From assembly GCA_017645765.1 (NCBI GenBank), contig JAGCNV010000016.1:36316-100315 (forward strand): a DNA stretch of 64,000 nt. The letters run 5' to 3'. The DNA comes from a bacterium (GTDB lineage Bacteria; UBP6; UBA1177). Shown piece after piece: positions 1 to 64,000 of this stretch. The notes under the pieces are model-generated. The model was not told the DNA's origin. It was given only the letters and a program-made list of their open reading frames with translations, and searched no databases. Each line of letters opens with the position of its first letter. Position 1 is the stretch's first letter. A program made the translations under genes and the position numbers.

Positions 1-3000
1 TCCGTCGTTTGCTCCTGCAAAAATTCTCGTTGTATTTTCGTCGTCGTAGAGGACAGCGACCGGTTTCGAGTGGACGATAGCACCGAGAAGCAGCGGACGG
101 AGCGTGAGTTTAGTCTTTTTGTTGAAGTCGATGTTGAACGGGTCGTCGACCTCGAAAGTCTTGGTTTTTTCACCGGTAGAAGTCGTAAACCAGTCTTTTG
201 TATAACGGACATTCTTGTCGTCACCGTCATTGTCGTCGTCAAAACTGTCGTATCCCGCCATATAGTCAAGGATTTTCCTGACATCAGGATTTTCTAAGTT
301 GTTACCTTCACGGAATTTATTGTAAAGATAGTTGCTGCCAGGATCTACATCCTTAAGCAGGGAAATAAAACCTTTTTTGTTCTCGTCGTAGTAAATCTTT
401 CTTTTCGAGGTCTTATAACACGGAACAGACGAACAAGCCCCTTCTTTAATCTTCTTTTCGAGCTTGAATGCCGCACCGCCGATCATAAGTTTTTTATACT
501 GATCGACACTTTCGGAATCGCTGCCGCTGAAATCAGTGCCGCTGTCCTGGCCTTCCGCGAAACAATCCTTAGCATCGAAATCCTGTTTCTTCCATTCACC
601 GCAGTTTGCATCCGTATCATCCGTGATAGGACACTCCGAACCGCCGTCGACATTGTATTTCTTGAGGTTTCCGAACCAGAAACGGCTTACCGAACCGTCT
701 ACAGGAACAGTTCCCGCGACGTAAGCATCCGGACCGCGGTATTTTTCCTCGACATCGTAAGCCTGAACCAGAGACGAAGTCCAGTGAGGACGACCGACAA
801 CGACATCCGAGTCTCTTGACTTCGAAGCAAATGCCGCAAAAAGACTCGTAAGATCGTTGAAGTTACCGCCCTCCGAGGTTCCGCTTGCGTTGGTTGAAGC
901 AGTAAGGCCGAAATATTTACCTTTAACATTGTCGGATCCTTTCGTCTGGGTCGCGACACGTTCCATGAAACTTTCATCCATGAAACTTCCGGTCGAACCG
1001 CCTGTTCCCGAAGATTTCAGAGTGTCGTACATAGCTGAAAGTCCCCACTCGCCGATCGCAATGGAGTGGACTCTGTCGATTCTCGGCACGTTAGCTCCGG
1101 TGAGACCTACAGCCGACGGATCGCAGCCTTTCGGATTCTCGTCAACAGACTGTGCGCGGCATTCTTCCTTACCCCAGAAAGAATGGCTCGTGCTGTTTAC
1201 GAACGCAGAGACATTCAGAAGCGAACTGTTGTACCAGTCCTTTGTTTCGTAAGGCGCGAGCTGGTGCGGATTGGTATCAGTCGGCGTTACGCACGGATTT
1301 TCAGCATCCGCAGCCGTATCACTGAACGGCTTGCATGATACTTTGTCACCTGCAACGCCCTTGCCGTTCAGCCTGTCGTTGTGGTCATACTGCGGCTGGC
1401 CGCCCGAAATAATGATCGCTTCATTGGAGTTGCACTCAGGCGCAGCGGCTGCATAAGGAGAAGTGTATCTCTTCGTTTTATATTCACCGTCGTACAGTGC
1501 ATACATTCCGCCGAGATAACGCCAAGCATCGTAAAGAGTCTCGCCGAGTGTCGAACCGCCTATCGCCTTCAGAGCCAGAAGCTCCTGCTGGAACTTGGTG
1601 ATATTTGAAGGATTGGTCAGATCAAGTGCCGGCATAACAAGACGTCCGCCGTCTCCTTTCGGGATCTTCATCCAGAATGTCGGATAATCGCAGTCATTGC
1701 TGTTCTGACTGAGGTCTACCGAGCAGCAGCCCGATGTACATGTCGTGTCGCAGTCGGTGCCCGTCCAGCCCCAGAGAACATCATAGACGCATGTCGGAGT
1801 TCTTACCGCCGCATCGTTTGTCGTAAACATGGAGGTCAGAGAATCTCTGAGATATTTTGAACCGTTTTCCGAATAAAGCAGACTGTAGTTGTGATACCAT
1901 CCGTCATAAGGCGAAGTCGGGTTATCAGAATCTTTAAAATCGAGGTACGGAACAAGGTTGTAGTATCCCGGAGTTGAACCTTCGTTTATGTGACCGTTCA
2001 CGATTTCAGCCTGATATCCGCTCGATTCCGTTCTTCCTCCGTTGCTGGTTGTCGCGTACTGATAAATACTTACAGCGCAGACACAGTGGTTGTTCGGACA
2101 CGGTTTCGGATTGGAACCCTGGCTGACTTTCGACGACATGTTGACACCGACAGGAGTCTGGTGATGGTAGTACAACCCCTGCTCGCTGTTGATGCAGCGG
2201 CAGCAGTCTTCTATTTTCGAAACATCGTCGACCGTACACTGATCTTCCATACAGCTGTTGATGCCGTTGAACTCCTGCGCATCCGTCATATAGAAGAAAG
2301 ACTGACATTTCCACGGATCGTCATAAACCTCGGCAGCTCTGCACAGCCATGAACATGCGACTTTCGTTGCAGTACCCCACTGGTCTCTCGCAAGAACCTC
2401 TCTCTCGATCGTTCTCGATTCGCAGTATTCGACTCTTGAACCTTCACGGTTCTGGTTCAGATAATTCGGAGCCTGGGAAGCACTCGGGCACGAACCGCCG
2501 CTTATAACCGCCGTTTCCCTGTTGTAGAAAGCGACTTTGCACTCGTACTCAAAGACCTTCTTGGCACTTGAAGAAGTCTGGTACTCAAATACCTGATACA
2601 ATTCTTTGGTAGGATCAAAAATAGTTTTCGGATCGACACTCTGCGTCTTGTATCCTTCGTCAAAAGAATATTTCAGGTTGACCGAAAGATTAAGGGAACC
2701 GTATTTGCAGTTGTTTCTTGTAAGCGTCACTACTGCACGCATACGGTAACCGGTTTCACTGCATCCGTCGAGCGTTCCCGATATCGACGGACAATCCGAT
2801 GCGGACTGGCATACCGCCGAGCCGAACGGAATCGAAGGTTTGCCGGTTTCACCGACACAGCCGTAGTAAACTTCAACTTTTATGTTATCGACATAATTAA
2901 AATCAATTGCAGCCTGGTTGTCGATATAGACCGTTGCAGCAATGCCGGTACAGGTATCGCTGTCACTGTCTGCGCCGCAGACTATATACGGATCAGTAGC

Positions 3001-4773
3001 GGTAAGAACGGAAACCGGATCAAGCTCTATAGTTTTGCTGTCATCGCCGAGAGCGCTGCCGACTTTGCAGGTATCGCACCCTTCATTTTGCTCAGTAGTA
3101 CCTTCTTCTGCACAGATCAGTTCCTGACAGCAGTGGTTCGGATCCTGGTCGAATTCGCTGTAGTAATCAAGGACACAGTCGTAATTCGGGTTGCAGCAGC
3201 TCGGATCATCATTCGGTTTATTCTGATAATCACAGGTTTCTTCATAAGAGGAGCAAGTTCCTATCAGATGTCCGTCCACTGTTCCCTGTTTTGTTTTGCA
3301 GTTTGCATCGTTGTCCCTGCAGTGTGGGTTCGTACACTGCGTTGCCTTGCAGCACTTTTTATTCATTGAGAAAGCGTAAGTGCCGAGAAGTTTATCCGAC
3401 GGAGTCTCCTTCGAACCTTTGTAGTTCGAGCATTTCGTTTCGACGAAAGAACCGGTTCCGTCACCGTTGCCCTTCCAGATCATACATCTGCCGCATGTTG
3501 ACGAAGCAGTCGTTGTCGTAAGTTCAGGATACGACACTGAATCACTGCATGAAGTATCTTCGTTGTCTGGTATTCCGCAGCCATACTCCTGACTGGTATA
3601 AATCGAAAAATTATCTTCCATGCTGAAGTTGTTGCATTTGCTTGCCTGGAACGCCTTCGGATCCTCAGAATCCTGAGCCGATTCACCGCTTGACGGAGTT
3701 TTCAGTTCTGCCTCCCAGAGCGAATCTATCGCTTCGCGCAGAGACTCCAGTTCGGCTTCACGGACACTTTCATCAACACCCGACAAAGTCGGATCAAAAG
3801 CAACAAAGCATGTATTTTTATCAACCATGACAGCCTGACCGTCCTGCGTAACAGGATTTCCGCTGGCATCAGTCTGCTGTTCCTGATATGTATTTTTAGG
3901 TTTGTAGGTGGTTTTGTGACACTTGTTCGATCCTCTGGTTCTCGGCTGGACTGAAAAAGAGTGGACGTCGCCGAGAATTATTTTCAAAGCATCAAGCGAT
4001 GTCGTATATTTCCAGTTGAGCCAGTGTCCGCTTACACCGGTAACACTAAGACGGTAGGTCGTATTTCCGACTTTCATCTTGTCGCTTCCGTCAGTAAGGC
4101 AGTCCCAGTCGCTTCTGTCGGCGATAAAACCTCCGCTCGACTCCTTGAAACTGTCATACTGCGCGTCATTCATTCCCAGCTTTTCCTTATTGTAGTCATC
4201 AGCCGAAGAAGTCCCTTCAAGAACATCGCCGTGCGTATCGGCAGTCCAGTCGTAGAAACAGATATCGTCCTTATATGTTTTGTTCGGATTCCAGGGACCT
4301 ACATACTTCTTCATTTCATTGGTACTCGGGGAAGTATTGAAACGGTCAGGTTCAGGATATACGTCTTCAGAAATCTTTCTGCAGTGACTGTGCAGCTTGT
4401 CTTTAACGGTTTCGATCTGCTTGCATTTTGACTTTACGTCACCGCAGTTAAGATCGACGTCGCACATCGCGTTGTTTTCGACGTTACGGCACTGGTTGTA
4501 GGCATTGTTGCAGAGCGCCAGCGCTTTCTCCAGGTTTGCTTCGCCGTCCTTGCACGTATCGGTGTAGTCACTGTACGCGAAAGAGCTCATGTTGTCCGAC
4601 GAATCGACGATGAAAATCTGGTGGGGCATCTTCTTCGAACTCGTAATCATAGCCGCGACATCGTCTTTGAGAGAGTCGGAAATCGTAACACCTTCTGCTG
4701 CGATAGAAAAACACAACAGAACATTAACAAAAAAGGCTAAAAAAAGTTTGCCTGGAAACGTACTTTTTCTCAT
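1..4773 (-). CDS. PilY1-like type IV pilus tip-associated adhesin, 3'-partial. More than 1590 aa with a signal peptide, a vWA MIDAS-like DSSDNMS motif, and a Cys-rich body.
   Basis: Hand translation of the minus strand from the ATG at 4771-4773 (revcomp ATGAGAAAAAGTACG, GGGGTGG RBS 5 nt upstream) runs in frame to position 1. The track lists no minus ORF in this frame and omits edge-truncated ORFs. The N-terminus MRKSTFPGKLFLAFFVNVLLCFSIAAE is a signal peptide. HQIFIVDSSDNMS is a DxSxS motif. It is the last gene after the pilV/W/X-like genes, as in fimU-pilVWXY1 operons. Confidence 0.6.
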   Translation of the reverse strand, partial: MRKSTFPGKLFLAFFVNVLLCFSIAAEGVTISDSLKDDVAAMITSSKKMPHQIFIVDSSDNMSSFAYSDYTDTCKDGEANLEKALALCNNAYNQCRNVENNAMCDVDLNCGDVKSKCKQIETVKDKLHSHCRKISEDVYPEPDRFNTSPSTNEMKKYVGPWNPNKTYKDDICFYDWTADTHGDVLEGTSSADDYNKEKLGMNDAQYDSFKESSGGFIADRSDWDCLTDGSDKMKVGNTTYRLSVTGVSGHWLNWKYTTSLDALKIILGDVHSFSVQPRTRGSNKCHKTTYKPKNTYQEQQTDASGNPVTQDGQAVMVDKNTCFVAFDPTLSGVDESVREAELESLREAIDSLWEAELKTPSSGESAQDSEDPKAFQASKCNNFSMEDNFSIYTSQEYGCGIPDNEDTSCSDSVSYPELTTTTASSTCGRCMIWKGNGDGTGSFVETKCSNYKGSKETPSDKLLGTYAFSMNKKCCKATQCTNPHCRDNDANCKTKQGTVDGHLIGTCSSYEETCDYQNKPNDDPSCCNPNYDCVLDYYSEFDQDPNHCCQELICAEEGTTEQNEGCDTCKVGSALGDDSKTIELDPVSVLTATDPYIVCGADSDSDTCTGIAATVYIDNQAAIDFNYVDNIKVEVYYGCVGETGKPSIPFGSAVCQSASDCPSISGTLDGCSETGYRMRAVVTLTRNNCKYGSLNLSVNLKYSFDEGYKTQSVDPKTIFDPTKELYQVFEYQTSSSAKKVFEYECKVAFYNRETAVISGGSCPSASQAPNYLNQNREGSRVEYCESRTIEREVLARDQWGTATKVACSWLCRAAEVYDDPWKCQSFFYMTDAQEFNGINSCMEDQCTVDDVSKIEDCCRCINSEQGLYYHHQTPVGVNMSSKVSQGSNPKPCPNNHCVCAVSIYQYATTSNGGRTESSGYQAEIVNGHINEGSTPGYYNLVPYLDFKDSDNPTSPYDGWYHNYSLLYSENGSKYLRDSLTSMFTTNDAAVRTPTCVYDVLWGWTGTDCDTTCTSGCCSVDLSQNSNDCDYPTFWMKIPKGDGGRLVMPALDLTNPSNITKFQQELLALKAIGGSTLGETLYDAWRYLGGMYALYDGEYKTKRYTSPYAAAAPECNSNEAIIISGGQPQYDHNDRLNGKGVAGDKVSCKPFSDTAADAENPCVTPTDTNPHQLAPYETKDWYNSSLLNVSAFVNSTSHSFWGKEECRAQSVDENPKGCDPSAVGLTGANVPRIDRVHSIAIGEWGLSAMYDTLKSSGTGGSTGSFMDESFMERVATQTKGSDNVKGKYFGLTASTNASGTSEGGNFNDLTSLFAAFASKSRDSDVVVGRPHWTSSLVQAYDVEEKYRGPDAYVAGTVPVDGSVSRFWFGNLKKYNVDGGSECPITDDTDANCGEWKKQDFDAKDCFAEGQDSGTDFSGSDSESVDQYKKLMIGGAAFKLEKKIKEGACSSVPCYKTSKRKIYYDENKKGFISLLKDVDPGSNYLYNKFREGNNLENPDVRKILDYMAGYDSFDDDNDGDDKNVRYTKDWFTTSTGEKTKTFEVDDPFNIDFNKKTKLTLRPLLLGAIVHSKPVAVLYDDENTTRIFAGANDG

Positions 4774-4792
4774 TTTTCCACCCCTTTATTCC

Positions 4793-5446
4793 CTAATTAC
4801 CATTATCTTCATCATTAATCGGTCTGTTTTCACCGTCTCTCGAGAAGCAGCTGATCAAACCTATCGTCTTCATTTTTCCGAGAGAGAAGTTCGGTTTACC
4901 CTGAATTTTATTGGTCTCGTCCTTGAAAGTTACGTAGTTGGCCGAACCGACGTAAATAACTTCCCTGACGTCGACCGTTATATCATAGCAGGCATTTTTG
5001 TCTCTGCCGTAAATTGCCGTACTGTCAGGATTCAGACCGTACACTTTTGCAGTTTCGCTGGTCGTCAGCCTTCTTGCGACCGCACGGTATGCGAATTTGA
5101 CATCGTCAGCAACAGATGCCGATGAAATGTCACCGCACGGATAGTATCTGAAACTTCCGTCATTCTCCGTCGTGCTGCCGCCCATACCGTTACCTATCGC
5201 ATAAGCGTCTTCGAACTGATAGGTCGAATCAATGAGAGAACGCATCTCGCCGTTTACGATGTTTACGGCTGAATAGGCGAACGTCAGAAGTCTTCTGTCC
5301 TGAAGATCCTTACCTGTCGTATGAGCTGTTTCCGAAAGTCTCGCCATCGTGGCAAGCGCAATGATCGAAAGGCTCATCGTCATCAGAACGCTGATGAAAA
5401 GCGCCACACCTAAGTGTTTTTTGTCAATTAAATCAAACATTTGCAC
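4793..5446 (-). CDS. PilX-like type IV pilus minor pilin/assembly protein
   Basis: 217 aa with an N-terminal hydrophobic segment (GVALFISVLMTMSLSIIALA) typical of the PilX N-domain. It sits between the PilW-like and PilY1-like genes. Confidence 0.5.
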   Translation of the reverse strand: MQMFDLIDKKHLGVALFISVLMTMSLSIIALATMARLSETAHTTGKDLQDRRLLTFAYSAVNIVNGEMRSLIDSTYQFEDAYAIGNGMGGSTTENDGSFRYYPCGDISSASVADDVKFAYRAVARRLTTSETAKVYGLNPDSTAIYGRDKNACYDITVDVREVIYVGSANYVTFKDETNKIQGKPNFSLGKMKTIGLISCFSRDGENRPINDEDNGN

Positions 5447-5453
5447 CTCTCAA

Positions 5454-6533
5454 CTAATTACCGGCATGATCTTTGAGATAGCGATAGTTCGAAAGATATA
5501 CGACCCGGCTGAAAACCGAAGCGGTGTAACTCAAACTATTCTTCAAATTATCAAACTGATAGCAGTATTTATTGTTAGAACCCGTGTCGACACTGAAAAT
5601 ACAGTATCTCGGCATATCTGAGGTCGAGCCTTTATCTCCTTTTGATATTCTTTCTTTTTTGGAAAGAAGAACAAAACCGAACCTTACCGCAACAATGTCC
5701 TTTATATGGTCTTTAGGATAGTCGGTACCGTTCGGGAGCCATTTTCTGCAAATATCCTTCCCGCATTCCCACTCTCCGAGGAATTCGATTACGAATTTCG
5801 GCATTATGTAAAAATTATCACTTTTATTACTTTTATATGAGAAATTTATCAGATTTCCTTCGCCTGAATTGTCCTTTTTCTTGTAGTCGAGCTTAAGATA
5901 GTTGTCGGAAAGACTGGGATTGTACTTCAAGTTATAAATAAAGTCTTCTCCCGTAACAAGCGAACCTACCGGAAAAACATCCCTGCAGGTGTCGCTGCCG
6001 CTTCCCGGAGCAGTTCCGTTGAAACCGCTGACTTTCACGGTAACTCCGTCCTCGCCGTAAGTAACATTAGAAGAACTAATCTGAGAAGTTTCATAAAGGC
6101 CGTTCTGGTTGTGAAAATAGAGTTTGTCGATCGATTTGTAGAAAGATGCACTGTTGAAAAGCTTGAATTCGCAGCCGTCGGAAATCGGAGTAGACGGAGA
6201 AACCGCCACTTTAGTAACAGGAGATCCGAAAGGTGAAAGATATTCGAATTCCATAATGGACTGTTCCGTATCGATTTTGCGGATAATACCGTTTCCGTCG
6301 TCCCTGAAATCGGATGCCACACTGTTGAGACCTATCAGGCGGAAAGATTCCGAAAGAGAGTCCAGAATCTGTTCGCCCATCAGATTCTCGGCAACGCGTA
6401 TCGATGCAGAACGCTCTGTTCTGAGAGAAGCTTCATACAACTTATAAAAAGAGGCGATGATCGTTATGGTTATAAAAATGCTGACCATAAGTTCGATAAT
6501 AGTAAAAGCCTTGAAACAATTGACTTTTTTCAT
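5454..6533 (-). CDS. PilW-like minor pilin (prepilin-type N-terminal cleavage/methylation domain)
   Basis: Leader MKKVNCFKA followed by FTIIELMVSIFIT, a class III signal with Glu at +5. 359 aa. Confidence 0.6.
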   Translation of the reverse strand: MKKVNCFKAFTIIELMVSIFITITIIASFYKLYEASLRTERSASIRVAENLMGEQILDSLSESFRLIGLNSVASDFRDDGNGIIRKIDTEQSIMEFEYLSPFGSPVTKVAVSPSTPISDGCEFKLFNSASFYKSIDKLYFHNQNGLYETSQISSSNVTYGEDGVTVKVSGFNGTAPGSGSDTCRDVFPVGSLVTGEDFIYNLKYNPSLSDNYLKLDYKKKDNSGEGNLINFSYKSNKSDNFYIMPKFVIEFLGEWECGKDICRKWLPNGTDYPKDHIKDIVAVRFGFVLLSKKERISKGDKGSTSDMPRYCIFSVDTGSNNKYCYQFDNLKNSLSYTASVFSRVVYLSNYRYLKDHAGN

Positions 6534-6542
6534 GCCAGCCTC

Positions 6543-7082
6543 CTAATAAGCCCTGTTGGAGCGCACAAGCGGAATTGAGAGCGTATTGCAGTTTGCATCG
6601 AAATCACCGCCGTTGTTGTTCTTACACGAAAATCCGCCGTGTCCCATTTTCGGCCAGTAAACGGAAACTTCGACTTCATAGAGAGTCGAAAGATAGGTGC
6701 CGCCTATGACATAAGTTCCGGTTGCCGCTGAATAAGGTTTTATTACAATATTTCTGTAAAATGCGTAACTTGCAGTACCCGTCATATAAAAAGGACTTAT
6801 TTTGTAGGATGATCCGAAATATTTTTTATCCTGCAGAGTGCTTTCCTGAAGTTTGACGACGGAACCGCCTGTTCCTGCAAGTTCCTTGAACGAGTCGTAG
6901 GACATCGAATTGAACTCTTCGACAAGGTTGAAAGCAAGCGCGTGGGCGAACTGAGCCGATTCGTTTTCAAACAGAACGGACATCGAATGAGCGTGGAAAG
7001 CCATGTAGCCGAGCATCGAAGTTGTAAAAACAAAAATCGAAACCATGACTTCCATCAGGGTAAAAGCTTTGTTCTTTCGCAT
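6543..7082 (-). CDS. PilV-like minor pilin (prepilin-type N-terminal domain)
   Basis: Leader MRKNKA followed by FTLMEVMVSIFVF. 179 aa. Confidence 0.6.
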   Translation of the reverse strand: MRKNKAFTLMEVMVSIFVFTTSMLGYMAFHAHSMSVLFENESAQFAHALAFNLVEEFNSMSYDSFKELAGTGGSVVKLQESTLQDKKYFGSSYKISPFYMTGTASYAFYRNIVIKPYSAATGTYVIGGTYLSTLYEVEVSVYWPKMGHGGFSCKNNNGGDFDANCNTLSIPLVRSNRAY

Positions 7083-7094
7083 ATTCCCTCCTAC

Positions 7095-7850
7095 CTAAAT
7101 ATCAAGCAGTGCGGCACTGGTACCGGCAAAATCGCTGTAACCTACAGAAGGTTTGTTGGAAAAAACCGTGCAGATCGAATATTCGCCTCTCTGGTCTATA
7201 TCAAGACGATACCAGATCGAATCGTTGGATCCTGTCGAGATCTTCGAACGTATAATGGCGGAAAAAACGATATCGGGAAGAGTATTTGCAGCAACAGCGC
7301 TTCCGCACTTGCCGTTCTGAGGGTCGGCGCCGCTTACGAAATATCCGCCTTTCGTCTTTATCTTTCCGTTTGAATTAAAGTTCAGCAGAGTACTGAAACC
7401 GGTCAGCGAATCGTCTTCGTTGACAACTTCTATCGTGATCATGTTCGGAAGTTTGTTCTGTTTCAGCATAGTCGTGTTGGCATCGGCAGCATCCCAGGTA
7501 TCAGTATTCATCGACTGCTTCTGGTAAATCGCATATTCCGATTTTCTGAAGACCATTGCAGTCTGGCGGCGGATACCCATATAAACAGACATTTTGCCGC
7601 TATCATCATCACTTTCTTCGGCATCGACATTTGTCGGAATCTTGATACTGTTGTTGCTGGTACCTACGACCGTGTATCCCGCAACCGATCTCGCCTTGGA
7701 AAAATCGGAAAGAATTTCCATAACCGTCTGCAAACCGCGGTTTCTGGCATTCCAGACCTGGACCTTGGGAACCGCAACAGTTGCAACTACCGTCAGAATC
7801 CCCAAAGTGATCATCAACTCAAGCAATGAAAAACCGTTTGTCTTTCTCAC
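7095..7850 (-). CDS. GspH/FimT/FimU-like pseudopilin
   Basis: The track ORF begins at a TTG at 7865. A GTG at 7848-7850 with a GGAGG 5 nt upstream gives leader (M)RKTNG followed by FSLLELMITLGILTVV, a typical short prepilin leader. Confidence 0.55.
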   Translation of the reverse strand: MRKTNGFSLLELMITLGILTVVATVAVPKVQVWNARNRGLQTVMEILSDFSKARSVAGYTVVGTSNNSIKIPTNVDAEESDDDSGKMSVYMGIRRQTAMVFRKSEYAIYQKQSMNTDTWDAADANTTMLKQNKLPNMITIEVVNEDDSLTGFSTLLNFNSNGKIKTKGGYFVSGADPQNGKCGSAVAANTLPDIVFSAIIRSKISTGSNDSIWYRLDIDQRGEYSICTVFSNKPSVGYSDFAGTSAALLDI

Positions 7851-8067
7851 GTCAGCCTCCGTCAAACATCAACTCGATTTTTTTATTAAATATACAAATA
7901 AATTTCGTCCGCCTGTGTAGAAAAGAACCTCAAACAACCGCCGAAAAAGTACGGCTGTGTAGATTCGTACCATGTTTTTGAAATAAAATCAAGAATTTAA
8001 GCGATTTTTATTTTTTTCACTTTTCAAGCATATTTTTTGTCGTTTTTTTATGCTTTTTTTGTTGATT

Positions 8068-10734
8068 TTATCTTTTTTCCTGAATTTCCTTCCGGTACTC
8101 GCTCGGAGTTTTTCCGGTCCATTTCTTGAAGATCGGATTGAAAGTGCTCTTCGATTTGAAACCCGCTTCGAGGAGAAGTTCAAGAACGCTTTTGTCATCG
8201 AATTTCGGATCGCGCATCATTGAAACCACCTCTTCCAAACGGTACGAATTGACGAAATTATAGAAAGTCTGACCGCAGTAACCGTTCAGGACATAGGAGA
8301 GTGTATTTGCCGAAAGCCCCAGTTTTTTCGCAAGCTTAGGCAACGTAAGATCCGGATTTTTATAGAGTTTTTCTTTTTCCATCAGATCAGTTGCCTCTTT
8401 CGCATAGGCTGCTGCGATCTCGTCGTCAAGCTGATAACCCTCATATTTCTGCTTTTCTTCAACTTCGTCAGCAGCAGGATCGAAAATGTCTTCAGAAGCA
8501 GCCGTTTCTTCAGTTTCTCCGGTTTCATCGCATTCGGACTCTACGGAATTATCCTGCAAATCAGGCATGTTATCATCATTTCCACTTTCTACGGCAGAAT
8601 CCTGTTCCGCGGACACAGCATTCTCCCCTCGCCCAACTATTTCTCCCTCGCCACTCTGGAGAGGGTCAGGGTGAGGTCCGGGCTGGGGGTGAGGTCCGGG
8701 CTGGGGGTGAGGTCTGGTGTCGGGGTGAGGTCTTCTCACCACAAAAATCACACAAACCGCTGCCAGACCGGCAAAAACCGCAAAAATCCACAAATAATTT
8801 GATTTTTCTTCGTTTTCAACAATAATAGCTGCACTTTCTTCAGGCACAACCGAATCGAATTTTACAGATTTTCTCCCCTCTTTCTTCAAAACTGCGACTC
8901 CTTCAAGGGTCGGGAACCACAGATCGCCGTTTTTTCTCTTCAAAACAGAGGGCTGGACTCCTCCTGTCGATTCCGGTCTGCGGATTCCGTCTGACGCATC
9001 GAACGGAGTGCATGAAAGCCGCGCGTTTTCACTTTGCGCCGCCGCCAGGAGCTCGTTCCTGGGAATAGAAAAAATGCCGTTTGTGCTTGAAAACCAGAGA
9101 TTTCCGCTTTCATCGGCTGTAATTCCCAGAATCGTGTCGCTGCAGAGCCCTTTCCGCGAATCAAGCTGCTTGAATTTCATGTCAGGAAATATCAAAGTTA
9201 TGCCGCGGTGCATCGAACCTACAAGAACGATATCGTTTTCATCGACATAGAGACTGACCGGGACATTTCCGGTAACGCCATGATTTATTTCATGAAATTC
9301 ATCATTTTTATCGAGCTGCCAAAGCCCCTGCGAAGCAGCAAACCATAGATTTCCGGCGTTATCCTGCGCAATTGCCGAAACAAAATCTGAATCGTCACCG
9401 AATTTGCGGAGAAGATGCCACCCTTTTGCCGTGTTCAAGTATATCGCGCCGCCGCCGCCGCCTGCCCAAAGACGGGATTTTCTGTCGCGGAAAATGACAC
9501 CCACAGCATTCACACGAACATCGTTTTCGCTTTTCATCTTCTTGAAAACATTGGGTTTTTCCGGAGAAAGCGAAATTATTCCTGAAGTCGTTCCTACAAG
9601 AATGCTCCCGTCGTCGTTTTTAAACAGTCCGCCGACAAAACGTCCGATATCGCCTTTTCTGTCCCTGACATATCTGAACTGTCCGTTCTCGTAGACGAAA
9701 AGTCCGCCGCCGCGCGTTCCCGTCCAGACTCTGCCGGCATCATCCTCGACAAGTGCGTAGACTTTTTCGGAAAAAAGCCCCGATTCGCGCCCCAGAGTCA
9801 TGAATTTTCCAGGATAAAAAAGGGTGATCCCGCGGCTGCCGGCCAGCCAGACAAAAGCGCCGTCAAGCATGACTTCCGAAACGGAACCGGCATCGGCACA
9901 GAAAGCGCCGCACGGCTTCAGCACGCCGTTTTCCGCAAAAAAGAGGGCGCCGTCCGAGACAAAAGCAGCTGTTCCGCCCTGAAAATCGAGCGAAGTCACC
10001 GCCTTACGCGACTCAGTTTTCGCGATTTTCCAGCATTTTCCGTTCTTTATCTCAAAAACAGTTCCTTCGGCCGTTCCGGCAAAAACCCTCCCCTCTTTCG
10101 CCTTTCCGGCGGTTACAGGCGAAGAATTTCCGGCACAGAGATTTTCCGAAAAACCGCTTTCTCCCCAAGCCCTGACTTCCCCGTTTTCAAAACCGGCGTA
10201 GAGCTCTGTTCCGTCCGAAAAAACAGCGGAAAGAGAACTTTCAGGGAAAGCGGACAAATCACTTAACATTACGATTTTATTGGATTTTATCATAATTATT
10301 TCTTTAGCCGAGGCTGCAAAAAGAGTGCAGTCATCAAAAGCTTCGATATCAAAAATCCCGCGCATTTCGACAACTTTCGAGATTTTTTTACCGAAGCCGG
10401 AAATTTCGGAAATTCCCATCGGAGTTGCAACGAAAACTTTTCCGCTGCACCCAGTCAAATCATTGATTTTATTGCTTAAAATCGCAGAATTTGTGCTTTT
10501 GCTGAAAATTTCGGACGAATTTGAATCGATCCTTACAAGCCCTTCGACCGTCCCTGCCCAGAGCAGACCGTTTTCGTCCCGGTACAAAGAAGTAACGCTG
10601 TTGTGAGGCAGCCCCGATGCGGAAGTCCACGAGCGGGAGGCCGAGTAGAAAAAATCCTGAAGCAGTGAAGGGTCTCCGAAAATCGTGAAGGAAAATAAAA
10701 ACAGAGTTGAGAAAAATAAAAAACGCCCAAACAT
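8068..10734 (-). CDS. Membrane one-component regulator. Domain order: signal peptide, periplasmic two-component-regulator propeller (Reg_prop repeats, Y_Y_Y-like), one TM helix, Pro/His repeat plus acidic linker, C-terminal AraC-family HTH.
   Basis: Repeated G-x-hWhGT-x-x-GL motifs (NGLLWAGTVEGLVRID, GRVWTGTRGGGLFVYENG, SRLWAGGGGGAIYLN, GNLWFAASQGLWQLD, GNLWFSSTNGIFSI). TM helix YLWIFAVFAGLAAVCVIFVV. C-terminus LSANTLSYVLNGYCGQTFYNFVNSYRLEEVVSMM...KSKSTFNPIFKKWTGKTPSEYRKE is AraC-type. No kinase or receiver domains are present. Confidence 0.7.
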   Translation of the reverse strand: MFGRFLFFSTLFLFSFTIFGDPSLLQDFFYSASRSWTSASGLPHNSVTSLYRDENGLLWAGTVEGLVRIDSNSSEIFSKSTNSAILSNKINDLTGCSGKVFVATPMGISEISGFGKKISKVVEMRGIFDIEAFDDCTLFAASAKEIIMIKSNKIVMLSDLSAFPESSLSAVFSDGTELYAGFENGEVRAWGESGFSENLCAGNSSPVTAGKAKEGRVFAGTAEGTVFEIKNGKCWKIAKTESRKAVTSLDFQGGTAAFVSDGALFFAENGVLKPCGAFCADAGSVSEVMLDGAFVWLAGSRGITLFYPGKFMTLGRESGLFSEKVYALVEDDAGRVWTGTRGGGLFVYENGQFRYVRDRKGDIGRFVGGLFKNDDGSILVGTTSGIISLSPEKPNVFKKMKSENDVRVNAVGVIFRDRKSRLWAGGGGGAIYLNTAKGWHLLRKFGDDSDFVSAIAQDNAGNLWFAASQGLWQLDKNDEFHEINHGVTGNVPVSLYVDENDIVLVGSMHRGITLIFPDMKFKQLDSRKGLCSDTILGITADESGNLWFSSTNGIFSIPRNELLAAAQSENARLSCTPFDASDGIRRPESTGGVQPSVLKRKNGDLWFPTLEGVAVLKKEGRKSVKFDSVVPEESAAIIVENEEKSNYLWIFAVFAGLAAVCVIFVVRRPHPDTRPHPQPGPHPQPGPHPDPLQSGEGEIVGRGENAVSAEQDSAVESGNDDNMPDLQDNSVESECDETGETEETAASEDIFDPAADEVEEKQKYEGYQLDDEIAAAYAKEATDLMEKEKLYKNPDLTLPKLAKKLGLSANTLSYVLNGYCGQTFYNFVNSYRLEEVVSMMRDPKFDDKSVLELLLEAGFKSKSTFNPIFKKWTGKTPSEYRKEIQEKR
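8667..8735 (-). repeat. 18-bp tandem repeat (ggggtgaggtccgggctg x about 4) encoding a P-H/P-Q-P-G repeat (HPQPGPHPQPGPHPDP) in the cytoplasmic linker of the regulator
   Basis: Direct reading of the DNA and of the protein repeat. Confidence 0.8.
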
Positions 10735-10823
10735 GACGGCATTGTAAAAATCTGATTTTTTTTGGCAAGTTTTGTCGTTCTTGTCGCCGCCGCCGAAAAT
10801 CAGAATCGTTGTTATCGTTATTT

Positions 10824-10894
10824 CGATTCGCCGCCTTTCGATATTTCGAGATTACGAAAATTCGATATTTCGACAAAAAAGATTGGCGGCGGCG
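10824..10894. repeat. Intergenic palindromic element: GC stem (cgccgcc ... ggcggcggcg) enclosing two copies of ttcgatatttcga(g/c)
   Basis: Seen directly. A related element lies at 53091..53147. Confidence 0.6.
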
Positions 10895-10997
10895 TCAAGA
10901 AGAATGACCGTTACATCCAAAAAACTGGATTTTTTTCTTTTTTTGGTTAAAATACATTGGTTTTTTAAAATTCAGTTGTTTTATATAGGAGTTTCAA

Positions 10998-13900
10998 ATG
11001 AAAATTTTCAAGATTCTGGTTTGTCTCATGTTTGTTTTTGCCATTTCCGCGTGTCATGACAAAAAAACTACTTACGATTATCCAGACGAGGATCCTACAA
11101 CTGCCGAAAAAGGCAATGTCGGCGATCCGTGCCAGAAAAACCCTGACTGTAAAGAGGGTCTTTTCTGCATAGACAAGGTGTGCAGCGAACCTGTTGAAGA
11201 CGAAGACCAGATCAATGATCCGGACGAAAATCCGGAAAATGACGAAGACATTTCAGATACCGAACCGACGGACGATTCGGATACAGACACAAATGTGCCC
11301 GACACGAACCCGACAGACGATTCAGATACTGCGGTTCCTGACAAGGACGAACCGGAAGATACCGATACTCAGCCGGATGAAGACGCTGATATTCCCGATT
11401 ACACTCAGGAATGCGGCAACGGCATCCGCGATCAGGGCGAAGAGTGCGACAACGGTGCCGAGAACAGCGATGAACCCGGAATTCCCGGAATCACCTGCCG
11501 AACCGACTGCCTTTTTGCAAGATGCAGAGACGGCATTGTCGATTCAGGCGAACGCTGCGACGACGGTAATGCTTCGACCGGCGACTACTGCAGCCCCGAC
11601 TGCCAGACAATAACCGGTTACTGCGGCGACGGTGTCCAGCAGACAAACGAAAACTGCGATCCCGTCATCGAGCCGTACTGTGCTGATGACTGTTCAGGAA
11701 TCGCGGGATACTGCGGCGACGGCATAAAGCAGCCTCACGAGAAATGCGACAACGCCGAACCAGGCGAAGGCGGCGGCGAAGGAATCGGACCTTATTACTG
11801 CAGCATAGACTGTCAGGGAATCATGGGTTCATGCGGCGACGGCCGGCTCCAGGAGAATGAAGCATGCGATGACGGCAGCAAAAACGGCCGTTACGGCTAC
11901 TGCAATGCGACATGCTCAGGCGACGGTCCGAAATGCGGTGACGGAAAGACTGACCTCGGCCACGAAGCATGCGACGACGGCAACACTCTGGACGGAGATT
12001 ACTGCTCGGCAGACTGCCAGACTTCAAACGGAAGATGCGGCGACGGTATAAAACAGGATTTCGAGGTTTGCGACAATGCAACTTACGGCGAAGGAAAAGG
12101 TTTATACTGCGACGACGACTGCCAGACAGACCACGGTACATGCGGTGACGGCGTTATTTATGAAGAAGCTGGCGAAGAATGTGACGATGGAGGAAGCAAC
12201 AACCTTATATACTGTCCTTACAGCATAAATATGACCACCTGCACGCTGTGTTCCGCCTCATGTCATCCCAAAGAAGGCATCCCGAGATACTGCGGCGACG
12301 GCGTTGTAAGCAACCTCGCAGGCGAAGAGTGCGACAAGGCGAATTTCGGAGACGGAACAGGACCTTACTACTGCTCGGATGACTGCATGAAAGTCATAGG
12401 TTCATGCGGCGACGGCGTAAAACAGCCCAACGAAGCATGTGATCCGGGGCTTGATCCGTACTGCTCTTCCGACTGCAAAAAATCTGAAGGTGAATGCGGC
12501 GACGGCACGAGAAACGGCAGCGAAGAGTGCGATAACGGCGCAGACAACGGCAAAACGGACTGCGAGTACGGCCTGACAAGCTGCAAAGTCTGTACGACTT
12601 CATGCACCGAAACCGACGGAAAAGCGCATTACTGCGGCAACGAATCGCTTGATCAGGGCGAAGAGTGCGATGACGGCAACGAAAACGGAAATTACGGAAA
12701 ATGCAACAGCGACTGTTCAGGTCCCGGCAAGCACTGCGGCGACGGAAACATTGATTCCGAAAACGGCGAAGTCTGCGACAACGGCGCAGACAACGGCAAA
12801 AAGGACTGCGAGTACGGCCTGACAAGCTGCAAAGTCTGCACGACTTCATGCACCGAAACCGACGGAACAGCAGCTTACTGCGGCGACGGCAAACTAAACC
12901 GCGAAAACTGCGACGGTTATGAAAACTGTGTTGTTACCGCCGGCGTAAACGAAACCTGCGACGACGGAATAAACGACGGCCAGTACGGACACTGTCTGCC
13001 AGGCTGCTACGGTGCAGGACAACGCTGCGGTGACGGTGAAGTAAACGGCAGCGAAAAATGCGACGACGGCGATGAAGAAAACGGAAATTACGGAAAATGC
13101 AAAACAGACTGCTCAGGTCCTGGCGAACGCTGCGGCGACGGAACAATCCAGACTGAACACGGTGAAGTCTGCGACGACGGTGAAGACAACGGAACTTACT
13201 CGCTGAATGCGCCCGGACACTGCAATTCAGACTGCAAAGGATACGGAGAAGGCGGAATATGCGGTGACGGAACACAACAGCCGGAAGAAGCTTGTGACAG
13301 AGGTGAAGACCTCAACGGACGCGAATCGTGCGCTTACGGCCAAACAAGCTGTGAGGTATGCTCCACAAGATGCACACTTACAGCCGGCAAAACTGCATAC
13401 TGCGGCGACGGACATCGGGATTCCGACTACGAGGAATGCGACAGAGGTGCCGAAAACGCAGACTACAATGCTCCATGCAACACTGAATGCTCCGGCGTTC
13501 CGCCGAAATGCGGCGACGGAAATATCGACGAAACATTCGGTGAAACCTGCGATGACGGTGAAGACAACGGAACTTATCTCTTCGAACAACCCGGATCCTG
13601 CAACAGCAACTGCCAGGGTCAGGGCGAAGGCGGATGGTGCGGCGACGGCACGCAGAACGGCGGCGAAAGCTGCGATGCCGGTATACTCAACAACGGCGCG
13701 TACGGCGGACTCTGCGACACAACATGCAGCGGAAGCCCCACTTACTGCGGCGACGGAAAAATACAGAGCAGAGCGCTTTGCACTGCTGATGACGAGACTC
13801 TTGAGGCAAACGGCTACTTAAATCAGAACGATTTCCTGCTTCAGAACGGATTCAATGATGTAGAAGCCTGCCTGGCTCAACTTACCGATGCAAACGAAGT

Positions 13901-16382
13901 ATGTGACGAAGGCGACGGATTAAACGGAACTTACGGTCACTGCAACAGCGAATGCTCGGCAATACTTAAATGCGGAGACGGAATAATCCAGAGCGGAAAC
14001 GGCGAAGAGTGCGACAGCGGCGATGCAAACGGCACGACAGACCAGTGCGCGTACAACGAAACAAGCTGCAAACTCTGCAATGCTCAATGTAAGGAATTCA
14101 ACGGTCAGACTTCATACTGCGGCGACGGGATCGTCGACGAAGATGTCGAGGACTGCGACGACGGCGAAGAAAACGGAAGTTACGGAAACTGCAAATCAGA
14201 CTGTTCCGGACCGATGCCGAAATGCGGCGACGGAAATGTCGACGGCATATACGGCGAAGTCTGCGACGAAGGCTCAGACCTCAACGGAACCTACGGACAC
14301 TGCAGTTCAGGATGCCGCGGAATATCCGAATGCGGCGACGGAATACAGCAGGCGGAAGAGGCGTGCGATAACGGCGAGCCGTTTAACGGAACTTACGGAA
14401 ACTGCAGATCAGACTGCTCCGGAATTACCGGTTACTGCCAAGACGGAATTTTGCAGAAAGCTGCCTGCGGAGGAGAAGAAGGCTGTATCGAGATCCCGGG
14501 TGCCAATGAACAGTGCGATAACGGCGCGGACAACGGCAATACGAAATGTAACTACGGCGAAACAAGCTGCTATGTCTGCACGACTTCATGCCAGCTGACA
14601 AGCGGAACTGAGATTTCATACTGCGGCGACGGAAATGTCGACGGCATACACGGTGAACTCTGCGACGACGGTGAACTCAACGGAACTTTCGGCAAATGCG
14701 ACGAAAGATGTCTGGAAACGGTAACCTGGAGATGCGGTGACGGAAATCCTGATTTCGCTCACGGCGAGACCTGTGACGACAGCGACGGAGTAAACGGAAC
14801 CTATATTCTGGAGAAACCGGGAACCTGCAACTCTGACTGTAAAGAAAGAGGAGCAGGCGGATTCTGCGGCGACGGAATAATCCAGAGTGAACACGGCGAA
14901 ACCTGCGACGACGGTGAAAACAACAACACTCAGGGATTCTGCAACAGCACATGCAACGGGCAGACACCGGTCTGCGGCAACGGAATCGTTGATGCCGGCG
15001 AATTCTGCGATGACGGTGAAAACAAAAACAAATACGGAAAATGCAACGACGACTGCAGCGGTTACGGCACCAGCGGTTACTGCGGTGACGGAATAGTCCA
15101 GAAAAGCACTGATGCCGAGTGCACAGAGTATATTGCGGAAGATCCGGTCAACCGTAAACTTTGTGATGAAACAATAACGACAAACTGCTGCAAAGTCGTT
15201 GAGTTCGCAGCAGGCGATGCTTCCGAGGCATGCGATGACGGCGACGATAACGGACTGTCCCACGATCACTGCAACCAGCTCTGCAGCGGCATTTCATACT
15301 GCGGTGACGGTTTGGTAGGTAAAGATGAAGTGTGCGAAAGAATATGCGTAAGTTACGCAGAAGATCCGAACGATTGTCTTCTTTATGCAGCAAATTTTGC
15401 AGCATCAGTATACAAGAACTGCAGCCTTTTCCCGCAGTTCTCAAGCGGTGAAGTAACTGAATGCAACAGCGAATGTATGCCTGTCCTTACAAGCTGCGTG
15501 AATAACGATGCCTACAGAAGTCCGTTCTTCAACACTAACCAGACGATCTGCTACGACAATTCGGATGACATAACCTGCCCGGCAGAAGCTGAAGATTTCT
15601 ACGGCCAGAGCCCGCAGTTCCTGTATCTCGAGCAGGATTTTGAGGTCAACGGCGGAATAACTTCCGAAGCGGTTTCAAATACGGAATGGCAGACAGAGAC
15701 TCCTGCAACCTACGAAGGCTGTGCTGCCGGAGATTCCTGCACTTACGATGAAGCAGTCAACTACTGCTCGAACCTCGGATTAGGCGGTTACGACGACTGG
15801 AGACTTCCGAGTGCGTTTGATTTCCCGATTATCGCCGATTTCGAAGCGACACCTCATATCCGTTCAGAGTTCACAGATACAAAGAACGATATTTACTGGA
15901 CTGCCGAAGGACTTGCATTCTCGGCAGTCAACGGAACTATGACCGGCGGACACTCGACAGCTCAGGTAAAATGTGTCAGAAAAGCAGGCGAAGAAAGCTG
16001 CCCTGTATGCGGAAACGATCTCGAAATGTTTGAATACAGCGCATCGCTGATAACCGTTTTCAACAAAACAGCCATCGTTATCTGGCATTTCGGGAATCCG
16101 ATGACGAGCGACACATGGCAGCAGGCACTCGATACGTGCAAGAACATCAATATAAACGGTATCAACAGAATGAGACTTCCGACAGCCAGCGAGCTTATAT
16201 CGCTTATTGACGCAACAAACGGCGGTTCGCTGATCCCGGGATTCGCAGAAAGAGCATGGACTTCGACAACTTTGAGCGGCAGTCCGGAAAACAATGCCAA
16301 GGCTTATGTCGTCGACTTTTCGACTTTGAGTCTGGTCACCGATGACAAGACAAACAGCAACTATATAATTTGTGTTGAATAG
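10998..16382 (+). CDS. Giant secreted lipoprotein of 1794 aa. Domain order: lipobox, acidic D/T/P linker, about 40 tandem Myxococcus-type cysteine-rich repeats (CGDG-x-GEECDDGN-x-GDYCS-x-C), two C-terminal DUF1566 (Fib_succ_major-like) domains.
   Basis: N-terminus MKIFKILVCLMFVFAISAC. The repeat unit, e.g. CGDGKTDLGHEACDDGNTLDGDYCSADCQ, recurs throughout. C-terminus YDEAVNYCSNLGLGGYDDWRLPSAFDF and INGINRMRLPTASELISLID match the WRLP..EL signature of DUF1566. Confidence 0.85.
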   Translation: MKIFKILVCLMFVFAISACHDKKTTYDYPDEDPTTAEKGNVGDPCQKNPDCKEGLFCIDKVCSEPVEDEDQINDPDENPENDEDISDTEPTDDSDTDTNVPDTNPTDDSDTAVPDKDEPEDTDTQPDEDADIPDYTQECGNGIRDQGEECDNGAENSDEPGIPGITCRTDCLFARCRDGIVDSGERCDDGNASTGDYCSPDCQTITGYCGDGVQQTNENCDPVIEPYCADDCSGIAGYCGDGIKQPHEKCDNAEPGEGGGEGIGPYYCSIDCQGIMGSCGDGRLQENEACDDGSKNGRYGYCNATCSGDGPKCGDGKTDLGHEACDDGNTLDGDYCSADCQTSNGRCGDGIKQDFEVCDNATYGEGKGLYCDDDCQTDHGTCGDGVIYEEAGEECDDGGSNNLIYCPYSINMTTCTLCSASCHPKEGIPRYCGDGVVSNLAGEECDKANFGDGTGPYYCSDDCMKVIGSCGDGVKQPNEACDPGLDPYCSSDCKKSEGECGDGTRNGSEECDNGADNGKTDCEYGLTSCKVCTTSCTETDGKAHYCGNESLDQGEECDDGNENGNYGKCNSDCSGPGKHCGDGNIDSENGEVCDNGADNGKKDCEYGLTSCKVCTTSCTETDGTAAYCGDGKLNRENCDGYENCVVTAGVNETCDDGINDGQYGHCLPGCYGAGQRCGDGEVNGSEKCDDGDEENGNYGKCKTDCSGPGERCGDGTIQTEHGEVCDDGEDNGTYSLNAPGHCNSDCKGYGEGGICGDGTQQPEEACDRGEDLNGRESCAYGQTSCEVCSTRCTLTAGKTAYCGDGHRDSDYEECDRGAENADYNAPCNTECSGVPPKCGDGNIDETFGETCDDGEDNGTYLFEQPGSCNSNCQGQGEGGWCGDGTQNGGESCDAGILNNGAYGGLCDTTCSGSPTYCGDGKIQSRALCTADDETLEANGYLNQNDFLLQNGFNDVEACLAQLTDANEVCDEGDGLNGTYGHCNSECSAILKCGDGIIQSGNGEECDSGDANGTTDQCAYNETSCKLCNAQCKEFNGQTSYCGDGIVDEDVEDCDDGEENGSYGNCKSDCSGPMPKCGDGNVDGIYGEVCDEGSDLNGTYGHCSSGCRGISECGDGIQQAEEACDNGEPFNGTYGNCRSDCSGITGYCQDGILQKAACGGEEGCIEIPGANEQCDNGADNGNTKCNYGETSCYVCTTSCQLTSGTEISYCGDGNVDGIHGELCDDGELNGTFGKCDERCLETVTWRCGDGNPDFAHGETCDDSDGVNGTYILEKPGTCNSDCKERGAGGFCGDGIIQSEHGETCDDGENNNTQGFCNSTCNGQTPVCGNGIVDAGEFCDDGENKNKYGKCNDDCSGYGTSGYCGDGIVQKSTDAECTEYIAEDPVNRKLCDETITTNCCKVVEFAAGDASEACDDGDDNGLSHDHCNQLCSGISYCGDGLVGKDEVCERICVSYAEDPNDCLLYAANFAASVYKNCSLFPQFSSGEVTECNSECMPVLTSCVNNDAYRSPFFNTNQTICYDNSDDITCPAEAEDFYGQSPQFLYLEQDFEVNGGITSEAVSNTEWQTETPATYEGCAAGDSCTYDEAVNYCSNLGLGGYDDWRLPSAFDFPIIADFEATPHIRSEFTDTKNDIYWTAEGLAFSAVNGTMTGGHSTAQVKCVRKAGEESCPVCGNDLEMFEYSASLITVFNKTAIVIWHFGNPMTSDTWQQALDTCKNININGINRMRLPTASELISLIDATNGGSLIPGFAERAWTSTTLSGSPENNAKAYVVDFSTLSLVTDDKTNSNYIICVE

Positions 16383-16392
16383 GAGATTTACC

Positions 16393-17646
16393 ATGAAATC
16401 AGAAAAAATTTTCTCTTTTTTCCTTCTTCTTGCGGCACTTGTTTTCTGTATAAGCTGCGGCGGCAAAGGCGGCAAATACGACGATCCGGATGATTTCGAC
16501 GCCGTTGACACAGAAGACAAAGATAATCCCGCTCCTGTTACGGATGAAGACACTGACGATAACGGCGACACTGAACCGGACGATTCCGACACTGAACCCG
16601 ATGTAGACGACGACAACCCGGAAATTCCGGATGACACTGACGATAATGACAATCCGCGTCCGGACAGAGATGAGTCAGATTCAGACGAAGAACCTGTTCC
16701 CGACGAAGACAATCCTATTGAACCTTCAGACACAGACTCGATTTCACACAAAGAGGATTCTGAAATAGTCTGCACAGGTCAGACAAAATGCTATAATTCG
16801 AGTGAGGAAATCACATGTCCTTCCACTTCTGACGAGGATTTCTTCGGTCAGGATGCGCAGTATGCCAGCAAAGGTTACTGCTTCCCTAAAAGTTTGGATG
16901 CAAGCAATCCGCAAATCATTACGGACAACAACACCGGATTAGTCTGGCAGAGAAAGATTCCTGCGACTTACGAAGGCTGCACCGGCAACGATGGAGCTTA
17001 CTGTCTTTATCAGCAGGCACTAAATTTCTGTGAAAATCTCACACTCGAAAATTTCGACGACTGGAGACTTCCTACACCTGAAGAATTTGCAACGATCATT
17101 GATTACGGAAGAACTCCGGCTATAAACAAAGAAATTTTCTCGATTCCGAACACTTTATTCCGGGATTTCTGGACTCTGACAGGTTTATATGTCGATTTTA
17201 CGAAAGGAAGCACAGAATCAGGAGACAGCAGTGCAAAACTTGTAAGATGCGTCAGAGGAGACTTTCAGCTTCCGGTCGCCGATTTCACAATTACAAATGA
17301 GGGTAGTGACGAAGAAATCGTTGAGGATTCCGCTCATAATCTATATTGGACAAAAATAGAAAGCGAAGAAGCTCTCAAATGGAAAAAGGCTTTGAATTAC
17401 TGTAATAAACTCAATTACGGAGACAACTCAGGCTGGAGGCTTCCGAGCATCAACGAACTTGCATCAATCCTTGATTATTCGGCCTCGGAACCGGCTTCAA
17501 AATTTCCTTCACTCTCTTCGACTTCATTCTGGTCATCGACTTCCTACAACGAAAGCCCCGACTACGCATGGCGAATCAATTCTTCAAACGGCACGATAGA
17601 AACCGGCAAAAAAACCAAAGAAGCTTCGGTCATCTGCGTCAAATAG
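16393..17646 (+). CDS. Lipoprotein with acidic linker and two DUF1566/Fib_succ_major-like domains (smaller paralog of the preceding gene)
   Basis: AGGAGA sits 8 nt upstream of the ATG at 16393. The track start at 16372 overlaps the previous stop, so it was not used. Signal MKSEKIFSFFLLLAALVFCISC, then D/E/T/P-rich linker, then NFDDWRLPTPEEFATII and NSGWRLPSINELASILD. Confidence 0.75.
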   Translation: MKSEKIFSFFLLLAALVFCISCGGKGGKYDDPDDFDAVDTEDKDNPAPVTDEDTDDNGDTEPDDSDTEPDVDDDNPEIPDDTDDNDNPRPDRDESDSDEEPVPDEDNPIEPSDTDSISHKEDSEIVCTGQTKCYNSSEEITCPSTSDEDFFGQDAQYASKGYCFPKSLDASNPQIITDNNTGLVWQRKIPATYEGCTGNDGAYCLYQQALNFCENLTLENFDDWRLPTPEEFATIIDYGRTPAINKEIFSIPNTLFRDFWTLTGLYVDFTKGSTESGDSSAKLVRCVRGDFQLPVADFTITNEGSDEEIVEDSAHNLYWTKIESEEALKWKKALNYCNKLNYGDNSGWRLPSINELASILDYSASEPASKFPSLSSTSFWSSTSYNESPDYAWRINSSNGTIETGKKTKEASVICVK

Positions 17647-18516
17647 TTATTTTCCCTGATTTTTCTCAGTTTTAGTCTTTTTAAACAGCATAAAACCGCC
17701 GATAAAAAGAAAAATCGAAATCCACTGACTTGTTGAGAAAATCAAAAAACTTCCTCTTGTGTCAAAACGGAGAAATTCGATCAAAAAGCGGGTTACGGAA
17801 TACGAAAGAAGAAAAACAGACGAAATATAGCCTGGATTTTTGGGATTTTTCGATAAAGCGAGCTTTAAAAGGACAACAAATATCACGAAATTGCTGAAAG
17901 AATGAATAAGCTGCGTCGGGATTACCGGCTGCGTGTCGGACAAAAGATTCGTGTGATCGGGATCAAGGTGGTAAAGAGCAAACATCGTTCTTGAGCCCTG
18001 CGGAAAACGGATTCCGAAAATCTGCGATGGTATTCCGAAGCAGCAGCCTTCAAGAAAGCAGCCTATACGAGTGAGCCAGAGTCCGTTGGCGACACAAATA
18101 GAAGCGGCATCGGCAGTTTTAAGGAACGCGGTCCGGTCATGCGGATAAACGGCAAGAGTGCCGAGCGCACCAGCTAAAAATCCTCCGAGAAGCCCGCCGT
18201 AAAAAACATGTCCCGGAGTAAACGGATTGAGCATCCTCATAAAAAGATAGCTTATTCCGTTTTCCTTCAAACCTTCGATATAAGTCGGAAGCATCCCTTC
18301 AAAAAGTATGTGGAAAACTTTGGAAAAGAGCAGTGCACACGGAACAATTACGAGCGGTAGAAAAAACATTTTCTTAAAACTCAGACCAAACTGCTTTGAA
18401 GAAAAAATCATTATCGGCAGCGTCATGAAAAACGAAAAAAAGAGGATCGTCATGTATGCGCCGGGATAAGGAAATCCTAAGTAATCGAATATCGGCCTGA
18501 AAATATCGGGATTCAT
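17647..18516 (-). CDS. lgt: Prolipoprotein diacylglyceryl transferase-like membrane protein
   Basis: 289 aa polytopic membrane protein with a YGGLLGGFLAGALG segment and a G/C-rich RIGCFLEGCCFGIPS motif resembling the Lgt signature. 4-bp overlap with the upstream gene. Confidence 0.55.
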   Translation of the reverse strand: MNPDIFRPIFDYLGFPYPGAYMTILFFSFFMTLPIMIFSSKQFGLSFKKMFFLPLVIVPCALLFSKVFHILFEGMLPTYIEGLKENGISYLFMRMLNPFTPGHVFYGGLLGGFLAGALGTLAVYPHDRTAFLKTADAASICVANGLWLTRIGCFLEGCCFGIPSQIFGIRFPQGSRTMFALYHLDPDHTNLLSDTQPVIPTQLIHSFSNFVIFVVLLKLALSKNPKNPGYISSVFLLSYSVTRFLIEFLRFDTRGSFLIFSTSQWISIFLFIGGFMLFKKTKTEKNQGK

Positions 18517-20138
18517 GCTTTTACCTCTTGATTTTCCGTGTCGGCAGGAACACTCTCCGAAATGAGCGGACCGTTTTTGGATTTCAGATATCCGGAAACG
18601 ATAGCCTCTGTATTCGCCGCATTCAGCTTCAGTGTTTTGCAGTACTGCTGCACGAAATTCTTTACATAAAGATCTGCCGGCAGCTGGGCATATTTGTCGT
18701 TTTCTATCGCATCGAGAACCATTTTCGATATTTTTGTGCGGGAAATGATAAGTTCATAGGATATTCCGACTTCTTCCCGGATCTTTCTCAAGAGATCACC
18801 CGTCACCGACAAGTCATGATATTTATTAAATATTTCATTAACATCCACAAAATCGCTATTGGAAGATGAAACAACTTTCTTTTCGGCACTGCGCCCGAAA
18901 ACGTCCTTTTTGACAAGGACTTCACGCTTCTTTACACGGTTATACTTTTTGATGACTTCTCCGATTATGAAAATATCGGGAAATGAAGTCTCGAGCGAAA
19001 GAAGATGGCTGTTGATATCCATATCGTATTCGCGCCTTATTTCGGAATCATTAAGTTCTTTGAAGATCGTATCGACGAGGGAGTTGAGTATGAAAAGATC
19101 GCTGTCGCCGTAGATGTCGCGCAGCATCGGATTTTCGCCGACATAAATTTTTTTGAGCTTTTCATACTGGTTGTTTATGTCGAATGTCGAGCAGCCGCGG
19201 TCAAGACCGAACCATTCATAGTAGTTGAACGGCGTAACTTTAAGTTTTTTCTTGATCGAACTATGCTGAAACAGGTTGGCTGAAAGCGTGCTGGCGAACT
19301 TGTCGAGAGCATCTACGAATTCGGCGTTTTTCTCAAGAGTTACAACGGGTTTCATCGTAGCTACCGAAGTGGGGACCAGGTCAGAATAGGCTATTTCAGC
19401 TATCGGATCGGTTTCGATGCCGAAACTGTTGCTGATCAGAAAACGGTAAGGCTGCACGAGTTCCTTGTCGGCAGAATTACGCACACCGTTGTAAACAATG
19501 CCTATTTTCAGGTCGTTCACCACGTTCGCAATCTGATTTGCGGTTTTCGGGATCGCCTGAGAAAGCAGGACAAGCAGGTTCCGTGAAGTGAAAAGATAAT
19601 CGTTTTTAGCACGTCTTATATTCTGCGTTTCAAGCTGGATATCGTATTTGAGTTCGACGTTACGCAGCCTGTAGTTGAAAAATTCCCTGAAAAAATAGTT
19701 GCTTTTTTCAAAAGAAATGAAGTCCGGTGAAAGGAACATCAGCGAATAGTCGGCAATTCCGATGACATCCATAAGATCGTGATTTATTACCGAACCCATG
19801 TCGATGAAAACAAAATCGAACTGGACCTGCCCCATCTCGCCCTGCCAGCGCGTAAGAAGTTCGCTGATTTTCGAGCCCTGATGCTGCAAATTACTGAAAA
19901 AACTAAGATTCTGATAATCAGTCGAAATAAGCGGCAACACTGAAAAATGCTCTGCAACTTCATCGGAAACGGCTATCGTCGGAAGATTGAGATAGGAATG
20001 AAGCGTTCCGCCGTTCGGGGCCGCATCGATCAGGAGGACTTTTTTTCCTTTTTGGGCAAGGTAAATCGAAAGATTTGCGATTATCATCGAAGTTCCCGCT
20101 CCCCCTTTCGGAGAAAATGCCGCAATCAACTTTACCAT
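18513..20138 (-). CDS. ParA/MinD-like ATPase-fold protein with degenerate deviant Walker A (KGGAGTS, second Lys missing) and C-terminal RodZ-like HTH (HTH_25-type) domain
   Basis: N-terminus MVKLIAAFSPKGGAGTSMIIANLSIYLAQKGKKVLLIDA. C-terminus LLRKIREEVGISYELIISRTKISKMVLDAIENDKYAQLPADLYVKNFVQQY resembles the RodZ N-terminal HTH. Confidence 0.6.
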   Translation of the reverse strand: MVKLIAAFSPKGGAGTSMIIANLSIYLAQKGKKVLLIDAAPNGGTLHSYLNLPTIAVSDEVAEHFSVLPLISTDYQNLSFFSNLQHQGSKISELLTRWQGEMGQVQFDFVFIDMGSVINHDLMDVIGIADYSLMFLSPDFISFEKSNYFFREFFNYRLRNVELKYDIQLETQNIRRAKNDYLFTSRNLLVLLSQAIPKTANQIANVVNDLKIGIVYNGVRNSADKELVQPYRFLISNSFGIETDPIAEIAYSDLVPTSVATMKPVVTLEKNAEFVDALDKFASTLSANLFQHSSIKKKLKVTPFNYYEWFGLDRGCSTFDINNQYEKLKKIYVGENPMLRDIYGDSDLFILNSLVDTIFKELNDSEIRREYDMDINSHLLSLETSFPDIFIIGEVIKKYNRVKKREVLVKKDVFGRSAEKKVVSSSNSDFVDVNEIFNKYHDLSVTGDLLRKIREEVGISYELIISRTKISKMVLDAIENDKYAQLPADLYVKNFVQQYCKTLKLNAANTEAIVSGYLKSKNGPLISESVPADTENQEVKA

Positions 20139-20153
20139 TCAGCTCACCTCGTA

Positions 20154-20891
20154 TTACAGTTTTTCCTTTATTTTCTGAGTGTAGGATTCGATTTCTTCAA
20201 ATATTTCGTTCTCCAGCCGACCGGCTTCGAGTGATTCAGCCGCATAGTCGAGCGCCGTTTTTCCGCTGAAATCCTTCGAAAGAGGCGAAACATTCAGTGA
20301 CATAAGAAGTTTTGCATAATCCGCAAAACCTTTTTCAGCCGCAATTATAAAAAGAGTTTTTTTATCTTTGTCGCGCCTTTCGATGTCGGTCGATTTTTCT
20401 ATGAGTATTTTGAATAATTCGACATTTTCTTCTTTGGCAAGACTCAGCAGAGTGTTTGCCGCATCGCGCCCGAAGTTATCCGCAAGATTGGCGTCGGCAC
20501 CGTTTTCAAGCAGGAACTTCGCGCATTCCAAAGAGCTTCCGGCAGCAGCGTAGTGAACTGGAGTCTTTTCGGAATTATCCATTATTTTCAGATTTGCTCC
20601 GGCAGCTACAAGTTTTTTCAGCATCGTGCAATCTTTTTTAGCCGAAGCGAGCATGACTGCATTTTTTCCCGATTTATCGGCGAAGTTAAGAAGTTCAGGC
20701 ATTTTCAGGAAAATATCGAGAGCTTTTTCGTCATCGTTCCGGACCGCTTCCAAAAGCCCGGTGCCGTCAGCTTCATACCCCGCTTTTCTAAGCAGAGAAG
20801 CGTTGTCGGTCGAGCAGGAAAACAAAAGAAAAACGATAAAAAAAATGAATAAAACCGGAGATTTCATTTGCAAAACTTCTTTAAGGCGCAT
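20154..20891 (-). CDS. Secreted ankyrin-repeat protein
   Basis: Signal peptide MKSPVLFIFFIVFLLFSCS. Repeated ..G.T.LH.AA..G....LL..GA..N motifs (GKNAVMLASAKKDCTMLKKLVAAGANL, TPVHYAAAGSSLECAKFLLENGADANL). Confidence 0.8.
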   Translation of the reverse strand: MRLKEVLQMKSPVLFIFFIVFLLFSCSTDNASLLRKAGYEADGTGLLEAVRNDDEKALDIFLKMPELLNFADKSGKNAVMLASAKKDCTMLKKLVAAGANLKIMDNSEKTPVHYAAAGSSLECAKFLLENGADANLADNFGRDAANTLLSLAKEENVELFKILIEKSTDIERRDKDKKTLFIIAAEKGFADYAKLLMSLNVSPLSKDFSGKTALDYAAESLEAGRLENEIFEEIESYTQKIKEKL

Positions 20892-21778
20892 TAAAGAACA
20901 AAAAAGAATACCGCGCCGGCGGCAGCCGCAGCAACTATAAGAGCAAGCAGGATAACGACGATTTTTTTGCCCGTTCCCGGTTTGTTTACGCGGGTGATCT
21001 CGGTTTTTTCATCCTGCTCCTCGTCGTTGATGCTTTTTATTTTCTTCCCTTTTATATCTTTTCTGAGTTTTTCCTTTCTCGATTTTTCAGCTTCGAGCTG
21101 ATAAGGCTGCGGGTCATACTCCTCGCCTTTTTCGACAAATTCGAAGATAAAATCGCCGACTCTGATTTCGTCACCGTTCCTCATATCGACCGAATTGACC
21201 ACGGTATCGTTCACGATAAGCGGATAACCGGCGTTGTAGTCACCTTTTACAAGAAGATAGATATTGCCGTCAAAAACGATTTTCGAGTGGATAGGCGGAA
21301 TATTGTCTGCCGAAAGATAGACATCGGCGCTCGCATGGGTTCCGATGACGGTTTCACGACCTGCAAGCGGGAAAATCTTTCCGCCAAGGTAACCGTTCTT
21401 TGCAAGAAGCAGGTTGTCGGCAGCGATTTTTTTGCCGTCAGATTCTACCATCGGCTGCACAGTCTTGAGAAGCGCTTCTTCATCCTGTTCGAGATAGATA
21501 TTGTAATCGCCGACCGTTATGACGTTCCCGACAAAGATTTCAAGCTTTTCACCAACAAGTTCGCGTTCGTCGACAAAAGTGTGGTTGTAACTTCCGCGGT
21601 CGCAGATAATGATTCTTCCGTCAACGACCTCGATCTGGAAGTGGTATCTCGATACATTCCGTTCATCGAGGACGAGATCGTTTTTCGGACTTCGACCGAC
21701 GGTAATGAGATTGCCGTTGAATTCAAAGATATTAAGTTCGTTTCTGTCGTTTTCGACTATGAGTTTCAGCAGCGCCAT
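20891..21778 (-). CDS. Double FHA-domain protein with C-terminal transmembrane anchor
   Basis: Two FHA-like modules (ITVGRSPKNDLVLDERNVSRYHFQIE...GSYNHTFVD, and TVIGTHASADVYLSADNIPPIHSKIVFDGN...NDTVVNSV..GDEIRVGDFIFEF). C-terminus KIVVILLALIVAAAAAGAVFFFVL. Confidence 0.75.
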   Translation of the reverse strand: MALLKLIVENDRNELNIFEFNGNLITVGRSPKNDLVLDERNVSRYHFQIEVVDGRIIICDRGSYNHTFVDERELVGEKLEIFVGNVITVGDYNIYLEQDEEALLKTVQPMVESDGKKIAADNLLLAKNGYLGGKIFPLAGRETVIGTHASADVYLSADNIPPIHSKIVFDGNIYLLVKGDYNAGYPLIVNDTVVNSVDMRNGDEIRVGDFIFEFVEKGEEYDPQPYQLEAEKSRKEKLRKDIKGKKIKSINDEEQDEKTEITRVNKPGTGKKIVVILLALIVAAAAAGAVFFFVL

Positions 21779-21797
21779 TCACACCTCAAAAAAAACG

Positions 21798-22883
21798 TTA
21801 CCGCAGAATTTTCAACAATTTATCGAATCTGTCAAACATTCCTGAAAAATCTCCGTTTTCTTCCTCGAATCTGCGGACTTTTTCACCGATATCCAATGCA
21901 AGAGAGCGCTTTTTTTCAGGCTGAAGCAGCGATGCGGAAGTCTTCAGCAGCAGATAAAGGATTTCGTCAAAATATCTGTGGTATTCACCGAAACGGTATT
22001 CGACAGCAACTGATTTTCTTTCGTCGAGTACCGTTTCCCAGTTTACACTCGAAGTTTCAGCCGAAAAAGAAAGTTTCGAATAAAACTGCGGATACCTGCC
22101 GCCAAGATATGAAAAAAGTTTTTCAGAAAGTTCTTTAACCTTTTCAACAGGCATTACCTTTGCAAAAGCATCGAAAACTAGCTTGAAACAGGAAAAATAA
22201 AGATCCGATTCAATCTGAACGGGATCGTTTTCCAGAAAATCAAGACCGCTGCTGAAAAAAGATGAAGCCAGAATTTTTTCCGACACTTTTTTACAGAAAA
22301 CTGTCGGCTTGGAAACGTCGAGAGAACCGAGATAGGAACCGAATTTTACCGCATTTTTCTCAAAAACATAGCGTTTTTCAGCCGGATCGAAATAAGTGAA
22401 ACCTTTGAAGTTCCCTTTTTCAAAAGAGACGACATTCATAACCGTTCCGTGTTTCAGGCAGAGAAGCGCATCTTCTTTGTTTTCTGCAAACGACGAAACA
22501 AGTTTAGGAACATCAACGAAACGGCTCGGGGCATAAAGCGAAACCGGATAAGTAAAAAAATCGGTCAGCCAGCTGAAAACAAGATCGTTTTCTATTTTGA
22601 AAAGATAAAGATCGACCGGTTTTTCGCCAAGAATTTCAGTGATCGGAACATCTGTCACGAAGTCTTCGCAGTCGGAAAAAGCAAGCACCTTTGAAATTAC
22701 CGCACGCCCGTCGGAAATAAGCACATAAAGAGACTTGTTTCCAGCTTCGGCAAGCACTATACCGCGGCTGAGTCCGCCGTCACGCGCCAGATCGTTGACA
22801 AATGATGAAATATATTTTCCTTCAAAATCGGAAATAAAAAGTTTTAATTCAGAAAAAGGAATGATCATAACTCCCCCGAACAA
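21798..22883 (-). CDS. Hypothetical protein, first gene of the FHA/ankyrin/ParA-like operon
   Basis: 361 aa ORF with no recognizable motif. The start is uncertain: TTG at 22883 or ATG at 22868. The N-terminal segment (GLSRGIVLAEAGNKSLYVLISDGRAV) is faintly roadblock/LC7-like, which is speculative. Confidence 0.45.
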   Translation of the reverse strand: MFGGVMIIPFSELKLFISDFEGKYISSFVNDLARDGGLSRGIVLAEAGNKSLYVLISDGRAVISKVLAFSDCEDFVTDVPITEILGEKPVDLYLFKIENDLVFSWLTDFFTYPVSLYAPSRFVDVPKLVSSFAENKEDALLCLKHGTVMNVVSFEKGNFKGFTYFDPAEKRYVFEKNAVKFGSYLGSLDVSKPTVFCKKVSEKILASSFFSSGLDFLENDPVQIESDLYFSCFKLVFDAFAKVMPVEKVKELSEKLFSYLGGRYPQFYSKLSFSAETSSVNWETVLDERKSVAVEYRFGEYHRYFDEILYLLLKTSASLLQPEKKRSLALDIGEKVRRFEEENGDFSGMFDRFDKLLKILR

Positions 22884-22998
22884 GTCCTGACCTTATAGCA
22901 CAGATGATTTTTTTTGCAAAATGAAATTTGCCTTATTTTTGCCGACCTGTATAATTGTTCGTTTTTTTGCTTTCATTTTTAATGGAGAAATAAAAATT

Positions 22999-24765
22999 AT
23001 GGATAAACGCTGGAATCTTGATGCTCTTTATACGGGTTTCGATTCGCCGGAATTTGCCGGAGACTGCAAAAAACTTGATGCGAAAAATGAAGAATATGAA
23101 AATTTTGCGAACACCCTTTCCAAAAGCAGCGACATTCTGGAAATTCTGAGAAAATACGTCTCATTAAAATCTGAAATCACCGCATTGACGAGCCGGCTTC
23201 TCTCTTTCGCATCCCTCTCTTTCAGCACAGACACAAACAATACAAAGGCCAATTCTTATATTGAATCGGTTTCGGTAAAGCAGAACAGAACTTCTCTTTC
23301 CGACGTCAAATTCATAAAATGGCTTGCCGCAAGCGGATTCGAACCGAAAACTCTGCGCGGGACCGATATCGAGGATTGCATTTTCCACTTTGAAGAGCTC
23401 ATCACTAAAGGACGTCACATTCTCGACGACCAGACGGAACAGATCATTTCCAACCTTAAACTTGTCGGGTCTTCGTCGTGGATGAATCTCCACAATGTCC
23501 TCATCAGCTCTTTAACCGGTAAGATTTCGACCGCAGACGGAAGAATCGAGATAAAACCGATCTCTCAGATCCGGGCGATGGCATACTCTGAAGACGCAGA
23601 GATGAGAAAAAAAGCTTATGAGTCGGAAATCAGGGCTTACAGAAAAGTAGAAAAGGCTGCGGCGGCCTGTATCAACGCGATAAAAGGAGAATCGATCATT
23701 TTGGCGAGAATGCGCGGCTACTCTTCCGTGCTGGAGATGGTTCTGACAAAAAACAGAATGAACAAAAGCATCATCGACACGATGTTTTCGGCGATAAAAG
23801 AGTATCTTCCATGTTTCAGAGCTTACTACAAAAAGAAAGCAAAGATGCTCGGTTTGAGCGGTTCTCTCCCGTTTTATGACCTTTTTGCGCCGGTAACTAC
23901 AAAAGCTCAGTCGAATTTCACATACGAAGAAGCGGCTGATTTCATTGTCAAGAAATTTGCTACGTTCAGCAGAAAACTCAGCGATTTCGCCCGCAACGCC
24001 TTCGACAGCAACTGGATCGATTCCGAAATCAGACCCGGCAAAGTCGGCGGAGCTTTCTGCGAAAACATTTTTTCGATTTCGCAGAGCAGGATCCTCGCAA
24101 ATTTCGGCGGTTCATACAACGACGTTACGACTATAGCTCATGAACTTGGTCATGCATTCCACGGTCACTGTCTTTCAAAGAATCTGATTTTAAACACCAG
24201 TTACCCTTCTCCGCTTGCAGAAACAGCTTCGATTTTCTGCGAAACGATAATCAACCAGGCGGCACTCAAAGAAGCCGACAAAGAGACCAAACTCGCACTT
24301 CTGGAATCTGAAATATCCTCTGCCGGTCAGGTCATAGTCGATATTTACAGCAGATATCTTTTCGAGACAGCACTTTTCAAAGCACGCGAAGAGGCACCGC
24401 TTTCACCTGAACAGCTCAGCGAAGAGATGACCAAAGCGCAGATCGAAGCTTACGGCGACGGACTTGACGAACAGGTCCTCCATCCGTATCTCTGGCTCAT
24501 CAAACCGCACTACTACAACCCTGACTGGAATTTCTACAACTTCCCTTACGCATTCGGGCTCCTTTTCGCAAAAGGACTTTACGCCAAATACACCGAAACC
24601 GGCAGCAGCTTCACCGAGAAGTATGAATTTCTCCTTTCGGAAACCGGTAAACGCAGCGTGACAGATGTCGCAAAAATAGTTGATGTCGACCTTAACGATA
24701 TAAATTTCTGGAAAAACTCTCTCGAACTTATCAAAGAAGACATCACTAAGTTCCTCGATCTATGA
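22999..24765 (+). CDS. pepF: Oligoendopeptidase F family (M3B) zinc metallopeptidase
   Basis: HEXXH zinc motif IAHELGHAFHGH. Protein begins MDKRWNLDALYTGFDSPEF at the ATG at 22999, in the PepF length range. The track ORF starts earlier, at 22921. Confidence 0.8.
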   Translation: MDKRWNLDALYTGFDSPEFAGDCKKLDAKNEEYENFANTLSKSSDILEILRKYVSLKSEITALTSRLLSFASLSFSTDTNNTKANSYIESVSVKQNRTSLSDVKFIKWLAASGFEPKTLRGTDIEDCIFHFEELITKGRHILDDQTEQIISNLKLVGSSSWMNLHNVLISSLTGKISTADGRIEIKPISQIRAMAYSEDAEMRKKAYESEIRAYRKVEKAAAACINAIKGESIILARMRGYSSVLEMVLTKNRMNKSIIDTMFSAIKEYLPCFRAYYKKKAKMLGLSGSLPFYDLFAPVTTKAQSNFTYEEAADFIVKKFATFSRKLSDFARNAFDSNWIDSEIRPGKVGGAFCENIFSISQSRILANFGGSYNDVTTIAHELGHAFHGHCLSKNLILNTSYPSPLAETASIFCETIINQAALKEADKETKLALLESEISSAGQVIVDIYSRYLFETALFKAREEAPLSPEQLSEEMTKAQIEAYGDGLDEQVLHPYLWLIKPHYYNPDWNFYNFPYAFGLLFAKGLYAKYTETGSSFTEKYEFLLSETGKRSVTDVAKIVDVDLNDINFWKNSLELIKEDITKFLDL

Positions 24766-26546
24766 GCAAAAAGCTGAAAAAAATTTTTACCGCCATTCTT
24801 TTTCTGCTCGTTTCGGCGGTGATCGTGATTTTCGCCATTGAAAAAGTTTCAAAAGGTAAAATCGACGGGTTTTCATCAAAGGCAAACGCTCTGATAAAGG
24901 CCAGATACGGTATCGATACCGAAATTTCAGGGCTTGACTTCTCGCTTTTTCCGCCTCGGATATTCGTCAAAAAAGCTGTTTTTTCGCATGGTGGAAACGA
25001 ACTCGCCGTAATTGAAAAATGTTCTTTGAGAAATCTCCGGAAACTGCTCTTTTCAGACGAGAAAAAGTTGAAGATAACCTGCATGAACTCAAGGATCCAT
25101 GCTGACAAAGCGCTTAAAGCTCCGATTCTCTTAAACAAGGATAAAAAGCAGGAAAAAGAGAAAAATGAAAACAGCAGAAATATCGATGTTTCAATAGATT
25201 TTTCAACCGATGCCGACTTTATTTTCGGCAGCGTGACGCAGAGTTTTAAAACCGACTTAACCGTTTCCAGCTCCGGCGGCAAGGCACTTTTCGAAGAGTC
25301 AGGCAAAGAAAACGGCGGAACTGCCGAAATCATATTTTCACTCAAAGAGAGAACTGCTTCGGTGCGGCTCGACGGGATAGATTTGAATGATTTTCACGAA
25401 ATAATAAAAAACAAAACCTCCTTTGACATCTCAAAGGGAAAAACGAGCGCTTTTTCGGAAATATCGGAGAAAGATGGCAAAATTTTTCTGCAAAATGACA
25501 TAACCGTTCACGATCTGACATTTTTTCATCCGCTGATCGATTCCCAGCCGTTCACACTGCCGCTTTTCAGATTCAAGGGGGAAGTAACTTTTGACAAAAA
25601 CGAAAAATCAGCCGAAACAAAAGATGCAGAACTTTCTCTCGGCGGTATAAACGCAATATTTTCAGGAAGTTACAGCAAAGAATCCAAAGAATTTTCGATA
25701 AAGACCGAATCGGCAAATCTCAACAAACTCGAAACTTTGATCCATGACGAAGCGTTTGAAGGTTACCTTTTCGGCGGCACACTCGAACTTTTTGCCGAAT
25801 ACTCGCAGGAAGGCGACGAACCGCCAGTTTTTTCAATCGTCGGCAACCTTATCGAACCGAAACAGCTTTCAGAGCGCATGGACTACCTCAAACTGCCTTT
25901 TGAATACACATGGACAAACGAGGACGGCAGCACGAGAAAAATATTTGTCGGCGAGCGGAACTTCGATTTTACGCCGATATCGCTAATTCCAGACCATCTC
26001 ATCTGGGCGGTCGTAGTTTCGGAAGATGCAGGATTTTTTGTCCACAAAGGGGTTGATTTTCAGGAACTCGACGCGGCTGTGAAGGACAACATCAAAAAGC
26101 ACAAACTGCGCGGTGGCTCAACGATAACGCAGCAGCTTGCAAAAAACCTCTTCCTCAACCGTGACAAAACACTTCTGCGCAAATTCCGCGAAGTCCTTCT
26201 TGCAATAGAACTTGACGCAGCACTTTCAAAAGAGCGTCTTCTTGAAATTTATTTCAACATAATCGAATGGGCACCCGGTATCTTCGGAATTTCGCAAGCG
26301 GCTTACTACTACTTCGGCAAACAGCCGTATCAGCTCACTCCCATCGAATCGGCTTATCTCGCTTCCGTAATTCCAGGCCCCGCAAAATACCACTATATGT
26401 TTCTATCAAAAAATGTTACAGAAAACTGGTACAAAAGCCTTTTCAGAATCCTCAGCATAATGAACGAAACCGGTCATCTTTCAACAGATGACTACTTTGA
26501 CGCACTTCAGCAGTCGATAATTTTCAGGGAACCGGAAGAAAATTAA
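24762..26546 (+). CDS. Membrane protein with C-terminal GT51 peptidoglycan transglycosylase (MtgA-like) domain fused to an approximately 390-aa N-terminal domain of unknown function
   Basis: C-terminus [21 protein letters not shown]...[16 protein letters not shown]...[24 protein letters not shown] matches GT51 motifs. N-terminal [21 protein letters not shown] start/stop overlap with pepF. Confidence 0.7.
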
Positions 26547-27241
26547 AGATTACGCAGCGCTTCGACGAGCTCTGTTTTTGACTGGGTCTTTTCATCGACC
26601 TGTTTGATGATCTTCGCAGGAACTCCGGCTACAACGCAGAAAGGGGGCACGTCTTTCGTTACGACCGAACCTGCCGCTACGACTGAGTTTTCGCCTACTG
26701 TGACACCTTCGAGAACAACGGCGTTCGCGCCGATCATGACTCCGTCGCAGATTTTAACGGGAGTTGCGCTCGGAGGCTCGATAACACCTGCAAGGACTGT
26801 TCCCGCGCCGATGTGACAGTTTTTGCCGACTGTCGCCCTTCCACCGATCACAGCGTTCATGTCGATCATAGTTCCTTCGCCGATAACCGCGCCGATATTG
26901 ATTACAGCACCCATCATTATGACACATTTGTCGCCGATCTCAGTCATTTCGCGGATGACGGCACCAGGCTCGATCCGAGCATTGATTTTGGTAAGGTCGG
27001 CAAGAGGTATCGCCGAATTTCTGCGGTCGTTTTCAAAGCGGGTCATCGTTACTTCGGGATGAGCAGCGGCAAAATCGCGGATTTTGTCGAACTCGTCGTA
27101 AACCTCGACGAAATCAAGACCTCTGTAACTTTCCGCCAGAGCCGAAAAGTCGCATTTTTCGAGATTTCCCTTGAAAAGCACGCGGACCGGCGTCTTTTTC
27201 TTCGATTCGCTGATGAGTTTTATGATTTCGTATGCATCCAT
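26543..27241 (-). CDS. dapH: 2,3,4,5-tetrahydropyridine-2,6-dicarboxylate N-acetyltransferase (hexapeptide-repeat acyltransferase)
   Basis: 232 aa. The C-terminal hexapeptide region [52 protein letters not shown] and the N-terminus ...[26 protein letters not shown] closely resemble Bacillus-type DapH as I recall it. Confidence 0.8.
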
Positions 27242-27985
27242 CTATTTCTCCAATATTTTTCTGCCCATAAATCTTAGTTTCCAGACTCCGAAAAGAGCCT
27301 CTTTGAAGATTTTTCCGCTCATTTTGCTCGTTCCCTCGATCCTGTCGGGGAAAACTATCGGCAGTTCGAACACTTTTCCGCCGCTTATCTTCGTTCTGAA
27401 AGCCATTTCGATCTGGAATCCGAAGCCCGAAAGAACAAGCGGAGTCGAAATCACTTTTTCAAGAAGTTTAGCGTCCCAGCACTTGAATCCGGCAGTGACA
27501 TCGTTCACTCCGAGCCCTAAAATCGTGCTTGCATAAAAGCTGCCTCCCCTTGAAATAATGCGGCGGCCCAAGCCCCAGTTTGCAGTTCCGCCACCTTTGA
27601 CATAGCGAGAGCCGACAACAACAGTGTAGCCTTCGTCCGATTTTTTCACCATTTCCGGCAGATATTCGGGTTTGTGCGAAAAATCGGCATCCATCTGGAT
27701 TATCTTTTCATAGCCTTTTTCAATAAGGGTGCTGAACCCGTCGAGATACGCCGCACCGAGACCTTCTTTACTTTGTCTGACCTTCAGAAGAACAAAACTG
27801 TTTTCTTTCATCAGATTCCGCACGATTTCCGCAGTTCCGTCGGGCGAATTGTCGTCGACAATCAGTATATCCGCTTCGGGAAGCTCATCGTGCACAGCCT
27901 TTATTATAGCCGCAATATTCTCTTTTTCATTGTAAGTCGGGATACAAACAGCAACTTTGCTCATTTTCACCTCCGCAAAAAACAA
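27242..27985 (-). CDS. GT2 polyprenol-phosphate glycosyltransferase (dolichol-phosphate mannosyltransferase-like)
   Basis: MSKVAVCIPTYNEKENIAAIIKAVHDELPEADILIVDDNSPDGTAEIV is a GT2 DxD-region signature. Confidence 0.75.
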   Translation of the reverse strand: MFFAEVKMSKVAVCIPTYNEKENIAAIIKAVHDELPEADILIVDDNSPDGTAEIVRNLMKENSFVLLKVRQSKEGLGAAYLDGFSTLIEKGYEKIIQMDADFSHKPEYLPEMVKKSDEGYTVVVGSRYVKGGGTANWGLGRRIISRGGSFYASTILGLGVNDVTAGFKCWDAKLLEKVISTPLVLSGFGFQIEMAFRTKISGGKVFELPIVFPDRIEGTSKMSGKIFKEALFGVWKLRFMGRKILEK

Positions 27986-28020
27986 AAAGTCTGATATTCT
28001 AAAGAAAAACTGCGGAAAAA

Positions 28021-28100
28021 CAAGGATTCTTTTCTCCCTAAATTCCCTAGTTTCCCTAAACTCCTTAGACTCCCTGCACCCCCTAAATTTTATTGACTTT
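28021..28100. repeat. Direct repeats of CCCTAAA(T/C)T-like units in the divergent intergenic region
   Basis: The sequence ctcccctaaattccctagtttccctaaactccttagactccctgcaccccctaaatttt lies between the GT2 gene start and the oxidoreductase gene start. Confidence 0.4.
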
Positions 28101-28164
28101 AAAAGCCGCAGAATTATCTTGCCCCCACTGAATTTGTTTCTTTAATTATGGAATAGGTGGAATT

Positions 28165-30234
28165 ATGACAAGAATTGAAAAACATCCTGTCCTTGAGATT
28201 CCTCAGGGCCAGAAAGAAGTCGAATTTACTTTCGACGGCAGAAAAATGACAGGTTACGAAGGAGAGGCGGTAAGTTCGGCTCTTTTCGCAAACGGTGTCA
28301 GACAGTTTTCGCTCCACAGAAACGGCAAAGCTCCGCAGGGTATCTTCTGCGCGAACGGCCAGTGCAGCCAGTGCACGGTAATCATCGACGGACTTCCGCA
28401 GAAATCGTGCATCACTCCGCTTAAAGCAGGAATGAAGATCGAAACTCTTAACGGCGTTCCGAAACTCGCTGAAGACGACAGACCGGTAGAACACACCGAA
28501 AGACGCAACGAAAGCTGCGACGTTCTCGTTGTCGGCGGCGGCCCGAGCGGTCTCAATGCTACTATCGAACTGGCTCAGCTCGGTTTCAGCGTAATTCTGG
28601 TTGACGACAAGGCGCGCCTCGGCGGCAAACTGCTGCTTCAGACACACAAATTCTTCGGAAGCGAGGAAGACTGCTTTGCAGGAACACGCGGTGTCGACAT
28701 CGCCCACATCCTCGAAGAGAAAGTCAGAAGCTTCAAAAACGTCAAAATCTACACCGAAACAAGCGTTATCGGCGTTTTCAAAGACAAAAAGGCTGGTCTT
28801 TTCGTCAAAAATAAAAACTATGTCACAGTCGATTTCAAAGGGCTCATCCTTTCGAGCGGCGCAAGGGAAAAGTCGGTCCTCTTCAAAGGCAACGACCTCC
28901 CCGGCGTTTACGGCGCAGGCGCTTTCCAGACGCTTCTCAACCGCGACCTCGTAAAAGCGGCTAAGAAGATCCTCATCATCGGGAGCGGAAACGTCGGTCT
29001 CATCGGCGCTTACCACGCTCTTCAGGCTGGGATCGAAGTCGCTGCGATCGTTGAGATCGCTCCGAAGATCAACGGCTACAAAGTCCATGCCGACAAAATC
29101 AGAAGAATGGGCGTTCCGATCTATCTCAGCACGACAGTAATCGCGGCTGAAGGCAACGGAAAAGTCGAAAGAGTCACAGTCGCACAGGTCGATGAAAAGT
29201 GGAACCCGATCCTTGAAACAGCAAGAACATACGAAGTCGATACGCTCCTTGTCGCTGTAGGTCTGAGCTCGGCTGACGAACTTTTCACGCTGGCCGACCA
29301 GTATAAGTTCAACGTAATGAAAACCGGAGACTGCGACGAGATCGCTGAGGCTTCTTCGGCTATGTTCGGCGGCAAAATCACCGGCAGAAAGATGGCTGCT
29401 GCTCTCGGAAAAACCGATGCGGCAATAGATGAAAGCTGGCTTAAAAAGGCAGCGGTCCTCAAATCGAGACCAGGAAACACGAAAGAGCCGGAAAAACCGG
29501 TCATCACGGCAAAATTCCAGCCTAAATTCTCCTGCCTTCAGGAAATTCCGTGCAACCCCTGCACCACAGTCTGCGCTAAAAAGGCGATCAAACTCAAAGG
29601 CGAAACCGGCACGATCATGGATACGCCTTACTTCGACGGAGAATGCATCGGCTGCGGAATGTGCGTAGCTGCATGCCCAGGCCTCGCGATCGCGCTTGCA
29701 AAGAAAGTCGACGATACTAAGGCTGAGATCGTTCTTCCGTATGAATTCAACTGCGATTTCAAAGAGGGCGACAAACTTCCGCTCACCGATATCGACGGCA
29801 AATTCATCGAAGAAGGAACGGTCATCAAAACGGCTTACAACAAAAAGTACAAAACTACTCTCGTAACACTTAGCGTTTCTGCTGCTAATGTCGCTGACAT
29901 CGCGGGAATCAGATACCAGAGCGAAGAAGTCACGAAACCGCTTGCGAAACCTGATTTCACCTACGCTCCGGAAAACAGCATAGTCTGCCGCTGCGAGAGA
30001 GTAACAGTCAAGCAGATAGTCGATTTCATCAAGGAAAACAAAGTCAGAGATGTCAACCAGCTCAAACAGATAAGAGTCGGAATGGGCGCTTGCGGCAGCA
30101 AGACATGCAGCGTTCTTATGCCGATGATTTTCAGAATGGCGGGCGTCGACTGGGCGGAAGTAACTCCCGGAAGGAAGAGACCGCTGACTGTCGAAACTCC
30201 AATGTACGCAATTGTAAACGAGGAGGAAAATTAG
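28165..30234 (+). CDS. FAD/NAD(P)-binding oxidoreductase alpha subunit with N-terminal 2Fe-2S, C-terminal 4Fe-4S ferredoxin and BFD-like [2Fe-2S] modules (sarcosine oxidase alpha / L-proline dehydrogenase alpha / opine oxidase A-like)
   Basis: CANGQCSQCTVIIDG is a 2Fe-2S motif. VLVVGGGPSGLNATIELAQLGFSVILVDD is a Rossmann fold. CIGCGMCVAACPGLAI is a 4Fe-4S motif. CRCERVTVKQIVDFIKEN...GMGACGSKTC is BFD-like. A 783-aa antisense ORF at 28114..30465 is judged spurious. Confidence 0.75.
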   Translation: MTRIEKHPVLEIPQGQKEVEFTFDGRKMTGYEGEAVSSALFANGVRQFSLHRNGKAPQGIFCANGQCSQCTVIIDGLPQKSCITPLKAGMKIETLNGVPKLAEDDRPVEHTERRNESCDVLVVGGGPSGLNATIELAQLGFSVILVDDKARLGGKLLLQTHKFFGSEEDCFAGTRGVDIAHILEEKVRSFKNVKIYTETSVIGVFKDKKAGLFVKNKNYVTVDFKGLILSSGAREKSVLFKGNDLPGVYGAGAFQTLLNRDLVKAAKKILIIGSGNVGLIGAYHALQAGIEVAAIVEIAPKINGYKVHADKIRRMGVPIYLSTTVIAAEGNGKVERVTVAQVDEKWNPILETARTYEVDTLLVAVGLSSADELFTLADQYKFNVMKTGDCDEIAEASSAMFGGKITGRKMAAALGKTDAAIDESWLKKAAVLKSRPGNTKEPEKPVITAKFQPKFSCLQEIPCNPCTTVCAKKAIKLKGETGTIMDTPYFDGECIGCGMCVAACPGLAIALAKKVDDTKAEIVLPYEFNCDFKEGDKLPLTDIDGKFIEEGTVIKTAYNKKYKTTLVTLSVSAANVADIAGIRYQSEEVTKPLAKPDFTYAPENSIVCRCERVTVKQIVDFIKENKVRDVNQLKQIRVGMGACGSKTCSVLMPMIFRMAGVDWAEVTPGRKRPLTVETPMYAIVNEEEN

Positions 30235-31383
30235 ATGAAAAGTTACGATATTCTCATAATCGGCGCAGGCAGCATCGGAACACCGCTTGCATACAACCTT
30301 GCGAAAAAAGGAAAGAAAGTCTGTGTAATCGAAATGAACGCTTCCACCGGAAGAGGCCAGAACAGAGCGGCTATCGGCGGACTCAGAGCGACATTCAGCG
30401 ATCCCGCGAAAATCAAGATCTGCGCTGTTTCCATCAATGAGATCAGCCACATGAAAGAAAATCACGGAATCGATGTAGACTGGGTCGAAGGCGGCTACAT
30501 CTACCCGATCTTCGAAGAACAGACCGAGAAAAATCTGAAAGAGCTTCTCAAACTCCAGAAGAGCATGGGGCTCAATATCGACTGGGTTTCAGCTGACGAG
30601 ATCAAGGAAAGAGTTCCCGGAATACGCCCCGAAGGACTTAGAGGCGGAACATTCTCGCCGAACGACGGAAGTGCTTCCCCGCTCAAGACGACAGGCGCTT
30701 TCTACAAGCTCGCAAGAGAGTGCGGCGCAGAATTCAACTTCCACGAAAAAGTCGTTTCGATGGAAGTCAAAGGCGGAAAGATCGTTTCTGTCAAAACTGA
30801 TAAAGACACTTACTGCGCTGACCTTATCATCAACGCTGCAGGTCCATTCAGCCGCGAGATCGGTGCAATGTGCGGAGTCGACATCCCTGTTTATCCGGAC
30901 TGCCACGAAGGCGGAATCACCGAGCCGGTCGAATACTTCCTCCGTCCGATGGTTGTTGACATCAGACCTGACGCGATCTCGCTCAACTACTACTTCTACC
31001 AGAACTACGAAGGTCAGTTCGTTTTCTGCATCACCCCGAAACCTTCGATCAAAGGAACCGATATCGACAATACGAGCAACTTCATGCCGCAGGTCGTCGG
31101 AAGAATGCTTTCGCTCTATCCGAGACTCCGCAATATCCGCATCAGAAGGACGTGGAGAGGCCTTTACCCGATGACTCCGGACGGTTTCCCGATCGTCGGC
31201 AGAACGAAAGAAGTCGAAAATATGTTCCTTGCAACCGGTATGTGCGGACAGGGCTACATGATAGGCAGCGGTCTCGGCAAGATCTTGTCGGAGATAATCG
31301 TCGACAATTCGCACGAATACGATTTCATCCTCGACCAGCTCACGCTTTACCGTGACTTCTCGGGCGACGAAATGCTCAAATAA
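30235..31383 (+). CDS. FAD-dependent oxidoreductase beta subunit (DAO/sarcosine oxidase beta-like)
   Basis: MKSYDILIIGAGSIGTPLAYNLAKKGKKVCVIEMN is a GxGxxG FAD fold. The start codon abuts the stop of the alpha-subunit gene. Confidence 0.75.
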   Translation: MKSYDILIIGAGSIGTPLAYNLAKKGKKVCVIEMNASTGRGQNRAAIGGLRATFSDPAKIKICAVSINEISHMKENHGIDVDWVEGGYIYPIFEEQTEKNLKELLKLQKSMGLNIDWVSADEIKERVPGIRPEGLRGGTFSPNDGSASPLKTTGAFYKLARECGAEFNFHEKVVSMEVKGGKIVSVKTDKDTYCADLIINAAGPFSREIGAMCGVDIPVYPDCHEGGITEPVEYFLRPMVVDIRPDAISLNYYFYQNYEGQFVFCITPKPSIKGTDIDNTSNFMPQVVGRMLSLYPRLRNIRIRRTWRGLYPMTPDGFPIVGRTKEVENMFLATGMCGQGYMIGSGLGKILSEIIVDNSHEYDFILDQLTLYRDFSGDEMLK

Positions 31384-31385
31384 TC

Positions 31386-32849
31386 TCAAAAAATACTCAG
31401 AGAACACCCTTTTTCGGTGGTTTTCACAGGAAGCATCGAATCATCGGGAAATTCGTCGATGTCGCTTCCCATTTCAAGATCTTCAGGTTCGTAGGTCTCT
31501 TCTTTGATTTCGGGAAGCCCGCCCGTGCATTCATGCCTTTCGCAGAGCATTTCAAGCGCTGCAAGAGCGTTTATCCTGCCGTAACCGTACTTTTCGCTGA
31601 AGCCGTTTTCATCGTAGCCTGCATCGACTGGTGAAACTTTGTCTGCGGTTTCAGTGATTATTTCGTAAAGTTCGTCGCGGCTGAGCCCGGGATAAGCCGA
31701 AATCAGAAGCCCTGCGACTGCGGCAGCAAGAGGGGCTGCGCTGCTTGTTCCGCCGAAAGTTCCCGTGTAATCGCTCTGCGAATATCCGTACCAGCTCCGC
31801 GCGTCGATCGTCCAGATCCCGTCTTTTATCATGTCGAACGCGAACGGATTCCACACATAATCGCCGTCGATATCGGATGAAGGCGCCATAATATCGAGAT
31901 CTCTGCCGAAATCGCTGTAGTTTGACCTCTGTCCGTAGGCATTCAGCGCACCGACCGCGATCACATTTTCATTTGCGGCGTATCCGTCAAAACTTTCTTC
32001 CGCACTGATATCCTCGTTTCCGTTTCCCGCTGCAAAAAATATGACGACACCGAGCCCGTCACGCTCTTTTTCGCGGGCATATTTCACGATTTCCTTGATC
32101 ACTTCGGGCATATCCTCGCCGCCGCCGTTATCTGCCGGGCCCCAACTGTTTGAAATTATCTGAACCCCATGATCCAGAACAAAATTGAAGGCATTTGCCA
32201 TATTTTCCCCTTCACCGAGCATATCACCCGAGCGAACCGGCACTATTTTGCATTCTGGGCACGCCCCGGAGACACCTAAATCGTTGTCTTTCACCGCAGC
32301 GATAACACCGGTCACACAAGTCCCGTGCGGCTCGTTCTCATCGGCATACGGATAATCGTCCTCGTCGACCAGATCGAGCCCTTTCAGATATTTTCCCGCC
32401 ATATCGGGGTGATGCAGATCGAAAGCATCGTCGATTATACCGATTTTGACTCCGGTCCCGGCACCAAGCCCTAGACTTTCAAGATAATCCCATGCAGCCG
32501 AAACTTTTGCATCATTTCCGGCTATCCCGCGCTGACCGGTATTTTCAAGATGCCACTGGTTCGCAAAAAATGGGTCGTTGCTTTTGTACTCGATATTCAT
32601 TTTCTTATCGGGAACAGCCTTTTTTACCAAAGCAGATTTATCCAAACAATTTAACAACTTATCTTTATCATCAGCGTGAACGGCATAAAAACTCGTCCGC
32701 TTGATTTTGTAAAAATAGCTGATACCGCAATCCTTAAAATCGCTTTTCAAAAACTTGCGCGTTTCGTCTTTCAACTGCACAAAAACAGCCTCTTCGGCAA
32801 AAACTACCGAAAACATAAGCAAAATTGCGGCAAAAAAGAGTTTTTTCAT
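31386..32849 (-). CDS. Secreted subtilisin-like serine protease (peptidase S8)
   Basis: Signal peptide MKKLFFAAILLMFSVVFA. Catalytic-triad contexts IIDDAFDLHHPDM (Asp), HGTCVTGVIAA (His) and GGTSSAAPLAAAVAGLL (Ser). Confidence 0.85.
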   Translation of the reverse strand: MKKLFFAAILLMFSVVFAEEAVFVQLKDETRKFLKSDFKDCGISYFYKIKRTSFYAVHADDKDKLLNCLDKSALVKKAVPDKKMNIEYKSNDPFFANQWHLENTGQRGIAGNDAKVSAAWDYLESLGLGAGTGVKIGIIDDAFDLHHPDMAGKYLKGLDLVDEDDYPYADENEPHGTCVTGVIAAVKDNDLGVSGACPECKIVPVRSGDMLGEGENMANAFNFVLDHGVQIISNSWGPADNGGGEDMPEVIKEIVKYAREKERDGLGVVIFFAAGNGNEDISAEESFDGYAANENVIAVGALNAYGQRSNYSDFGRDLDIMAPSSDIDGDYVWNPFAFDMIKDGIWTIDARSWYGYSQSDYTGTFGGTSSAAPLAAAVAGLLISAYPGLSRDELYEIITETADKVSPVDAGYDENGFSEKYGYGRINALAALEMLCERHECTGGLPEIKEETYEPEDLEMGSDIDEFPDDSMLPVKTTEKGCSLSIF

Positions 32850-32866
32850 GCTTCACTCCGATAGTC

Positions 32867-33484
32867 TCAAAACAAACTCATTTGTTCGGGCTTTTCTTCC
32901 TTCACAAGCTTGAAACTTTTCCTGTAAATTTCGCAAGGTCCGATTTTTCTCAGAATTTCGTAATGCTCCGCAGTCGGATAGCCTTTGTGCGATGAAAGAT
33001 GGTATTCGGGATAAATTTTGTCCCATTTGTCCATAATGCGGTCGCGGTATGTCTTCGCAAGAATTGAAGCAGCTGCGATATTTATGCTTTTGGCGTCGCC
33101 TTTTACAACTGCGATCTCATTTTCAAACTGTCCGGTCAGATGGTTTCCGTCGATCATAACCATGCAGTTTTGTTCAGTTTTCCGCATTATTCTTTTGGCG
33201 CACAAACTCATTCCGAAAAGCGATGCATGCAAAATGTTCATTTCGTCGATGACTGCCGGAAGAACCGAATAAACGGCCCAGAAACTGTTGTGAATTATCT
33301 GCGGAACGAGTTCCAAACGCTTTTTTTCGGAGAGTTTTTTGGAATCATTCACGCCCGGAATTTCGATGAAAAGCGATACTGCAGCCGTCACGACAGGACC
33401 GCACAAAGGTCCTCTGCCCGCTTCGTCGGCACCGATTACAAGGAAACCCTGCTCTTTATAGATTTTATCGATTTCGCCTATCAT
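32867..33484 (-). CDS. rnhB: Ribonuclease HII
   Basis: FLVIGADEAGRGPLCGPVVTAAV contains the DEAGRG motif. 205 aa. Confidence 0.85.
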   Translation of the reverse strand: MIGEIDKIYKEQGFLVIGADEAGRGPLCGPVVTAAVSLFIEIPGVNDSKKLSEKKRLELVPQIIHNSFWAVYSVLPAVIDEMNILHASLFGMSLCAKRIMRKTEQNCMVMIDGNHLTGQFENEIAVVKGDAKSINIAAASILAKTYRDRIMDKWDKIYPEYHLSSHKGYPTAEHYEILRKIGPCEIYRKSFKLVKEEKPEQMSLF

Positions 33485-33485
33485 T

Positions 33486-34607
33486 TCAGCATTTTATCCC
33501 GTCAAAAAGTTTAATTAGTATTGCATTAAGAAAGTCACTTCCCTTTTCCGTGCACTTCAAAATGCCGCTCACTTTATCAAAATCAAGAAAGCCTTCTGAA
33601 ACAAGGTCCGAAACAACTTTTTCAGAGACAAGCTCAAAAAAGTTTTTGCCGAACAACTCTTTGAAATCTTTGATATTTATTCCGATTTTTACACGCAGGC
33701 CCATAAGCAGGAATTCTTCCAGACGCTCCTGCAAAGTTAGTTTAAACGAGCTGAGTCCGTCACTTTCGATAAAAGCCCCGATATCGTCGGCGTAACGCGA
33801 AGAAACACCTGTTTTTCTGATGAAAGAAGCCGCTCCGGCACCGATTCCGAGCCACGATCCGTAAGTCCAGTAAAGCATGTTGTGGCGCGATTCGAAGCCT
33901 TTAAGCGAATAGTTACTGATTTCGTAGCGCGAAAATCCTTTTTTTTGCAGAAAATCACGTATTTCCTTTTCCTGAAGCAGAGTTTCATCTTCATTGAGAA
34001 GCTGCGGCGCGTTTTTCCGCTCAGGTCTTGAATAGCTGTAAGCCGAAAGGTGCTTAAGCGGAGCGAGTTCAAAAACTTTAGTAAGTTCTTGATTTATTTC
34101 ACGATTTTTACCGAGACCGTAAATGAAGTCACATGAAATATTGTCAAAATATTTTGCAAAAAGAGGGATATTTTTCTGCATGTCGGAAACAGTTGTCCTG
34201 CGTCCCATTTCGGCAAGAACTGCGTCGTCAAACGCCTGAACACCGAGGCTTATCCTGTTTACTCCGCAGTTTTTAAGATTTTTTATCCACGATTCTCCGA
34301 TGTCGGCTGGGTTGACTTCGACTGTAACTTCGCAGCATCCGAGGTTTATCCCTAATTTAGAAGCGGATTCCGCGAATTTTTGAAAGAAGTTTTCGTTCAT
34401 CATCGAGGGGCTTCCGCCGCCGAAATAAACCGAGACTATTTTTGTGCCGGAAAGCTCGTTAAACCTTGATTTAAGCTCGTTCAGAAGGACTTTTCCGTAG
34501 TTTTCCAAAGCAGATTCAGAAAACTTCGTCACGCTGAAAAAATCGCAGTACAAACATTTTTTCGGGCAGAACGGAATGTGAAAATAGATTCCTGAAAAGT
34601 TGTTCAA
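33486..34607 (-). CDS. hemW: Radical SAM heme chaperone HemW (HemN-like, oxygen-independent coproporphyrinogen oxidase family)
   Basis: IYFHIPFCPKKCLYCDFFS is a CxxxCxxC radical SAM motif. 373 aa. Confidence 0.8.
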   Translation of the reverse strand: MNNFSGIYFHIPFCPKKCLYCDFFSVTKFSESALENYGKVLLNELKSRFNELSGTKIVSVYFGGGSPSMMNENFFQKFAESASKLGINLGCCEVTVEVNPADIGESWIKNLKNCGVNRISLGVQAFDDAVLAEMGRRTTVSDMQKNIPLFAKYFDNISCDFIYGLGKNREINQELTKVFELAPLKHLSAYSYSRPERKNAPQLLNEDETLLQEKEIRDFLQKKGFSRYEISNYSLKGFESRHNMLYWTYGSWLGIGAGAASFIRKTGVSSRYADDIGAFIESDGLSSFKLTLQERLEEFLLMGLRVKIGINIKDFKELFGKNFFELVSEKVVSDLVSEGFLDFDKVSGILKCTEKGSDFLNAILIKLFDGIKC

Positions 34608-34617
34608 TTTGCGACCG

Positions 34618-34929
34618 TCAAGATTTTTTGGCTGTTATATCCTCAACACCGATCGTAGCTTTCTCGGAAACGGCGATGAAAAGACGCGCCTGCACACCGT
34701 GCTTGTTGAAAAGCTCCGAAACTTCGGTGTAGATCGTGTTTTTAAGCTCTTCCTTGTCCTCGAACTTGTATTCGCCGATGAAAGTTCCTTCGGGAAGCGG
34801 CTGAAGAGTGTTTCCGAGCCTGATCTGCGCGTACAGTCCGAGTTCTTCAAGCTCATCGTGAATGAAATTTCTGTCATAATTTGCGGAAAAAAGGACTTCA
34901 AAACTCAAAAAAACAAAATAATGCTGCAT
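34618..34929 (-). CDS. Small hypothetical protein (103 aa) between the DJ-1 and hemW genes
   Basis: ORF in an operonic position with no motif recognized. Confidence 0.35.
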   Translation of the reverse strand: MQHYFVFLSFEVLFSANYDRNFIHDELEELGLYAQIRLGNTLQPLPEGTFIGEYKFEDKEELKNTIYTEVSELFNKHGVQARLFIAVSEKATIGVEDITAKKS

Positions 34930-34936
34930 AACTCAC

Positions 34937-35551
34937 CTACTCAGAAAGTTTTTCCATAACTGCGTCTGCAAATTTTTCGGCTGCATTCGGACCATTGCCC
35001 GTAACCATATTTCCGTCAGTGACAACCTCTTTATTTACGAAAGTCGCCCCCGCGTTTTCCATGACTTTGCTTGTTTTCATGCCGTATTCGGAATCGTCGC
35101 CCAGCCAGACTGTCACTTTTTTACCTTTAACGACATCGGCTTTTGCGAGGATCGTCGGAGCCCAGCAGATTGCAGAAAGAACTTTGTGGTGAGCAGAATT
35201 TTTCGCGATCTCTACTGCTCTGTCGTTTGCTCTTACCGAGGGAGTGCCCATTCCGCCGACAAAAACAACACCGTCAAAATCGGCTTCATTCACTTCGTCA
35301 AGCGAATACCGAACATCGAAAGTCGCACCGAACATTCCCTTTGCCATCCCTTTTTCAGTGCTGGCGACCGTGACATCGATCCCTTCGCCTAAAAACTGTT
35401 TGAACGGAACATTAAGCTCCTCGTCTCTGAAATTTTCATGGGCAATAATCATCAAAACTTTCTTTCCGCTAAGCATGTTTTCCTCCCTGGCACAGCCTAA
35501 AATCAACAAAATATCAACTAAAACTATGAAAAAAATCCTGAAAGACTTCAT
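34937..35551 (-). CDS. DJ-1/PfpI family protein (secreted/lipoprotein form)
   Basis: GKKVLMIIAHENFRDEELNVPF...ICWAPTILAKADVVKGKKVT, where the Cys in ICWAP is the nucleophile-elbow position. Signal MKSFRIFFIVLVDILLILGC. Confidence 0.75.
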   Translation of the reverse strand: MKSFRIFFIVLVDILLILGCAREENMLSGKKVLMIIAHENFRDEELNVPFKQFLGEGIDVTVASTEKGMAKGMFGATFDVRYSLDEVNEADFDGVVFVGGMGTPSVRANDRAVEIAKNSAHHKVLSAICWAPTILAKADVVKGKKVTVWLGDDSEYGMKTSKVMENAGATFVNKEVVTDGNMVTGNGPNAAEKFADAVMEKLSE

Positions 35552-35654
35552 TTAAACCCCAAAAAGCGAAAAAACAAAAAGCGCATTATTTTATAAGATA
35601 TTGATTTTCAGGCAATATTTCAGATGCAAAAAAATTTTCACCGAAAAACGAAAA

Positions 35655-35691
35655 AAAAGTTGACTTTAAATTTTTCCTGACTATAAATCCC
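35655..35691 (+). promoter_or_regulatory. Sigma70-like promoter for secG (TTGACT - 16 nt - TATAAAT)
   Basis: The sequence ttgactttaaatttttcctgactataaat lies about 40 nt upstream of secG. Confidence 0.4.
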
Positions 35692-35725
35692 GCCGCTGAC
35701 GTTTTTTTGATTGACGAGGTTCGCA

Positions 35726-36124
35726 ATGTTTGAGGCTTTTGCAGTCGTTCAGATAGTTATCTGCATACTGCTTGTCGTAATTATCCTTCTTCAGGAAGGT
35801 AAAAAAGGAATGGGAGCTATTTTCGGCGGTTCGAGTAGTTCTGTTTTCGGTGCAAGAGGTGCTGGAAACATTCTCACCAAGATCACTTCCGTTCTTGCGA
35901 TCCTTTTCATGCTCAACTCAGTTTGGATGTCCTACATTTCAAGTAGTGACAAATCGGTTGTAAAAATCGAGCAGCAGGCTGAGAAAACAAATCCGGCTCC
36001 GGTTGCGGCACAGCCCGCGGAAGAAAAGAAACCGGAAGCTGTCGAGCAGAAAAACGAGCAGAAAGAAGCTCCTGTCGAAGAACAGAAACCTGCTGAAGAG
36101 CAGAAAGAAGCTCCAGCTGAATAG
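35726..36124 (+). CDS. secG: Preprotein translocase subunit SecG
   Basis: MFEAFAVVQIVICILLVVIILLQEGKKGMGAIFGGSSSSVFGARGAGN is the canonical SecG N-terminus. A Lys/Glu/Pro-rich tail follows. Next is tRNA-Leu, as in the E. coli secG-leuU arrangement. Confidence 0.85.
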   Translation: MFEAFAVVQIVICILLVVIILLQEGKKGMGAIFGGSSSSVFGARGAGNILTKITSVLAILFMLNSVWMSYISSSDKSVVKIEQQAEKTNPAPVAAQPAEEKKPEAVEQKNEQKEAPVEEQKPAEEQKEAPAE

Positions 36125-36185
36125 ACAGCTGGTAGCTTCGGCAGAAGCCGATTGTTCCTTTTTATTTGAGTTTTTTCCCTCCGGT

Positions 36186-36273
36186 GCAGGAGTGGTGGAA
36201 TTGGTAGACACGTAAGACTAAGGATCTTATGCCTATTGTTGGTGTGGGGGTTCGAGTCCCCCCTTCTGCACCA
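36186..36273 (+). tRNA. tRNA-Leu (type II, long variable arm). The anticodon loop reads c-t-A-A-G-g-a, i.e. anticodon AAG with G37.
   Basis: Hand-folded. Acceptor gcaggag/cttctgc, discriminator a, encoded CCA. D-stem gtg/cac with loop gaattggtaga. Anticodon stem taaga/tctta. T-arm ggggg-ttcgagt-ccccc. Confidence 0.8.
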
Positions 36274-36303
36274 TCTTTTATATTTTCAACATTTGGATTT
36301 TGA

Positions 36304-37092
36304 ATGTCGTTTTTTTGGGTTTATCTCTTTTCTTATCTTTTTGAGAAGGATTCTATTCTTGAAAAAGCTGAAAATGTAGGATTTTTCTATAAAAACACCG
36401 AAATTTCCGAAGTAACCGTGTGCAAGCCTGAAAAAAACGCCGTCTGTGTTCAGCACAACGGCAAAATTTATCTTGCAAAAAAGAGCGGAAATCTGGAGAT
36501 CACAGCTGAAATCGTCAAAGATTCCATTCATTTGACCGTTTCGCCCGATCCTGCCTACATTTCATACTTTCTTTACATACAGAGCGGCTGCAATGTCCAC
36601 AAAATCCAGATAACGAAGCGTGAGATCATTCTCGAAGAAAAAGCAGCAAACATCACGAGGCTTCAGATAACCGGCACGGGTGTCGGCGGCCCGGAAATTC
36701 TCTGGAGCAGAAAATTCAAAGAAGAGAAACTGCCTCCTTTTTCCAACAATTTCGATACATCATTGAAATCACTAAGAAAATCTTGTAAAAAATCTAACAT
36801 TTCTATTGACAAAAGACTCGAAGAAGCTGCTCAAAAGTCTCTTGAAAAAGTACAGAGCGAAGGTTTGAAGCACTACTCTTCGAAAGACGGCGGCATCCGT
36901 CACACCGGAGTTCATAAAAAAATTCTCGGAGAAAATCTTTTTACCGCAAAAAATGAAGCTGAAGCTTGGAAAATGCTCGTTTCAAGCCCTTCGCACCTAT
37001 ACAACCTCATAAATCCGCAGTTCAGACACTATTTTTACGCAATAAAAAAAGAGAAAGACGAAACTAGCGGCGCAATAGTTTTTTCAGATTAG
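36304..37092 (+). CDS. CAP/SCP/PR-1-like (YkwD-type) domain protein
   Basis: The C-terminal part HYSSKDGGIRHTGVHKKILGENLFTAKNEAEAWKMLVSSPSHLYNLINPQFRHYFYAI resembles a CAP domain. The N-terminus is unusual and the start is uncertain. Confidence 0.45.
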   Translation: MSFFWVYLFSYLFEKDSILEKAENVGFFYKNTEISEVTVCKPEKNAVCVQHNGKIYLAKKSGNLEITAEIVKDSIHLTVSPDPAYISYFLYIQSGCNVHKIQITKREIILEEKAANITRLQITGTGVGGPEILWSRKFKEEKLPPFSNNFDTSLKSLRKSCKKSNISIDKRLEEAAQKSLEKVQSEGLKHYSSKDGGIRHTGVHKKILGENLFTAKNEAEAWKMLVSSPSHLYNLINPQFRHYFYAIKKEKDETSGAIVFSD

Positions 37093-37100
37093 TTTTCCAT

Positions 37101-37146
37101 CATTTCAAGCATGATTTTAAGAGCTACTTTGACCGCTCCGAAATCT
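37101..37146. repeat. Direct repeat, copy A (46 bp, 2 mismatches versus 39046..39091). It reproduces the 3' end of the M20 gene and on the minus strand encodes ...DFGAVKVALKIMLEMMEN-stop.
   Basis: Alignment by eye of catttcaagcatgattttaagagctactttgaccgctccgaaatct against catttcaagcatgattttaagagcaactttgaccgccccgaaatct. Confidence 0.8.
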
Positions 37147-37148
37147 CT

Positions 37149-37904
37149 TTACTTTTGTTCGTATATACTGCCGTAAATATCAAGAATTTCATTTTTATCG
37201 ATATTTATCCCTATCTGCTTGGTTTCAAACGGCATTGAACGCAGTTCTTCTATAAATTTCTGAATATCCTGATAAACTTCAACCGGAACTTTGATCCTGG
37301 CATCGTTGCTGATGAGCGGGAACAGCCTGAACACATCCTGACGGTGTTTCCGAAGATCTCTGTCGCCGACAAGCGTTCCCAGAGATTTCTTTTCCGTTAA
37401 ATCAAGCCACGCTTTCATTTTCATCGGCACGAGATGAGCCGCATCCAAAACAGAGACTTCGCCTGCTACGGTGCGGCCGCCGAGAAGAAATTCGTAGTAT
37501 GCAGGATTCAGCAATATGGCGGAAAGGCTCGATATTTCGTTATCTATGTAAAGCGGTGCAAGATGCCTCGGATAAGAATCCCCGAAAGAGCTTTTATCTC
37601 TTGCAAAAAGTTCGATCATTGCCGGATATTCCGCATTTTTCGGATTTACAAAACGGTAAAATTCTGGTTTCCCGCTGCTTCTGAGCCGCGCTTCGTAGCC
37701 GCCTTCATTTACAAACTGCCAGAAAGACGAAGCAAATTCCGCAGTCAAAACCTCAACTATCAAAACCATGTCGATGTCTTTTGTCGCTCTGAAGCTGATT
37801 CCGGCTTCATCGAGAAGCAGATCACACGCAGTTCCGCCGATAAGGACATATTGATCCTTGAAATCTTTGAAATGTTCTCTGAAAGTTTCTATTCCGCTTG
37901 TCAC
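37149..37904 (-). CDS. AbiEii/DUF1814-like nucleotidyltransferase toxin
   Basis: LIGGTACDLLLDEAGISFRATKDIDMVL matches the GGTA...R.T.DID nucleotidyltransferase motifs I recall for AbiEii. 4-bp overlap with the upstream HTH gene. Confidence 0.55.
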   Translation of the reverse strand: MTSGIETFREHFKDFKDQYVLIGGTACDLLLDEAGISFRATKDIDMVLIVEVLTAEFASSFWQFVNEGGYEARLRSSGKPEFYRFVNPKNAEYPAMIELFARDKSSFGDSYPRHLAPLYIDNEISSLSAILLNPAYYEFLLGGRTVAGEVSVLDAAHLVPMKMKAWLDLTEKKSLGTLVGDRDLRKHRQDVFRLFPLISNDARIKVPVEVYQDIQKFIEELRSMPFETKQIGINIDKNEILDIYGSIYEQK

Positions 37905-38905
37905 TCTGCGCCTCCATTCAATCCGTATTTCTGCCTGATGTTGTCAAGTTCATTCTGCACACGCTCGTCATCCGAGTCGTTAAGTTCAAGCAAAAGCGAG
38001 ATGTCATCCGCATATTCAGAATCAGTAAGCAGCAACGGATCATATTTCCATACTTCTATGATTTCACCACCGAAATCACGGAAAGCCTGTTTATCTATGA
38101 GAAGATTTTTGTCCAGATTGTATGCGACCGCCTTGTTGACCGCATAACCTCCGTCCGAACTCAGCGAAACGAGGTTGCTTCTCTCGGAAAGTGCCTTCAA
38201 ACCACTGATTTTAAACGAAATATTCAGCGGCATCGACTTGACGTAAAGCAATTTCTGAACGGGCGAAGTCAGATGGTGAAAAGCTGTGTTCAAATCACTT
38301 TTCAACGAAATAAGATTGGCAGTTCTCTCACTCAATGAAGCTACAAGGTCCAAATCCCGAAGCTGCTGAACAGCCCTTGCACAGGTTGTTTTAGGCAAAG
38401 AAAGAGCCCTTGAGATCTGAGTCTGAGTCAGTGTTCTATTCCTGTTTTTGCTGTAGTACAAATACAAAAAAACAAGTTGCGCGTTTGCAGAGAGCAAAGC
38501 CGGAACTTTCTGCGGATTCAAAATCTTTTCTTCAAAATAAGAGCCCCAGAAAGGAATAAAAATCTGCCCTTTTGCCGAAACGAAGGCGATCCGCGATTCA
38601 ATAAGGTTCGTGCGCTGTAACGCCGTAAGTCTTTCAAGTTGCACTATAACAGGTTCATGCAGCATTTCTTCAATAAGCCTGATCTGCTTTTTCAGTGTCG
38701 CCAGATTCCAATCATCACTTTTGGGAATAATCAGAAGAGAGCTTTTTTCGCCGAAAAACAAACGCCTGACAGAGTAACCGTAACGGATGAAATTCGGAAT
38801 GCTTTCAGGGAACTGAAAACGGCTTTCGCTTATTGAATTTCCAAAGATATTTCTTATAGTTTCAAGCATATTGTTCCACCTCCGAATATTTTGTACCATA
38901 AACAA
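37901..38905 (-). CDS. AbiEi-like HTH antitoxin/transcriptional regulator
   Basis: 334 aa with a predicted HTH (LTQTQISRALSLPKTTCARAVQQLRDLDLV). It sits immediately upstream of, and translationally coupled to, the nucleotidyltransferase gene. Confidence 0.45.
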   Translation of the reverse strand: MFMVQNIRRWNNMLETIRNIFGNSISESRFQFPESIPNFIRYGYSVRRLFFGEKSSLLIIPKSDDWNLATLKKQIRLIEEMLHEPVIVQLERLTALQRTNLIESRIAFVSAKGQIFIPFWGSYFEEKILNPQKVPALLSANAQLVFLYLYYSKNRNRTLTQTQISRALSLPKTTCARAVQQLRDLDLVASLSERTANLISLKSDLNTAFHHLTSPVQKLLYVKSMPLNISFKISGLKALSERSNLVSLSSDGGYAVNKAVAYNLDKNLLIDKQAFRDFGGEIIEVWKYDPLLLTDSEYADDISLLLELNDSDDERVQNELDNIRQKYGLNGGAE

Positions 38906-39036
38906 TGGAACAAGTCAATTTATTATGGAACATAAAGAAATTGTCTGGCAGTGAACTCTTAAAAACTTACTAACTAAACAATATTCTTGTAAAATGATTT
39001 TTGCGAAAAGCCAGTGCTTCAGCAAAATCTGATTAC

Positions 39037-40170
39037 CTATTCAAGCATTTCAAGCATGATTTTAAGAGCAACTTTGACCGCCCCGAAATCTGGAAAAAAG
39101 ATATTGGAATGAAGTGAAACAGGCTCGGCATCGGGATTTCTGCGGCAGCCTACCCAAAACATGATCCCGCTCCATTTTTTTGTGAAATAGCCGAAATCCT
39201 CACCTACGAGATCGCCTTTTTTGTAGATGCACCTGATGTTGTGCTTTTCCGCGGCGGTTTTGAGTTTTGTGAATAATTCAGGCGTGTTGCGAACCTCGAT
39301 GTATTCACCCAAAATCGTGAGTTTAGACGAGCAGCCGTAGCTTTCAGCGCATCTTTGAGCAGTTTCTTCGACTATCTTTGTGCCCAAGCTCATCATTTCT
39401 GAAGTGAATGAACGCAAAGTTCCCTCAATTTTGGAATATCCAGAAACAACATTTCTCGCCGTTCCCGAAACAAGTTTGCCGAAGTGGGCGTGAAAAGTTT
39501 CGGTTGGATTTATGTTTTTGCGGATGTTGTGCTCGATTACAGTCAGGAATTCAGCCGCGGCAGCCAGAGCATCGTGACCGCGCTCCGGAAATGCGGCGTG
39601 AGCTGTTTTACCTTCAAAAACGACATTGACTTCTCGCGGAATGGCGAAAAGAACATTATCGTTCGAAGCGATTTCGCCGACAAGAAAATCGTCGTTCACG
39701 TGAATTGCATGCGCCGCCTCGATATTGTATTTGTCAAAAACGCCGCTTTCGATCATTTTTCTGGCACCCCCGGCACCTTCTTCCCCAGGCTGGAAAACAA
39801 AAAGAATGTTCTTCTCCGGCAGTGTTTCAGCAACTTCCGCCAGGATTCCGCAGAGAACAGTCATGTGGATGTCGTGACCGCATGCGTGCATAACTCCAGG
39901 ATTTTTCGAAACAATTTCGTGATCAGGACTCTCATCGACTTTGATCGCGTCCATATCGGCGCGGAAAAGTTTGTAAGGTTTATCGCCGCCGTTGTGATAG
40001 TCGATAACGATAGAAGTCAAAAACGGACGATGGACAGTAAAAAGCGGAGAACCTTTCGTCACTTCGTTAAAGAAATCGAGAATAATTTCAGCCGTTTTGA
40101 ACTCGTTAAACGAAGGTTCCGGCGATTCGTGCAGAACCTTGCGGAGTGCTTTTAATCTTTCAAGATCCAT
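39037..40170 (-). CDS. M20D family amidohydrolase (candidate N-acetyl-LL-diaminopimelate deacetylase / aminoacylase)
   Basis: The MHACGHDIHMT motif marks the M20D metal-binding site. 377 aa. Its pairing with dapH elsewhere in the window suggests the acetylase DAP branch. Confidence 0.7.
   Translation of the reverse strand: MDLERLKALRKVLHESPEPSFNEFKTAEIILDFFNEVTKGSPLFTVHRPFLTSIVIDYHNGGDKPYKLFRADMDAIKVDESPDHEIVSKNPGVMHACGHDIHMTVLCGILAEVAETLPEKNILFVFQPGEEGAGGARKMIESGVFDKYNIEAAHAIHVNDDFLVGEIASNDNVLFAIPREVNVVFEGKTAHAAFPERGHDALAAAAEFLTVIEHNIRKNINPTETFHAHFGKLVSGTARNVVSGYSKIEGTLRSFTSEMMSLGTKIVEETAQRCAESYGCSSKLTILGEYIEVRNTPELFTKLKTAAEKHNIRCIYKKGDLVGEDFGYFTKKWSGIMFWVGCRRNPDAEPVSLHSNIFFPDFGAVKVALKIMLEMLE
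39046..39091. repeat. Direct repeat, copy B (the native 3' end of the M20 amidohydrolase gene)
   Basis: See copy A. This copy is the in-frame C-terminus ...DFGAVKVALKIMLEMLE of the 39037..40170 gene. Confidence 0.8.
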
Positions 40171-43100
40171 TTATTTCTCCTCAAGAAGAACCTGAACTGC
40201 CTTTTCGATCTGCGGATCACGCCCTTCGATAATGTTGTTCGGGAGCATCGGCACTACGAAATCTGGAACTAGTTCGTTGTTTTCGAGATATTTTCCGTCG
40301 TTTCCGGAAATACCGATCTGCGGGATTCCGAAGTAGAGCGATTCATCAAGAAGAAGCGGCCACCAGACTGCCGTCGCAGTTCCGGCAACTGGCATTCCGA
40401 CGATTTTTCCGAGATTTAAAGCGCGGTAGGTGTACGGAAAAAGATGAGCGTCACTGTAGTTTCCTTCGTTGACAAGAAGGATCGTCTTTTTAGTCCAGCG
40501 GTCCTGCGGATCGCCGCCGAAATTCTTAATTCCGCGGTGGCTGTAGCGCGTATATGACTTTCCGCTGAAAAGAACGGCAAGGTCGTCATGAAGCCATCCG
40601 CCGCCGTTGAAGCGCGTGTCGATGACGATTCCTTCGGCGTTGCTGTATCTGCCCATGATTTCGTCAAATATCGTTTTAAAGCTGCCGCCGTCCATTCCGC
40701 GGATGTGGACATAACCGAGTTTTCCGCCTGAAAGTTTTTCTACCGACTCACGGTTCTTTTTAACCCAGCGGTTGTAAAGAAGCTCGAATTCGGCTCTGTA
40801 ACCGATCGGTTTGACGACTTCTTCCCAATGCTCCGAAGTTTCGAGATTCCAGAACGAGATCCTGACTTTTTTGTCGGCAGTGCGGTTGAGAAGTTTGTCA
40901 AAACTTTCGGCAGTTACCGCCATTCCGTTGATTTTTTCAATGATATTGCCTGCTTTAACTTTGCTTTCTGCCTTGTCAAGCGGTCCGCCTTTCATTATTT
41001 CTTCGATTTTCACACCGTTTTTGTCGAAAGAGTAGAAAATTCCGAGTCTTCCTGACGCATCACCCATAGCCATATACGGTATATAGCCGCTTCCGGTGTG
41101 GGAAACGTTGAGTTCACCCAGCATTTCGGAGAGAAGTTCGCTGAAATCATAGTTGTTGTTGATGAACGGAATGAATTTCGCGTACTCGTCTTTGTATTTC
41201 GCCCAGTCCACGCCGTGAAGTCCGGTGTCGTAGAACTTGTCGTTCATCGTTTTCCAGACATATTCAAAAAGATATGCGTATTCCGAATTTTTGTTGACGG
41301 AAAACTCCGCGCTTGGTGCAATCGGTTTGACTTTTCCGTCAGCAGCACCGATTTTGCTCGCCTTTCTCATGGCAAGAACAAAAAGCGATGTTCCGTTTGC
41401 ATCCATGTTCAGCGAGAAATGCGGATCATCCCAGAAGGCAATATTTCTCGGATGAGGAATAGCGGTAAGAACTTTGTCTTTCTTTTCGCGGAGATCCAGT
41501 GCAAAAACACGGAACTCAGTCGGATCGAAAGTCATGTAGTAGAGCGTTTCGCCGTCTTTTGAAACTGCGTTTTCAACATAATTTGCAGGATTGAGCGAAG
41601 TTTTTACGATCCTTTCTTCGATATCTTTCGTGTCGAATTCGACCGGTTCTTTTTTCTCGGCAGCTGCCGGCTGGGCAGGTTTCGGAGCGGTAGGAGCCTG
41701 AGTTTTCGCCGCCGCAGCCTTCTTGTCGGCTTCAGCCTTTTTCTCGTCTGAGAGTTCCTCTTTGGTTTTCTGGAAGTTGTCGAAACCTTTTTTGTTGAGG
41801 AAGAAAGCGTAAAGATCAGAACCGCTTATCCACGAAATGAATTCGCCGTTTCCGCTCCACTTTGGAAGCGCGTCGAATGCACCGGAATTGGTGATGTTTA
41901 CGACTTCGCCGCCTTTCGCGTCAACGATTCCGACTTCGCCGCTCCAACGGTCTCTGTCGTTGAAGATTACGGCAAGACGCGAGCTGTCGGGTGACCATGA
42001 ATACTGCTGGTCACCGTCAACGTATGAAACATTTTTGTCGCCTGCAAGAACAGTCGTGTGAGTATTTTTTTCTGTGTCGAAAACGACGAGTTCAGTTCTG
42101 TTTTTGAGGTATGCGATCTTGTTTCCGTCGGGAGAATAGTAAGCCTGAAAAGCGTTAAAATCGCCGGAAATCACTACTTTTTCACTGATTTTAGTCGAAG
42201 TTGCGAAGTAAGGTTCGTTTTCATCTTCGAGAGTCGTTTCATAGATTTTCCAGGTGCCGTCTCTGAACGAAGAATAAAGCAGTTTTCTGTTTTTCGGATG
42301 GAAGTTCACCCACCTTTCCTCGTTCGGCGTGTCGGTGATCCTTTTCGTCGTGCCGGTTTCGGTGTTTACGACATAGATTTCGCCGCGGAGAACCATCGCA
42401 GCCTCGCTTCCGTCGCTGTTCGGAGCGATTTCGTCAGCCGCAGAAAGCATCGAGCGGACTTCCGTTCCCTTCCTTTCAACTGTCGAGAATATTTCGAGTT
42501 TTACAGGTTCTGAGCCGTCTTTCAAAGTGTAGATCTGACCGTTGTATGAAAAGCAGAGAACACCGTTTTTGCTTCTCGTGAGGAATCTTACCGGATGGGT
42601 ATCGAATTTCGTGACCTGAGTTTTAGCACCTGCGGCGGAACGTTTCCAGATGTTGAAAGTACCGCTTTCTTCACTCAAATAGTAAATTTCGCCGTTCTCG
42701 CCGAAAACAGGGTTTCTGTCTTCACCGCCGAAATCGCTGAGTTTATTGAACTTTTTAACATTTGTATCGTATTCCCAGATGTCGCGGGCATTGCTTGAAA
42801 CGTGGTGCTTTCTCCAGTTGTCTTCGTAACCTTTTTTGTCGTGATAAATGAATTTCGAGCCGTCGGCACTGATTTTGAGATCCATTACGGGGAACGGAAG
42901 TTCAAGTTTTTCCTCGCCGCCTTCAGCCGGAACGGAGTAAAGCTGAGGCATGCTTCTCGACGGGAAAAGCGAACTCTCTTTCGTGCCGATCCTTGGAGAA
43001 TAGAAGTAAATCCGCGAATCGTCGGGCGAAAAAGCCATCGGAAAGTCGTTTGCCGAATGGAAAGTTACCCTTTCAGCCGCGCCGCCGTTACGCGAAATGA

Positions 43101-43479
43101 CGTAAATATCATGGTTTCCGTAGCGGCTGCTTATGAAAGCGAGTTTATGACCGTCATTCGACCAGACCGGCATCGATTCAAAAGAAGAAGCCGTAGTCAA
43201 AGCCCGTGCAAAACCGCCTTCGACCGGCACGATGTAAACATCTCCCATGAAGGCAAACGCAATCTCGCTGCCGTCGGGAGAAATCGCCGGATATCTGAGC
43301 CAGTTGAGCAGATTTCCGGCTTCTTTCTGAGCCTGAGAAACCGGAGCCGCCTCGACATGGACTATTTTGTCAACGGGTTTCTCCTTTTTTACTTTGGTTT
43401 CTATACCCAGGAATTTGTCAACCTGCTGACACGAAACGAACAAAAAAACAAGTGAAATTAAAGCAAAAAACCTTTTCAT
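40171..43479 (-). CDS. Tricorn protease homolog (secreted; N-terminal beta-propeller/TolB-like repeats plus PDZ and C-terminal S41 peptidase domain)
   Basis: An ATG at 43477-43479 with a GGAGG 4 nt upstream gives MKRFFALISLVFLFVSC. TolB-like repeats: PDGSEIAFAFMGDVYIV, WSNDGHKLAFISSRYGNHDIYVI. S41 region: GIVIDTRFNGGGWLHDDL. About 1100 aa. Confidence 0.8.
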   Translation of the reverse strand: MKRFFALISLVFLFVSCQQVDKFLGIETKVKKEKPVDKIVHVEAAPVSQAQKEAGNLLNWLRYPAISPDGSEIAFAFMGDVYIVPVEGGFARALTTASSFESMPVWSNDGHKLAFISSRYGNHDIYVISRNGGAAERVTFHSANDFPMAFSPDDSRIYFYSPRIGTKESSLFPSRSMPQLYSVPAEGGEEKLELPFPVMDLKISADGSKFIYHDKKGYEDNWRKHHVSSNARDIWEYDTNVKKFNKLSDFGGEDRNPVFGENGEIYYLSEESGTFNIWKRSAAGAKTQVTKFDTHPVRFLTRSKNGVLCFSYNGQIYTLKDGSEPVKLEIFSTVERKGTEVRSMLSAADEIAPNSDGSEAAMVLRGEIYVVNTETGTTKRITDTPNEERWVNFHPKNRKLLYSSFRDGTWKIYETTLEDENEPYFATSTKISEKVVISGDFNAFQAYYSPDGNKIAYLKNRTELVVFDTEKNTHTTVLAGDKNVSYVDGDQQYSWSPDSSRLAVIFNDRDRWSGEVGIVDAKGGEVVNITNSGAFDALPKWSGNGEFISWISGSDLYAFFLNKKGFDNFQKTKEELSDEKKAEADKKAAAAKTQAPTAPKPAQPAAAEKKEPVEFDTKDIEERIVKTSLNPANYVENAVSKDGETLYYMTFDPTEFRVFALDLREKKDKVLTAIPHPRNIAFWDDPHFSLNMDANGTSLFVLAMRKASKIGAADGKVKPIAPSAEFSVNKNSEYAYLFEYVWKTMNDKFYDTGLHGVDWAKYKDEYAKFIPFINNNYDFSELLSEMLGELNVSHTGSGYIPYMAMGDASGRLGIFYSFDKNGVKIEEIMKGGPLDKAESKVKAGNIIEKINGMAVTAESFDKLLNRTADKKVRISFWNLETSEHWEEVVKPIGYRAEFELLYNRWVKKNRESVEKLSGGKLGYVHIRGMDGGSFKTIFDEIMGRYSNAEGIVIDTRFNGGGWLHDDLAVLFSGKSYTRYSHRGIKNFGGDPQDRWTKKTILLVNEGNYSDAHLFPYTYRALNLGKIVGMPVAGTATAVWWPLLLDESLYFGIPQIGISGNDGKYLENNELVPDFVVPMLPNNIIEGRDPQIEKAVQVLLEEK

Positions 43480-43735
43480 AAGACCTCCGAAAACCATAAA
43501 ACCGCTGATTTTTACAACGCAAAACTCTTTCAGTCAAGAGGAAGGGCAACTTTCAAAATAAAAATCGGGAGTAAACATAAAAACTCATGGATTTTCTCAA
43601 AAAATTGAATACAATATCGAGGTTTGGCTGTGGAGACGTAAACGTCTCAAAAAACACAATGACCGTAAAGATGACGTACAGACTCATCTCTATGCGGTGT
43701 TGTGATGATTTAATTCATATTTCGAGGAGAGAAAA

Positions 43736-44749
43736 ATGAAAAAATTTTGCATTGTTCTGGCACTTTTTACGATGTTTCTGTTTATCGGATGCGGATCGGA
43801 CAAAGATGAAAGCGATACCGTGACCGATACTGATTCAACAGCAGACACCGACACCGATTCAGGAGATTCTCAGACTGGCGATACCGGTAGTTCCGACAAC
43901 GGTGACACTGCGGACAACGGCGATTCCGTCAATGATACCGAAACTACGGACGAAAATGGAATTCCGGACAACGCTGATCCCACTGACGACACAGAAACTT
44001 CTGACGAAGGCGAAATGTCAGACGATGTTGATTCCACGGATGATACCGAGACTCATGACGAGGACGACGCTGATTCCACCGATGAAGCAGACTATTCTGA
44101 CGATGCTGATTCCACAGATGACGCAGATTCTACCGACAATACAGATCCTACAACCAGCGATCCGTGTGAAAGCGTATCGTGCGGAAACGGCGGTGTATGC
44201 ACTGCTGAAAACGGCAACGCAGTCTGCAACTGCCCGCACGGATTTTACGGAAACGGTACAACATGCGCTGCAATCACCTCGCAGCAACCTGGCTGGATCG
44301 GCGTTCAGTGGCCTTTCAGTATTCCCTATTACAAACCAGAAGATCCTGGATATGACCCGTACATGGTTTATGGAGAAATTCATGTTGAAGATGTAACTGG
44401 CTGCCCGTTATCCGATCATCCGCAGCAAAGCAACTGGAAAGCTCAGTTGGGCTATAAAAAAGGCTCAGGCATGGCTGAATATCCGGTTATCGCAGGAACA
44501 TGGACATGGATCGACGCTAACTTCAACTCGGGCTATGATTGTGCTGACGGCAACCAGAACCATGAATACATGATCCCCTTCCCGACTAACGAAGCAGGAA
44601 ACTTCATCTACATTTTCAGATTCTCGCTTGATAACGGCGAGACGTGGTGGTATGCCGACAAAGGCATCGGTCCGGATATCAGCGATATTCCTGGACCTAA
44701 TTTCATAACTTCCGGAACAAACTATCCTGGAAAAGCGACGATCAACTAA
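43736..44749 (+). CDS. Secreted lipoprotein with long D/T/S acidic linker, EGF-like Cys module and unknown C-terminal domain
   Basis: MKKFCIVLALFTMFLFIGCGS, then TDTDSTADTD-type linker, then CESVSCGNGGVCTAENGNAVCNCPHGFYGNGTTCA. Confidence 0.6.
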   Translation: MKKFCIVLALFTMFLFIGCGSDKDESDTVTDTDSTADTDTDSGDSQTGDTGSSDNGDTADNGDSVNDTETTDENGIPDNADPTDDTETSDEGEMSDDVDSTDDTETHDEDDADSTDEADYSDDADSTDDADSTDNTDPTTSDPCESVSCGNGGVCTAENGNAVCNCPHGFYGNGTTCAAITSQQPGWIGVQWPFSIPYYKPEDPGYDPYMVYGEIHVEDVTGCPLSDHPQQSNWKAQLGYKKGSGMAEYPVIAGTWTWIDANFNSGYDCADGNQNHEYMIPFPTNEAGNFIYIFRFSLDNGETWWYADKGIGPDISDIPGPNFITSGTNYPGKATIN

Positions 44750-44776
44750 AATTCAGTTTATAATTCGGAGGCACAG

Positions 44777-46735
44777 ATGAATTTTTCCAAAATTTCAGTT
44801 TTTTCATTGTGTTTTTTCATGATCTGCTCTTTTGCACTGACTGCCGATCCTCAGCCGAACAATCCCCAGCCTCAGCCACAACAGCAGGTACAGCAGCAGG
44901 AAACACCACAGCCTCAGGCGCAGCAGATTCAGCAACAGGAGGAAAACAAACAGGAAGCCAAAGCTGAAAAAGAAAAAACTTACATTTTCCAAGAAGAACT
45001 TGTCGATCCGCCGATAAAGGATTTTACCCCTGAAACAATAAACGAAAACGAACTTCTGACTGCCGACAAACAGGCTCTGCAGCTCTATGAAAAAGCCGTA
45101 AACGAAGAAAAACAGCCGGAGCTGATAAACAACCCCGACAAAGCTTTAAAAATGTGGCAGGACATTGCAAATATCACCAATAACAATCCTTTTTTAAATA
45201 TTGCGAAAAAAAGGGCGGCCGAATGGAAAACCTGCATCGAGTTTTTTGAAAAACATAGGGAAAGTTTCGACAAACTATCAATGTTTACGGCTAGTTCCAT
45301 ACTGCCGTCAAACCAGAAAACAACCCTTGCATCAAAATATCTCGAAGAATTCGGAATAACTTTCGGCACACTTGAAGTTGAACAGCTGTTTCAGAAACTT
45401 CCCGATAAAGATACCATTACAGGAGACGACGTTTTCAAAAACATGATAAAGGATGTTAAGCAGAAACGCTGCGATCACAATTCGGGAAAAGACTGCTACG
45501 AATTCGGTGAAAATTTCACGACGATGGAATATGAAAAAATGATGATGCGTGACAAAGCGTGCGAACTCAAATACCAGCCGGCATGCACAAAACAGCAAGA
45601 GGCAAAGCAACAGGCGAAGCCTCAGGTTCAACCTCAGAAAACCGAAGAAAAAGCGATAAGTTACGAATTAGCAGAAGATGTTATCGGACTGATCAAGCCA
45701 TGTTCGCTAGAAACACTCAATGCGGAAATACTCATGAATGCCGATACACAGAACATACAGCTTTTCGAATCGACAGTAAATCTGGAAAAACAGAAGGAAA
45801 CTATGAGAAATCCCGGAAACGCGATCGCCGCTTGGGAGAAGATGGCTAAGGCTGAAGGCAACAATCCTTTCAAAACGATTGCCGGAGAGCGTATCTCGGA
45901 ATGGAAAAGCTATATCGAAAAACTTGGCAGACACCGCGAAGATATTGCAAAAATAACAGCCATGATGGCTGACGGCGCAGTTACAACAGAACAAAAAACC
46001 GATGCCGCGATCAAGTATCTGGACGAATCGGGCATCAATTTCGGAACTTTGGAAATCATAAACGCCGTTGCGATCCAGCCTGATATAAAAAATAACGAAC
46101 TCTTCGGGACCAAAATCACTGAAACGAGAAAAAAGAGATGCGAACTAGACTCGGGAAAAGACTGCCAGCTTTATGCGGAACACCACACGTCTAATGAAAC
46201 CGAAAAAGCTGAATATCTTGAAAAAGCATGCAAACTTGAAGTCAGTGAGGCTTGTCCTAATACTGTCGCCCAGGCCCCGCAGGCAGAGCAGCCTCAGCAA
46301 CAAGAGGAAGTAGCGAAAGAACCTGCTGAATCCGAAAATTATGAAAAAGAGTGGCGCCGTCTTAGAAATACGAGAATAGCAGTCGCAACCACAACACTCG
46401 TATTAGGAGCTGCAGCCGCAGGTCTCGGAGGATTTTCTTTTTACAAAATGAACAAAGCAAAAGACAAACGCGATGAATTTTATGATCTGTACCAAAATAA
46501 TCTCACTGATCCCGTTCTTGTCCAAGAATACCGCAGTAAAACGGAGAAACAGGACAAAAAATATAAAAAATACATGTTGCTGGGCAGTGTAGGCGTCGGA
46601 GTCGGCGCAGCACTCGTTGCAACAGGAATCGTTCTTTACTCCGTAGAATTCAAAAAAGAGAAAAAACTCAAAAAAAATATCTCTTTCGGTATGAACCCGT
46701 TTGACGGAAATGTTTATTTCACCCTTAACTGGTAG
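44777..46735 (+). CDS. Secreted Q/P-rich protein with an internal tandem duplication of an approximately 190-aa domain and C-terminal TM helices
   Basis: Signal MNFSKISVFSLCFFMICSFALTA. Q/P-rich stretch PQPQQQVQQQETPQPQAQQIQQQ. Two homologous blocks (LYEKAVNEEKQPE...KRCDHNSGKDCYEF and LFESTVNLEKQKE...KRCELDSGKDCQLY). TM segments near the C-terminus. Confidence 0.6.
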   Translation: MNFSKISVFSLCFFMICSFALTADPQPNNPQPQPQQQVQQQETPQPQAQQIQQQEENKQEAKAEKEKTYIFQEELVDPPIKDFTPETINENELLTADKQALQLYEKAVNEEKQPELINNPDKALKMWQDIANITNNNPFLNIAKKRAAEWKTCIEFFEKHRESFDKLSMFTASSILPSNQKTTLASKYLEEFGITFGTLEVEQLFQKLPDKDTITGDDVFKNMIKDVKQKRCDHNSGKDCYEFGENFTTMEYEKMMMRDKACELKYQPACTKQQEAKQQAKPQVQPQKTEEKAISYELAEDVIGLIKPCSLETLNAEILMNADTQNIQLFESTVNLEKQKETMRNPGNAIAAWEKMAKAEGNNPFKTIAGERISEWKSYIEKLGRHREDIAKITAMMADGAVTTEQKTDAAIKYLDESGINFGTLEIINAVAIQPDIKNNELFGTKITETRKKRCELDSGKDCQLYAEHHTSNETEKAEYLEKACKLEVSEACPNTVAQAPQAEQPQQQEEVAKEPAESENYEKEWRRLRNTRIAVATTTLVLGAAAAGLGGFSFYKMNKAKDKRDEFYDLYQNNLTDPVLVQEYRSKTEKQDKKYKKYMLLGSVGVGVGAALVATGIVLYSVEFKKEKKLKKNISFGMNPFDGNVYFTLNW

Positions 46736-46744
46736 GAGGCTATT

Positions 46745-47698
46745 ATGAAATGCAACTTTGTAATTTTACTGTTTGTTTTCACAGCTTTCATTTCAGTTTC
46801 ATGCGATTCCGGATTGAAATTTGAAAACCCGATTGATCCTGACAACCAGGCATCACAGAAAGAAAAAGGTGAACTCGGCGGGCAGTGTTATTCGGACAAA
46901 ACCTGCAACCCAGGCTTGATCTGCAATGAAACTCACAACTTATGCGTAAAAGAAGACTCCTCAGGAAATGATGACGATTATACAGACTCAGACCATCCGG
47001 ATTCAGACACAACACCATACCAGGATTCAGACACAACACCATCCCAGGATTCAGACGCAATACCCTACCAGGATTCAGACACAACACAGGATCCTGACTC
47101 GGACAACGAACCGGGCAGCTGTGCAACCGATAATCTTGACACAGAGTGCCAGACAGACAACGATTGCGGTGCCTGCATGATATGCATTACCGGCGGAAAA
47201 TGCGCAAAAGGCTGCACTTCTGACAGTGACTGCACATTAACAGGTACGTTTTGCAACAAGAAACTTGCACGCTGCCTCAGCATTTTTGCTTCAAGCAGAG
47301 CATGCGACGAAATAAACTGTTCGTCAGGCTGCTGTTATGCAGAGAAAGGCCTCTCCGGTCTTAAATGCGCCAGCGGTCCAAATGCAGCACCTGCAATTTG
47401 CGGACTTTGCCCGCAGAACCAGATTTATTCACCTGAGGATTCAAAGTGTGTAAACGCTGTTTGTTCGATGACAACCGACGACTGTCCGGTACTCAATTCC
47501 AATTCACTCAATCCTCCGGCAAAATGCTACGCGTGTAAACCGGGAGAATACATCTGCAAGGCAAAAACCACGTCCAGCGGATGCTCATCCGGAACTATCA
47601 TCAACATGAAAGAGTGCATACCCTCCGGCAGACAATGTATCGAAGGCGTAACGAACTGCTGTTCAGGTTCACCTTGCATTCAGGGATTCTGCTACTGA
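46745..47698 (+). CDS. Cys-rich secreted lipoprotein with N-terminal Cys-knot-like motif and DSDTT repeats
   Basis: Signal MKCNFVILLFVFTAFISVSC. The motif GGQCYSDKTCNPGLICNETHNLC is shared with the 10998 and 62306 lipoproteins. (QDSDTTP)n repeats. Cys-rich C-terminal half. Confidence 0.6.
   Translation: MKCNFVILLFVFTAFISVSCDSGLKFENPIDPDNQASQKEKGELGGQCYSDKTCNPGLICNETHNLCVKEDSSGNDDDYTDSDHPDSDTTPYQDSDTTPSQDSDAIPYQDSDTTQDPDSDNEPGSCATDNLDTECQTDNDCGACMICITGGKCAKGCTSDSDCTLTGTFCNKKLARCLSIFASSRACDEINCSSGCCYAEKGLSGLKCASGPNAAPAICGLCPQNQIYSPEDSKCVNAVCSMTTDDCPVLNSNSLNPPAKCYACKPGEYICKAKTTSSGCSSGTIINMKECIPSGRQCIEGVTNCCSGSPCIQGFCY
46993..47090 (+). repeat. Approximately 24-27-bp tandem coding repeat (caggattcagacacaacaccatac x4) encoding YQDSDTTP units
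   Basis: Direct reading. Confidence 0.7.
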
Positions 47699-47810
47699 TC
47701 AAATACGAAAAAACTTGATCAGCCATCCTAAATTTTGATTACTTTCCTTGCCTTTTATTCAAGAATCATTAGAATTTTTCGTTTTTTTTGATTTTTATTG
47801 AGGTTCCGAG

Positions 47811-49034
47811 ATGAAAAAAACAGTGATTTTGGCAATTTTTCTTTCATTTTTCTTTTTCGGCTGTCTGGAAACGACAAAGCTCGTAAGTTCTGGAACTTTC
47901 GAGAACGAAGGCGGCAATTCGCAGAAGGATGATTCTGATGACGTCTCGGACGATTCCGATGACGAACAGAGTGATGAAGAAAATAACCGCCCGGAAACAG
48001 ACGAAGACAGTGAAAGACCTTCCAATGATGACGAAGGAGAGGAAGACGGCTGGAACGGCGAAGAAGACGATCCCGATGAAAGACCTGACAGAGACAACGA
48101 CCGTCCTGAAAGAGACGACGAAGACAGACCGGAACAGGATGAAGAGAATCCGATAAACGACAATGATCCTTCTGCCGACAGCGACGGTGACGGAGTTCTT
48201 GACAGCGAGGACGGATGCCCCTTAGATCCGGCAAAAACGGCTCCAGGAATATGCGGCTGCGGAACCGCCGATGAAGGAGATAAAGACGGAGACACGATCC
48301 TTGACTGCGTTGATAACTGTCCGCTTGACGTAAATACGAACCAGACAGACCTTGACGGTGATGGAACCGGAGACATCTGCGACCCCGATATCGACGGTGA
48401 CGGTGTCAGCAACATTGATGACAACTGCGTCGATATCTATAATCCGAAAGAAGGTAATTTCTTCCAGAAACAGCCCGACCTTGACGAAGACGGTATCGGA
48501 GATGCATGCGACCCGGATATTGACGGTGATAAAATTTCAAACGAAAACGACAACTGCAAGGAAAAAGAAAATGCCGGTCAGGAGGATTCCGACGGTGACG
48601 GCGTGGGCGATGCCTGCGATGAATGTCCTGATGACGAAACAAAAACAACAGACAAGGGCATATGCGGCTGCGGAGTTCCCGAAACCGATACCGACGGTGA
48701 CGAAGTTCTTGACTGCAAAGACAACTGCATCAATGTTTTCAACGGATCTCAGCGTGACAGCGACGGCGACGGTATCGGAGATGCATGTGATGAATTTCCG
48801 TTCGGGAACGATCCGACAACTGATCCGTCAGATCCAACTGATCCGTCAGATCCTAGCGATCCGTCAGATCCTAGCGATCCGTCAGACCCGAGCGATCCGT
48901 CAGATCCGAGCGATCCGTCAGATCCAAGCGATCCCTCAGATCCAAGCGACCCCTCAGATCCAAGCGATCCGTCAGATCCAAGCGATCCCTCAGATCCAAG
49001 TGATCCGTCTGATCCCAGCGACCCGACCGATTAA
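47811..49034 (+). CDS. Lipoprotein with thrombospondin type-3 (Ca-binding DxDxDGxxDxxD) repeats and a C-terminal (DPS)n tail
   Basis: Signal MKKTVILAIFLSFFFFGC. Repeats DSDGDGVLDSEDGCPLD, DLDGDGTGDICDPDIDGDGVSNIDDNC, DSDGDGVGDACDECPDD, DSDGDGIGDACDEFP, followed by DPSDPS x about 20. Confidence 0.65.
   Translation: MKKTVILAIFLSFFFFGCLETTKLVSSGTFENEGGNSQKDDSDDVSDDSDDEQSDEENNRPETDEDSERPSNDDEGEEDGWNGEEDDPDERPDRDNDRPERDDEDRPEQDEENPINDNDPSADSDGDGVLDSEDGCPLDPAKTAPGICGCGTADEGDKDGDTILDCVDNCPLDVNTNQTDLDGDGTGDICDPDIDGDGVSNIDDNCVDIYNPKEGNFFQKQPDLDEDGIGDACDPDIDGDKISNENDNCKEKENAGQEDSDGDGVGDACDECPDDETKTTDKGICGCGVPETDTDGDEVLDCKDNCINVFNGSQRDSDGDGIGDACDEFPFGNDPTTDPSDPTDPSDPSDPSDPSDPSDPSDPSDPSDPSDPSDPSDPSDPSDPSDPSDPSDPSDPSDPSDPSDPTD
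48822..49031 (+). repeat. 18-bp tandem repeat (gatccgtcagatccnagc, about 11 units) encoding (DPSDPS)n
   Basis: Direct reading. It is coding and is not a CRISPR array, because the units have no spacers. Confidence 0.85.
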
Positions 49035-49075
49035 TTTCGCATTTCGGCACCGCCGAAACAAACAATGAGGTTAAC

Positions 49076-50356
49076 ATGAAACCGCTTTTTGAAATCGTCA
49101 CACCGGATATTTTTTCCGACTTTTTTGCTACTCACACACTGATGCACGCTCTTTTTGACTTCATTGTCGTAACACTGATCGCGGTACTGCTCACTTTTAC
49201 GGCAAGAAAAATCGTCGATGTCATAATAAAATTCGCCGTAACGCGGACAAAAACCAAGTGGGATGACGTTTTCTTCAACCACGGTGTCTTTTCCAAGTTC
49301 GTTAACATGGTTCCGGCACTCGTTTTCTACTGGTCTGCATTTTCGTTTGAGCGCGGCGGTCACTGGCTGAAAAAACTCTCTTTCTGCATCATCATCCTCG
49401 TTTTGATGGACATTCTGCGCGCTGCAAACAAGGCGATGCTCGAAATCTACGACACTTTTGAAATTTCGAAGGACAGGCCTCTTAAAGGGCTCATGCAGAT
49501 AATCCTGATTATCATCTACTGTGTAGGCCTTATCGCGATGGTATCGATCCTTCTGGACAAGTCCCCTGCCCTGCTTCTCAGCGGTTTTGGCGCAATGACG
49601 GCAGTTCTCATGCTGATTTTCCGGGACACGATCCTCGGCTTTGTCGCCGGACTTCAGATAGCGGCAAACAATTCGATACGCAAAGGCGACTGGATCGTCA
49701 TGCCGCAGAACAACGCCGACGGAGAGGTCATCGACATCGCGCTTCACACCGTAAAAATACAGAACTGGGATAAAACCATCGCAAACATCCCGACCCACAA
49801 ATTCACGGAAGAGAGTTTCATCAACTGGCGCGGCATGGTCGAATCAGGCGGAAGAAGAATGAGCAGAAATATCTTGTTCGATGTTTCGTCTATCCGCAGA
49901 CTGACCGATGAAGAAATTGAAAGACTCGGAAAAATAGACCTTATTGCTGATTACATCAAGGTAAAAACGGCCGAAATCGAGAAGTGGAACGCAAAAACTG
50001 ACAGCTCGGCTCCGATAAATATGCGCAGACTCACCAACATCGGAACTTTCCGCGAATACACAAGACAGTATCTCCTGCACAACGATCTGCTGAGACACGA
50101 TCTTCCGCTTCTGGTTCGTCAGATGCAGCAGACTGAGCACGGACTTCCGCTTCAAATCTACGCTTTCACGAAAGCTACCGACTGGGCCGCACACGAAGCA
50201 GTCCAATCAGATATTTTTGACCATCTCTTCTCTACAACTGTATTTTTCGGTCTCAGGCTTTATCAGCAGCCTGGCTGGCATGACCTTCAGATCGTTGCAG
50301 AAAAACTCAATGGTAAATTAAATGCAGAAAATAAAGAAACTGATAAAAACGCTTAA
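49076..50356 (+). CDS. Mechanosensitive ion channel (MscS family)
   Basis: N-terminal TM helices. The conserved MscS beta domain ILGFVAGLQIAANNSIRKGDWIVMPQNNADGEVIDIALHTVKIQNWDKTIANIPTHKF is present. Confidence 0.8.
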   Translation: MKPLFEIVTPDIFSDFFATHTLMHALFDFIVVTLIAVLLTFTARKIVDVIIKFAVTRTKTKWDDVFFNHGVFSKFVNMVPALVFYWSAFSFERGGHWLKKLSFCIIILVLMDILRAANKAMLEIYDTFEISKDRPLKGLMQIILIIIYCVGLIAMVSILLDKSPALLLSGFGAMTAVLMLIFRDTILGFVAGLQIAANNSIRKGDWIVMPQNNADGEVIDIALHTVKIQNWDKTIANIPTHKFTEESFINWRGMVESGGRRMSRNILFDVSSIRRLTDEEIERLGKIDLIADYIKVKTAEIEKWNAKTDSSAPINMRRLTNIGTFREYTRQYLLHNDLLRHDLPLLVRQMQQTEHGLPLQIYAFTKATDWAAHEAVQSDIFDHLFSTTVFFGLRLYQQPGWHDLQIVAEKLNGKLNAENKETDKNA

Positions 50357-51287
50357 AAACAAAAAGCGGATATTCATTCAAACACACAACTATCCTGATC
50401 ATGATGCGGTTGCCTCGGCCTTCGCACTTCACTATCTGCTGAAGAACTTCAAAATAGAGTCTAACATCATATTCCACGGAGACATTCTGCGAGATTCGCT
50501 TCAGAGAATGATCGACAAGCTGAATATACCGATACTTCCGCACTACAAATACGAACTCAACGATGAAGACACGATCGTCATTGTTGATGCGAATAAAAAA
50601 AACAAGAATGTAATCGCTCTCAAAGGAAACGTCGTAGCAGTAATCGACCACCATCCTGGAATAGCACACGAAGATCTTGAATTCTGCGATATTAGAAGCG
50701 ACTACGGTGCATGCGCCAGCATAATTTTTTCGTACTTCGCAGAACTTATGCTCGAACCCGGCAGAGAAGTCGCGACAGCCCTTCATACCGGAATAGTTTT
50801 CGATACGCACCAGTTCACGCGCAACGCCAGTCCGATCGACATTGAAACCGTTGCGATGCTTTACAACGTAAGCGATGTCAGTCTGGTCAATTCGCTCGTC
50901 AGAAACTCGATAAAACTCGATGATTTCAGACAATACCGCTACCTTCTCGAAAAGCTCAGAGTCAAAGGAAACTTCGCATACTGCCACTTTGCCGACGGCT
51001 GCAACAAAGATCTTCTGGCGATTCTTGCCGACTACATTCTTTCGGCGGAAGAAATCAAATTTGCAGTCCTTTCAGCACAATCAATCGAAGGCATTTCTTT
51101 CTGCGTCCGAAGCGAGATTCCCGAAATTCCGGCAAACACCGCTGTCCAGAAACTTCTTGAAGGAGTCGGCTCCGGCGGCGGTCACCTCGACATGGCAGGC
51201 GGCAGGATTCCAAACGCTAAAGATTTCGACCAGGAAAATATTTTCAGGACAGGAGTCGCGATCGCAAACGGAAGAATTAAATTATAA
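50322..51287 (+). CDS. DHH family phosphoesterase (NrnA-like oligoribonuclease/pAp phosphatase)
   Basis: IFIQTHNYPDHDAVASAFAL at the N-terminus and AVIDHHPG match DHH motifs. It overlaps the MscS gene end by about 35 nt. Confidence 0.75.
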   Translation: MQKIKKLIKTLKNKKRIFIQTHNYPDHDAVASAFALHYLLKNFKIESNIIFHGDILRDSLQRMIDKLNIPILPHYKYELNDEDTIVIVDANKKNKNVIALKGNVVAVIDHHPGIAHEDLEFCDIRSDYGACASIIFSYFAELMLEPGREVATALHTGIVFDTHQFTRNASPIDIETVAMLYNVSDVSLVNSLVRNSIKLDDFRQYRYLLEKLRVKGNFAYCHFADGCNKDLLAILADYILSAEEIKFAVLSAQSIEGISFCVRSEIPEIPANTAVQKLLEGVGSGGGHLDMAGGRIPNAKDFDQENIFRTGVAIANGRIKL

Positions 51288-51299
51288 ATGGAGATCAAA

Positions 51300-53063
51300 A
51301 TGAAAAAATCCCTCATTTTCCTTGTTTTTGCGGCATTTGCACTGATTTTCGCAGTTTCGTGCAGCAATACTTCATCGAAACCAAGTGTAATCACCGACAG
51401 CGATATGTGGGCTAACGATGATGACAGCAGTGTAAATGACGAAGATACTGACACTCCGGAAGATTCCGAAAACGATACAGACACTCCCGATGAAGACACT
51501 GCACCGGATCACGATGTTGTAATCGTCGAAGGTTTAGATTACGAATCGGGCTTTATATATCTTGAAGAAAACGAATATTTTCTCAGCAGCCGCAACGATA
51601 AAAGCGGCAGAGCGAAAATATGGTACAACTTCCAGCCTGCTGACGAAAATCCGGAAGAAAAGCCGCTTTTCGTATTTTACAACGGAGGCCCGGGCTCGGC
51701 TTCGGCAATCGTTTTTCTTTACAACACGGCCAAAAAAACTGCCGACCAGGCATTTTCGGGCGAAGGAGTAGCAGACAACGCATACAACTGGAACCAGATC
51801 GGAAACCTGCTTTACATTGATGCGAGACAAACAGGATTTTCTTTCGGGATCCTTGACTATCCTACCGACGGAAGTGCCCGCTCAGCTTATTTTTCGACCT
51901 CGAATTTCAATGTTTTCGTAGATGCTGCTGACTTTATCCGCGTTATCTTCCGCTTTTTGGAAAGCCATCCGAAAATAAAGAGCAACCCTGTAATTCTTTC
52001 AGGTGAAAGCTACGGCGGAACGAGAACAACCGCAATCATCAACATTCTTCTTAATGTCGCAGACTATGCAGAAAACAACAGGGTTTTCTATGACGAAAAG
52101 CTTTTTGAAGAAATCGCACGTCACTTCAAAGAAATAGATCCGTCAATAACCGGAATGCCTTCAAAAGAAGACGTAGCAAAACAGTTCGGCAGACAGATCA
52201 TGATCCAGCCGCTAGTTATGGGACAAAAACAGATGGATGCGGCAGGCGGACTTTTGGAACAGAGCGACAGTCCGCTTTACACAATCCAGAATGAAACAGG
52301 CTTGGAATACTCGAAATGCGGATTTACTCCCAATTGTTCCAAATACAACAATGCCATAAATTATGTTCAGAATGCAGACCGCGACATCTATTCATACCGC
52401 AGACCGTACAACTGGCTTTTCGACTACACTGATGCCGGAACAGCAAAAATGCTCCAGATGCCGATGTTTGAAGAGCTCATAATGAATGATCCGACAAAAA
52501 TAAGCGAACTTCACGCCGAAACCAGAGCTATAGAAGGGGCTTTCAGATACAGCGACGACAACGGATTTTCAAGAAATCTCACATGGTCGGATAAATTTGA
52601 AAACCTTCCGGAGATCGAAAAAACCATCATTAAAGCACGCACCAGACAGCGTAACGCCCATCCTCTTTCAAGCGGAAATCTCGACAGTTTTTTCGGTGAA
52701 CTTCCGCTTTACGATGAATACTTTGTAGATTTGTCTTATTCAATAACCTACACCTTTTATTATGCTTCGGTTTCTCCGTACAGCGATGTCAACGGCGAAA
52801 TGTTCCTTGAAAACATAAGAACAACCAAGACTTTCATCACCCAGGCAGAAGAAGACATTGTCATCTATGCAAAAGGAATTCCTGAAGCAGCCAAAAGCTT
52901 CAGCAATGTTTCAAGTGTAGATACCGAAGAAAATTCTTTTACCGTACATTTCAAAGACGGAGAATCGGCAACAGTCACATTCCCGTTCTATCCGGAAAGC
53001 TCGCACAGCGTTTCCGTCAATCAGCCTGAAAAATTCTTCAACGACGTCAAGAATTGGTTGTAA
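51300..53063 (+). CDS. Secreted lipoprotein, serine carboxypeptidase (S10)-like alpha/beta hydrolase
   Basis: GGAGA sits 8 nt upstream of the ATG at 51300. Signal MKKSLIFLVFAAFALIFAVSCS. Acidic linker. YNGGPGSAS and ILSGESYGG resemble S10 GESYAG motifs. Confidence 0.55.
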   Translation: MKKSLIFLVFAAFALIFAVSCSNTSSKPSVITDSDMWANDDDSSVNDEDTDTPEDSENDTDTPDEDTAPDHDVVIVEGLDYESGFIYLEENEYFLSSRNDKSGRAKIWYNFQPADENPEEKPLFVFYNGGPGSASAIVFLYNTAKKTADQAFSGEGVADNAYNWNQIGNLLYIDARQTGFSFGILDYPTDGSARSAYFSTSNFNVFVDAADFIRVIFRFLESHPKIKSNPVILSGESYGGTRTTAIINILLNVADYAENNRVFYDEKLFEEIARHFKEIDPSITGMPSKEDVAKQFGRQIMIQPLVMGQKQMDAAGGLLEQSDSPLYTIQNETGLEYSKCGFTPNCSKYNNAINYVQNADRDIYSYRRPYNWLFDYTDAGTAKMLQMPMFEELIMNDPTKISELHAETRAIEGAFRYSDDNGFSRNLTWSDKFENLPEIEKTIIKARTRQRNAHPLSSGNLDSFFGELPLYDEYFVDLSYSITYTFYYASVSPYSDVNGEMFLENIRTTKTFITQAEEDIVIYAKGIPEAAKSFSNVSSVDTEENSFTVHFKDGESATVTFPFYPESSHSVSVNQPEKFFNDVKNWL

Positions 53064-53090
53064 CGCGCCGTAACATCGTCGCGATAATTT

Positions 53091-53147
53091 GCGCCGTCGA
53101 TATTTCGATGTTTCGACATTTCGAAATTTCGACAGGATTTTCGGCGC
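53091..53147. repeat. Intergenic palindromic element: GC stem (gcgccg ... cggcgc) enclosing tcgatatttcga / tgtttcgacatttcgaaatttcgaca repeats, between convergent gene ends
   Basis: Seen directly. It shares the core tcgatatttcga with the element at 10824..10894. Confidence 0.6.
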
Positions 53148-53153
53148 TAAAGA

Positions 53154-53747
53154 TTATTTTCCGAAGTATCTTTCAAGAAGTCCTTTGAGAGCTTTGCCGT
53201 GACGTGCTTCGTCGCGTGCCATCTCGTGAACTGTGTCGTGGATCGCGTCAAGACCGTTCTTTTTCGCACGTGTTGCAAGCTCTACTTTGCCTGCTGTTGC
53301 ACCGAATTCGCAGTCAACACGCCATTTGAGATTTGCCTTGGTCGAATTTTTCATGTTCGGCTCAAGGGTTTCGCCCAGAAGTTCAGCAAATTTTGCAGCG
53401 TGCTCAGCTTCTTCGAAAGCAGCCTTTTCCCAGTAGAGACCGATTTCAGGATAACCTTCTCTGTGAGCGATTCTCGCCATGCAGAGATACATTCCAACTT
53501 CGGAGCACTCGCCGGTGAAATTTGCCTTGAGCTGCTCAAGGATAAATTTTTTGTCCTCTTCGGAGACATTCGCGTTGTCTTTTACAGTCTTTTCGTAAAC
53601 GCCGAACTCGTGCTCAGCAGCGAGTTTGAGCTCGTCCTTGATCTCATCGAACATTGTTGACGGAGCTTTGCAGACCGGGCATTTTTCCGGTGCAGATTCA
53701 CCTTCATAAACATAACCGCAAACCTTGCAAACGAATCTTTTTGTCAT
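53154..53747 (-). CDS. Reverse rubrerythrin (N-terminal rubredoxin-like CxxC..CxxC domain plus ferritin-like diiron domain)
   Basis: An ATG at 53745-53747 with GGAGGAAG upstream. [30 protein letters not shown] is rubredoxin-like. EHEFGVYEK...[30 protein letters not shown] is the diiron four-helix bundle. Confidence 0.8.
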
Positions 53748-53906
53748 AACTTCCTCCATTAAAATCAAGCCTAAAGATATGCCAGAAACAATTTCCTGAC
53801 AAAACCGCATACTTGAAAGGCTTATTGTCATTTTATACGAATGTCAATTTTCATATTGATTTTTTTGGCTTTGAACCTATAAAATAGCGTGCTTTCAGGA
53901 GGAGAA

Positions 53907-54446
53907 ATGACAGATTTACTACCGCATCACGAAAATATAAACAACATAAAAAGAGTCGTGAAAGACAACGAAATTCAGTTCGGAGATGTCGTAGGAGTCC
54001 ACAGAATGCACGGGCTTTACGATCACTACGGAATATATACCGGAAACGGCGGAATGATCCACTACGCCGATCCTTCCGGGGATTTCGGCACAAACATCGT
54101 AGTCCACAGAACGACTTTGGATGCTTTCAAAGAGGATTCTGAATACCTTTTCGTCATCGATTTCGACAAATTCATCAGGAAAAATCAGGTAAAAATATTC
54201 GACATCATCACCCCGTTCGGAATAAATGTCTCGAAACTTCTTATCGCCCTGCTCGGAAACAGCAACTATCACATTTATTCTCCGGAAGAAACGGTTCAGC
54301 GCGCCGAAAGCCGTCTCGGAGAAAGAAATTACAACATCGCGACAAACAACTGCGAGCACTTCGCGGTATGGTGCAAAACAGGAATAAGCGAATCGACGCA
54401 GGTCGAAAACTTCCTCCAGCGGATCAGAGAAATCAGGATACACTGA
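53907..54446 (+). CDS. LRAT/NlpC-P60 superfamily (NC-domain) protein
   Basis: AGGAGGAG sits 5 nt upstream of the ATG at 53907. VVGVHRMHGLYDHYGIYTGNGGMIHY (His) and NNCEHFAVWCKTG (Cys) match the LRAT catalytic dyad context. Confidence 0.55.
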   Translation: MTDLLPHHENINNIKRVVKDNEIQFGDVVGVHRMHGLYDHYGIYTGNGGMIHYADPSGDFGTNIVVHRTTLDAFKEDSEYLFVIDFDKFIRKNQVKIFDIITPFGINVSKLLIALLGNSNYHIYSPEETVQRAESRLGERNYNIATNNCEHFAVWCKTGISESTQVENFLQRIREIRIH

Positions 54447-54527
54447 GTTTTTCCTTGACAAAAACCCGTTATCAAACTAAAAATAACGGCTTTTTAGCGT
54501 TTATTAACACGGTACGAGGAGAAAAAA

Positions 54528-54692
54528 ATGCACAAGATTAATCAAGATGTTTGCGTAAAATGCGGCGCTTGCGCTGGAACCTGCCCGGTAGAAGCTATCA
54601 TCGAAAAAGACGGCGGCTACGAAGTAACAGATGCATGTGTTGACTGCGGCGCATGTGAAGACGGCTGCCCGGTAGAAGCTATCAAAGCTTAA
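54528..54692 (+). CDS. 2x[4Fe-4S] ferredoxin (54 aa)
   Basis: MHKINQDVCVKCGACAGTCPVEAIIEKDGGYEVTDACVDCGACEDGCPVEAIKA carries two CxxCxxCxxxCP motifs. The RBS AGGAGA is present. It is absent from the ORF track, which only lists ORFs of 60 aa or more. Confidence 0.7.
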   Translation: MHKINQDVCVKCGACAGTCPVEAIIEKDGGYEVTDACVDCGACEDGCPVEAIKA

Positions 54693-54710
54693 TTCCGAAA
54701 AGTTCTTTTT

Positions 54711-54748
54711 TTTCAGGCCCTCTTCGGAGGGCCTTTTTTTTATCTGAT
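54711..54748. terminator. Bidirectional rho-independent terminator (hairpin aggccctcttcggagggcct flanked by a T-run on the plus strand and an A-run on the other side)
   Basis: The sequence ttttttttcaggccctcttcggagggcctttttttt lies between the ferredoxin gene end and the convergent serpin gene end. Confidence 0.65.
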
Positions 54749-54790
54749 TACAAACAAATTTCAGAATCTGTTTAAAGTGAAAGCAAAAGA

Positions 54791-56206
54791 TTATTCAGCT
54801 TTGGGATTTTCGACTTTTCCGATGAAGAGAACTGATTTTGTTCTGTTGTCGCGGATAAGGAATACAAACGGACGGTTTGCGTAAAATCCGCTCGGCATCG
54901 CACTTTCGCCGACTTCAACCACTGTGACTGCTGCAGCCTCGGTTCCTTCTTCGTTTACTTCGATGAATGTCTTGTGGTAAATGTCCGAAATGAAAGGAGC
55001 GTGCGGTTCTTCGGCGATATTCATAAGAGCACCTTCGGCAAAAGCCTTTTCCATTCCGAGTTCCTTGAAAACATCAACGAGCGATTTTTCATATTTAAAT
55101 TTGAACTTCGGAAGCTGAACCGGAAATTTGCGTTCTGTAAGTTGCGATAAATAATTTTCAAGCCCGTCAGCGGCAATTTTTGCGATAAAATCATCTATAT
55201 TTGTTTTGTTGTCCATGTTGGGAACTATGCCGTAAAGTGCGAAAACATCACGTCCGTAGGGAATTCTGACAACAGAATAGCCGTTTTCGTCGCCCCAGTC
55301 TGACGAATAGCTGGAAAACTCCGGTTTTTCCTGATCATAAGCAAAATCCATGTAGTCTGCCTTTGCTTCTGTTCCGTCGGAAAGCATGAAAACGCCTTCG
55401 TAAGTGCTGTTTTTATCAAAAGAGGTTGTCCATGCAGCTTTGAAATAGATTGCGTTGATGAGATACATAACAGCGTTCGGCCCGACTTTTTCGATTATTT
55501 TATCGATTTTTTCATGCGTTTTTTCTGAAACCCATGAATTTATTTTTGTTACAGTCGCCTCATCCTGAAAATCTTCAGTAAAAAACGCTGCGTCATAAAA
55601 TTCTTTGAGGACATCAACGAAGTCCTGCTTTACGTCCTGCGCGAACGTATCGTCCATCCAAACGGAGTTTGCGATTGAAAGAACCAGATCTTTGTCGGCT
55701 TCGACCAGGCTTGCGATAAGCTGCGAGAACTGCTCGTTCACATCGGGAAGTTCCATCTCTCCGAAGCCAAGAACTTCTTTCATTTCATCAAGGTTTTCGC
55801 CCGTTGCTCCGTTTGTTACCATCGCCATAGCGATCGAGATCGAAAGCGGAGAAATCATCATGTTTTTACCAGCTTCGCCGGCCGCAAGTTTACTGAACAT
55901 CTTCATTCCGAGATCATTGTTCGCTTTGACGATATCCTCGGAAACTTTTTTAGCATGCTCGTCAGCCTTTTTATACTTTGCTTCCCAACTGCCTTCTTCC
56001 TGACCAGTCGGATCGTCGGTCGGTTCCGTCGGATCTGTAGAATCGGTCGGATTTGTAGGCTCTGCGGTATCGGTATCACCGGAATCGCCAGTGTCGGTCG
56101 GTTCTGTGTCACCTGTGTCGACTGTTTCCTTTCTTTCGCTCGTGTTACTGCAAGAAACAAAGAAAACCATCGCTAAAACTGCGAAAATCATCATAATTTT
56201 TTTCAT
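54791..56206 (-). CDS. Serpin (serine protease inhibitor) lipoprotein, paralog 1
   Basis: Hinge EEGTEAAAVTVVEVGESAMPS. Serpin C-terminal signature NRPFVFLIRDNRTKSVLFIGKVENP. NAIYFKAAWTT. Signal MKKIMMIFAVLAMVFFVSCS with a T/D/P linker. Start at 56206, with GGAG 6 nt upstream. Confidence 0.85.
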   Translation of the reverse strand: MKKIMMIFAVLAMVFFVSCSNTSERKETVDTGDTEPTDTGDSGDTDTAEPTNPTDSTDPTEPTDDPTGQEEGSWEAKYKKADEHAKKVSEDIVKANNDLGMKMFSKLAAGEAGKNMMISPLSISIAMAMVTNGATGENLDEMKEVLGFGEMELPDVNEQFSQLIASLVEADKDLVLSIANSVWMDDTFAQDVKQDFVDVLKEFYDAAFFTEDFQDEATVTKINSWVSEKTHEKIDKIIEKVGPNAVMYLINAIYFKAAWTTSFDKNSTYEGVFMLSDGTEAKADYMDFAYDQEKPEFSSYSSDWGDENGYSVVRIPYGRDVFALYGIVPNMDNKTNIDDFIAKIAADGLENYLSQLTERKFPVQLPKFKFKYEKSLVDVFKELGMEKAFAEGALMNIAEEPHAPFISDIYHKTFIEVNEEGTEAAAVTVVEVGESAMPSGFYANRPFVFLIRDNRTKSVLFIGKVENPKAE

Positions 56207-56238
56207 TTTCGACTCCATCAAAAAGTTTTCAAAACTAT

Positions 56239-57702
56239 TTATTCAGCGCTTGGATTCTCGACTTTTCCGATGAAAAGAATCGAGCCTGTCCTGTCGTCGC
56301 GGATCACGAAAACAAAAGGACGGTCTGCGTAGAATCCGGAAGACATCGCGTTGTCGCTGTATTCGACGGAAGTAACAGCTGCCGCCTCTGTTCCTGCTTC
56401 GTTGACTTCGATGAAAGTTTTGTGCTTGATTTCCGAAATGAAAGGATCGTGCGGAAGTTCGGCTATGTTGTAAAATCCACCTTCTTTAAAAGCCTTTTTC
56501 ATGCCGAGTTCCTTGAAAATTTCAACAAGAGACTTCTCGTATTCGAACTTGAATTTCGGGAGTTTCATCGGAAAATCCATTTCGTTGAGAAGAGAAAAAT
56601 AATGGTCGAAACCGTTGCCAGCTATTTTTGCGATAAATTCGTCGATATTCGATTTGTTGTCGTGACTCGGAACTATGCCGTAGAATGCGAAAACATCGCG
56701 GCCGTACGGGATTCTGATCATAGCAAAACCGTCTTTGTCCCCCCAGTCTGACGAATATGCTAAAAACTCAGGGACATCCTCTGTTTCTACGAAACGCATG
56801 AAGTTCGCGGTCGTTTCAGTTCCGTCAGAAAGAGTGAATGTTCCCTCATAGGTGTTTTCTTCGTTGAAAGCGGTCGTCCACGCAGCTTTGAAATAGATCG
56901 CATTTATGAGATACATAACGACATCTTCGCCTATTTCCTCGACGATTTTGTCGATTTTGCCGTTTGTGTTCTCTGAAACCCACGCGTTGATGTTTTCAAC
57001 ATTGAAACCTTCAGCAAAAATTTCGGCATCGTAAAACTCGTTTAGAACATCGGTGAAAGCCGCCTTTACATCAAGCGAGAACTCTTCGCGCATCCAGACA
57101 GAGTTCGCAATCGAAAGAACAAGGTCTTTATCTGCCGCGACAAGGCTTGCGATAAGGTGCATGAACTGCTCGTTGATATCGGGAAGTTCCATCTCGCCGA
57201 AACCGAGGACATCTTTCATTTCGTCAAGGTTTTCGCCCGATGCGCCGTTTGTGCTCATCGCCATCGCAATCGAAATCGAAAGCGGGGAAATCATCATGTT
57301 TTTGCCAGCCTCAGCAGCCGCAAGTTTGCTGAACATCTTCATTCCGAGGTCGTTGTTGGCTTTTACGACATCTTTTGAAACTTTCACCGCATGCTCGTCA
57401 GCCTTTTTGTATTTTGCTTCCCAGGTTCCGCCTTCTTCCGGATCAGTCGGGTCATCGGTCGGATTGTCAGTCGGTTCCGTCGGATTAGTCGGATCGGTCG
57501 GATTAGTCGGATCGGTCGGATTAGTCGGATCTGCGGTATCGGTATCACCGGAATCGCCAGTGTCCGTCGGATCAGTCTGGGTGTCACCAGTGTCTACCGT
57601 TGTGTCGCCGGTGTCTGTCTTGTCTTCATCTTTGCTGCTTCCGCCGCACGAAACGAAGAAGAACATTGCCAAAACCGTGAAAAGGATCATGGATTTCTTC
57701 AT
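56239..57702 (-). CDS. Serpin lipoprotein, paralog 2 (tandem duplicate with a divergent reactive-centre loop)
   Basis: Hinge EAGTEAAAVTSVEYSDNAMSS. DRPFVFVIRDDRTGSILFIGKVENP. Signal MKKSMILFTVLAMFFFVSC. (PTNPTD)n linker. Confidence 0.85.
   Translation of the reverse strand: MKKSMILFTVLAMFFFVSCGGSSKDEDKTDTGDTTVDTGDTQTDPTDTGDSGDTDTADPTNPTDPTNPTDPTNPTEPTDNPTDDPTDPEEGGTWEAKYKKADEHAVKVSKDVVKANNDLGMKMFSKLAAAEAGKNMMISPLSISIAMAMSTNGASGENLDEMKDVLGFGEMELPDINEQFMHLIASLVAADKDLVLSIANSVWMREEFSLDVKAAFTDVLNEFYDAEIFAEGFNVENINAWVSENTNGKIDKIVEEIGEDVVMYLINAIYFKAAWTTAFNEENTYEGTFTLSDGTETTANFMRFVETEDVPEFLAYSSDWGDKDGFAMIRIPYGRDVFAFYGIVPSHDNKSNIDEFIAKIAGNGFDHYFSLLNEMDFPMKLPKFKFEYEKSLVEIFKELGMKKAFKEGGFYNIAELPHDPFISEIKHKTFIEVNEAGTEAAAVTSVEYSDNAMSSGFYADRPFVFVIRDDRTGSILFIGKVENPSAE
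57463..57530 (-). repeat. 18-bp tandem repeat (x3) encoding PTNPTD units in the serpin linker
   Basis: Direct reading of ccgtcggattagtcggatcggtcggattagtcggatcggtcggattagtcggatc. Confidence 0.7.
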
Positions 57703-57805
57703 TTTGATCTCCATCAAAAAAAGTTACTCAAACTGCAAAAAACTCTCACGTTTATTTAGTTCCATATACCTTTGATTTTTCTGACTCAAAATCAAAAAAT
57801 ATTTT

Positions 57806-59239
57806 TTAGTTGAAGCTCCACTCGGTTCCGTTCGGGGTATCCTGAATTGAAATTCCTTTTTCAAGAAGTTCTTCGCGCATTTTGTCAGCCATTTCGAAAT
57901 TTTTCTCGGCGCGGTAAGCTTTTCTCTTGTTTATGATCTCTTCGATCTCGTCTTTCGAAATGCCGTAGCGTACAATCTGGATCTCTTTAATTTCATTTGT
58001 GATTTCGTCAGGATCTCTGAGAAGGACGCCCATGACTCCGCCGACTTCCCTGATCGCTTCCGCAAAGCCTGCGCATTCGTCGGGAGTCGGTCTTGTCTTT
58101 TTGGAAACAAGGACTTCGTTCAAATGCTTGAAGAGGTTGAAAAGTGCCGCAACGACTCTCGCGCTGTTGAAGTCATCGTCCATAGCTTCCTTAAATTCAT
58201 TAATAAATTCAAGAGCTTTTTCGTTTCTGACCGGTTTTACAGCCTTTGTCGCGAACTGGTTCAAAGTTTTCAGAGTGTTGTAGAAGTAACAGATCTTCTT
58301 TTCGGTATCTTTCAGATTAGCCATCGAGAAATCTATCGGCGTACGGTAATGCGTCGAAAGCATGAAGTAGCGCAGAACTTCGGGATGATACTGCTTGAGC
58401 GCGTCCTCGACCGTGATGAAGTTGTGGAGCGATTTACTCATTTTTTCGCCCTCGACCGTGAGGAAACCGTTGTGGACCCAGTATTTCGCGAAAGGTTTGC
58501 CTGTCGCACATTCAGCCTGGGCAATCTCGTTTTCGTGATGCGGGAAAATTAGGTCTCTGCCGCCTGCGTGGATGTCGAACGAATCGCCGAGATATTTTGT
58601 GCTCATCGCGCTGCATTCGATGTGCCAGCCAGGTCTTCCTTCTCCCCACGGGCTTTCCCACTTCGGTTCGCCCGGCTTCGATGCTTTCCAAAGGGCAAAA
58701 TCAAGCGGGTTCTGCTTGCTTTCTTCGACGTCGAAACGAGTTCCGCTTATCATTTCGTCAAGCTTTCTGCCGCTCAGTTTGCCGTAGCCTTTGAACTTTT
58801 CGACCGCGAAATATACGCTGCCGTCGGATGTCGGATATGCGAAACCTTTGTCGACAAGTTTCTGGACCATCGAGATTATTTCGGGAATATGCATCGTAGC
58901 CTTGGGTTCAACGTCAGGTCTTGCAAGTCCGAGAGCGTCCATCGCCTTGTAGAAAGCGTCGATATTCTCTTCCGTTAGAGCGCGGAAATCAATCCCTCTT
59001 TCGTTTGCGCGGGCAATGATCTTGTCATCGATATCGGTGAAATTCCTGACATAAGTTACTGAATATCCTGAATATTTCAGATAATTTACGATAAGGTCGA
59101 TCGCGACTTCCTTCCTTGCGTGGCCGATGTGCGGCTTGTCGTAAACCGTCATTCCGCAGGCATAAAGACCGACGTTTTTGCCGTTTAAAGGAACGAAATC
59201 CTCTTTTTTCTCACTCATCGAATTGTAAATCCTAAGCAT
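57806..59239 (-). CDS. cysS: Cysteinyl-tRNA synthetase
   Basis: The HIGH motif (KPHIGHARKEV), the KMSKS motif (GEKMSKSLHNF) and CGMTVYD are all present. ATG at 59237-59239 with GGAGAG 7 nt upstream. Confidence 0.9.
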   Translation of the reverse strand: MLRIYNSMSEKKEDFVPLNGKNVGLYACGMTVYDKPHIGHARKEVAIDLIVNYLKYSGYSVTYVRNFTDIDDKIIARANERGIDFRALTEENIDAFYKAMDALGLARPDVEPKATMHIPEIISMVQKLVDKGFAYPTSDGSVYFAVEKFKGYGKLSGRKLDEMISGTRFDVEESKQNPLDFALWKASKPGEPKWESPWGEGRPGWHIECSAMSTKYLGDSFDIHAGGRDLIFPHHENEIAQAECATGKPFAKYWVHNGFLTVEGEKMSKSLHNFITVEDALKQYHPEVLRYFMLSTHYRTPIDFSMANLKDTEKKICYFYNTLKTLNQFATKAVKPVRNEKALEFINEFKEAMDDDFNSARVVAALFNLFKHLNEVLVSKKTRPTPDECAGFAEAIREVGGVMGVLLRDPDEITNEIKEIQIVRYGISKDEIEEIINKRKAYRAEKNFEMADKMREELLEKGISIQDTPNGTEWSFN

Positions 59240-59360
59240 TTTTCTCTCCATAAAAGTTCCTAAAAAGCAGAATATTATACGCAAAACATATTTTTGTTCA
59301 AAAAAACTTTGTATTACTCCTAAAAACTTTTTTTAGAAAATCCTTCCATTATAATCTGAC

Positions 59361-59436
59361 GGTTTTTGCTGTAGAGACGTCATATTATGGCATCTCCAAA
59401 GACGTTTCAGGAAACGTCTCTACAACGGTAACAAAT
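59361..59436 (+). promoter_or_regulatory. 5' leader element: perfect 11-bp inverted repeat tgtagagacgt / acgtctctaca with a nested hairpin agacgtttc-agg-gaaacgtct, upstream of the leuD-like gene
   Basis: Seen directly. A related ttgtagagacgg...cgtctc motif lies at 61535..61566 upstream of the MNT gene. Confidence 0.35.
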
Positions 59437-59457
59437 GAATGAGGTGAGGAGGATAAA

Positions 59458-59964
59458 ATGAAAAAAATTACGGCTGAAATTTTTGTTTTGAAGGATGGTG
59501 AAGGAAAACTTATCAACGATATCGACACCGATATGATTTTCCACAACAAGTATCTTTCGATCGTCGACATCAACCTGATGGGACAGTATGCGCTTGACAA
59601 CCTGGAAGGTTACAAGGATTTTTCTAAAAAAGTAAAACCCGGAATGATTGTCGTCGCGGGCGAGAATTTTGGAGCGGGAAGCAGCCGTCAGCAGGCGGTC
59701 GACTGCTTTATTTCCTTGAATTTACAGGGTGTTGCCGCAAAATCTTTCGGCGCGATATACAAAAGAAACATAATCAACACCGGTTTCCCGATGATCGAGA
59801 TCCTCGATATCGCAGACGATGCACTTGAAACCGGAAAAACCCTTGATTTCGACATCGAATCGGGCGAAATTATTGATAACGGTAAGACAGTCGGTCACTT
59901 CAAAAAATTCTCGACAGTGCAAAAAGATATCATCGAAAAGAAAGGTCTTCTCAACTGCATTTAA
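59458..59964 (+). CDS. 3-isopropylmalate dehydratase small subunit-like (aconitase swivel domain, LeuD-type) protein, stand-alone
   Basis: GMIVVAGENFGAGSSRQQAVDCF matches LeuD GENFGCGSSRE. 168 aa. No adjacent large subunit. Confidence 0.65.
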   Translation: MKKITAEIFVLKDGEGKLINDIDTDMIFHNKYLSIVDINLMGQYALDNLEGYKDFSKKVKPGMIVVAGENFGAGSSRQQAVDCFISLNLQGVAAKSFGAIYKRNIINTGFPMIEILDIADDALETGKTLDFDIESGEIIDNGKTVGHFKKFSTVQKDIIEKKGLLNCI

Positions 59965-59984
59965 AGGTGTATTTAAAGGAAAAA

Positions 59985-61496
59985 ATGACAGAAAAAACGA
60001 AAATAAATCCGAGAAAGGCGGGGATCATTCTTCATCCGACTTCACTTCCAGGAAATTACGGAATCGGTGATTTCGGCGCGGCGGCATACAATTTTGTCGA
60101 TTTTATGGCTGAATCGGGAATAAGGATCTGGCAGATCCTGCCGCTCACTCCGACCGGTGCCGACGGCTGCCCGTACAACTCTTTCAGCGCGTTTGCCGGA
60201 AACGAGATTTTAATCGATTTGGACTCGCTTTTTGAGGAAAATCTCCTTGAAAAAACGGCGGTTATGCCTGTTTTTGATAACTTCAGAGTCGATTATCCGA
60301 AAGTTATTGAGTTTAAATCGAAAGCTCTGGATGAAGCGGCTGAAAATTTTTATAAAGTCCGTGAAAATTATCCCGATTTTAGTGCTTTTGTCGAAGAAAA
60401 CTCTTCATGGCTGCGGGATTTCGCGCTTTTCAGGGTTCTCACGAAAAATTTTGAAGGAAAATCGTGGAAGTTCTGGCCTCAAGCATTCAGAAACCACGAT
60501 GAAAAAGCCTTGAAAGAGTTTGAAAAAGCGCATGAATTGGAGCTTTTCCGCCACTTTTTCGCACAGTGGATATTCTTTTCGCAGTGGAAAAAACTCAAAA
60601 CCTACGCGAATGAAAAAGATATCGAGATCATGGGCGATATTCCGATCTTCCTCTCTTTTGACAGCGCCGATGTCTGGGCGAACCAGCATATTTTCAAGAT
60701 GAGTGACGCCGTTATGTCGGAAGTAGCAGGTGTTCCGCCGGATTATTTCAGCGCAGACGGACAGCTCTGGGGAAATCCGCTTTATGACTGGAATGTCCTT
60801 GAAAAAGAGGATTTTTCGTGGTGGATAGATCGTTTTCTCCATAATCTGAAACTTTACGATATTCTCCGTCTTGACCATTTCCGCGGTTTCAGCGCATACT
60901 GGTCCGTTCCGGCAACCGAAAAAACTGCCAAAAACGGACACTGGGAGAAAGGTCCGCGTGAAAAACTTTTTGAAACTCTCTTCAAAAAAGCGGGGAAGAT
61001 ACCGATAGTCGCCGAAGATCTGGGCGATATTGACGCAGATGTAGTCAAACTCCGTGAAAACTGCGGATTTGCAGGAATGAAAGTGCTTCAGTTCGCCTTT
61101 TACGAAGGGACTGACCACGAATTCCTGCCGCACAACTACAATACGACAAACTGCGTCTGCTACACCGGAACGCACGACAACGACACGACTGTCGGCTGGT
61201 TCTGGTCGCTTTCCGACGGCACAAAATCGTTTGTCACCCACTACTTGGGAAGCAACGGAGACGACATCCACTGGAAAATGATCAGACTTGCGATGTCTTC
61301 TATCGCCGAAAAAGCACTGTTTCCGCTTCAGGATGTCCTCGGCTGGGGAGGAGACTGCCGCTTCAACGTTCCCGGAACGACAGGACCGCAGAACTGGTCA
61401 TGGCGCTTCCAGAAAGATTCCCTTTCAAAATACCATTCAGATCTGCTTCGCGGCATAGTTGTCGCATTCAACCGCGAAAACAAGAAAAGTTCGTAA
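59985..61496 (+). CDS. malQ: 4-alpha-glucanotransferase (amylomaltase, GH77)
   Basis: KAGIILHPTSLPGNYGIGDFG is the amylomaltase N-terminal signature. About 500 aa. Confidence 0.8.
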   Translation: MTEKTKINPRKAGIILHPTSLPGNYGIGDFGAAAYNFVDFMAESGIRIWQILPLTPTGADGCPYNSFSAFAGNEILIDLDSLFEENLLEKTAVMPVFDNFRVDYPKVIEFKSKALDEAAENFYKVRENYPDFSAFVEENSSWLRDFALFRVLTKNFEGKSWKFWPQAFRNHDEKALKEFEKAHELELFRHFFAQWIFFSQWKKLKTYANEKDIEIMGDIPIFLSFDSADVWANQHIFKMSDAVMSEVAGVPPDYFSADGQLWGNPLYDWNVLEKEDFSWWIDRFLHNLKLYDILRLDHFRGFSAYWSVPATEKTAKNGHWEKGPREKLFETLFKKAGKIPIVAEDLGDIDADVVKLRENCGFAGMKVLQFAFYEGTDHEFLPHNYNTTNCVCYTGTHDNDTTVGWFWSLSDGTKSFVTHYLGSNGDDIHWKMIRLAMSSIAEKALFPLQDVLGWGGDCRFNVPGTTGPQNWSWRFQKDSLSKYHSDLLRGIVVAFNRENKKSS

Positions 61497-61585
61497 TCTC
61501 TCGCAATTTCCGAATAATTGAATATAATACAAAGGTTTTCTTGTAGAGACGGAACCTGACACGTCTCATTTACGGAGGTTCAGAA

Positions 61586-61897
61586 ATGCCTGAAAATGAA
61601 ATCAATCTCATAAAAGAGAAACTTGTGAACGAACTGACACCGTTGAAAATATATCTCTTCGGTTCATTTGCGGACGGAACGGCGACCGAAGACAGCGACT
61701 TCGATTTTTATATCATTGTCAAGGACGGTTCACAGAATCTTGCCGATTTGACGGCTGAAGCTTACAAGTCAATCCGTTCGGTGCGAAGCCGCGCAGTGGA
61801 CATTGTCATCTGCACGGAGAGCCGATTTGAAAGCCGTAAAAACAGAATGGGAATTGAAAACGAAGTTATGAACAAAGGAGTGCTGCTGTATGGCTAA
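61586..61897 (+). CDS. Minimal nucleotidyltransferase (MNT/MntA-like antitoxin)
   Basis: LFGSFADGTATEDSDFDFYIIV is the GS...DxD polymerase-beta-like NTase motif. 103 aa. Confidence 0.7.
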   Translation: MPENEINLIKEKLVNELTPLKIYLFGSFADGTATEDSDFDFYIIVKDGSQNLADLTAEAYKSIRSVRSRAVDIVICTESRFESRKNRMGIENEVMNKGVLLYG

Positions 61898-62294
61898 CGA
61901 AAATTTAAACGACGCGAAAGAATGGCTTTCCTTTGCGGAAGCGGATTTAGGAGTTGCGACTCATCTTTTGGCGACATATAACCCGAAACCGCTTGAAATC
62001 GTGTGCTTTCACTGCCAGCAGGCGGCTGAAAAAGCTGTCAAAGCATTGATTGTGCTGAACGGCAGCCAGGGAGGAATCCCCAAAAAACACGATCTTTTTC
62101 TTCTCTTAAATCAAATAAAAGACACCGTCAAAATCGATGAAAAATATTACAATTATGCAGATATTCTGACTCCTTACGCTGTTTCGATGCGTTATCCCAA
62201 CGAACTGTTTCTTGAAGAACGCCATGCAGTAAAAGCGATAGATATGGCTAAGGAATTTGTCGATTGGGCAAAAAGTATTGTTTCGATTATTTAG
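61890..62294 (+). CDS. HEPN domain protein (HepT-like toxin partner of MNT)
   Basis: 134 aa. It overlaps the MNT gene by 8 bp. FHCQQAAEKAVKALIV and KKHDLFLLL are HEPN-like. Confidence 0.6.
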   Translation: MANENLNDAKEWLSFAEADLGVATHLLATYNPKPLEIVCFHCQQAAEKAVKALIVLNGSQGGIPKKHDLFLLLNQIKDTVKIDEKYYNYADILTPYAVSMRYPNELFLEERHAVKAIDMAKEFVDWAKSIVSII

Positions 62295-62305
62295 GAGAAA
62301 TCTTA

Positions 62306-63157
62306 ATGAGAAAAATTTCTTTATTTTTATTGTTTTTTGCAATTTTCATTTTTGCCGCATGCGGCGGTTCGAAAAACGATGACAAAACCGATTCTGACCG
62401 ACCAGAAGGTTCTCTTTACGGTAAATGCTACCAAAATAAAACCTGTAACAAAGGACTTGAATGTGATACAGAGAATAATATTTGTATTAAAGAATCTGAA
62501 AAATCAGAAAATGAAGATATTTCAAACACTGATGAATCCAATAATGATGAGGATGATTCACATGAATGTGAACCCGGAGAATTCGCTTGCAAAAAAGATT
62601 CATTGATAAACATAGAATATTCTATGCGTTGCGATTCCGATTCATTAGAATATGGTAAATTTGAAATTTGCAAAGATACATGCGATTCGTCTACCGGCAA
62701 ATGCAGTCCATGGAGAGATCCTGATACAAACCTGATTTGGTCATTACATGCTCATATAGAAATGAGTTTGGAAGAAGCAATTTCCTACTGCGAAAATCTA
62801 AAAGAAGGAAGCGAAGGTCGTAATTGGCGTTTACCAACTATTGATGAGTTGAGAACCCTTATTCGCGACTGCTCATCAACTGTTATAGAAGGAACTTGTA
62901 AAGTTAGCGCAGATAATGACTGTTTGTCCCAAAAAGAATGTTGGACAGAAGAGGACTGCAATGGTTGTATTTATGACAGCAATGAGCCAAATAATTACAG
63001 CAAAATGGATATCATCTTTGGAAGTTCTACAAAGTATTGGTCAGCATCTTTTCGGTCAGATTATCCATCAGACCATGCGTATTTTATAGATTTCTCTACT
63101 GGTGCTATCTCTGCTTATTACAAAGATAGTCAAATCTCTGTAAGGTGCGTTAAATAG
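62306..63157 (+). CDS. Lipoprotein with N-terminal Cys-knot-like motif, acidic linker and DUF1566/Fib_succ_major-like domain
   Basis: AGGAGA sits upstream of the ATG at 62306. Signal MRKISLFLLFFAIFIFAACGG. GKCYQNKTCNKGLECDTENNICIKE. GRNWRLPTIDELRTLI. Confidence 0.7.
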   Translation: MRKISLFLLFFAIFIFAACGGSKNDDKTDSDRPEGSLYGKCYQNKTCNKGLECDTENNICIKESEKSENEDISNTDESNNDEDDSHECEPGEFACKKDSLINIEYSMRCDSDSLEYGKFEICKDTCDSSTGKCSPWRDPDTNLIWSLHAHIEMSLEEAISYCENLKEGSEGRNWRLPTIDELRTLIRDCSSTVIEGTCKVSADNDCLSQKECWTEEDCNGCIYDSNEPNNYSKMDIIFGSSTKYWSASFRSDYPSDHAYFIDFSTGAISAYYKDSQISVRCVK

Positions 63158-63310
63158 CAAAACACAACAACGAAAAAATGTATTTAAAAAAACACTTTTT
63201 CCGCGATAACATTGATTTCCTGCAGAAAATTTTTAATTCTCCTGTTCACTTCACCATTCGTGGTGCAATTGGAGGTTTATAAACTTTACTAAGGAATTTA
63301 AGGCAAAAGC

Positions 63311-64000
63311 ATGAATAGAATCAATAATTATTTCAGTCTGTTAGCTGTTGTGTTTATGGCTCTCATCTGTACATCCTGCGAGCTTGAATACACGCCGATG
63401 AACAGTGACCCTTTCCGTGTGGCACTTTCGCTGAGCCCGTTTGCCCTCAATCAGTTCGAGGACAGCTATTCATTTGTTGTCGGTGATAAAACAGCGACTA
63501 CACCCGCCGAGCTGCAAGCCATCTACCGTGACCTCGGTTCGACCGAGATGTTCGTGCGAATCGCCACAAAGCGCCACAAGACATACAAGGAAGACGGCGT
63601 TACTCTGGACAACACTGTTGACGGCAAGGAAGACGAGAATGCCAACGTCCACACATTCGACCAGGCGATAGAGCTCTGCAAAATAGCAGCCGGGCTGGAT
63701 ATTCCGATAAATCCCGAAATCATGGGAGCTTACATCTACATGGATATGGACAAGCAGCAGGAGCCGCGTTTTGAGGAGTATCCCGAAATCTATGCTCTGC
63801 AGAACGGCAAAGAGTGGTCGGATCTCTCAGTGGACGAGGCCTGCACCGTGATGGAGGCTTACGCTGCTTTTGTCGCGGAGGAACTTCTTTCTAACGGCTG
63901 CACGATAAACAACTGGAATCTTGGCAACGAGGCGAATTTCGGTTTTGCCGCTACCGGAAAAGGGATTTCCGATATAAAAAAATACACCGGCTCTGTATTT
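63311..64000 (+). CDS. Lipoprotein, putative glycoside hydrolase (clan GH-A-like NE motif), 3'-partial
   Basis: ATG at 63311. Signal MNRINNYFSLLAVVFMALICTSC. The WNLGNEAN motif is reminiscent of a GH-A catalytic acid/base. It is truncated at the window end and not in the track. Confidence 0.4.
   Translation, partial: MNRINNYFSLLAVVFMALICTSCELEYTPMNSDPFRVALSLSPFALNQFEDSYSFVVGDKTATTPAELQAIYRDLGSTEMFVRIATKRHKTYKEDGVTLDNTVDGKEDENANVHTFDQAIELCKIAAGLDIPINPEIMGAYIYMDMDKQQEPRFEEYPEIYALQNGKEWSDLSVDEACTVMEAYAAFVAEELLSNGCTINNWNLGNEANFGFAATGKGISDIKKYTGSVF

Follow-up and report, generated by a model that had tools for sequence, protein, structure and literature searches.

A transmembrane one-component regulator between putative adhesion operons in an uncultured bacterium of candidate phylum UBP6

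Introduction

Proteins that combine at least one transmembrane (TM) segment with a DNA-binding domain in the same chain and lack phosphorelay domains are known as transmembrane transcription regulators (TTRs). They are widespread, with HTH_18 as their commonest DNA-binding domain and Reg_prop as a frequent sensor domain (PMC10269533, from which this definition is taken). TfoS of Vibrio runs from a signal sequence through a large periplasmic domain and a single TM helix to an AraC HTH; chitin oligosaccharides activate it, and its binding to DNA is direct (PMC3903286). It activates an sRNA gene and cooperates with ChiS (PMC11856585). Among surface structures, the priming/tip complex of type IV pili consists of four minor pilins together with PilY1 (PMC7541494), and control of the minor-pilin/PilY1 operon in Pseudomonas aeruginosa rests with the FimS-AlgR membrane sensor system (PMC5979040). 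The Lcl-CTD is a C-type-lectin-like, glycosaminoglycan-binding head carried on a repeat stalk (PMC11162425).

Here we describe a locus within a 64-kb stretch of bacterial DNA (64,000 nucleotides, hereafter the window) that encodes a regulator (REG), a giant lipoprotein (CYS), a smaller paralog of the latter (LCL417), and a group of minor pilins with a PilY1-like protein. The locus is best explained as a surface-adhesion gene cluster in a not yet cultured rumen member of candidate phylum UBP6.

Results

Gene organisation and synteny

The open reading frames of REG (8068..10734, minus strand, 888 aa) and CYS (10998..16382, plus strand, 1794 aa) were confirmed, and their coordinates agree exactly with the predicted divergent pair sharing an intergenic region of 263 bp (10735-10997). 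The source DNA matches metagenome-assembled genomes of UBP6 instead of Fibrobacterota, in which relatives had been expected. The divergent arrangement is kept in every relative examined, and at least 15 related loci show the same synteny around the two genes. The housekeeping neighbours are conserved as well, the entire 20-kb block (Ank-ParA/HTH_25-LGT-LCL-CYS on one side of the divergent junction and REG-pilins-PilY1 on the other) being collinear in all relatives. Since the genes for Lgt, the ParA-like ATPase and the ankyrin protein are equally collinear, synteny says little about a link between REG and CYS. Within the REG family, identity falls from 58% to 25% beyond the clade. Because the family is confined to this clade and the whole block is collinear, synteny cannot discriminate in favour of the dedicated sensor-regulator/surface-protein module put forward in the original prediction, and more distant giant proteins combining DUF4215 and Lcl_C have no REG-like regulator adjacent to them; that proposal is not borne out. 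The gene for the prolipoprotein diacylglyceryl transferase Lgt (17647..18516, minus strand; LGT E 7.6e-33 plus sequence) is convergent with the CYS-LCL417 operon, the stop codons abutting. No carbohydrate-utilisation cluster adjoins REG within the 64-kb window.

Architecture of REG

REG was analysed by Pfam, AF2, Foldseek, hydropathy and per-region conservation. It consists of a signal or anchor sequence (residues 1-20), a double β-propeller (residues ~30-620), a TM segment (residues 646-665), a disordered tether rich in proline and acidic residues (residues 666-749) and an AraC-type DNA-binding domain (residues 750-888). Pfam matches were obtained for Reg_prop (E 2e-23), HTH_18 (E 3.3e-18) and HTH_AraC (E 8.3e-10), whereas HisKA, HATPase, Response_reg and Y_Y_Y (PF07495) gave no Pfam match in REG. 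In the AF2 model (pLDDT 80), the β-propellers occupy residues 30-620, the TM helix residues 646-665, disorder residues 663-759 and the AraC helices residues 770-886. Thus Pfam, AF2 and Foldseek agree on the predicted design of a Reg_prop propeller, one TM helix and an AraC HTH with neither kinase nor receiver, while the expected Y_Y_Y domain is missing. With its TM segment and DNA-binding domain in a single polypeptide and no phosphorelay domains, REG is a TTR, and its one-component membrane design therefore belongs to an already established class.

The periplasmic double β-propeller (8875..10647, minus strand) is of the Reg_prop type and is modelled mostly with pLDDT above 85. A Foldseek search of the PDB returned as its best matches the periplasmic domains of the Bacteroides hybrid two-component system (HTCS) proteins BT4663, BT3049 and BT4673 (entries 4a2l/4a2m for BT4663, 3v9f and 3ott), with E-values from 3e-32 to 1e-27, the sequence identity to these solved sensors being 17-18%. 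No Y_Y_Y domain follows the second propeller, and only about 25 low-confidence residues separate it from the TM helix. The cytoplasmic low-complexity tether (8488..8739, minus strand; pLDDT below 50) comprises RPHPDTRPHPQPGPHPQPGPHPDP followed by an acidic tract. The AraC/XylS-type domain (8071..8487, minus strand), identified by Pfam and conservation, contains two HTH motifs and a conserved preceding helix. Among 16 orthologs, mean identity amounts to 85% for the DNA-binding domain and 70% for the propellers but only 13% for the tether, whose length ranges from 29 to 122 aa.

The giant lipoprotein CYS and its paralog LCL417

CYS (Pfam, TIGR02232, repeat count, AF2 and Foldseek) is identical to a 'DUF1566 domain-containing protein' in NCBI nr. 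It starts with a signal sequence and lipobox (residues 1-19), followed by an acidic disordered linker (residues 20-138), 32 Cys-rich repeats (residues 139 to ~1494) and two Lcl_C/DUF1566 domains (residues ~1513-1794). The lipobox AISAC (residues 15-19) conforms, by inspection, to a pattern [ILVFT]-[SA]-[SA]-C in nine orthologs; the signal peptide and the invariant lipobox cysteine mark CYS as a predicted bacterial lipoprotein. The anticipated nature of the array holds up, with TIGR02232 (myxo_disulf_rpt) reaching 71.8 bits where 20.8 is the curated cut-off, but the number of units is 32, each starting with C[GQR][DN][GE], and not about 40. CYS contains 170 cysteines in total; their count is even in 31 of the 32 units, which is consistent with disulfide pairing in the repeats. 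The rumen is a strongly reducing environment. Pfam DUF4215 (PF13948) has no match at E≤0.01 in this copy of CYS and is recorded for many of its orthologs. No tandem repeats are present at the DNA level in CYS, so the array is no assembly artefact but old and diverged.

As predicted, two DUF1566 domains close the protein, and a smaller paralog with two more lies downstream. Lcl_C (PF07603) scores 81.8 bits in CYS and 172.6 bits in LCL417, in two stretches each, against a cut-off of 34.9. The Lcl_C pair of CYS was modelled by AF2 with a pLDDT of 85-95. Foldseek matched it to the tandem CTLDs of Endo180 (E 1e-3) and to Lcl-CTD (8q4e; TMt 0.59, 23% identity), and although these E-values are weak, the models suggest a C-type-lectin-like fold. 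LCL417 (16393..17646, plus strand, 417 aa; Lcl_C E 4e-51) is a lipoprotein with an acidic linker and two Lcl_C domains, and is 33% identical to the C-terminus of CYS. It follows CYS after a gap of 10 nt; its start is most likely the ATG at 16393, and its Shine-Dalgarno (SD) sequence AGGAG overlaps the CYS stop codon. A further Lcl_C protein at 62264-63157 makes this domain multi-copy in the genome.

The intergenic region between REG and CYS

On the REG side, a promoter scan located a promoter-like site TTGCCA-16 nt-TACAAT (10741..10768, minus strand; 10/12 matches), which stops 6 nt short of the ATG, with no SD sequence alongside. The REG mRNA is therefore probably leaderless. Neither the two hexamers nor the 6-nt distance to the start codon varies in an alignment of 10 loci. 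On the CYS side, the same set of loci and the sequence itself define a conserved block (10917..10997, plus strand) of promoter and 5′UTR, which contains CCAAAAAACTGGATTTTT, two TAAAAT candidates for the -10 element (10948-10953 and 10966-10971), the invariant GGTTTTTTAAAA and an SD sequence AGGAG (10987-10991).

The two blocks flank a variable insert (10774..10908, no strand assigned), which repeat analysis assigns to a dispersed element family. It is formed by a GC-rich inverted repeat, GCCGCCGCC/GGCGGCGGC, around short repeats of the TTCGATAT type, is missing or different in relatives, and has a second copy at ~53090-53150 in the window. The length of the intergenic region varies from 146 to 277 bp in relatives, and conservation is limited to the core promoter blocks. 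Such a variable insert between the promoter blocks argues against a shared operator with constrained spacing. An A/T-tract quasi-palindrome, AAAAAWCTGRWTTTTT, has two exact matches in the window, both of them in the divergent region; at the REG copy its centre is not conserved, and the conserved parts are the -35 element, the A/T tracts and the -10 element of the REG promoter. No operator-like element was found in the CYS-side divergent region, and the CTACACAG repeats are absent from the divergent intergenic region.

The minor-pilin/PilY1 operon and its promoter region

Directly downstream of REG and co-directional with it lies an operon that had been overlooked in the original prediction. 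It encodes, on the same strand, four minor pilins and a PilY1-like protein of 2117 aa. The first pilin (7095..7850, minus strand, 251 aa) starts with a GTG codon at 7850, placed by start-codon alignment, and has the leader VRKTNG/FSLLELM, an N_methyl match (E 2.6e-6) and a TIGR02532 match; the second (6543..7082, minus strand, 179 aa; MRKNKA/FTLMEVM) has an N_methyl match (E 3.9e-6) and a weak match to TIGR02523 (PilV). For the third (5454..6533, minus strand, 359 aa; ...FKA/FTIIELM), the N_methyl match (E 0.0055) is below the cut-off and the motif was read directly: against a cut-off of 21.2 bits, the three pilins score 27.2, 26.6 and 16.7 bits, respectively. The fourth, a 215-aa protein (4793..5440, minus strand), has, judging by its sequence, a hydrophobic N-terminus and a PilX-like position in the operon, and gave no family match. 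The PilY1-like gene (1..4773, minus strand) runs off the start of the window, which covers the first 1591 of its 2117 residues; it is present at full length on L001. For the C-terminal β-propeller of PilY1, the model T4P_PilY1 (PF05567) scores 22.3 bits (E 7e-5), below the cut-off of 28.1, and the hallmark stretches LLGAIVHSKPV and GANDGMLHVFD were recognised by eye. The 64-kb window contains no genes for the type IV pilus machinery (PilB/C/M-Q, PilD).

No other non-coding DNA of the locus is as constrained as the 217-bp spacer between REG and the first pilin (7851..8067, minus strand), which was aligned for 8 and for 11 loci. It is nearly invariant across 11 loci, in most of which the pilins are only ~42-57% identical. 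Neither a terminator-like site on the minus strand nor an Rfam match nor a conserved RNA fold was found in it; with the latter two lacking, the constraint acts on the DNA. Two candidate promoters can be read in the spacer, namely TTGATT (7992-7987), 17 nt, TACGAA (7969-7964), and a -10 element TTTAAT (7890-7885) with no -35 element, ahead of the SD sequence GGAGG (7860-7856).

The spacer also holds two exact 14-bp direct repeats on the minus strand, the distal CTACACAGCCGTAC (7949..7962), which matches CTACACAGNCGNAC, and the proximal CTACACAGGCGGAC (7907..7920), which overlaps the -35 position of the TTTAAT promoter. The copies lie 42 bp apart, a spacing kept to within 1 bp among relatives; AraC-type tandem sites are typically 21 bp apart, so the spacing here is wider. 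In the 64 kb, the motif CTACACAGNCGNAC matches exactly only at these two positions, and in the JGI metagenomes the paired motif is confined to orthologous pilin promoters except for two unrelated matches. The repeats are the sole operator-like conserved element at the locus. If transcription instead started from the TTGATT-17-TACGAA promoter, they would fall at +1 and ~+43, positions more in keeping with a leader element or the binding of a repressor.

Discussion

What does REG respond to, and which genes does it control? The explanation that we prefer, tentatively and with somewhat less than even confidence, is that REG is a TTR that senses a periplasmic ligand and controls the adjacent adhesion genes, the pilus-tip operon being the likelier target. 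The domain architectures, topology, conservation patterns and motifs were observed directly, and the ligand class, the binding of REG to the repeats and the choice of operon are inferred from them. The HTCS-type double propeller lies in the periplasm, and the AraC-type two-HTH domain, connected to the single TM helix by a disordered tether of 29-122 aa, would bind DNA from the membrane. As REG has no folded cytoplasmic transmitter, ligand-dependent dimerisation or clustering of the propellers, which would join two DNA-binding domains as proposed for TfoS, is the most likely signalling mode, and a conformational relay through REG is unlikely. The solved HTCS sensors suggest, by analogy, that the ligand may be an oligosaccharide; this analogy of folds stands at 17-18% identity, and the Y_Y_Y domain of those sensors is missing from REG. 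The most likely direct target would be the co-directional four-pilin and PilY1-like operon, whose products would assemble into the priming/tip complex of a type IV pilus, although the direct repeats could bind another factor. The divergent CYS-LCL417 operon may be co-regulated. CYS would present two C-type-lectin-like Lcl_C domains at the tip of a disulfide-type stalk of 32 repeats, which an acidic linker would connect to the lipid anchor; that it adheres to plant polymers, as originally suggested, is speculation.

Two other assignments of the target have to be weighed against this explanation. REG might be dedicated to the divergent CYS-LCL417 operon and to its own gene, acting on the shared 263-bp region as in a classic divergent pair. 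The invariable divergent arrangement, the conserved promoter-proximal blocks on both sides and the twofold, exclusive occurrence of AAAAAWCTGRWTTTTT would fit such a pair, as would the envelope location of both proteins, which accords with TTR control of nearby genes for secreted proteins. We consider it unlikely, however, given that the distance between the promoter blocks varies with the dispersed repeat element, that what is conserved of the quasi-palindrome at its REG copy amounts to REG promoter elements, that distant DUF4215 and Lcl_C giants go without such a regulator, that Lcl_C proteins are multi-copy in the genome, and that the CTACACAG repeats are not found there. Alternatively, the adjacency might be incidental, with REG a glycan-sensing TTR whose targets lie elsewhere (e.g. 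glycan-utilisation genes, as for the Bacteroides HTCS) and the adhesin operons regulated on their own. A conserved neighbourhood is expected with no functional link when the whole 20-kb block is collinear, and the nearest sensor structures include that of BT4663, a sensor of heparin/heparan sulphate. Nevertheless, TTRs are confined to the membrane, TfoS at native level needing its target promoter to be recruited there (PMC11856585), no carbohydrate-utilisation cluster neighbours REG in the window, and the DNA directly downstream of REG holds an operator-like direct repeat; we regard an incidental adjacency as unlikely, if slightly less so than the dedicated pair.

A further alternative concerns the mode of action: REG could be a precursor from which a ligand or envelope stress, through cleavage in the tether or TM helix, releases a soluble AraC domain. 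The tether is long, unconserved and accessible to proteases, and at least one related genome has the gene in two pieces, a 723-aa sensor/TM ORF and a 104-aa AraC ORF, the pair P0052/P0244 on one contig being a likely second case. Yet such pieces could stem from frameshift errors within a low-complexity stretch, and the locus has no associated protease gene; we think cleavage quite improbable.

Taken further, the preferred membrane-bound TTR would be a phosphorelay-free relative of HTCS sensors that couples a periplasmic cue to transcription of pilus priming/tip genes, a single-protein 'attach-to-substrate' switch in UBP6. We think it improbable that this extended reading holds in full. If it did, the cue might be either an oligosaccharide from plant fibre or, as proposed for FimS, the level of the minor-pilin/PilY1 complex itself; the switch would have a leaderless mRNA and would work through a disordered tether whose length is free to vary, and the lectin-tipped stalk lipoproteins might also be controlled via a second site.

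Comparison with known systems

TfoS of Vibrio cholerae has the same topology as REG, as far as its described topology goes (legend to Fig. 1A, PMC3903286), likewise with no phosphorelay, and its pathway ends in the expression of a type IV (competence) pilus. TfoS activates an sRNA gene. REG has adhesin operons on both sides and comes from a candidate phylum unrelated to Vibrio. The Bacteroides HTCS share with REG the periplasmic Reg_prop double β-propeller (E 3e-32) and the C-terminal AraC-type HTH_18. In contrast to REG, they possess a Y_Y_Y Ig-like domain, HisKA, HATPase and a receiver, all four of which REG lacks, a disordered tether linking its TM helix to the DNA-binding domain; they also form an expanded family, while REG is present in one copy per genome. 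Two Reg_prop-TM-AraC proteins from other lineages, P0053 and P0116, found on contigs shorter than 4 kb and of a type named 'ligand-binding sensor domain-containing protein/AraC-like DNA-binding protein' by JGI, resemble REG in their propeller, single TM helix, AraC output and lack of a kinase. The juxtamembrane motif KY..(x)L....LMEKEK.Y.(D/N)PD(L/I)TL is common to all three, at an overall identity to REG of 19-25%. Different from REG, both appear to keep a Y_Y_Y-like segment before the TM helix (seen by eye, outside their Pfam matches), and P0053 has a juxtamembrane link of 15 aa in place of the long tether.

Legionella Lcl, whose head is an adhesin (PMC11162425) and is trimeric, resembles CYS in combining a repeat stalk with a C-terminal DUF1566/Lcl_C head. 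The stalk of CYS is built from 32 Cys-rich repeats of the DUF4215/TIGR02232 type instead of collagen triplets, and CYS has two tandem Lcl_C domains and an N-terminal lipid anchor. Finally, four minor pilins and a large PilY1 are encoded by the fimS-algR/fimU-pilVWXY1Y2E region of P. aeruginosa and, in Myxococcus xanthus, by minor-pilin/PilY1 clusters (PMC5979040, PMC7541494), as appears to be the case for the present operon. Unlike in those clusters, the PilY1-like protein here is 2117 aa long with a long Cys-rich N-terminal part, and the candidate regulator would be a single polypeptide with an AraC output where Pseudomonas employs the FimS/AlgR pair.

Domain architecture of the regulator

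REG, the 888-residue membrane regulator encoded at 8068..10734 on the minus strand, coordinates that match those of the original prediction, gave Pfam matches to Reg_prop (E 2e-23), HTH_18 (3e-18) and HTH_AraC (8e-10), which backs both its Reg_prop and its AraC assignment. No Pfam match was returned for HisKA, HATPase_c, Response_reg or Y_Y_Y, the last of which had been named among the domains to look for and is absent from REG. From NCBIfam came nothing more than unspecific AraC-family matches and one weak hit, to PorZ, a double-propeller protein. In the AlphaFold model (43 homologs as input, mean pLDDT 80), the β-propellers occupy residues 30–620 and are followed by a short low-confidence stretch, a single transmembrane helix (residues 646–665), a disordered stretch from residue 663 to 759 and the helices of the AraC domain (residues 770–886). 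By hydropathy, REG possesses an N-terminal signal/anchor and one transmembrane segment, with no other hydrophobic segment.

The top Foldseek matches of REG in the PDB are the periplasmic domains of the Bacteroides hybrid two-component systems (HTCS) BT4663 (4a2l/4a2m, E 3e-32), BT3049 (3v9f) and BT4673 (3ott/3va6), the identity of REG to these solved sensors being 17–18%. Pfam, AlphaFold and Foldseek agree on the HTCS-type sensor half that had been described from the sequence. Eight cysteines in the propellers (residues 95, 135, 199, 233, 274, 278, 530 and 574) are invariant in 17 orthologs.

A pilin/PilY1-like operon downstream of the regulator

The picture first drawn of this locus left out a co-directional operon 3′ of REG, in which five genes follow on the same strand after 217 bp. 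Prepilin leaders are present in three of the products (VRKTNG/FSLLELM, MRKNKA/FTLMEVM and FKA/FTIIELM), two of which score over the cut-off for N_methyl, and a fourth small protein of 215 residues has a hydrophobic N-terminus. The 2117-residue protein of the operon has a weak match to the PilY1 propeller (E 7e-5, under the cut-off) and contains the PilY1-like stretches GAIVHSKPV and GANDGMLHVFD. The canonical priming/tip module of type IV pili comprises four minor pilins together with PilY1 (PMC7541494), and the minor-pilin/PilY1 operon of P. aeruginosa is driven by a membrane-sensor system, FimS-AlgR (PMC5979040). Since the CYS operon lies on the opposite side, REG is flanked on both sides by surface-protein operons.

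The spacer between REG and the pilins (7851–8067) hardly varies over ~150 bp among 11 loci, even though pilin identity is just ~42–57% in most of these loci. CTACACAGNCGNAC occurs in the spacer as two exact copies (7949–7962 and 7907–7920), spaced 42 bp apart, and nowhere else in the 64 kb as an exact match. A -10-like TTTAAT/TATAAT lacks a -35, and the place where one would lie is overlapped by the proximal copy, an arrangement typical of activator-dependent promoters. For an alternative promoter candidate, TTGATT-17-TACGAA, the CTACACAGNCGNAC copies would fall at +1 and ~+43. No terminator-like site was found between REG and the pilins. A riboswitch or structured leader 5′ of the pilins was rejected, with zero Rfam matches at E ≤ 5 and an RNAalifold energy of -2.3 kcal/mol with zero supported helices. 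A scan of JGI metagenomes for the paired repeat gave eight matches, six being orthologous pilin promoters and two being unrelated tandem repeats, and hence no new regulon target. A two-mismatch match to the repeat (CTCCACAGCCAAAC) at 43622–43635 on the minus strand, which lies in intergenic DNA with a tricorn-like protease gene on one side and an unannotated gene on the other, is probably due to chance, because ~2 such matches are expected and four were found besides the two exact copies.

Relative to L024, a locus from a related strain (JGI Ga0310690_10000293), the pilin genes and the DNA upstream of them (6200–8000) show 99–100% nucleotide identity, whereas for REG, CYS, LCL417, Lgt and the ParA-like gene the figure is mostly 80–98%, with a few stretches more divergent. 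The breakpoint lies at ~8000, close to the 3′ end of REG. This mosaic suggests that the pilus-tip cassette was recently recombined or exchanged.

The lipoprotein operon

CYS, the cysteine-rich lipoprotein (10998..16382, plus strand, 1794 residues), has a signal peptide with the lipobox AISAC at its end, kept as [ILVFT]-[SA]-[SA]-C in nine orthologs, and then a 115-residue linker rich in D/E/P/T. The array that follows was predicted to hold about 40 repeats; we counted 32 units, each opening with C[GQR][DN][GE] and containing four cysteines in 22 units, six in seven, eight in two and seven in one. Their Myxococcus type was borne out (TIGR02232, 71.8 bits where 20.8 is the cut-off). CYS has 170 cysteines overall and its stalk ~150. 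The stalk belongs to an organism that lives at very low redox potential, which raises the matter of how its disulfides would arise, if at all; taken together with the invariant cysteines of the REG propellers, the stalk cysteines pose the problem of disulfide formation, or of what takes its place, in surroundings that are strongly reducing. The array has no tandem repeats at the DNA level, which argues that it is old.

The C-terminal 280 residues of CYS are occupied by two Lcl_C/PF07603 stretches (Pfam, 81.8 bits against a cut-off of 34.9), the two DUF1566 domains expected there. A model of residues 1209–1794 (pLDDT 81.5) matches the tandem C-type lectin-like domains of Endo180 (Foldseek, E 1e-3) and the C-terminal domain of Legionella Lcl (8q4e, TMt 0.59, 23% identity). 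The repeat stalk has no counterpart in the PDB, either by sequence search (zero matches for CYS) or by fold search. NCBI nr already holds CYS as ‘DUF1566 domain-containing protein [bacterium]’, and its ~2,500 relatives at E<1e-10 have DUF4215 arrays bearing many different terminal domains.

The open reading frame called 3′ of CYS, 16372..17646 (plus strand), most likely starts at the ATG at 16393; the AGGAG in front of it overlaps the stop codon of CYS. Its product, LCL417, is a lipoprotein of 417 residues in which Lcl_C occurs twice (E 4e-51), in keeping with the smaller paralog proposed to follow CYS. A further Lcl_C/DUF1566 protein is encoded at 62264–63157 (plus strand, 297 residues, E 1.6e-17), so that this genome has several copies of the Lcl_C family. 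At 47811–49034 (plus strand) lies the gene for a 407-residue protein with thrombospondin type 3 repeats.

The divergent REG/CYS region

The divergent start codons are separated by 263 bp (10735–10997), as had been stated, with two conserved blocks in between. The REG-proximal block resembles a sigma-70 promoter, TTGCCA, 16 nt and TA(A/C)AAT (10741–10768, minus strand). The end of its -10 lies exactly 6 nt from the ATG (10734) in all ten loci and no Shine-Dalgarno sequence precedes that ATG, which points to a REG mRNA that is probably leaderless; unlike REG, CYS and the first pilin have strong Shine-Dalgarno sequences (AGGAG, GGAGG). The CYS-proximal block contains A/T tracts and, besides an invariant GGTTTTTTAAAA, two -10-like TAAAAT hexamers. 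The middle is variable in length and content (intergenic lengths of 146–277 bp among relatives), and here forms a GC-clamped hairpin around TTCGATAT-type repeats (10774–10908).

Two candidate operators were considered and rejected. An array of TTCGATATTTCGA repeats with a GC inverted repeat is missing from three related loci (L004, L007 and L009), and the same type of element recurs at ~53090–53150 between unrelated convergent genes. The quasi-palindrome AAAAAWCTGRWTTTTT has two copies in the divergent region and none elsewhere in the window, the pattern having been derived from the same two sites whose uniqueness was scored; the central bases of its REG copy vary between species, and its conserved parts coincide with the -35 of the REG promoter, the A/T tracts and the -10.

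The sequence at 10774–10908, a GC-rich inverted-repeat clamp enclosing an array of 8-bp TCGAnnTT units, is a small dispersed intergenic element, its second copy being the one at ~53090–53150; at the CYS-REG site its presence and sequence differ among related genomes.

Conservation of the neighbourhood

The order ankyrin protein, ParA-like/HTH_25 protein, Lgt, LCL, CYS / REG, pilins and PilY1-like protein is the same in ten related genomes, with REG being 58–77% identical. Five more metagenome loci have the same genes as far as their contigs extend (REG 54–92% where mostly present). The relatives are therefore syntenic for REG and CYS, and do not show the loss of synteny that would have counted against the proposed pair; this test has little power, though. 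Every relative is collinear over >20 kb, so that synteny is uninformative as a test of a module: housekeeping neighbours are equally conserved, the identity of the REG family falls from 58% to 25% with nothing between, and no regulator of this kind lies close to two distant DUF4215/Lcl_C giants.

Exact window proteins were found on ENA rumen-metagenome scaffolds, and the records of related genomes are MAGs from rumen and gut, including ‘bacterium UBP6_UBA1177’ and several from yak, goat, buffalo and deer; two are labelled ‘uncultured Spirochaetales’. NCBI places UBP6_UBA1177 among unclassified candidate phyla, and a rumen study lists UBP6 (genus UBA1177) apart from Fibrobacterota (PMC7820578). 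Fibrobacterota, suggested for the synteny check, was therefore the wrong phylum, the match being to UBP6 MAGs.

Several neighbouring genes may be noted. The gene for Lgt, prolipoprotein diacylglyceryl transferase (17647..18516, minus strand), is convergent with the lipoprotein operon, the stop codons abutting without a spacer (17646/17647), and lies likewise between two giant Lcl_C proteins in the unrelated genome GCA_964635035.1 (L022, 5649–6527). Just past it, 18513–20138 (minus strand) encodes a 541-residue ParA/MinD-like ATPase fused to HTH_25, found in the same place in every related locus reaching that far, and 20891–21778 (minus strand) a 295-residue FHA-domain protein seen among relatives only in L024. 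Tandem bacterial serpin genes lie at 54791–56221 and 56239–57717 (minus strand; Pfam Serpin, E 1.7e-101 and 2.4e-92).

Signalling and comparison with known regulators

Among 16 orthologs of REG, mean identity is 70% for the propellers and 85% for the DNA-binding domain, and only 13% for the tether, which is 29 to 122 residues long. A disordered, unconstrained tether cannot relay a defined conformational change, and we infer that REG would signal via ligand-dependent dimerisation or clustering, as has been proposed for TfoS, the Vibrio transmembrane one-component regulator (PMC3903286). Proteolytic release of the DNA-binding part is less likely than dimerisation or clustering. One related genome, at least, encodes the regulator as two overlapping frames, a sensor/transmembrane part of 723 residues and an AraC part of 104 (L031, 3001–5486, ENA k141_4439729); a further likely instance is P0052/P0244, which share one 28,114-bp contig. 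Such a division may stem from a frameshift error within the low-complexity tether, or the gene may be truly split or a pseudogene.

The original observation was thus confirmed and its interpretation upheld only in part. We tentatively propose, at a little below an even chance, that REG is a transmembrane one-component transcription regulator (TTR) that senses a periplasmic ligand and controls adjacent adhesion genes, with the pilus-tip operon as its better-supported target; the lipoprotein operon CYS-LCL417 is a possible second one. If REG controls the operons on either side, a phylum that is known solely through rumen metagenomes would have a compact link, accessible to experiment, from the sensing of glycans (or surfaces) to adhesion. 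REG would then also offer a natural test of how a membrane-tethered transcription factor signals via an unstructured tether with a four-fold length range between species.

CYS is a further example of the adhesin design of a repeat stalk with a DUF1566/Lcl_C head. The design of REG is likewise already known, since TTRs are a recognised, widespread class (PMC10269533) and Reg_prop-TM-AraC proteins also occur in unrelated lineages (P0053, P0116). A published survey of TTRs ranks HTH_18 first among their DNA-binding domains and places Reg_prop and Y_Y_Y among the most frequent of the remaining domains (PMC10269533). In homology search the identity of the family falls from 58% to 25% without intermediates, and the DNA-binding domain alone, as a query for its own origin, retrieved nothing beyond fragments of orthologs and a handful of short AraC proteins. 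The REG family is an uncharacterised variant of the known design, lacking Y_Y_Y, with a long tether and confined to one rumen clade. Its sensor, DNA-binding domain and candidate operator are delimited well enough for synthesis and for tests in E. coli, such as were made with TfoS.

Follow-up and report, generated by a model that had tools for sequence, protein, structure and literature searches.

Bacteria commonly organise their cells in space by means of ParA/MinD proteins, which work by hydrolysing ATP. A gene block from an uncultured rumen bacterium encodes a member of this superfamily with an altered P-loop, together with an FHA protein, an ankyrin protein and lgt. The block lies at positions 17647-22883 of a 64-kb window (the whole stretch of DNA analysed, 64,000 nucleotides), and a first-pass annotation had taken it for a positioning or envelope-signalling module linked to lipoprotein maturation by Lgt. 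Which of these roles, if any, do the genes and their relatives support?

Results

Layout of the gene block

All five ORFs were found to be co-directional on the minus strand, with the following features.

17647..18516, minus strand: lgt, probable prolipoprotein diacylglyceryl transferase, 289 aa (Pfam LGT 7.6e-33)
18615..18794, minus strand: RodZ-type helix-turn-helix (HTH_25, Pfam 7e-17), aa 449-508 of the 541-aa ParA/MinD-like protein (gene 18513-20138)
19023..19226, minus strand: J-like domain without HPD, aa ~305-372 (Pfam DnaJ, Foldseek)
19254..20138, minus strand: ParA/MinD-like P-loop domain, aa 1-~295 of the 541-aa protein (Pfam, PDB match, MinD alignment)
20154..20891, minus strand: ankyrin-repeat lipoprotein, 245 aa, or 237 aa from M9 (Pfam Ank_2 5e-24)
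20891..21778, minus strand: membrane-anchored FHA-FHA protein, 295 aa (FHA-1 aa 25-90, FHA-2 aa ~131-216, TM aa 267-295)
21798..22868, minus strand: 356-aa hypothetical protein, cytoplasmic (fold of two beta-alpha-beta3 modules plus a helical bundle at the C-terminus)
22891..22919, minus strand: candidate promoter of the block, read by eye (TTGCAA at 22919-22914, 17-nt spacer, TGC-TATAAG at 22896-22891)

The earlier domain calls were mostly borne out by Pfam and NCBIfam. The "tight five-gene operon" is indeed one compact block, but the genes do not all overlap or abut by 1-4 bp as had been stated: overlaps occur at only two of the four junctions. The ParA-like gene and lgt overlap by 4 bp. The FHA and ankyrin genes overlap by 1 bp only if the ankyrin start is 20891, and this overlap is uncertain because four close relatives have the ankyrin gene called 16-19 nt after the FHA stop. 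The other two junctions are spacers of 19 nt (hypothetical/FHA) and 15 nt (ankyrin/ParA-like), each with a GAGGTG ribosome-binding site. For the hypothetical gene the best start is ATG 22868, preceded by a GGGGAG ribosome-binding site, and TTG 22883 was rejected. The string TTGCAA-17-TATAAG is kept in one rumen-clade relative (L005), directly upstream of the FHA gene, the hypothetical gene being deleted there; it is absent from the list of a consensus scanner, and we regard it as a candidate promoter. PADLOC anti-phage defence models gave only generic ankyrin and P-loop matches in the block. A pair of N_methyl pilin-like genes, 10 kb away, has no evident link to the block.

The MinD-like domain lacks two catalytic residues

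The P-loop domain matched Pfam CbiA (41.3 bits, cut-off 25.4) and AAA_31 (30.9 bits, cut-off 27), and its best PDB sequence match was A. aeolicus MinD (4v02, E = 5.6e-6), followed by FlhG (4rz3) and P. furiosus MinD (1g3q). In an alignment with E. coli MinD the numbering is identical through residue 40, and the domain has an insertion of ~50 aa relative to MinD. The first-pass annotation had read KGGAGTS in the P-loop as lacking the signature second lysine. The motif is present (aa 11-17, nt 20108-20088), but what it lacks is the canonical Walker A lysine (K16T, codon ACT at 20093-20091), the signature K11 being kept, and the P-loop thus did not become canonical on realignment. A second change, D40A (GCC, 20021-20019), removes the catalytic, water-activating aspartate. 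MinD is made hydrolysis-dead by this very change, and the corresponding stretch of the 4v02 chain is LLIDAA. S17 replaces a threonine (T17S), while K11, D38 and Walker B D113 are kept (FVFID113MG aligned with MinD FIVCD120SPAG).

A motif census covered 96 homologue clusters with a readable P-loop. Exactly KGGAGTS was carried by 69 and another non-lysine at position 16 by 23, so a sequencing accident does not explain the motif. Position 16 is T, S or A in 92/96 clusters, and in these 92 position 40 is A or S wherever the scan could read it (over all 96: Ala 90, Ser 1, Asp 4, unreadable 1). Four distant relatives combine K or R at position 16 with D at position 40. Down to ~40% identity the GGxG loop does not vary, a sign of a functional protein more than of a decaying one. 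Since K16T and D40A are both fixed across the clade, the earlier suspicion of a pseudo-ATPase gains ground, and from its sequence the protein is very probably non-hydrolysing. The 541-aa protein carries no C-terminal amphipathic membrane-targeting helix, and a hydropathy scan found no TM segment in it.

An active ParA/MinD-type ATPase would have to draw its basic residue from elsewhere and position its cargo dynamically, with the FHA or the hypothetical protein as adaptor or activator. Strict conservation of the glycine-rich loop, K11, S17, D38 and the Walker B aspartate would suit such an enzyme, and relatives with KGGAGRS show that a basic residue other than lysine can stand at position 16. 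Some ParA/MinD members are also known to have their key lysines elsewhere in the sequence (PMC11407121), and residual ATPase activity is possible. A fully active enzyme is nevertheless unlikely: the loss of K16 is paired with that of the catalytic D40 across the clade, the membrane-targeting helix is missing, and no ParB- or MinE-type partner is encoded nearby.

A J-like domain and a RodZ-type HTH complete the protein

The first-pass annotation had overlooked a J-like domain, placed between the P-loop domain and the HTH. Pfam DnaJ reached only 13.3 bits in the window protein but exceeded its cut-off in two distant homologues (L028 and L034, 33 and 29 bits). When the AlphaFold2 model of aa 287-541 was compared with the PDB by Foldseek, many J-domains were returned (probability 1.00, TM on target 0.6-0.86). 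No HPD motif was found anywhere in seven representative members spanning the family, the aligned position reading VGEN, TDD or DPE.

The C-terminal RodZ-type HTH, called previously, was recovered by HTH_25. Its sequence matches were S. aureus YmfM (3fym), Chlamydia CT009 (4gqm) and T. maritima RodZ (2wus_R), and its fold matched 3fym (TM on target 0.73) and 2wus_R (TM on target 0.74, rmsd 1.6 Å); the NCBIfam rodZ model gave 36.8 bits against a cut-off of 375, and Pfam recovered no additional domain in the protein. Y53, Y57 and K36 of T. maritima RodZ are MreB contacts. Here Y and F, both conserved across the family, align with Y53 and Y57, but the residue aligned with K36 is not conserved. Work by van den Ent et al. 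in 2010 is said to have found that the RodZ HTH binds MreB, not DNA. No mreB was found in the 64-kb window. The ParA-HTH fusion had been called unusual; it is not a one-off, for the ParA-J-HTH_25 architecture also occurs in Myxococcota and Acidobacteriota. In six genomes the protein is split into a ParA gene and a J/HTH gene with a 4-bp overlap, which supports the view that the two halves work as one unit.

HTH_25 is a member of the Xre-type superfamily, and type Ia ParA proteins carry an HTH and autoregulate. The 541-aa protein might by this parallel be a transcription regulator that binds DNA through its HTH, uses the ParA- and J-like domains only for oligomerisation or ligand sensing, and is modulated by the FHA protein and the kinase. 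Judged by its fold, the HTH could equally well bind DNA: the same region is hit by Pfam HTH_19 and, among relatives, by HTH_31 and HTH_3, and Foldseek also gave SinR, restriction-modification C-proteins, DdrO and ClgR (TM on target 0.6-0.74). The best sequence and fold matches are instead the RodZ group (YmfM, CT009, T. maritima RodZ), and the conservation of the two aromatics at RodZ-MreB interface positions likewise makes the regulator improbable.

The FHA protein is encoded with a sensor-type Ser/Thr kinase in relatives

The double-FHA membrane protein was recovered as described, with two FHA stretches (Pfam FHA 1.2e-20) and a C-terminal TM anchor seen as a hydrophobic stretch at aa 267-295 in the hydropathy scan. 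In an ortholog alignment FHA-1 is canonical (GR, SR(H/Y)H and N-x-T in 15/15 orthologs). FHA-2 is degenerate, its Arg being replaced by T or S and its SxxH motif by IPxxH/Y. A Lys/Glu-rich linker with a conserved TE(I/V)T motif leads to the anchor. The match to NCBIfam FhaB_Rv0019c was partial (1.6e-13; 51 bits against an equivalog cut-off of 125).

Synteny was compared in 26 species-level genomes (L001-L026). The conserved order is the hypothetical gene, FHA-FHA-TM, (MtnA), a helical-repeat lipoprotein, ParA-J-HTH, a Ser/Thr kinase with a PEGA ectodomain, (Hsp33) and NadK. This full order extends across L009-L026 wherever the contig reaches (those of L013, L015 and L017 end early), with the ParA-J-HTH protein down to 36-46% identical; in L020 a second kinase takes the place of the hypothetical gene. 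Phosphothreonine-dependent signalling, previously suggested from the FHA domains, gains support here: in 18/18 non-rumen relatives the gene directly downstream of the ParA-like gene encodes a Hanks-type kinase, which carries a TM segment and has PEGA as its ectodomain. A kinase elsewhere in the genome was looked for in the rumen clade, and there it is kept at a separate locus with the order OmpH-STK-Hsp33-NadK. Accession numbers of kinase and ParA-J-HTH protein are ~1,000 apart, which points to both coming from one MAG.

The ankyrin gene and the adjacency of lgt are confined to the rumen clade

Conservation of the operon in relatives was partial: the order from FHA to ParA-J-HTH is kept, but the ankyrin gene, and lgt in this position, are found only in the rumen clade (the window and L001-L008), where the ankyrin lipoprotein replaces a TPR lipoprotein and lgt replaces the kinase. 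The ankyrin protein had been described as secreted with a signal peptide. Its ankyrin repeats (Pfam) and a signal are present, but the sequence reads as a lipoprotein signal (LLFSC, lipobox Cys26) rather than a plain secretory one. It is not homologous to the lipoprotein that relatives encode in this slot; in this lineage alone, the ankyrin gene has taken the place of one for a TPR/transglutaminase lipoprotein. The slot ahead of ParA-J-HTH holds a lipoprotein in the window and in 4/4 relatives checked (L011, L016, L020 and L023).

The assignment of lgt is probable: Pfam LGT gave 114 bits (cut-off 24.9), and NCBIfam TIGR00544 remained below its cut-off (93.9 against 118.9). Lgt follows the ParA-like gene only in this shallow clade (ParA-like protein at least 81% identical) and fills the slot held by the kinase everywhere else. 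The proposed link of the module to lipoprotein maturation is thus not upheld. The adjacency of lgt is a recent local rearrangement, and lgt probably adjoins the module while standing outside it; the adjacency may be a by-product of the break that parted the kinase-Hsp33-NadK segment from the module.

The hypothetical protein is an orphan

The 356-aa protein gave zero matches in Pfam, NCBIfam, PADLOC and PDB sequences, and it has no hydrophobic segment. Its AlphaFold2 model (pLDDT 86.4, pTM 0.82) had no significant neighbour among PDB folds. The C-terminal domain resembles a DUF4388 protein (hhalign probability 92%), and the family counts only 36 clusters in 1.84 billion representatives. The gene is deleted in two close relatives, and more distant homologues are found without FHA or ParA neighbours.

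Those two observations would suit a lineage that rearranges slowly, in which the genes are neighbours by descent and each works independently. So would the housekeeping genes in the conserved block (MtnA, Hsp33-like, NadK, and GDH upstream) and the exchange of kinase, lipoprotein and lgt in the rumen clade, which tolerates the kinase apart from the module. The conserved order may partly reflect shared descent rather than shared function. We give the absence of any functional module a low probability: the order from FHA through ParA-J-HTH to the kinase is still there, its junctions tight or overlapping, at 36-46% protein identity, FHA proteins and Hanks kinases are a recognised functional pair, and the hypothetical, FHA, lipoprotein and ParA-J-HTH genes stayed together when the rumen-clade block broke.

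Discussion

The module looks like an undescribed envelope signalling scaffold. We give about an even chance to the reading that its conserved core is a membrane-proximal, phosphothreonine-dependent scaffold built on a non-hydrolysing MinD-like protein, neither a dynamic ParA/MinD positioning machine nor tied to Lgt. Its components are the MinD/ParA-J-HTH protein, the membrane FHA protein, the periplasmic helical-repeat lipoprotein and the 356-aa orphan, plus the PEGA kinase in non-rumen relatives. The kinase would use its ectodomain, perhaps in concert with the lipoprotein, to sense a cue from the envelope, and would phosphorylate threonines; the conserved juxtamembrane TE(I/V)T of the FHA protein and the scaffold protein's linker are candidate sites. 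FHA-1 would dock on the phosphothreonine, and the complex would be assembled at the membrane. The dead MinD-like domain may serve as a stable dimerisation or docking platform, possibly nucleotide-bound and non-hydrolysing; TadZ/CpaE-type landmark proteins are thought to work as such a platform. The RodZ-type HTH could link this complex with MreB, or with some other partner in the cytoskeleton or nucleoid, and envelope growth or shape would then follow the signal. A more specific version is a soluble, non-hydrolysing, MinD-derived RodZ analogue, recruited to the membrane by the anchored FHA protein as it reads phosphothreonines made by the PEGA kinase, and coupling MreB-directed envelope growth to an extracytoplasmic signal. 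Such a phospho-switchable RodZ replacement, with a catalytically active form in Myxococcota and Acidobacteriota, is a speculative extension to which we attach little probability.

This clade has fixed the same aspartate-to-alanine change by which experimenters kill hydrolysis. Its P-loop lysine is gone as well, and the remainder of the pocket is kept. Sister lineages with a putatively active version of the same three-domain architecture would form a natural active/dead pair for asking what the MinD fold does without cycling. The fusion to a RodZ-type HTH and the FHA/sensor-kinase neighbourhood suggest a route from Ser/Thr phosphorylation to the cell-shape machinery outside Actinobacteria. A practical lesson is that the eye-catching linkage to lgt, being a recent rearrangement, should not be over-read.

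Comparison with known systems

MinD and FlhG are the best PDB matches, and the 541-aa protein shares with E. coli MinD the numbering through residue 40, K11, D38 and the Walker B aspartate. It differs in K16T, D40A, the ~50-aa insertion, the lack of a membrane-targeting helix and the added J-like and HTH domains, and no MinC, MinE or flagellar genes are found nearby. TadZ has an atypical Walker A and very low ATPase activity. In TadZ/CpaE a ParA/MinD-superfamily protein acts as a localisation hub and not as a dynamic ATPase (PMC11407121; bioRxiv 10.64898/2026.07.08.737194). Unlike these, the 541-aa protein has no N-terminal atypical receiver domain (its P-loop starts from residue 11) and carries other C-terminal domains, and the locus has no tad/cpa genes. 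The resemblance to RodZ lies in HTH_25, in the matches to YmfM, CT009 and T. maritima RodZ and in the conserved aromatics at the Y53/Y57 positions, but here the HTH is C-terminal rather than N-terminal, a TM segment and periplasmic domain are absent, and the K36 equivalent is not conserved. HPD-less J-like domains such as the mouse 'pseudo DnaJ' (2cug) share the four-helix J fold without HPD; the domain here, with no G/F or zinc-finger region, is embedded between a P-loop domain and an HTH. In the actinobacterial FhaA/FhaB(FipA)-PknA/PknB systems, as in this module, a membrane FHA protein is encoded with a TM Hanks kinase bearing an extracytoplasmic sensor domain. The block here contains no PP2C phosphatase, RodA or PBP, and it is set apart by two FHA domains with a C-terminal anchor, by PEGA rather than PASTA, and by the addition of a MinD-like scaffold.

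Organisation of the five-gene block

Five ORFs, all running the same way on the minus strand (22883 to 17647), encode, in order, a hypothetical protein (hyp, 356 aa), a double-FHA protein (295 aa), an ankyrin protein (Ank, 245 aa), a ParA/MinD-like protein (541 aa, hereafter the scaffold) and Lgt (289 aa). The most likely start of hyp is the ATG at 22868, which is preceded by GGGGAG; the TTG at 22883 is disfavoured. The upstream neighbour pepF is divergent. Since pepF homologues are 588 aa long, translation of pepF probably begins at M27 (22999), 26 codons inside the listed ORF (extra stretch 22921-22998), and the divergent promoter region would then span 130 bp. Downstream, a convergent neighbour abuts lgt.

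Candidate promoter and gene junctions of the block
22919-22891, minus strand: candidate promoter TTGCAA, 17 nt, TGC-TATAAG, read by eye in the divergent region
hyp/FHA junction, minus strand: 19-nt spacer containing GAGGTG
FHA/Ank junction, minus strand: 1-bp overlap, TAATG, only given an Ank start at 20891
Ank/scaffold junction, minus strand: 15-nt spacer containing GAGGTGA
scaffold/lgt junction, minus strand: 4-bp overlap, ATGA

A promoter and terminator scan performed no better than on shuffled sequence. ORF calls in four close relatives placed the Ank start 16-19 nt downstream. The first-pass annotation described all the genes as overlapping or abutting by 1-4 bp, which applies to the scaffold/lgt junction and, depending on the start, to FHA/Ank, but not to the two junctions with spacers.

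Altered catalytic site of the ParA/MinD-like domain

Pfam and NCBIfam assigned the scaffold to CbiA/AAA_31, the ParA/MinD superfamily. In an alignment with E. coli MinD, whose residue numbering the scaffold matches, K11, G12, G13, G15, D38 and the Walker B aspartate were retained, and K16 was replaced by Thr, T17 by Ser and D40 by Ala. One lysine is therefore gone, as had been noted, but it is the canonical Walker A K16 and not the 'signature' K11. D40A is the classical hydrolysis-dead MinD mutation. The top PDB match, a MinD chain (4v02), reads LLIDAA, identical to the window protein at that place.

A motif census took in the 96 homologue clusters whose P-loop could be read. Position 16 was T, S or A in 92 of them, with position 40 being A (90), S (1) or unreadable (1), and 69 of these 92 carried the exact KGGAGTS. 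The other four, all distant, had K or R at position 16 and D at position 40. Because the remaining pocket residues are invariant down to ~40% identity, the alignments argue that the altered catalytic site is a fixed, selected state rather than decay. The most economical reading is that the scaffold may still bind nucleotide or phosphate without cycling. The suspicion that it is a pseudo-ATPase thus holds up, the changes at positions 16 and 40 being conserved across its clade. That it is instead an atypical ATPase which remains active, with K11 and the Walker B aspartate in place beside these substitutions, seems unlikely.

A J-like domain and a RodZ-type HTH

The same searches gave a weak DnaJ match at aa 305-372 and a strong HTH_25 match at aa 449-508, so the earlier domain list, which passed directly from P-loop domain to HTH, had overlooked a J-like domain. 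An AlphaFold2 model of aa 287-541 reached a pLDDT of 76.8 overall and 85-94 in the two folded domains. Foldseek against the PDB matched it to J-domains (probability 1.00, TM on target 0.6-0.86), including a protein named 'pseudo DnaJ' by its depositors. No family member examined contains HPD, which rules out a standard Hsp70-activating role for the predicted J-like domain. Between it and the HTH, the linker carries the motif KKYNR.KK...LVKKDVFGR (aa ~395-415, window 18900-18990), kept to ~40% identity.

The HTH resembled that of S. aureus YmfM (3fym, TM on target 0.73) and 2wus_R, T. maritima RodZ in complex with MreB (TM on target 0.74, rmsd 1.6 A, 28% identity); a sequence search added Chlamydia CT009. 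RodZ K36, Y53 and Y57 reportedly contact MreB. Opposite Y53 and Y57 the scaffold has Y and F, conserved across the family, and the residue opposite K36 is unconserved. Although scaffold and RodZ have this HTH in common, hydropathy revealed no TM segment in the 541-aa protein, and it is therefore not a RodZ. A plain HTH regulator is an explanation to which we give a low probability.

The ParA - J - HTH_25 architecture also occurs in Polyangiaceae, other Myxococcota and Acidobacteriota (Polarisedimenticolia). In these homologues the DnaJ model scored above cut-off, and the P-loop read KGGAGKT or KGGAGRS with D40 intact. This distribution indicates that the fusion is old and spread across phyla, and the dead catalytic site is the derived state of the UBP6-like clade. 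Around the distant homologues in Myxococcota and Acidobacteriota, where high GC makes ORF calling unreliable, kinase or FHA genes occurred only here and there within a few kb; genomes so rich in kinases make this uninformative. Our literature search found no described ParA-J-HTH family, nor a relevant FHA or RodZ-like system. A defence-system reading was rejected, no PADLOC signature being present.

The FHA protein

Two FHA stretches (Pfam, NCBIfam) and a hydrophobic C-terminal segment (aa 267-295) make up the 295-aa protein. Across an alignment of 15 orthologs, FHA-1, the first of the two domains, keeps the phosphothreonine-binding set GR, SR(H/Y)H and N-x-T. In FHA-2 the Arg is T or S, and SxxH is absent from every ortholog, with IPxxH/Y in its place; we therefore regard it as a degenerate FHA domain. 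Ahead of the TM anchor come a conserved helix of basic and acidic residues and the motif TE(I/V)T, a candidate phospho-acceptor.

Conservation of the neighbourhood and a relocated kinase

The closest genomes are rumen/gut MAGs labelled 'bacterium UBP6_UBA1177', 'uncultured Spirochaetales' or 'bacterium', and relatives further off carry the label Candidatus Sumerlaeota. ORF calling covered 47 loci, and the resulting proteins were compared with those of the window and of the neighbours.

Gene orders around the scaffold (ParAJ) and the kinase
Rumen clade, window and L001-L008 (scaffold at least 81% identical): pepF, hyp - FHA - Ank - ParAJ - lgt, DUF1566 genes
L009-L026 (scaffold 65% to 36% identical): GDH, hyp - FHA - MtnA-like - lipoprotein - ParAJ - Ser/Thr kinase - (Hsp33-like) - NadK
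L049 8355-12409, also L050 and L051: OmpH - STK(PEGA) - Hsp33-like - NadK - Smr

In L009-L026 the kinase, STK(PEGA), combines a Hanks domain with a single TM segment (~aa 359-390) and a PEGA ectodomain, and the lipoprotein slot holds either a TPR/transglutaminase-like protein of ~1,200 aa or a shortened homologue of it with 223 aa. In six genomes (L019, L021-L025, around 8001-9630) the scaffold is two genes with a 4-bp overlap, one for the ParA-like part (297-305 aa) and one for J/HTH (237-253 aa) (L021, for example, 8001-8900 and 8897-9619); L026 probably has a frameshift instead. In L020 (681-2465), hyp's usual place is taken by a further Ser/Thr kinase, which is fused to an FGE-sulfatase domain.

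The 245-aa window protein has ankyrin repeats and an export signal, as reported before, but the signal is of lipoprotein type (LLFS-C26). Homology to the relatives' lipoprotein was ruled out (BLASTP E = 0.18, signal peptide only). Hence the slot for a periplasmic helical-repeat lipoprotein is conserved and its occupant has changed.

Within the 64-kb window, tblastn found no kinase, MtnA or TPR lipoprotein, and neither MreB nor MinD turned up there. Kinases of 465 aa, 66-69% identical to that of L016, are abundant in the same sample types. Their locus (L049-L051) lies downstream of Wzz/BY-kinase and an RlpA-like SPOR protein, so that, with OmpH adjacent, the neighbourhood of the rumen-clade PEGA kinase looks envelope-related. 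The ancestral STK-Hsp33-NadK segment is intact and detached from the scaffold in this clade. The NCBI accessions of one such kinase (MBP5405693.1) and of a scaffold with 82% identity (MBP5406728.1) lie ~1,000 apart, which we take to mean that the two come from the same MAG. These results indicate that the rumen clade still has the kinase, and that lgt merely fills the position left by the break. The first-pass annotation had proposed checking the genome for a Ser/Thr kinase, and this locus provides the answer. The lgt and ankyrin adjacencies are of recent origin, and with lgt in the kinase's vacated place the basis for linking the module to lipoprotein maturation by Lgt is gone. Mere synteny by descent, which would account for the shared gene order, is a rather improbable reading of the whole.

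The orphan hyp protein

No Pfam or NCBIfam family matched hyp. Relaxing the Pfam threshold to E = 10 for 22 family members brought up nothing, nor did searching PDB sequences with a profile. Its confident AlphaFold2 model (pLDDT 86.4, pTM 0.82) comprises two beta-alpha-beta3 modules and a helical bundle. PCNA/beta-clamp and PhuS folds, the only Foldseek matches to the PDB, were rejected as noise (TM ~0.1-0.16). Only 36 clusters of homologues were recovered when 1.84 billion representatives were searched exhaustively by HMM. The C-terminal helical domain matched the C-terminus of a DUF4388 (PATAN) protein (hhalign probability 92%); the N-terminal modules resemble DUF4388/PATAN by eye, a lead that hhalign backs for the C-terminal domain only. 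Two close relatives have lost hyp by clean deletion, L005 (6240-6361), which keeps the promoter-like string TTGCAA-17-TATAAG directly upstream of the FHA gene, and L008 (2705-2882), which retains the last ~40 nt of hyp. Given these deletions and the unrelated gene contexts of more distant homologues, hyp is at best an accessory component.

Other features of the window

6543-7865: two adjoining genes with N-terminal methylation motifs (type IV pilin / T2SS pseudopilin)
8068-10734: 888-aa protein, Reg_prop beta-propeller repeats and C-terminal AraC-type HTH
10998-17646: 1794-aa Cys-rich, Asp-rich repeat lipoprotein (CGDG...C repeats), overlapped by the next gene, a 424-aa lipoprotein with two Lcl_C/DUF1566 domains
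28114-30465, minus strand: 783-aa ORF without Pfam match, antisense to a well-supported 689-aa Fe-S/FAD oxidoreductase gene (28165-30234, plus strand)
40171-43497: 1108-aa tricorn-like protease (PD40 repeats, Tricorn_C1, Peptidase_S41)
54791-59284: three ORFs in tandem (476, 492 and 492 aa); the first encodes a serpin (Pfam 1.7e-101)

The 888-aa protein, in which no kinase or receiver domain was detected, is related to hybrid two-component regulators but truncated. Paralogues of the 1794-aa and 424-aa lipoprotein genes are abundant in relatives. The 783-aa ORF is almost certainly spurious. The tandem ORFs may form a serpin array, the second and third being of the same size as the first.

Discussion

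The module combines a double-FHA membrane protein, a lipoprotein slot and a scaffold with conserved residue losses, in a conserved neighbourhood that includes a sensor kinase. The earlier observation was largely correct; the module and the pseudo-ATPase reading stand, but the Lgt link does not. We infer a phosphothreonine-dependent membrane complex, in which the kinase would write phosphothreonine, FHA-1 would read it and the non-hydrolysing MinD-like protein would act as a static scaffold. Output would pass through the RodZ-type HTH, towards MreB or towards DNA; coupling to MreB, if true, would raise the interest of the module. The Walker A motif of TadZ is atypical. The logic proposed for the scaffold, that of a static MinD-like hub, is comparable to that of the landmark proteins TadZ/CpaE.
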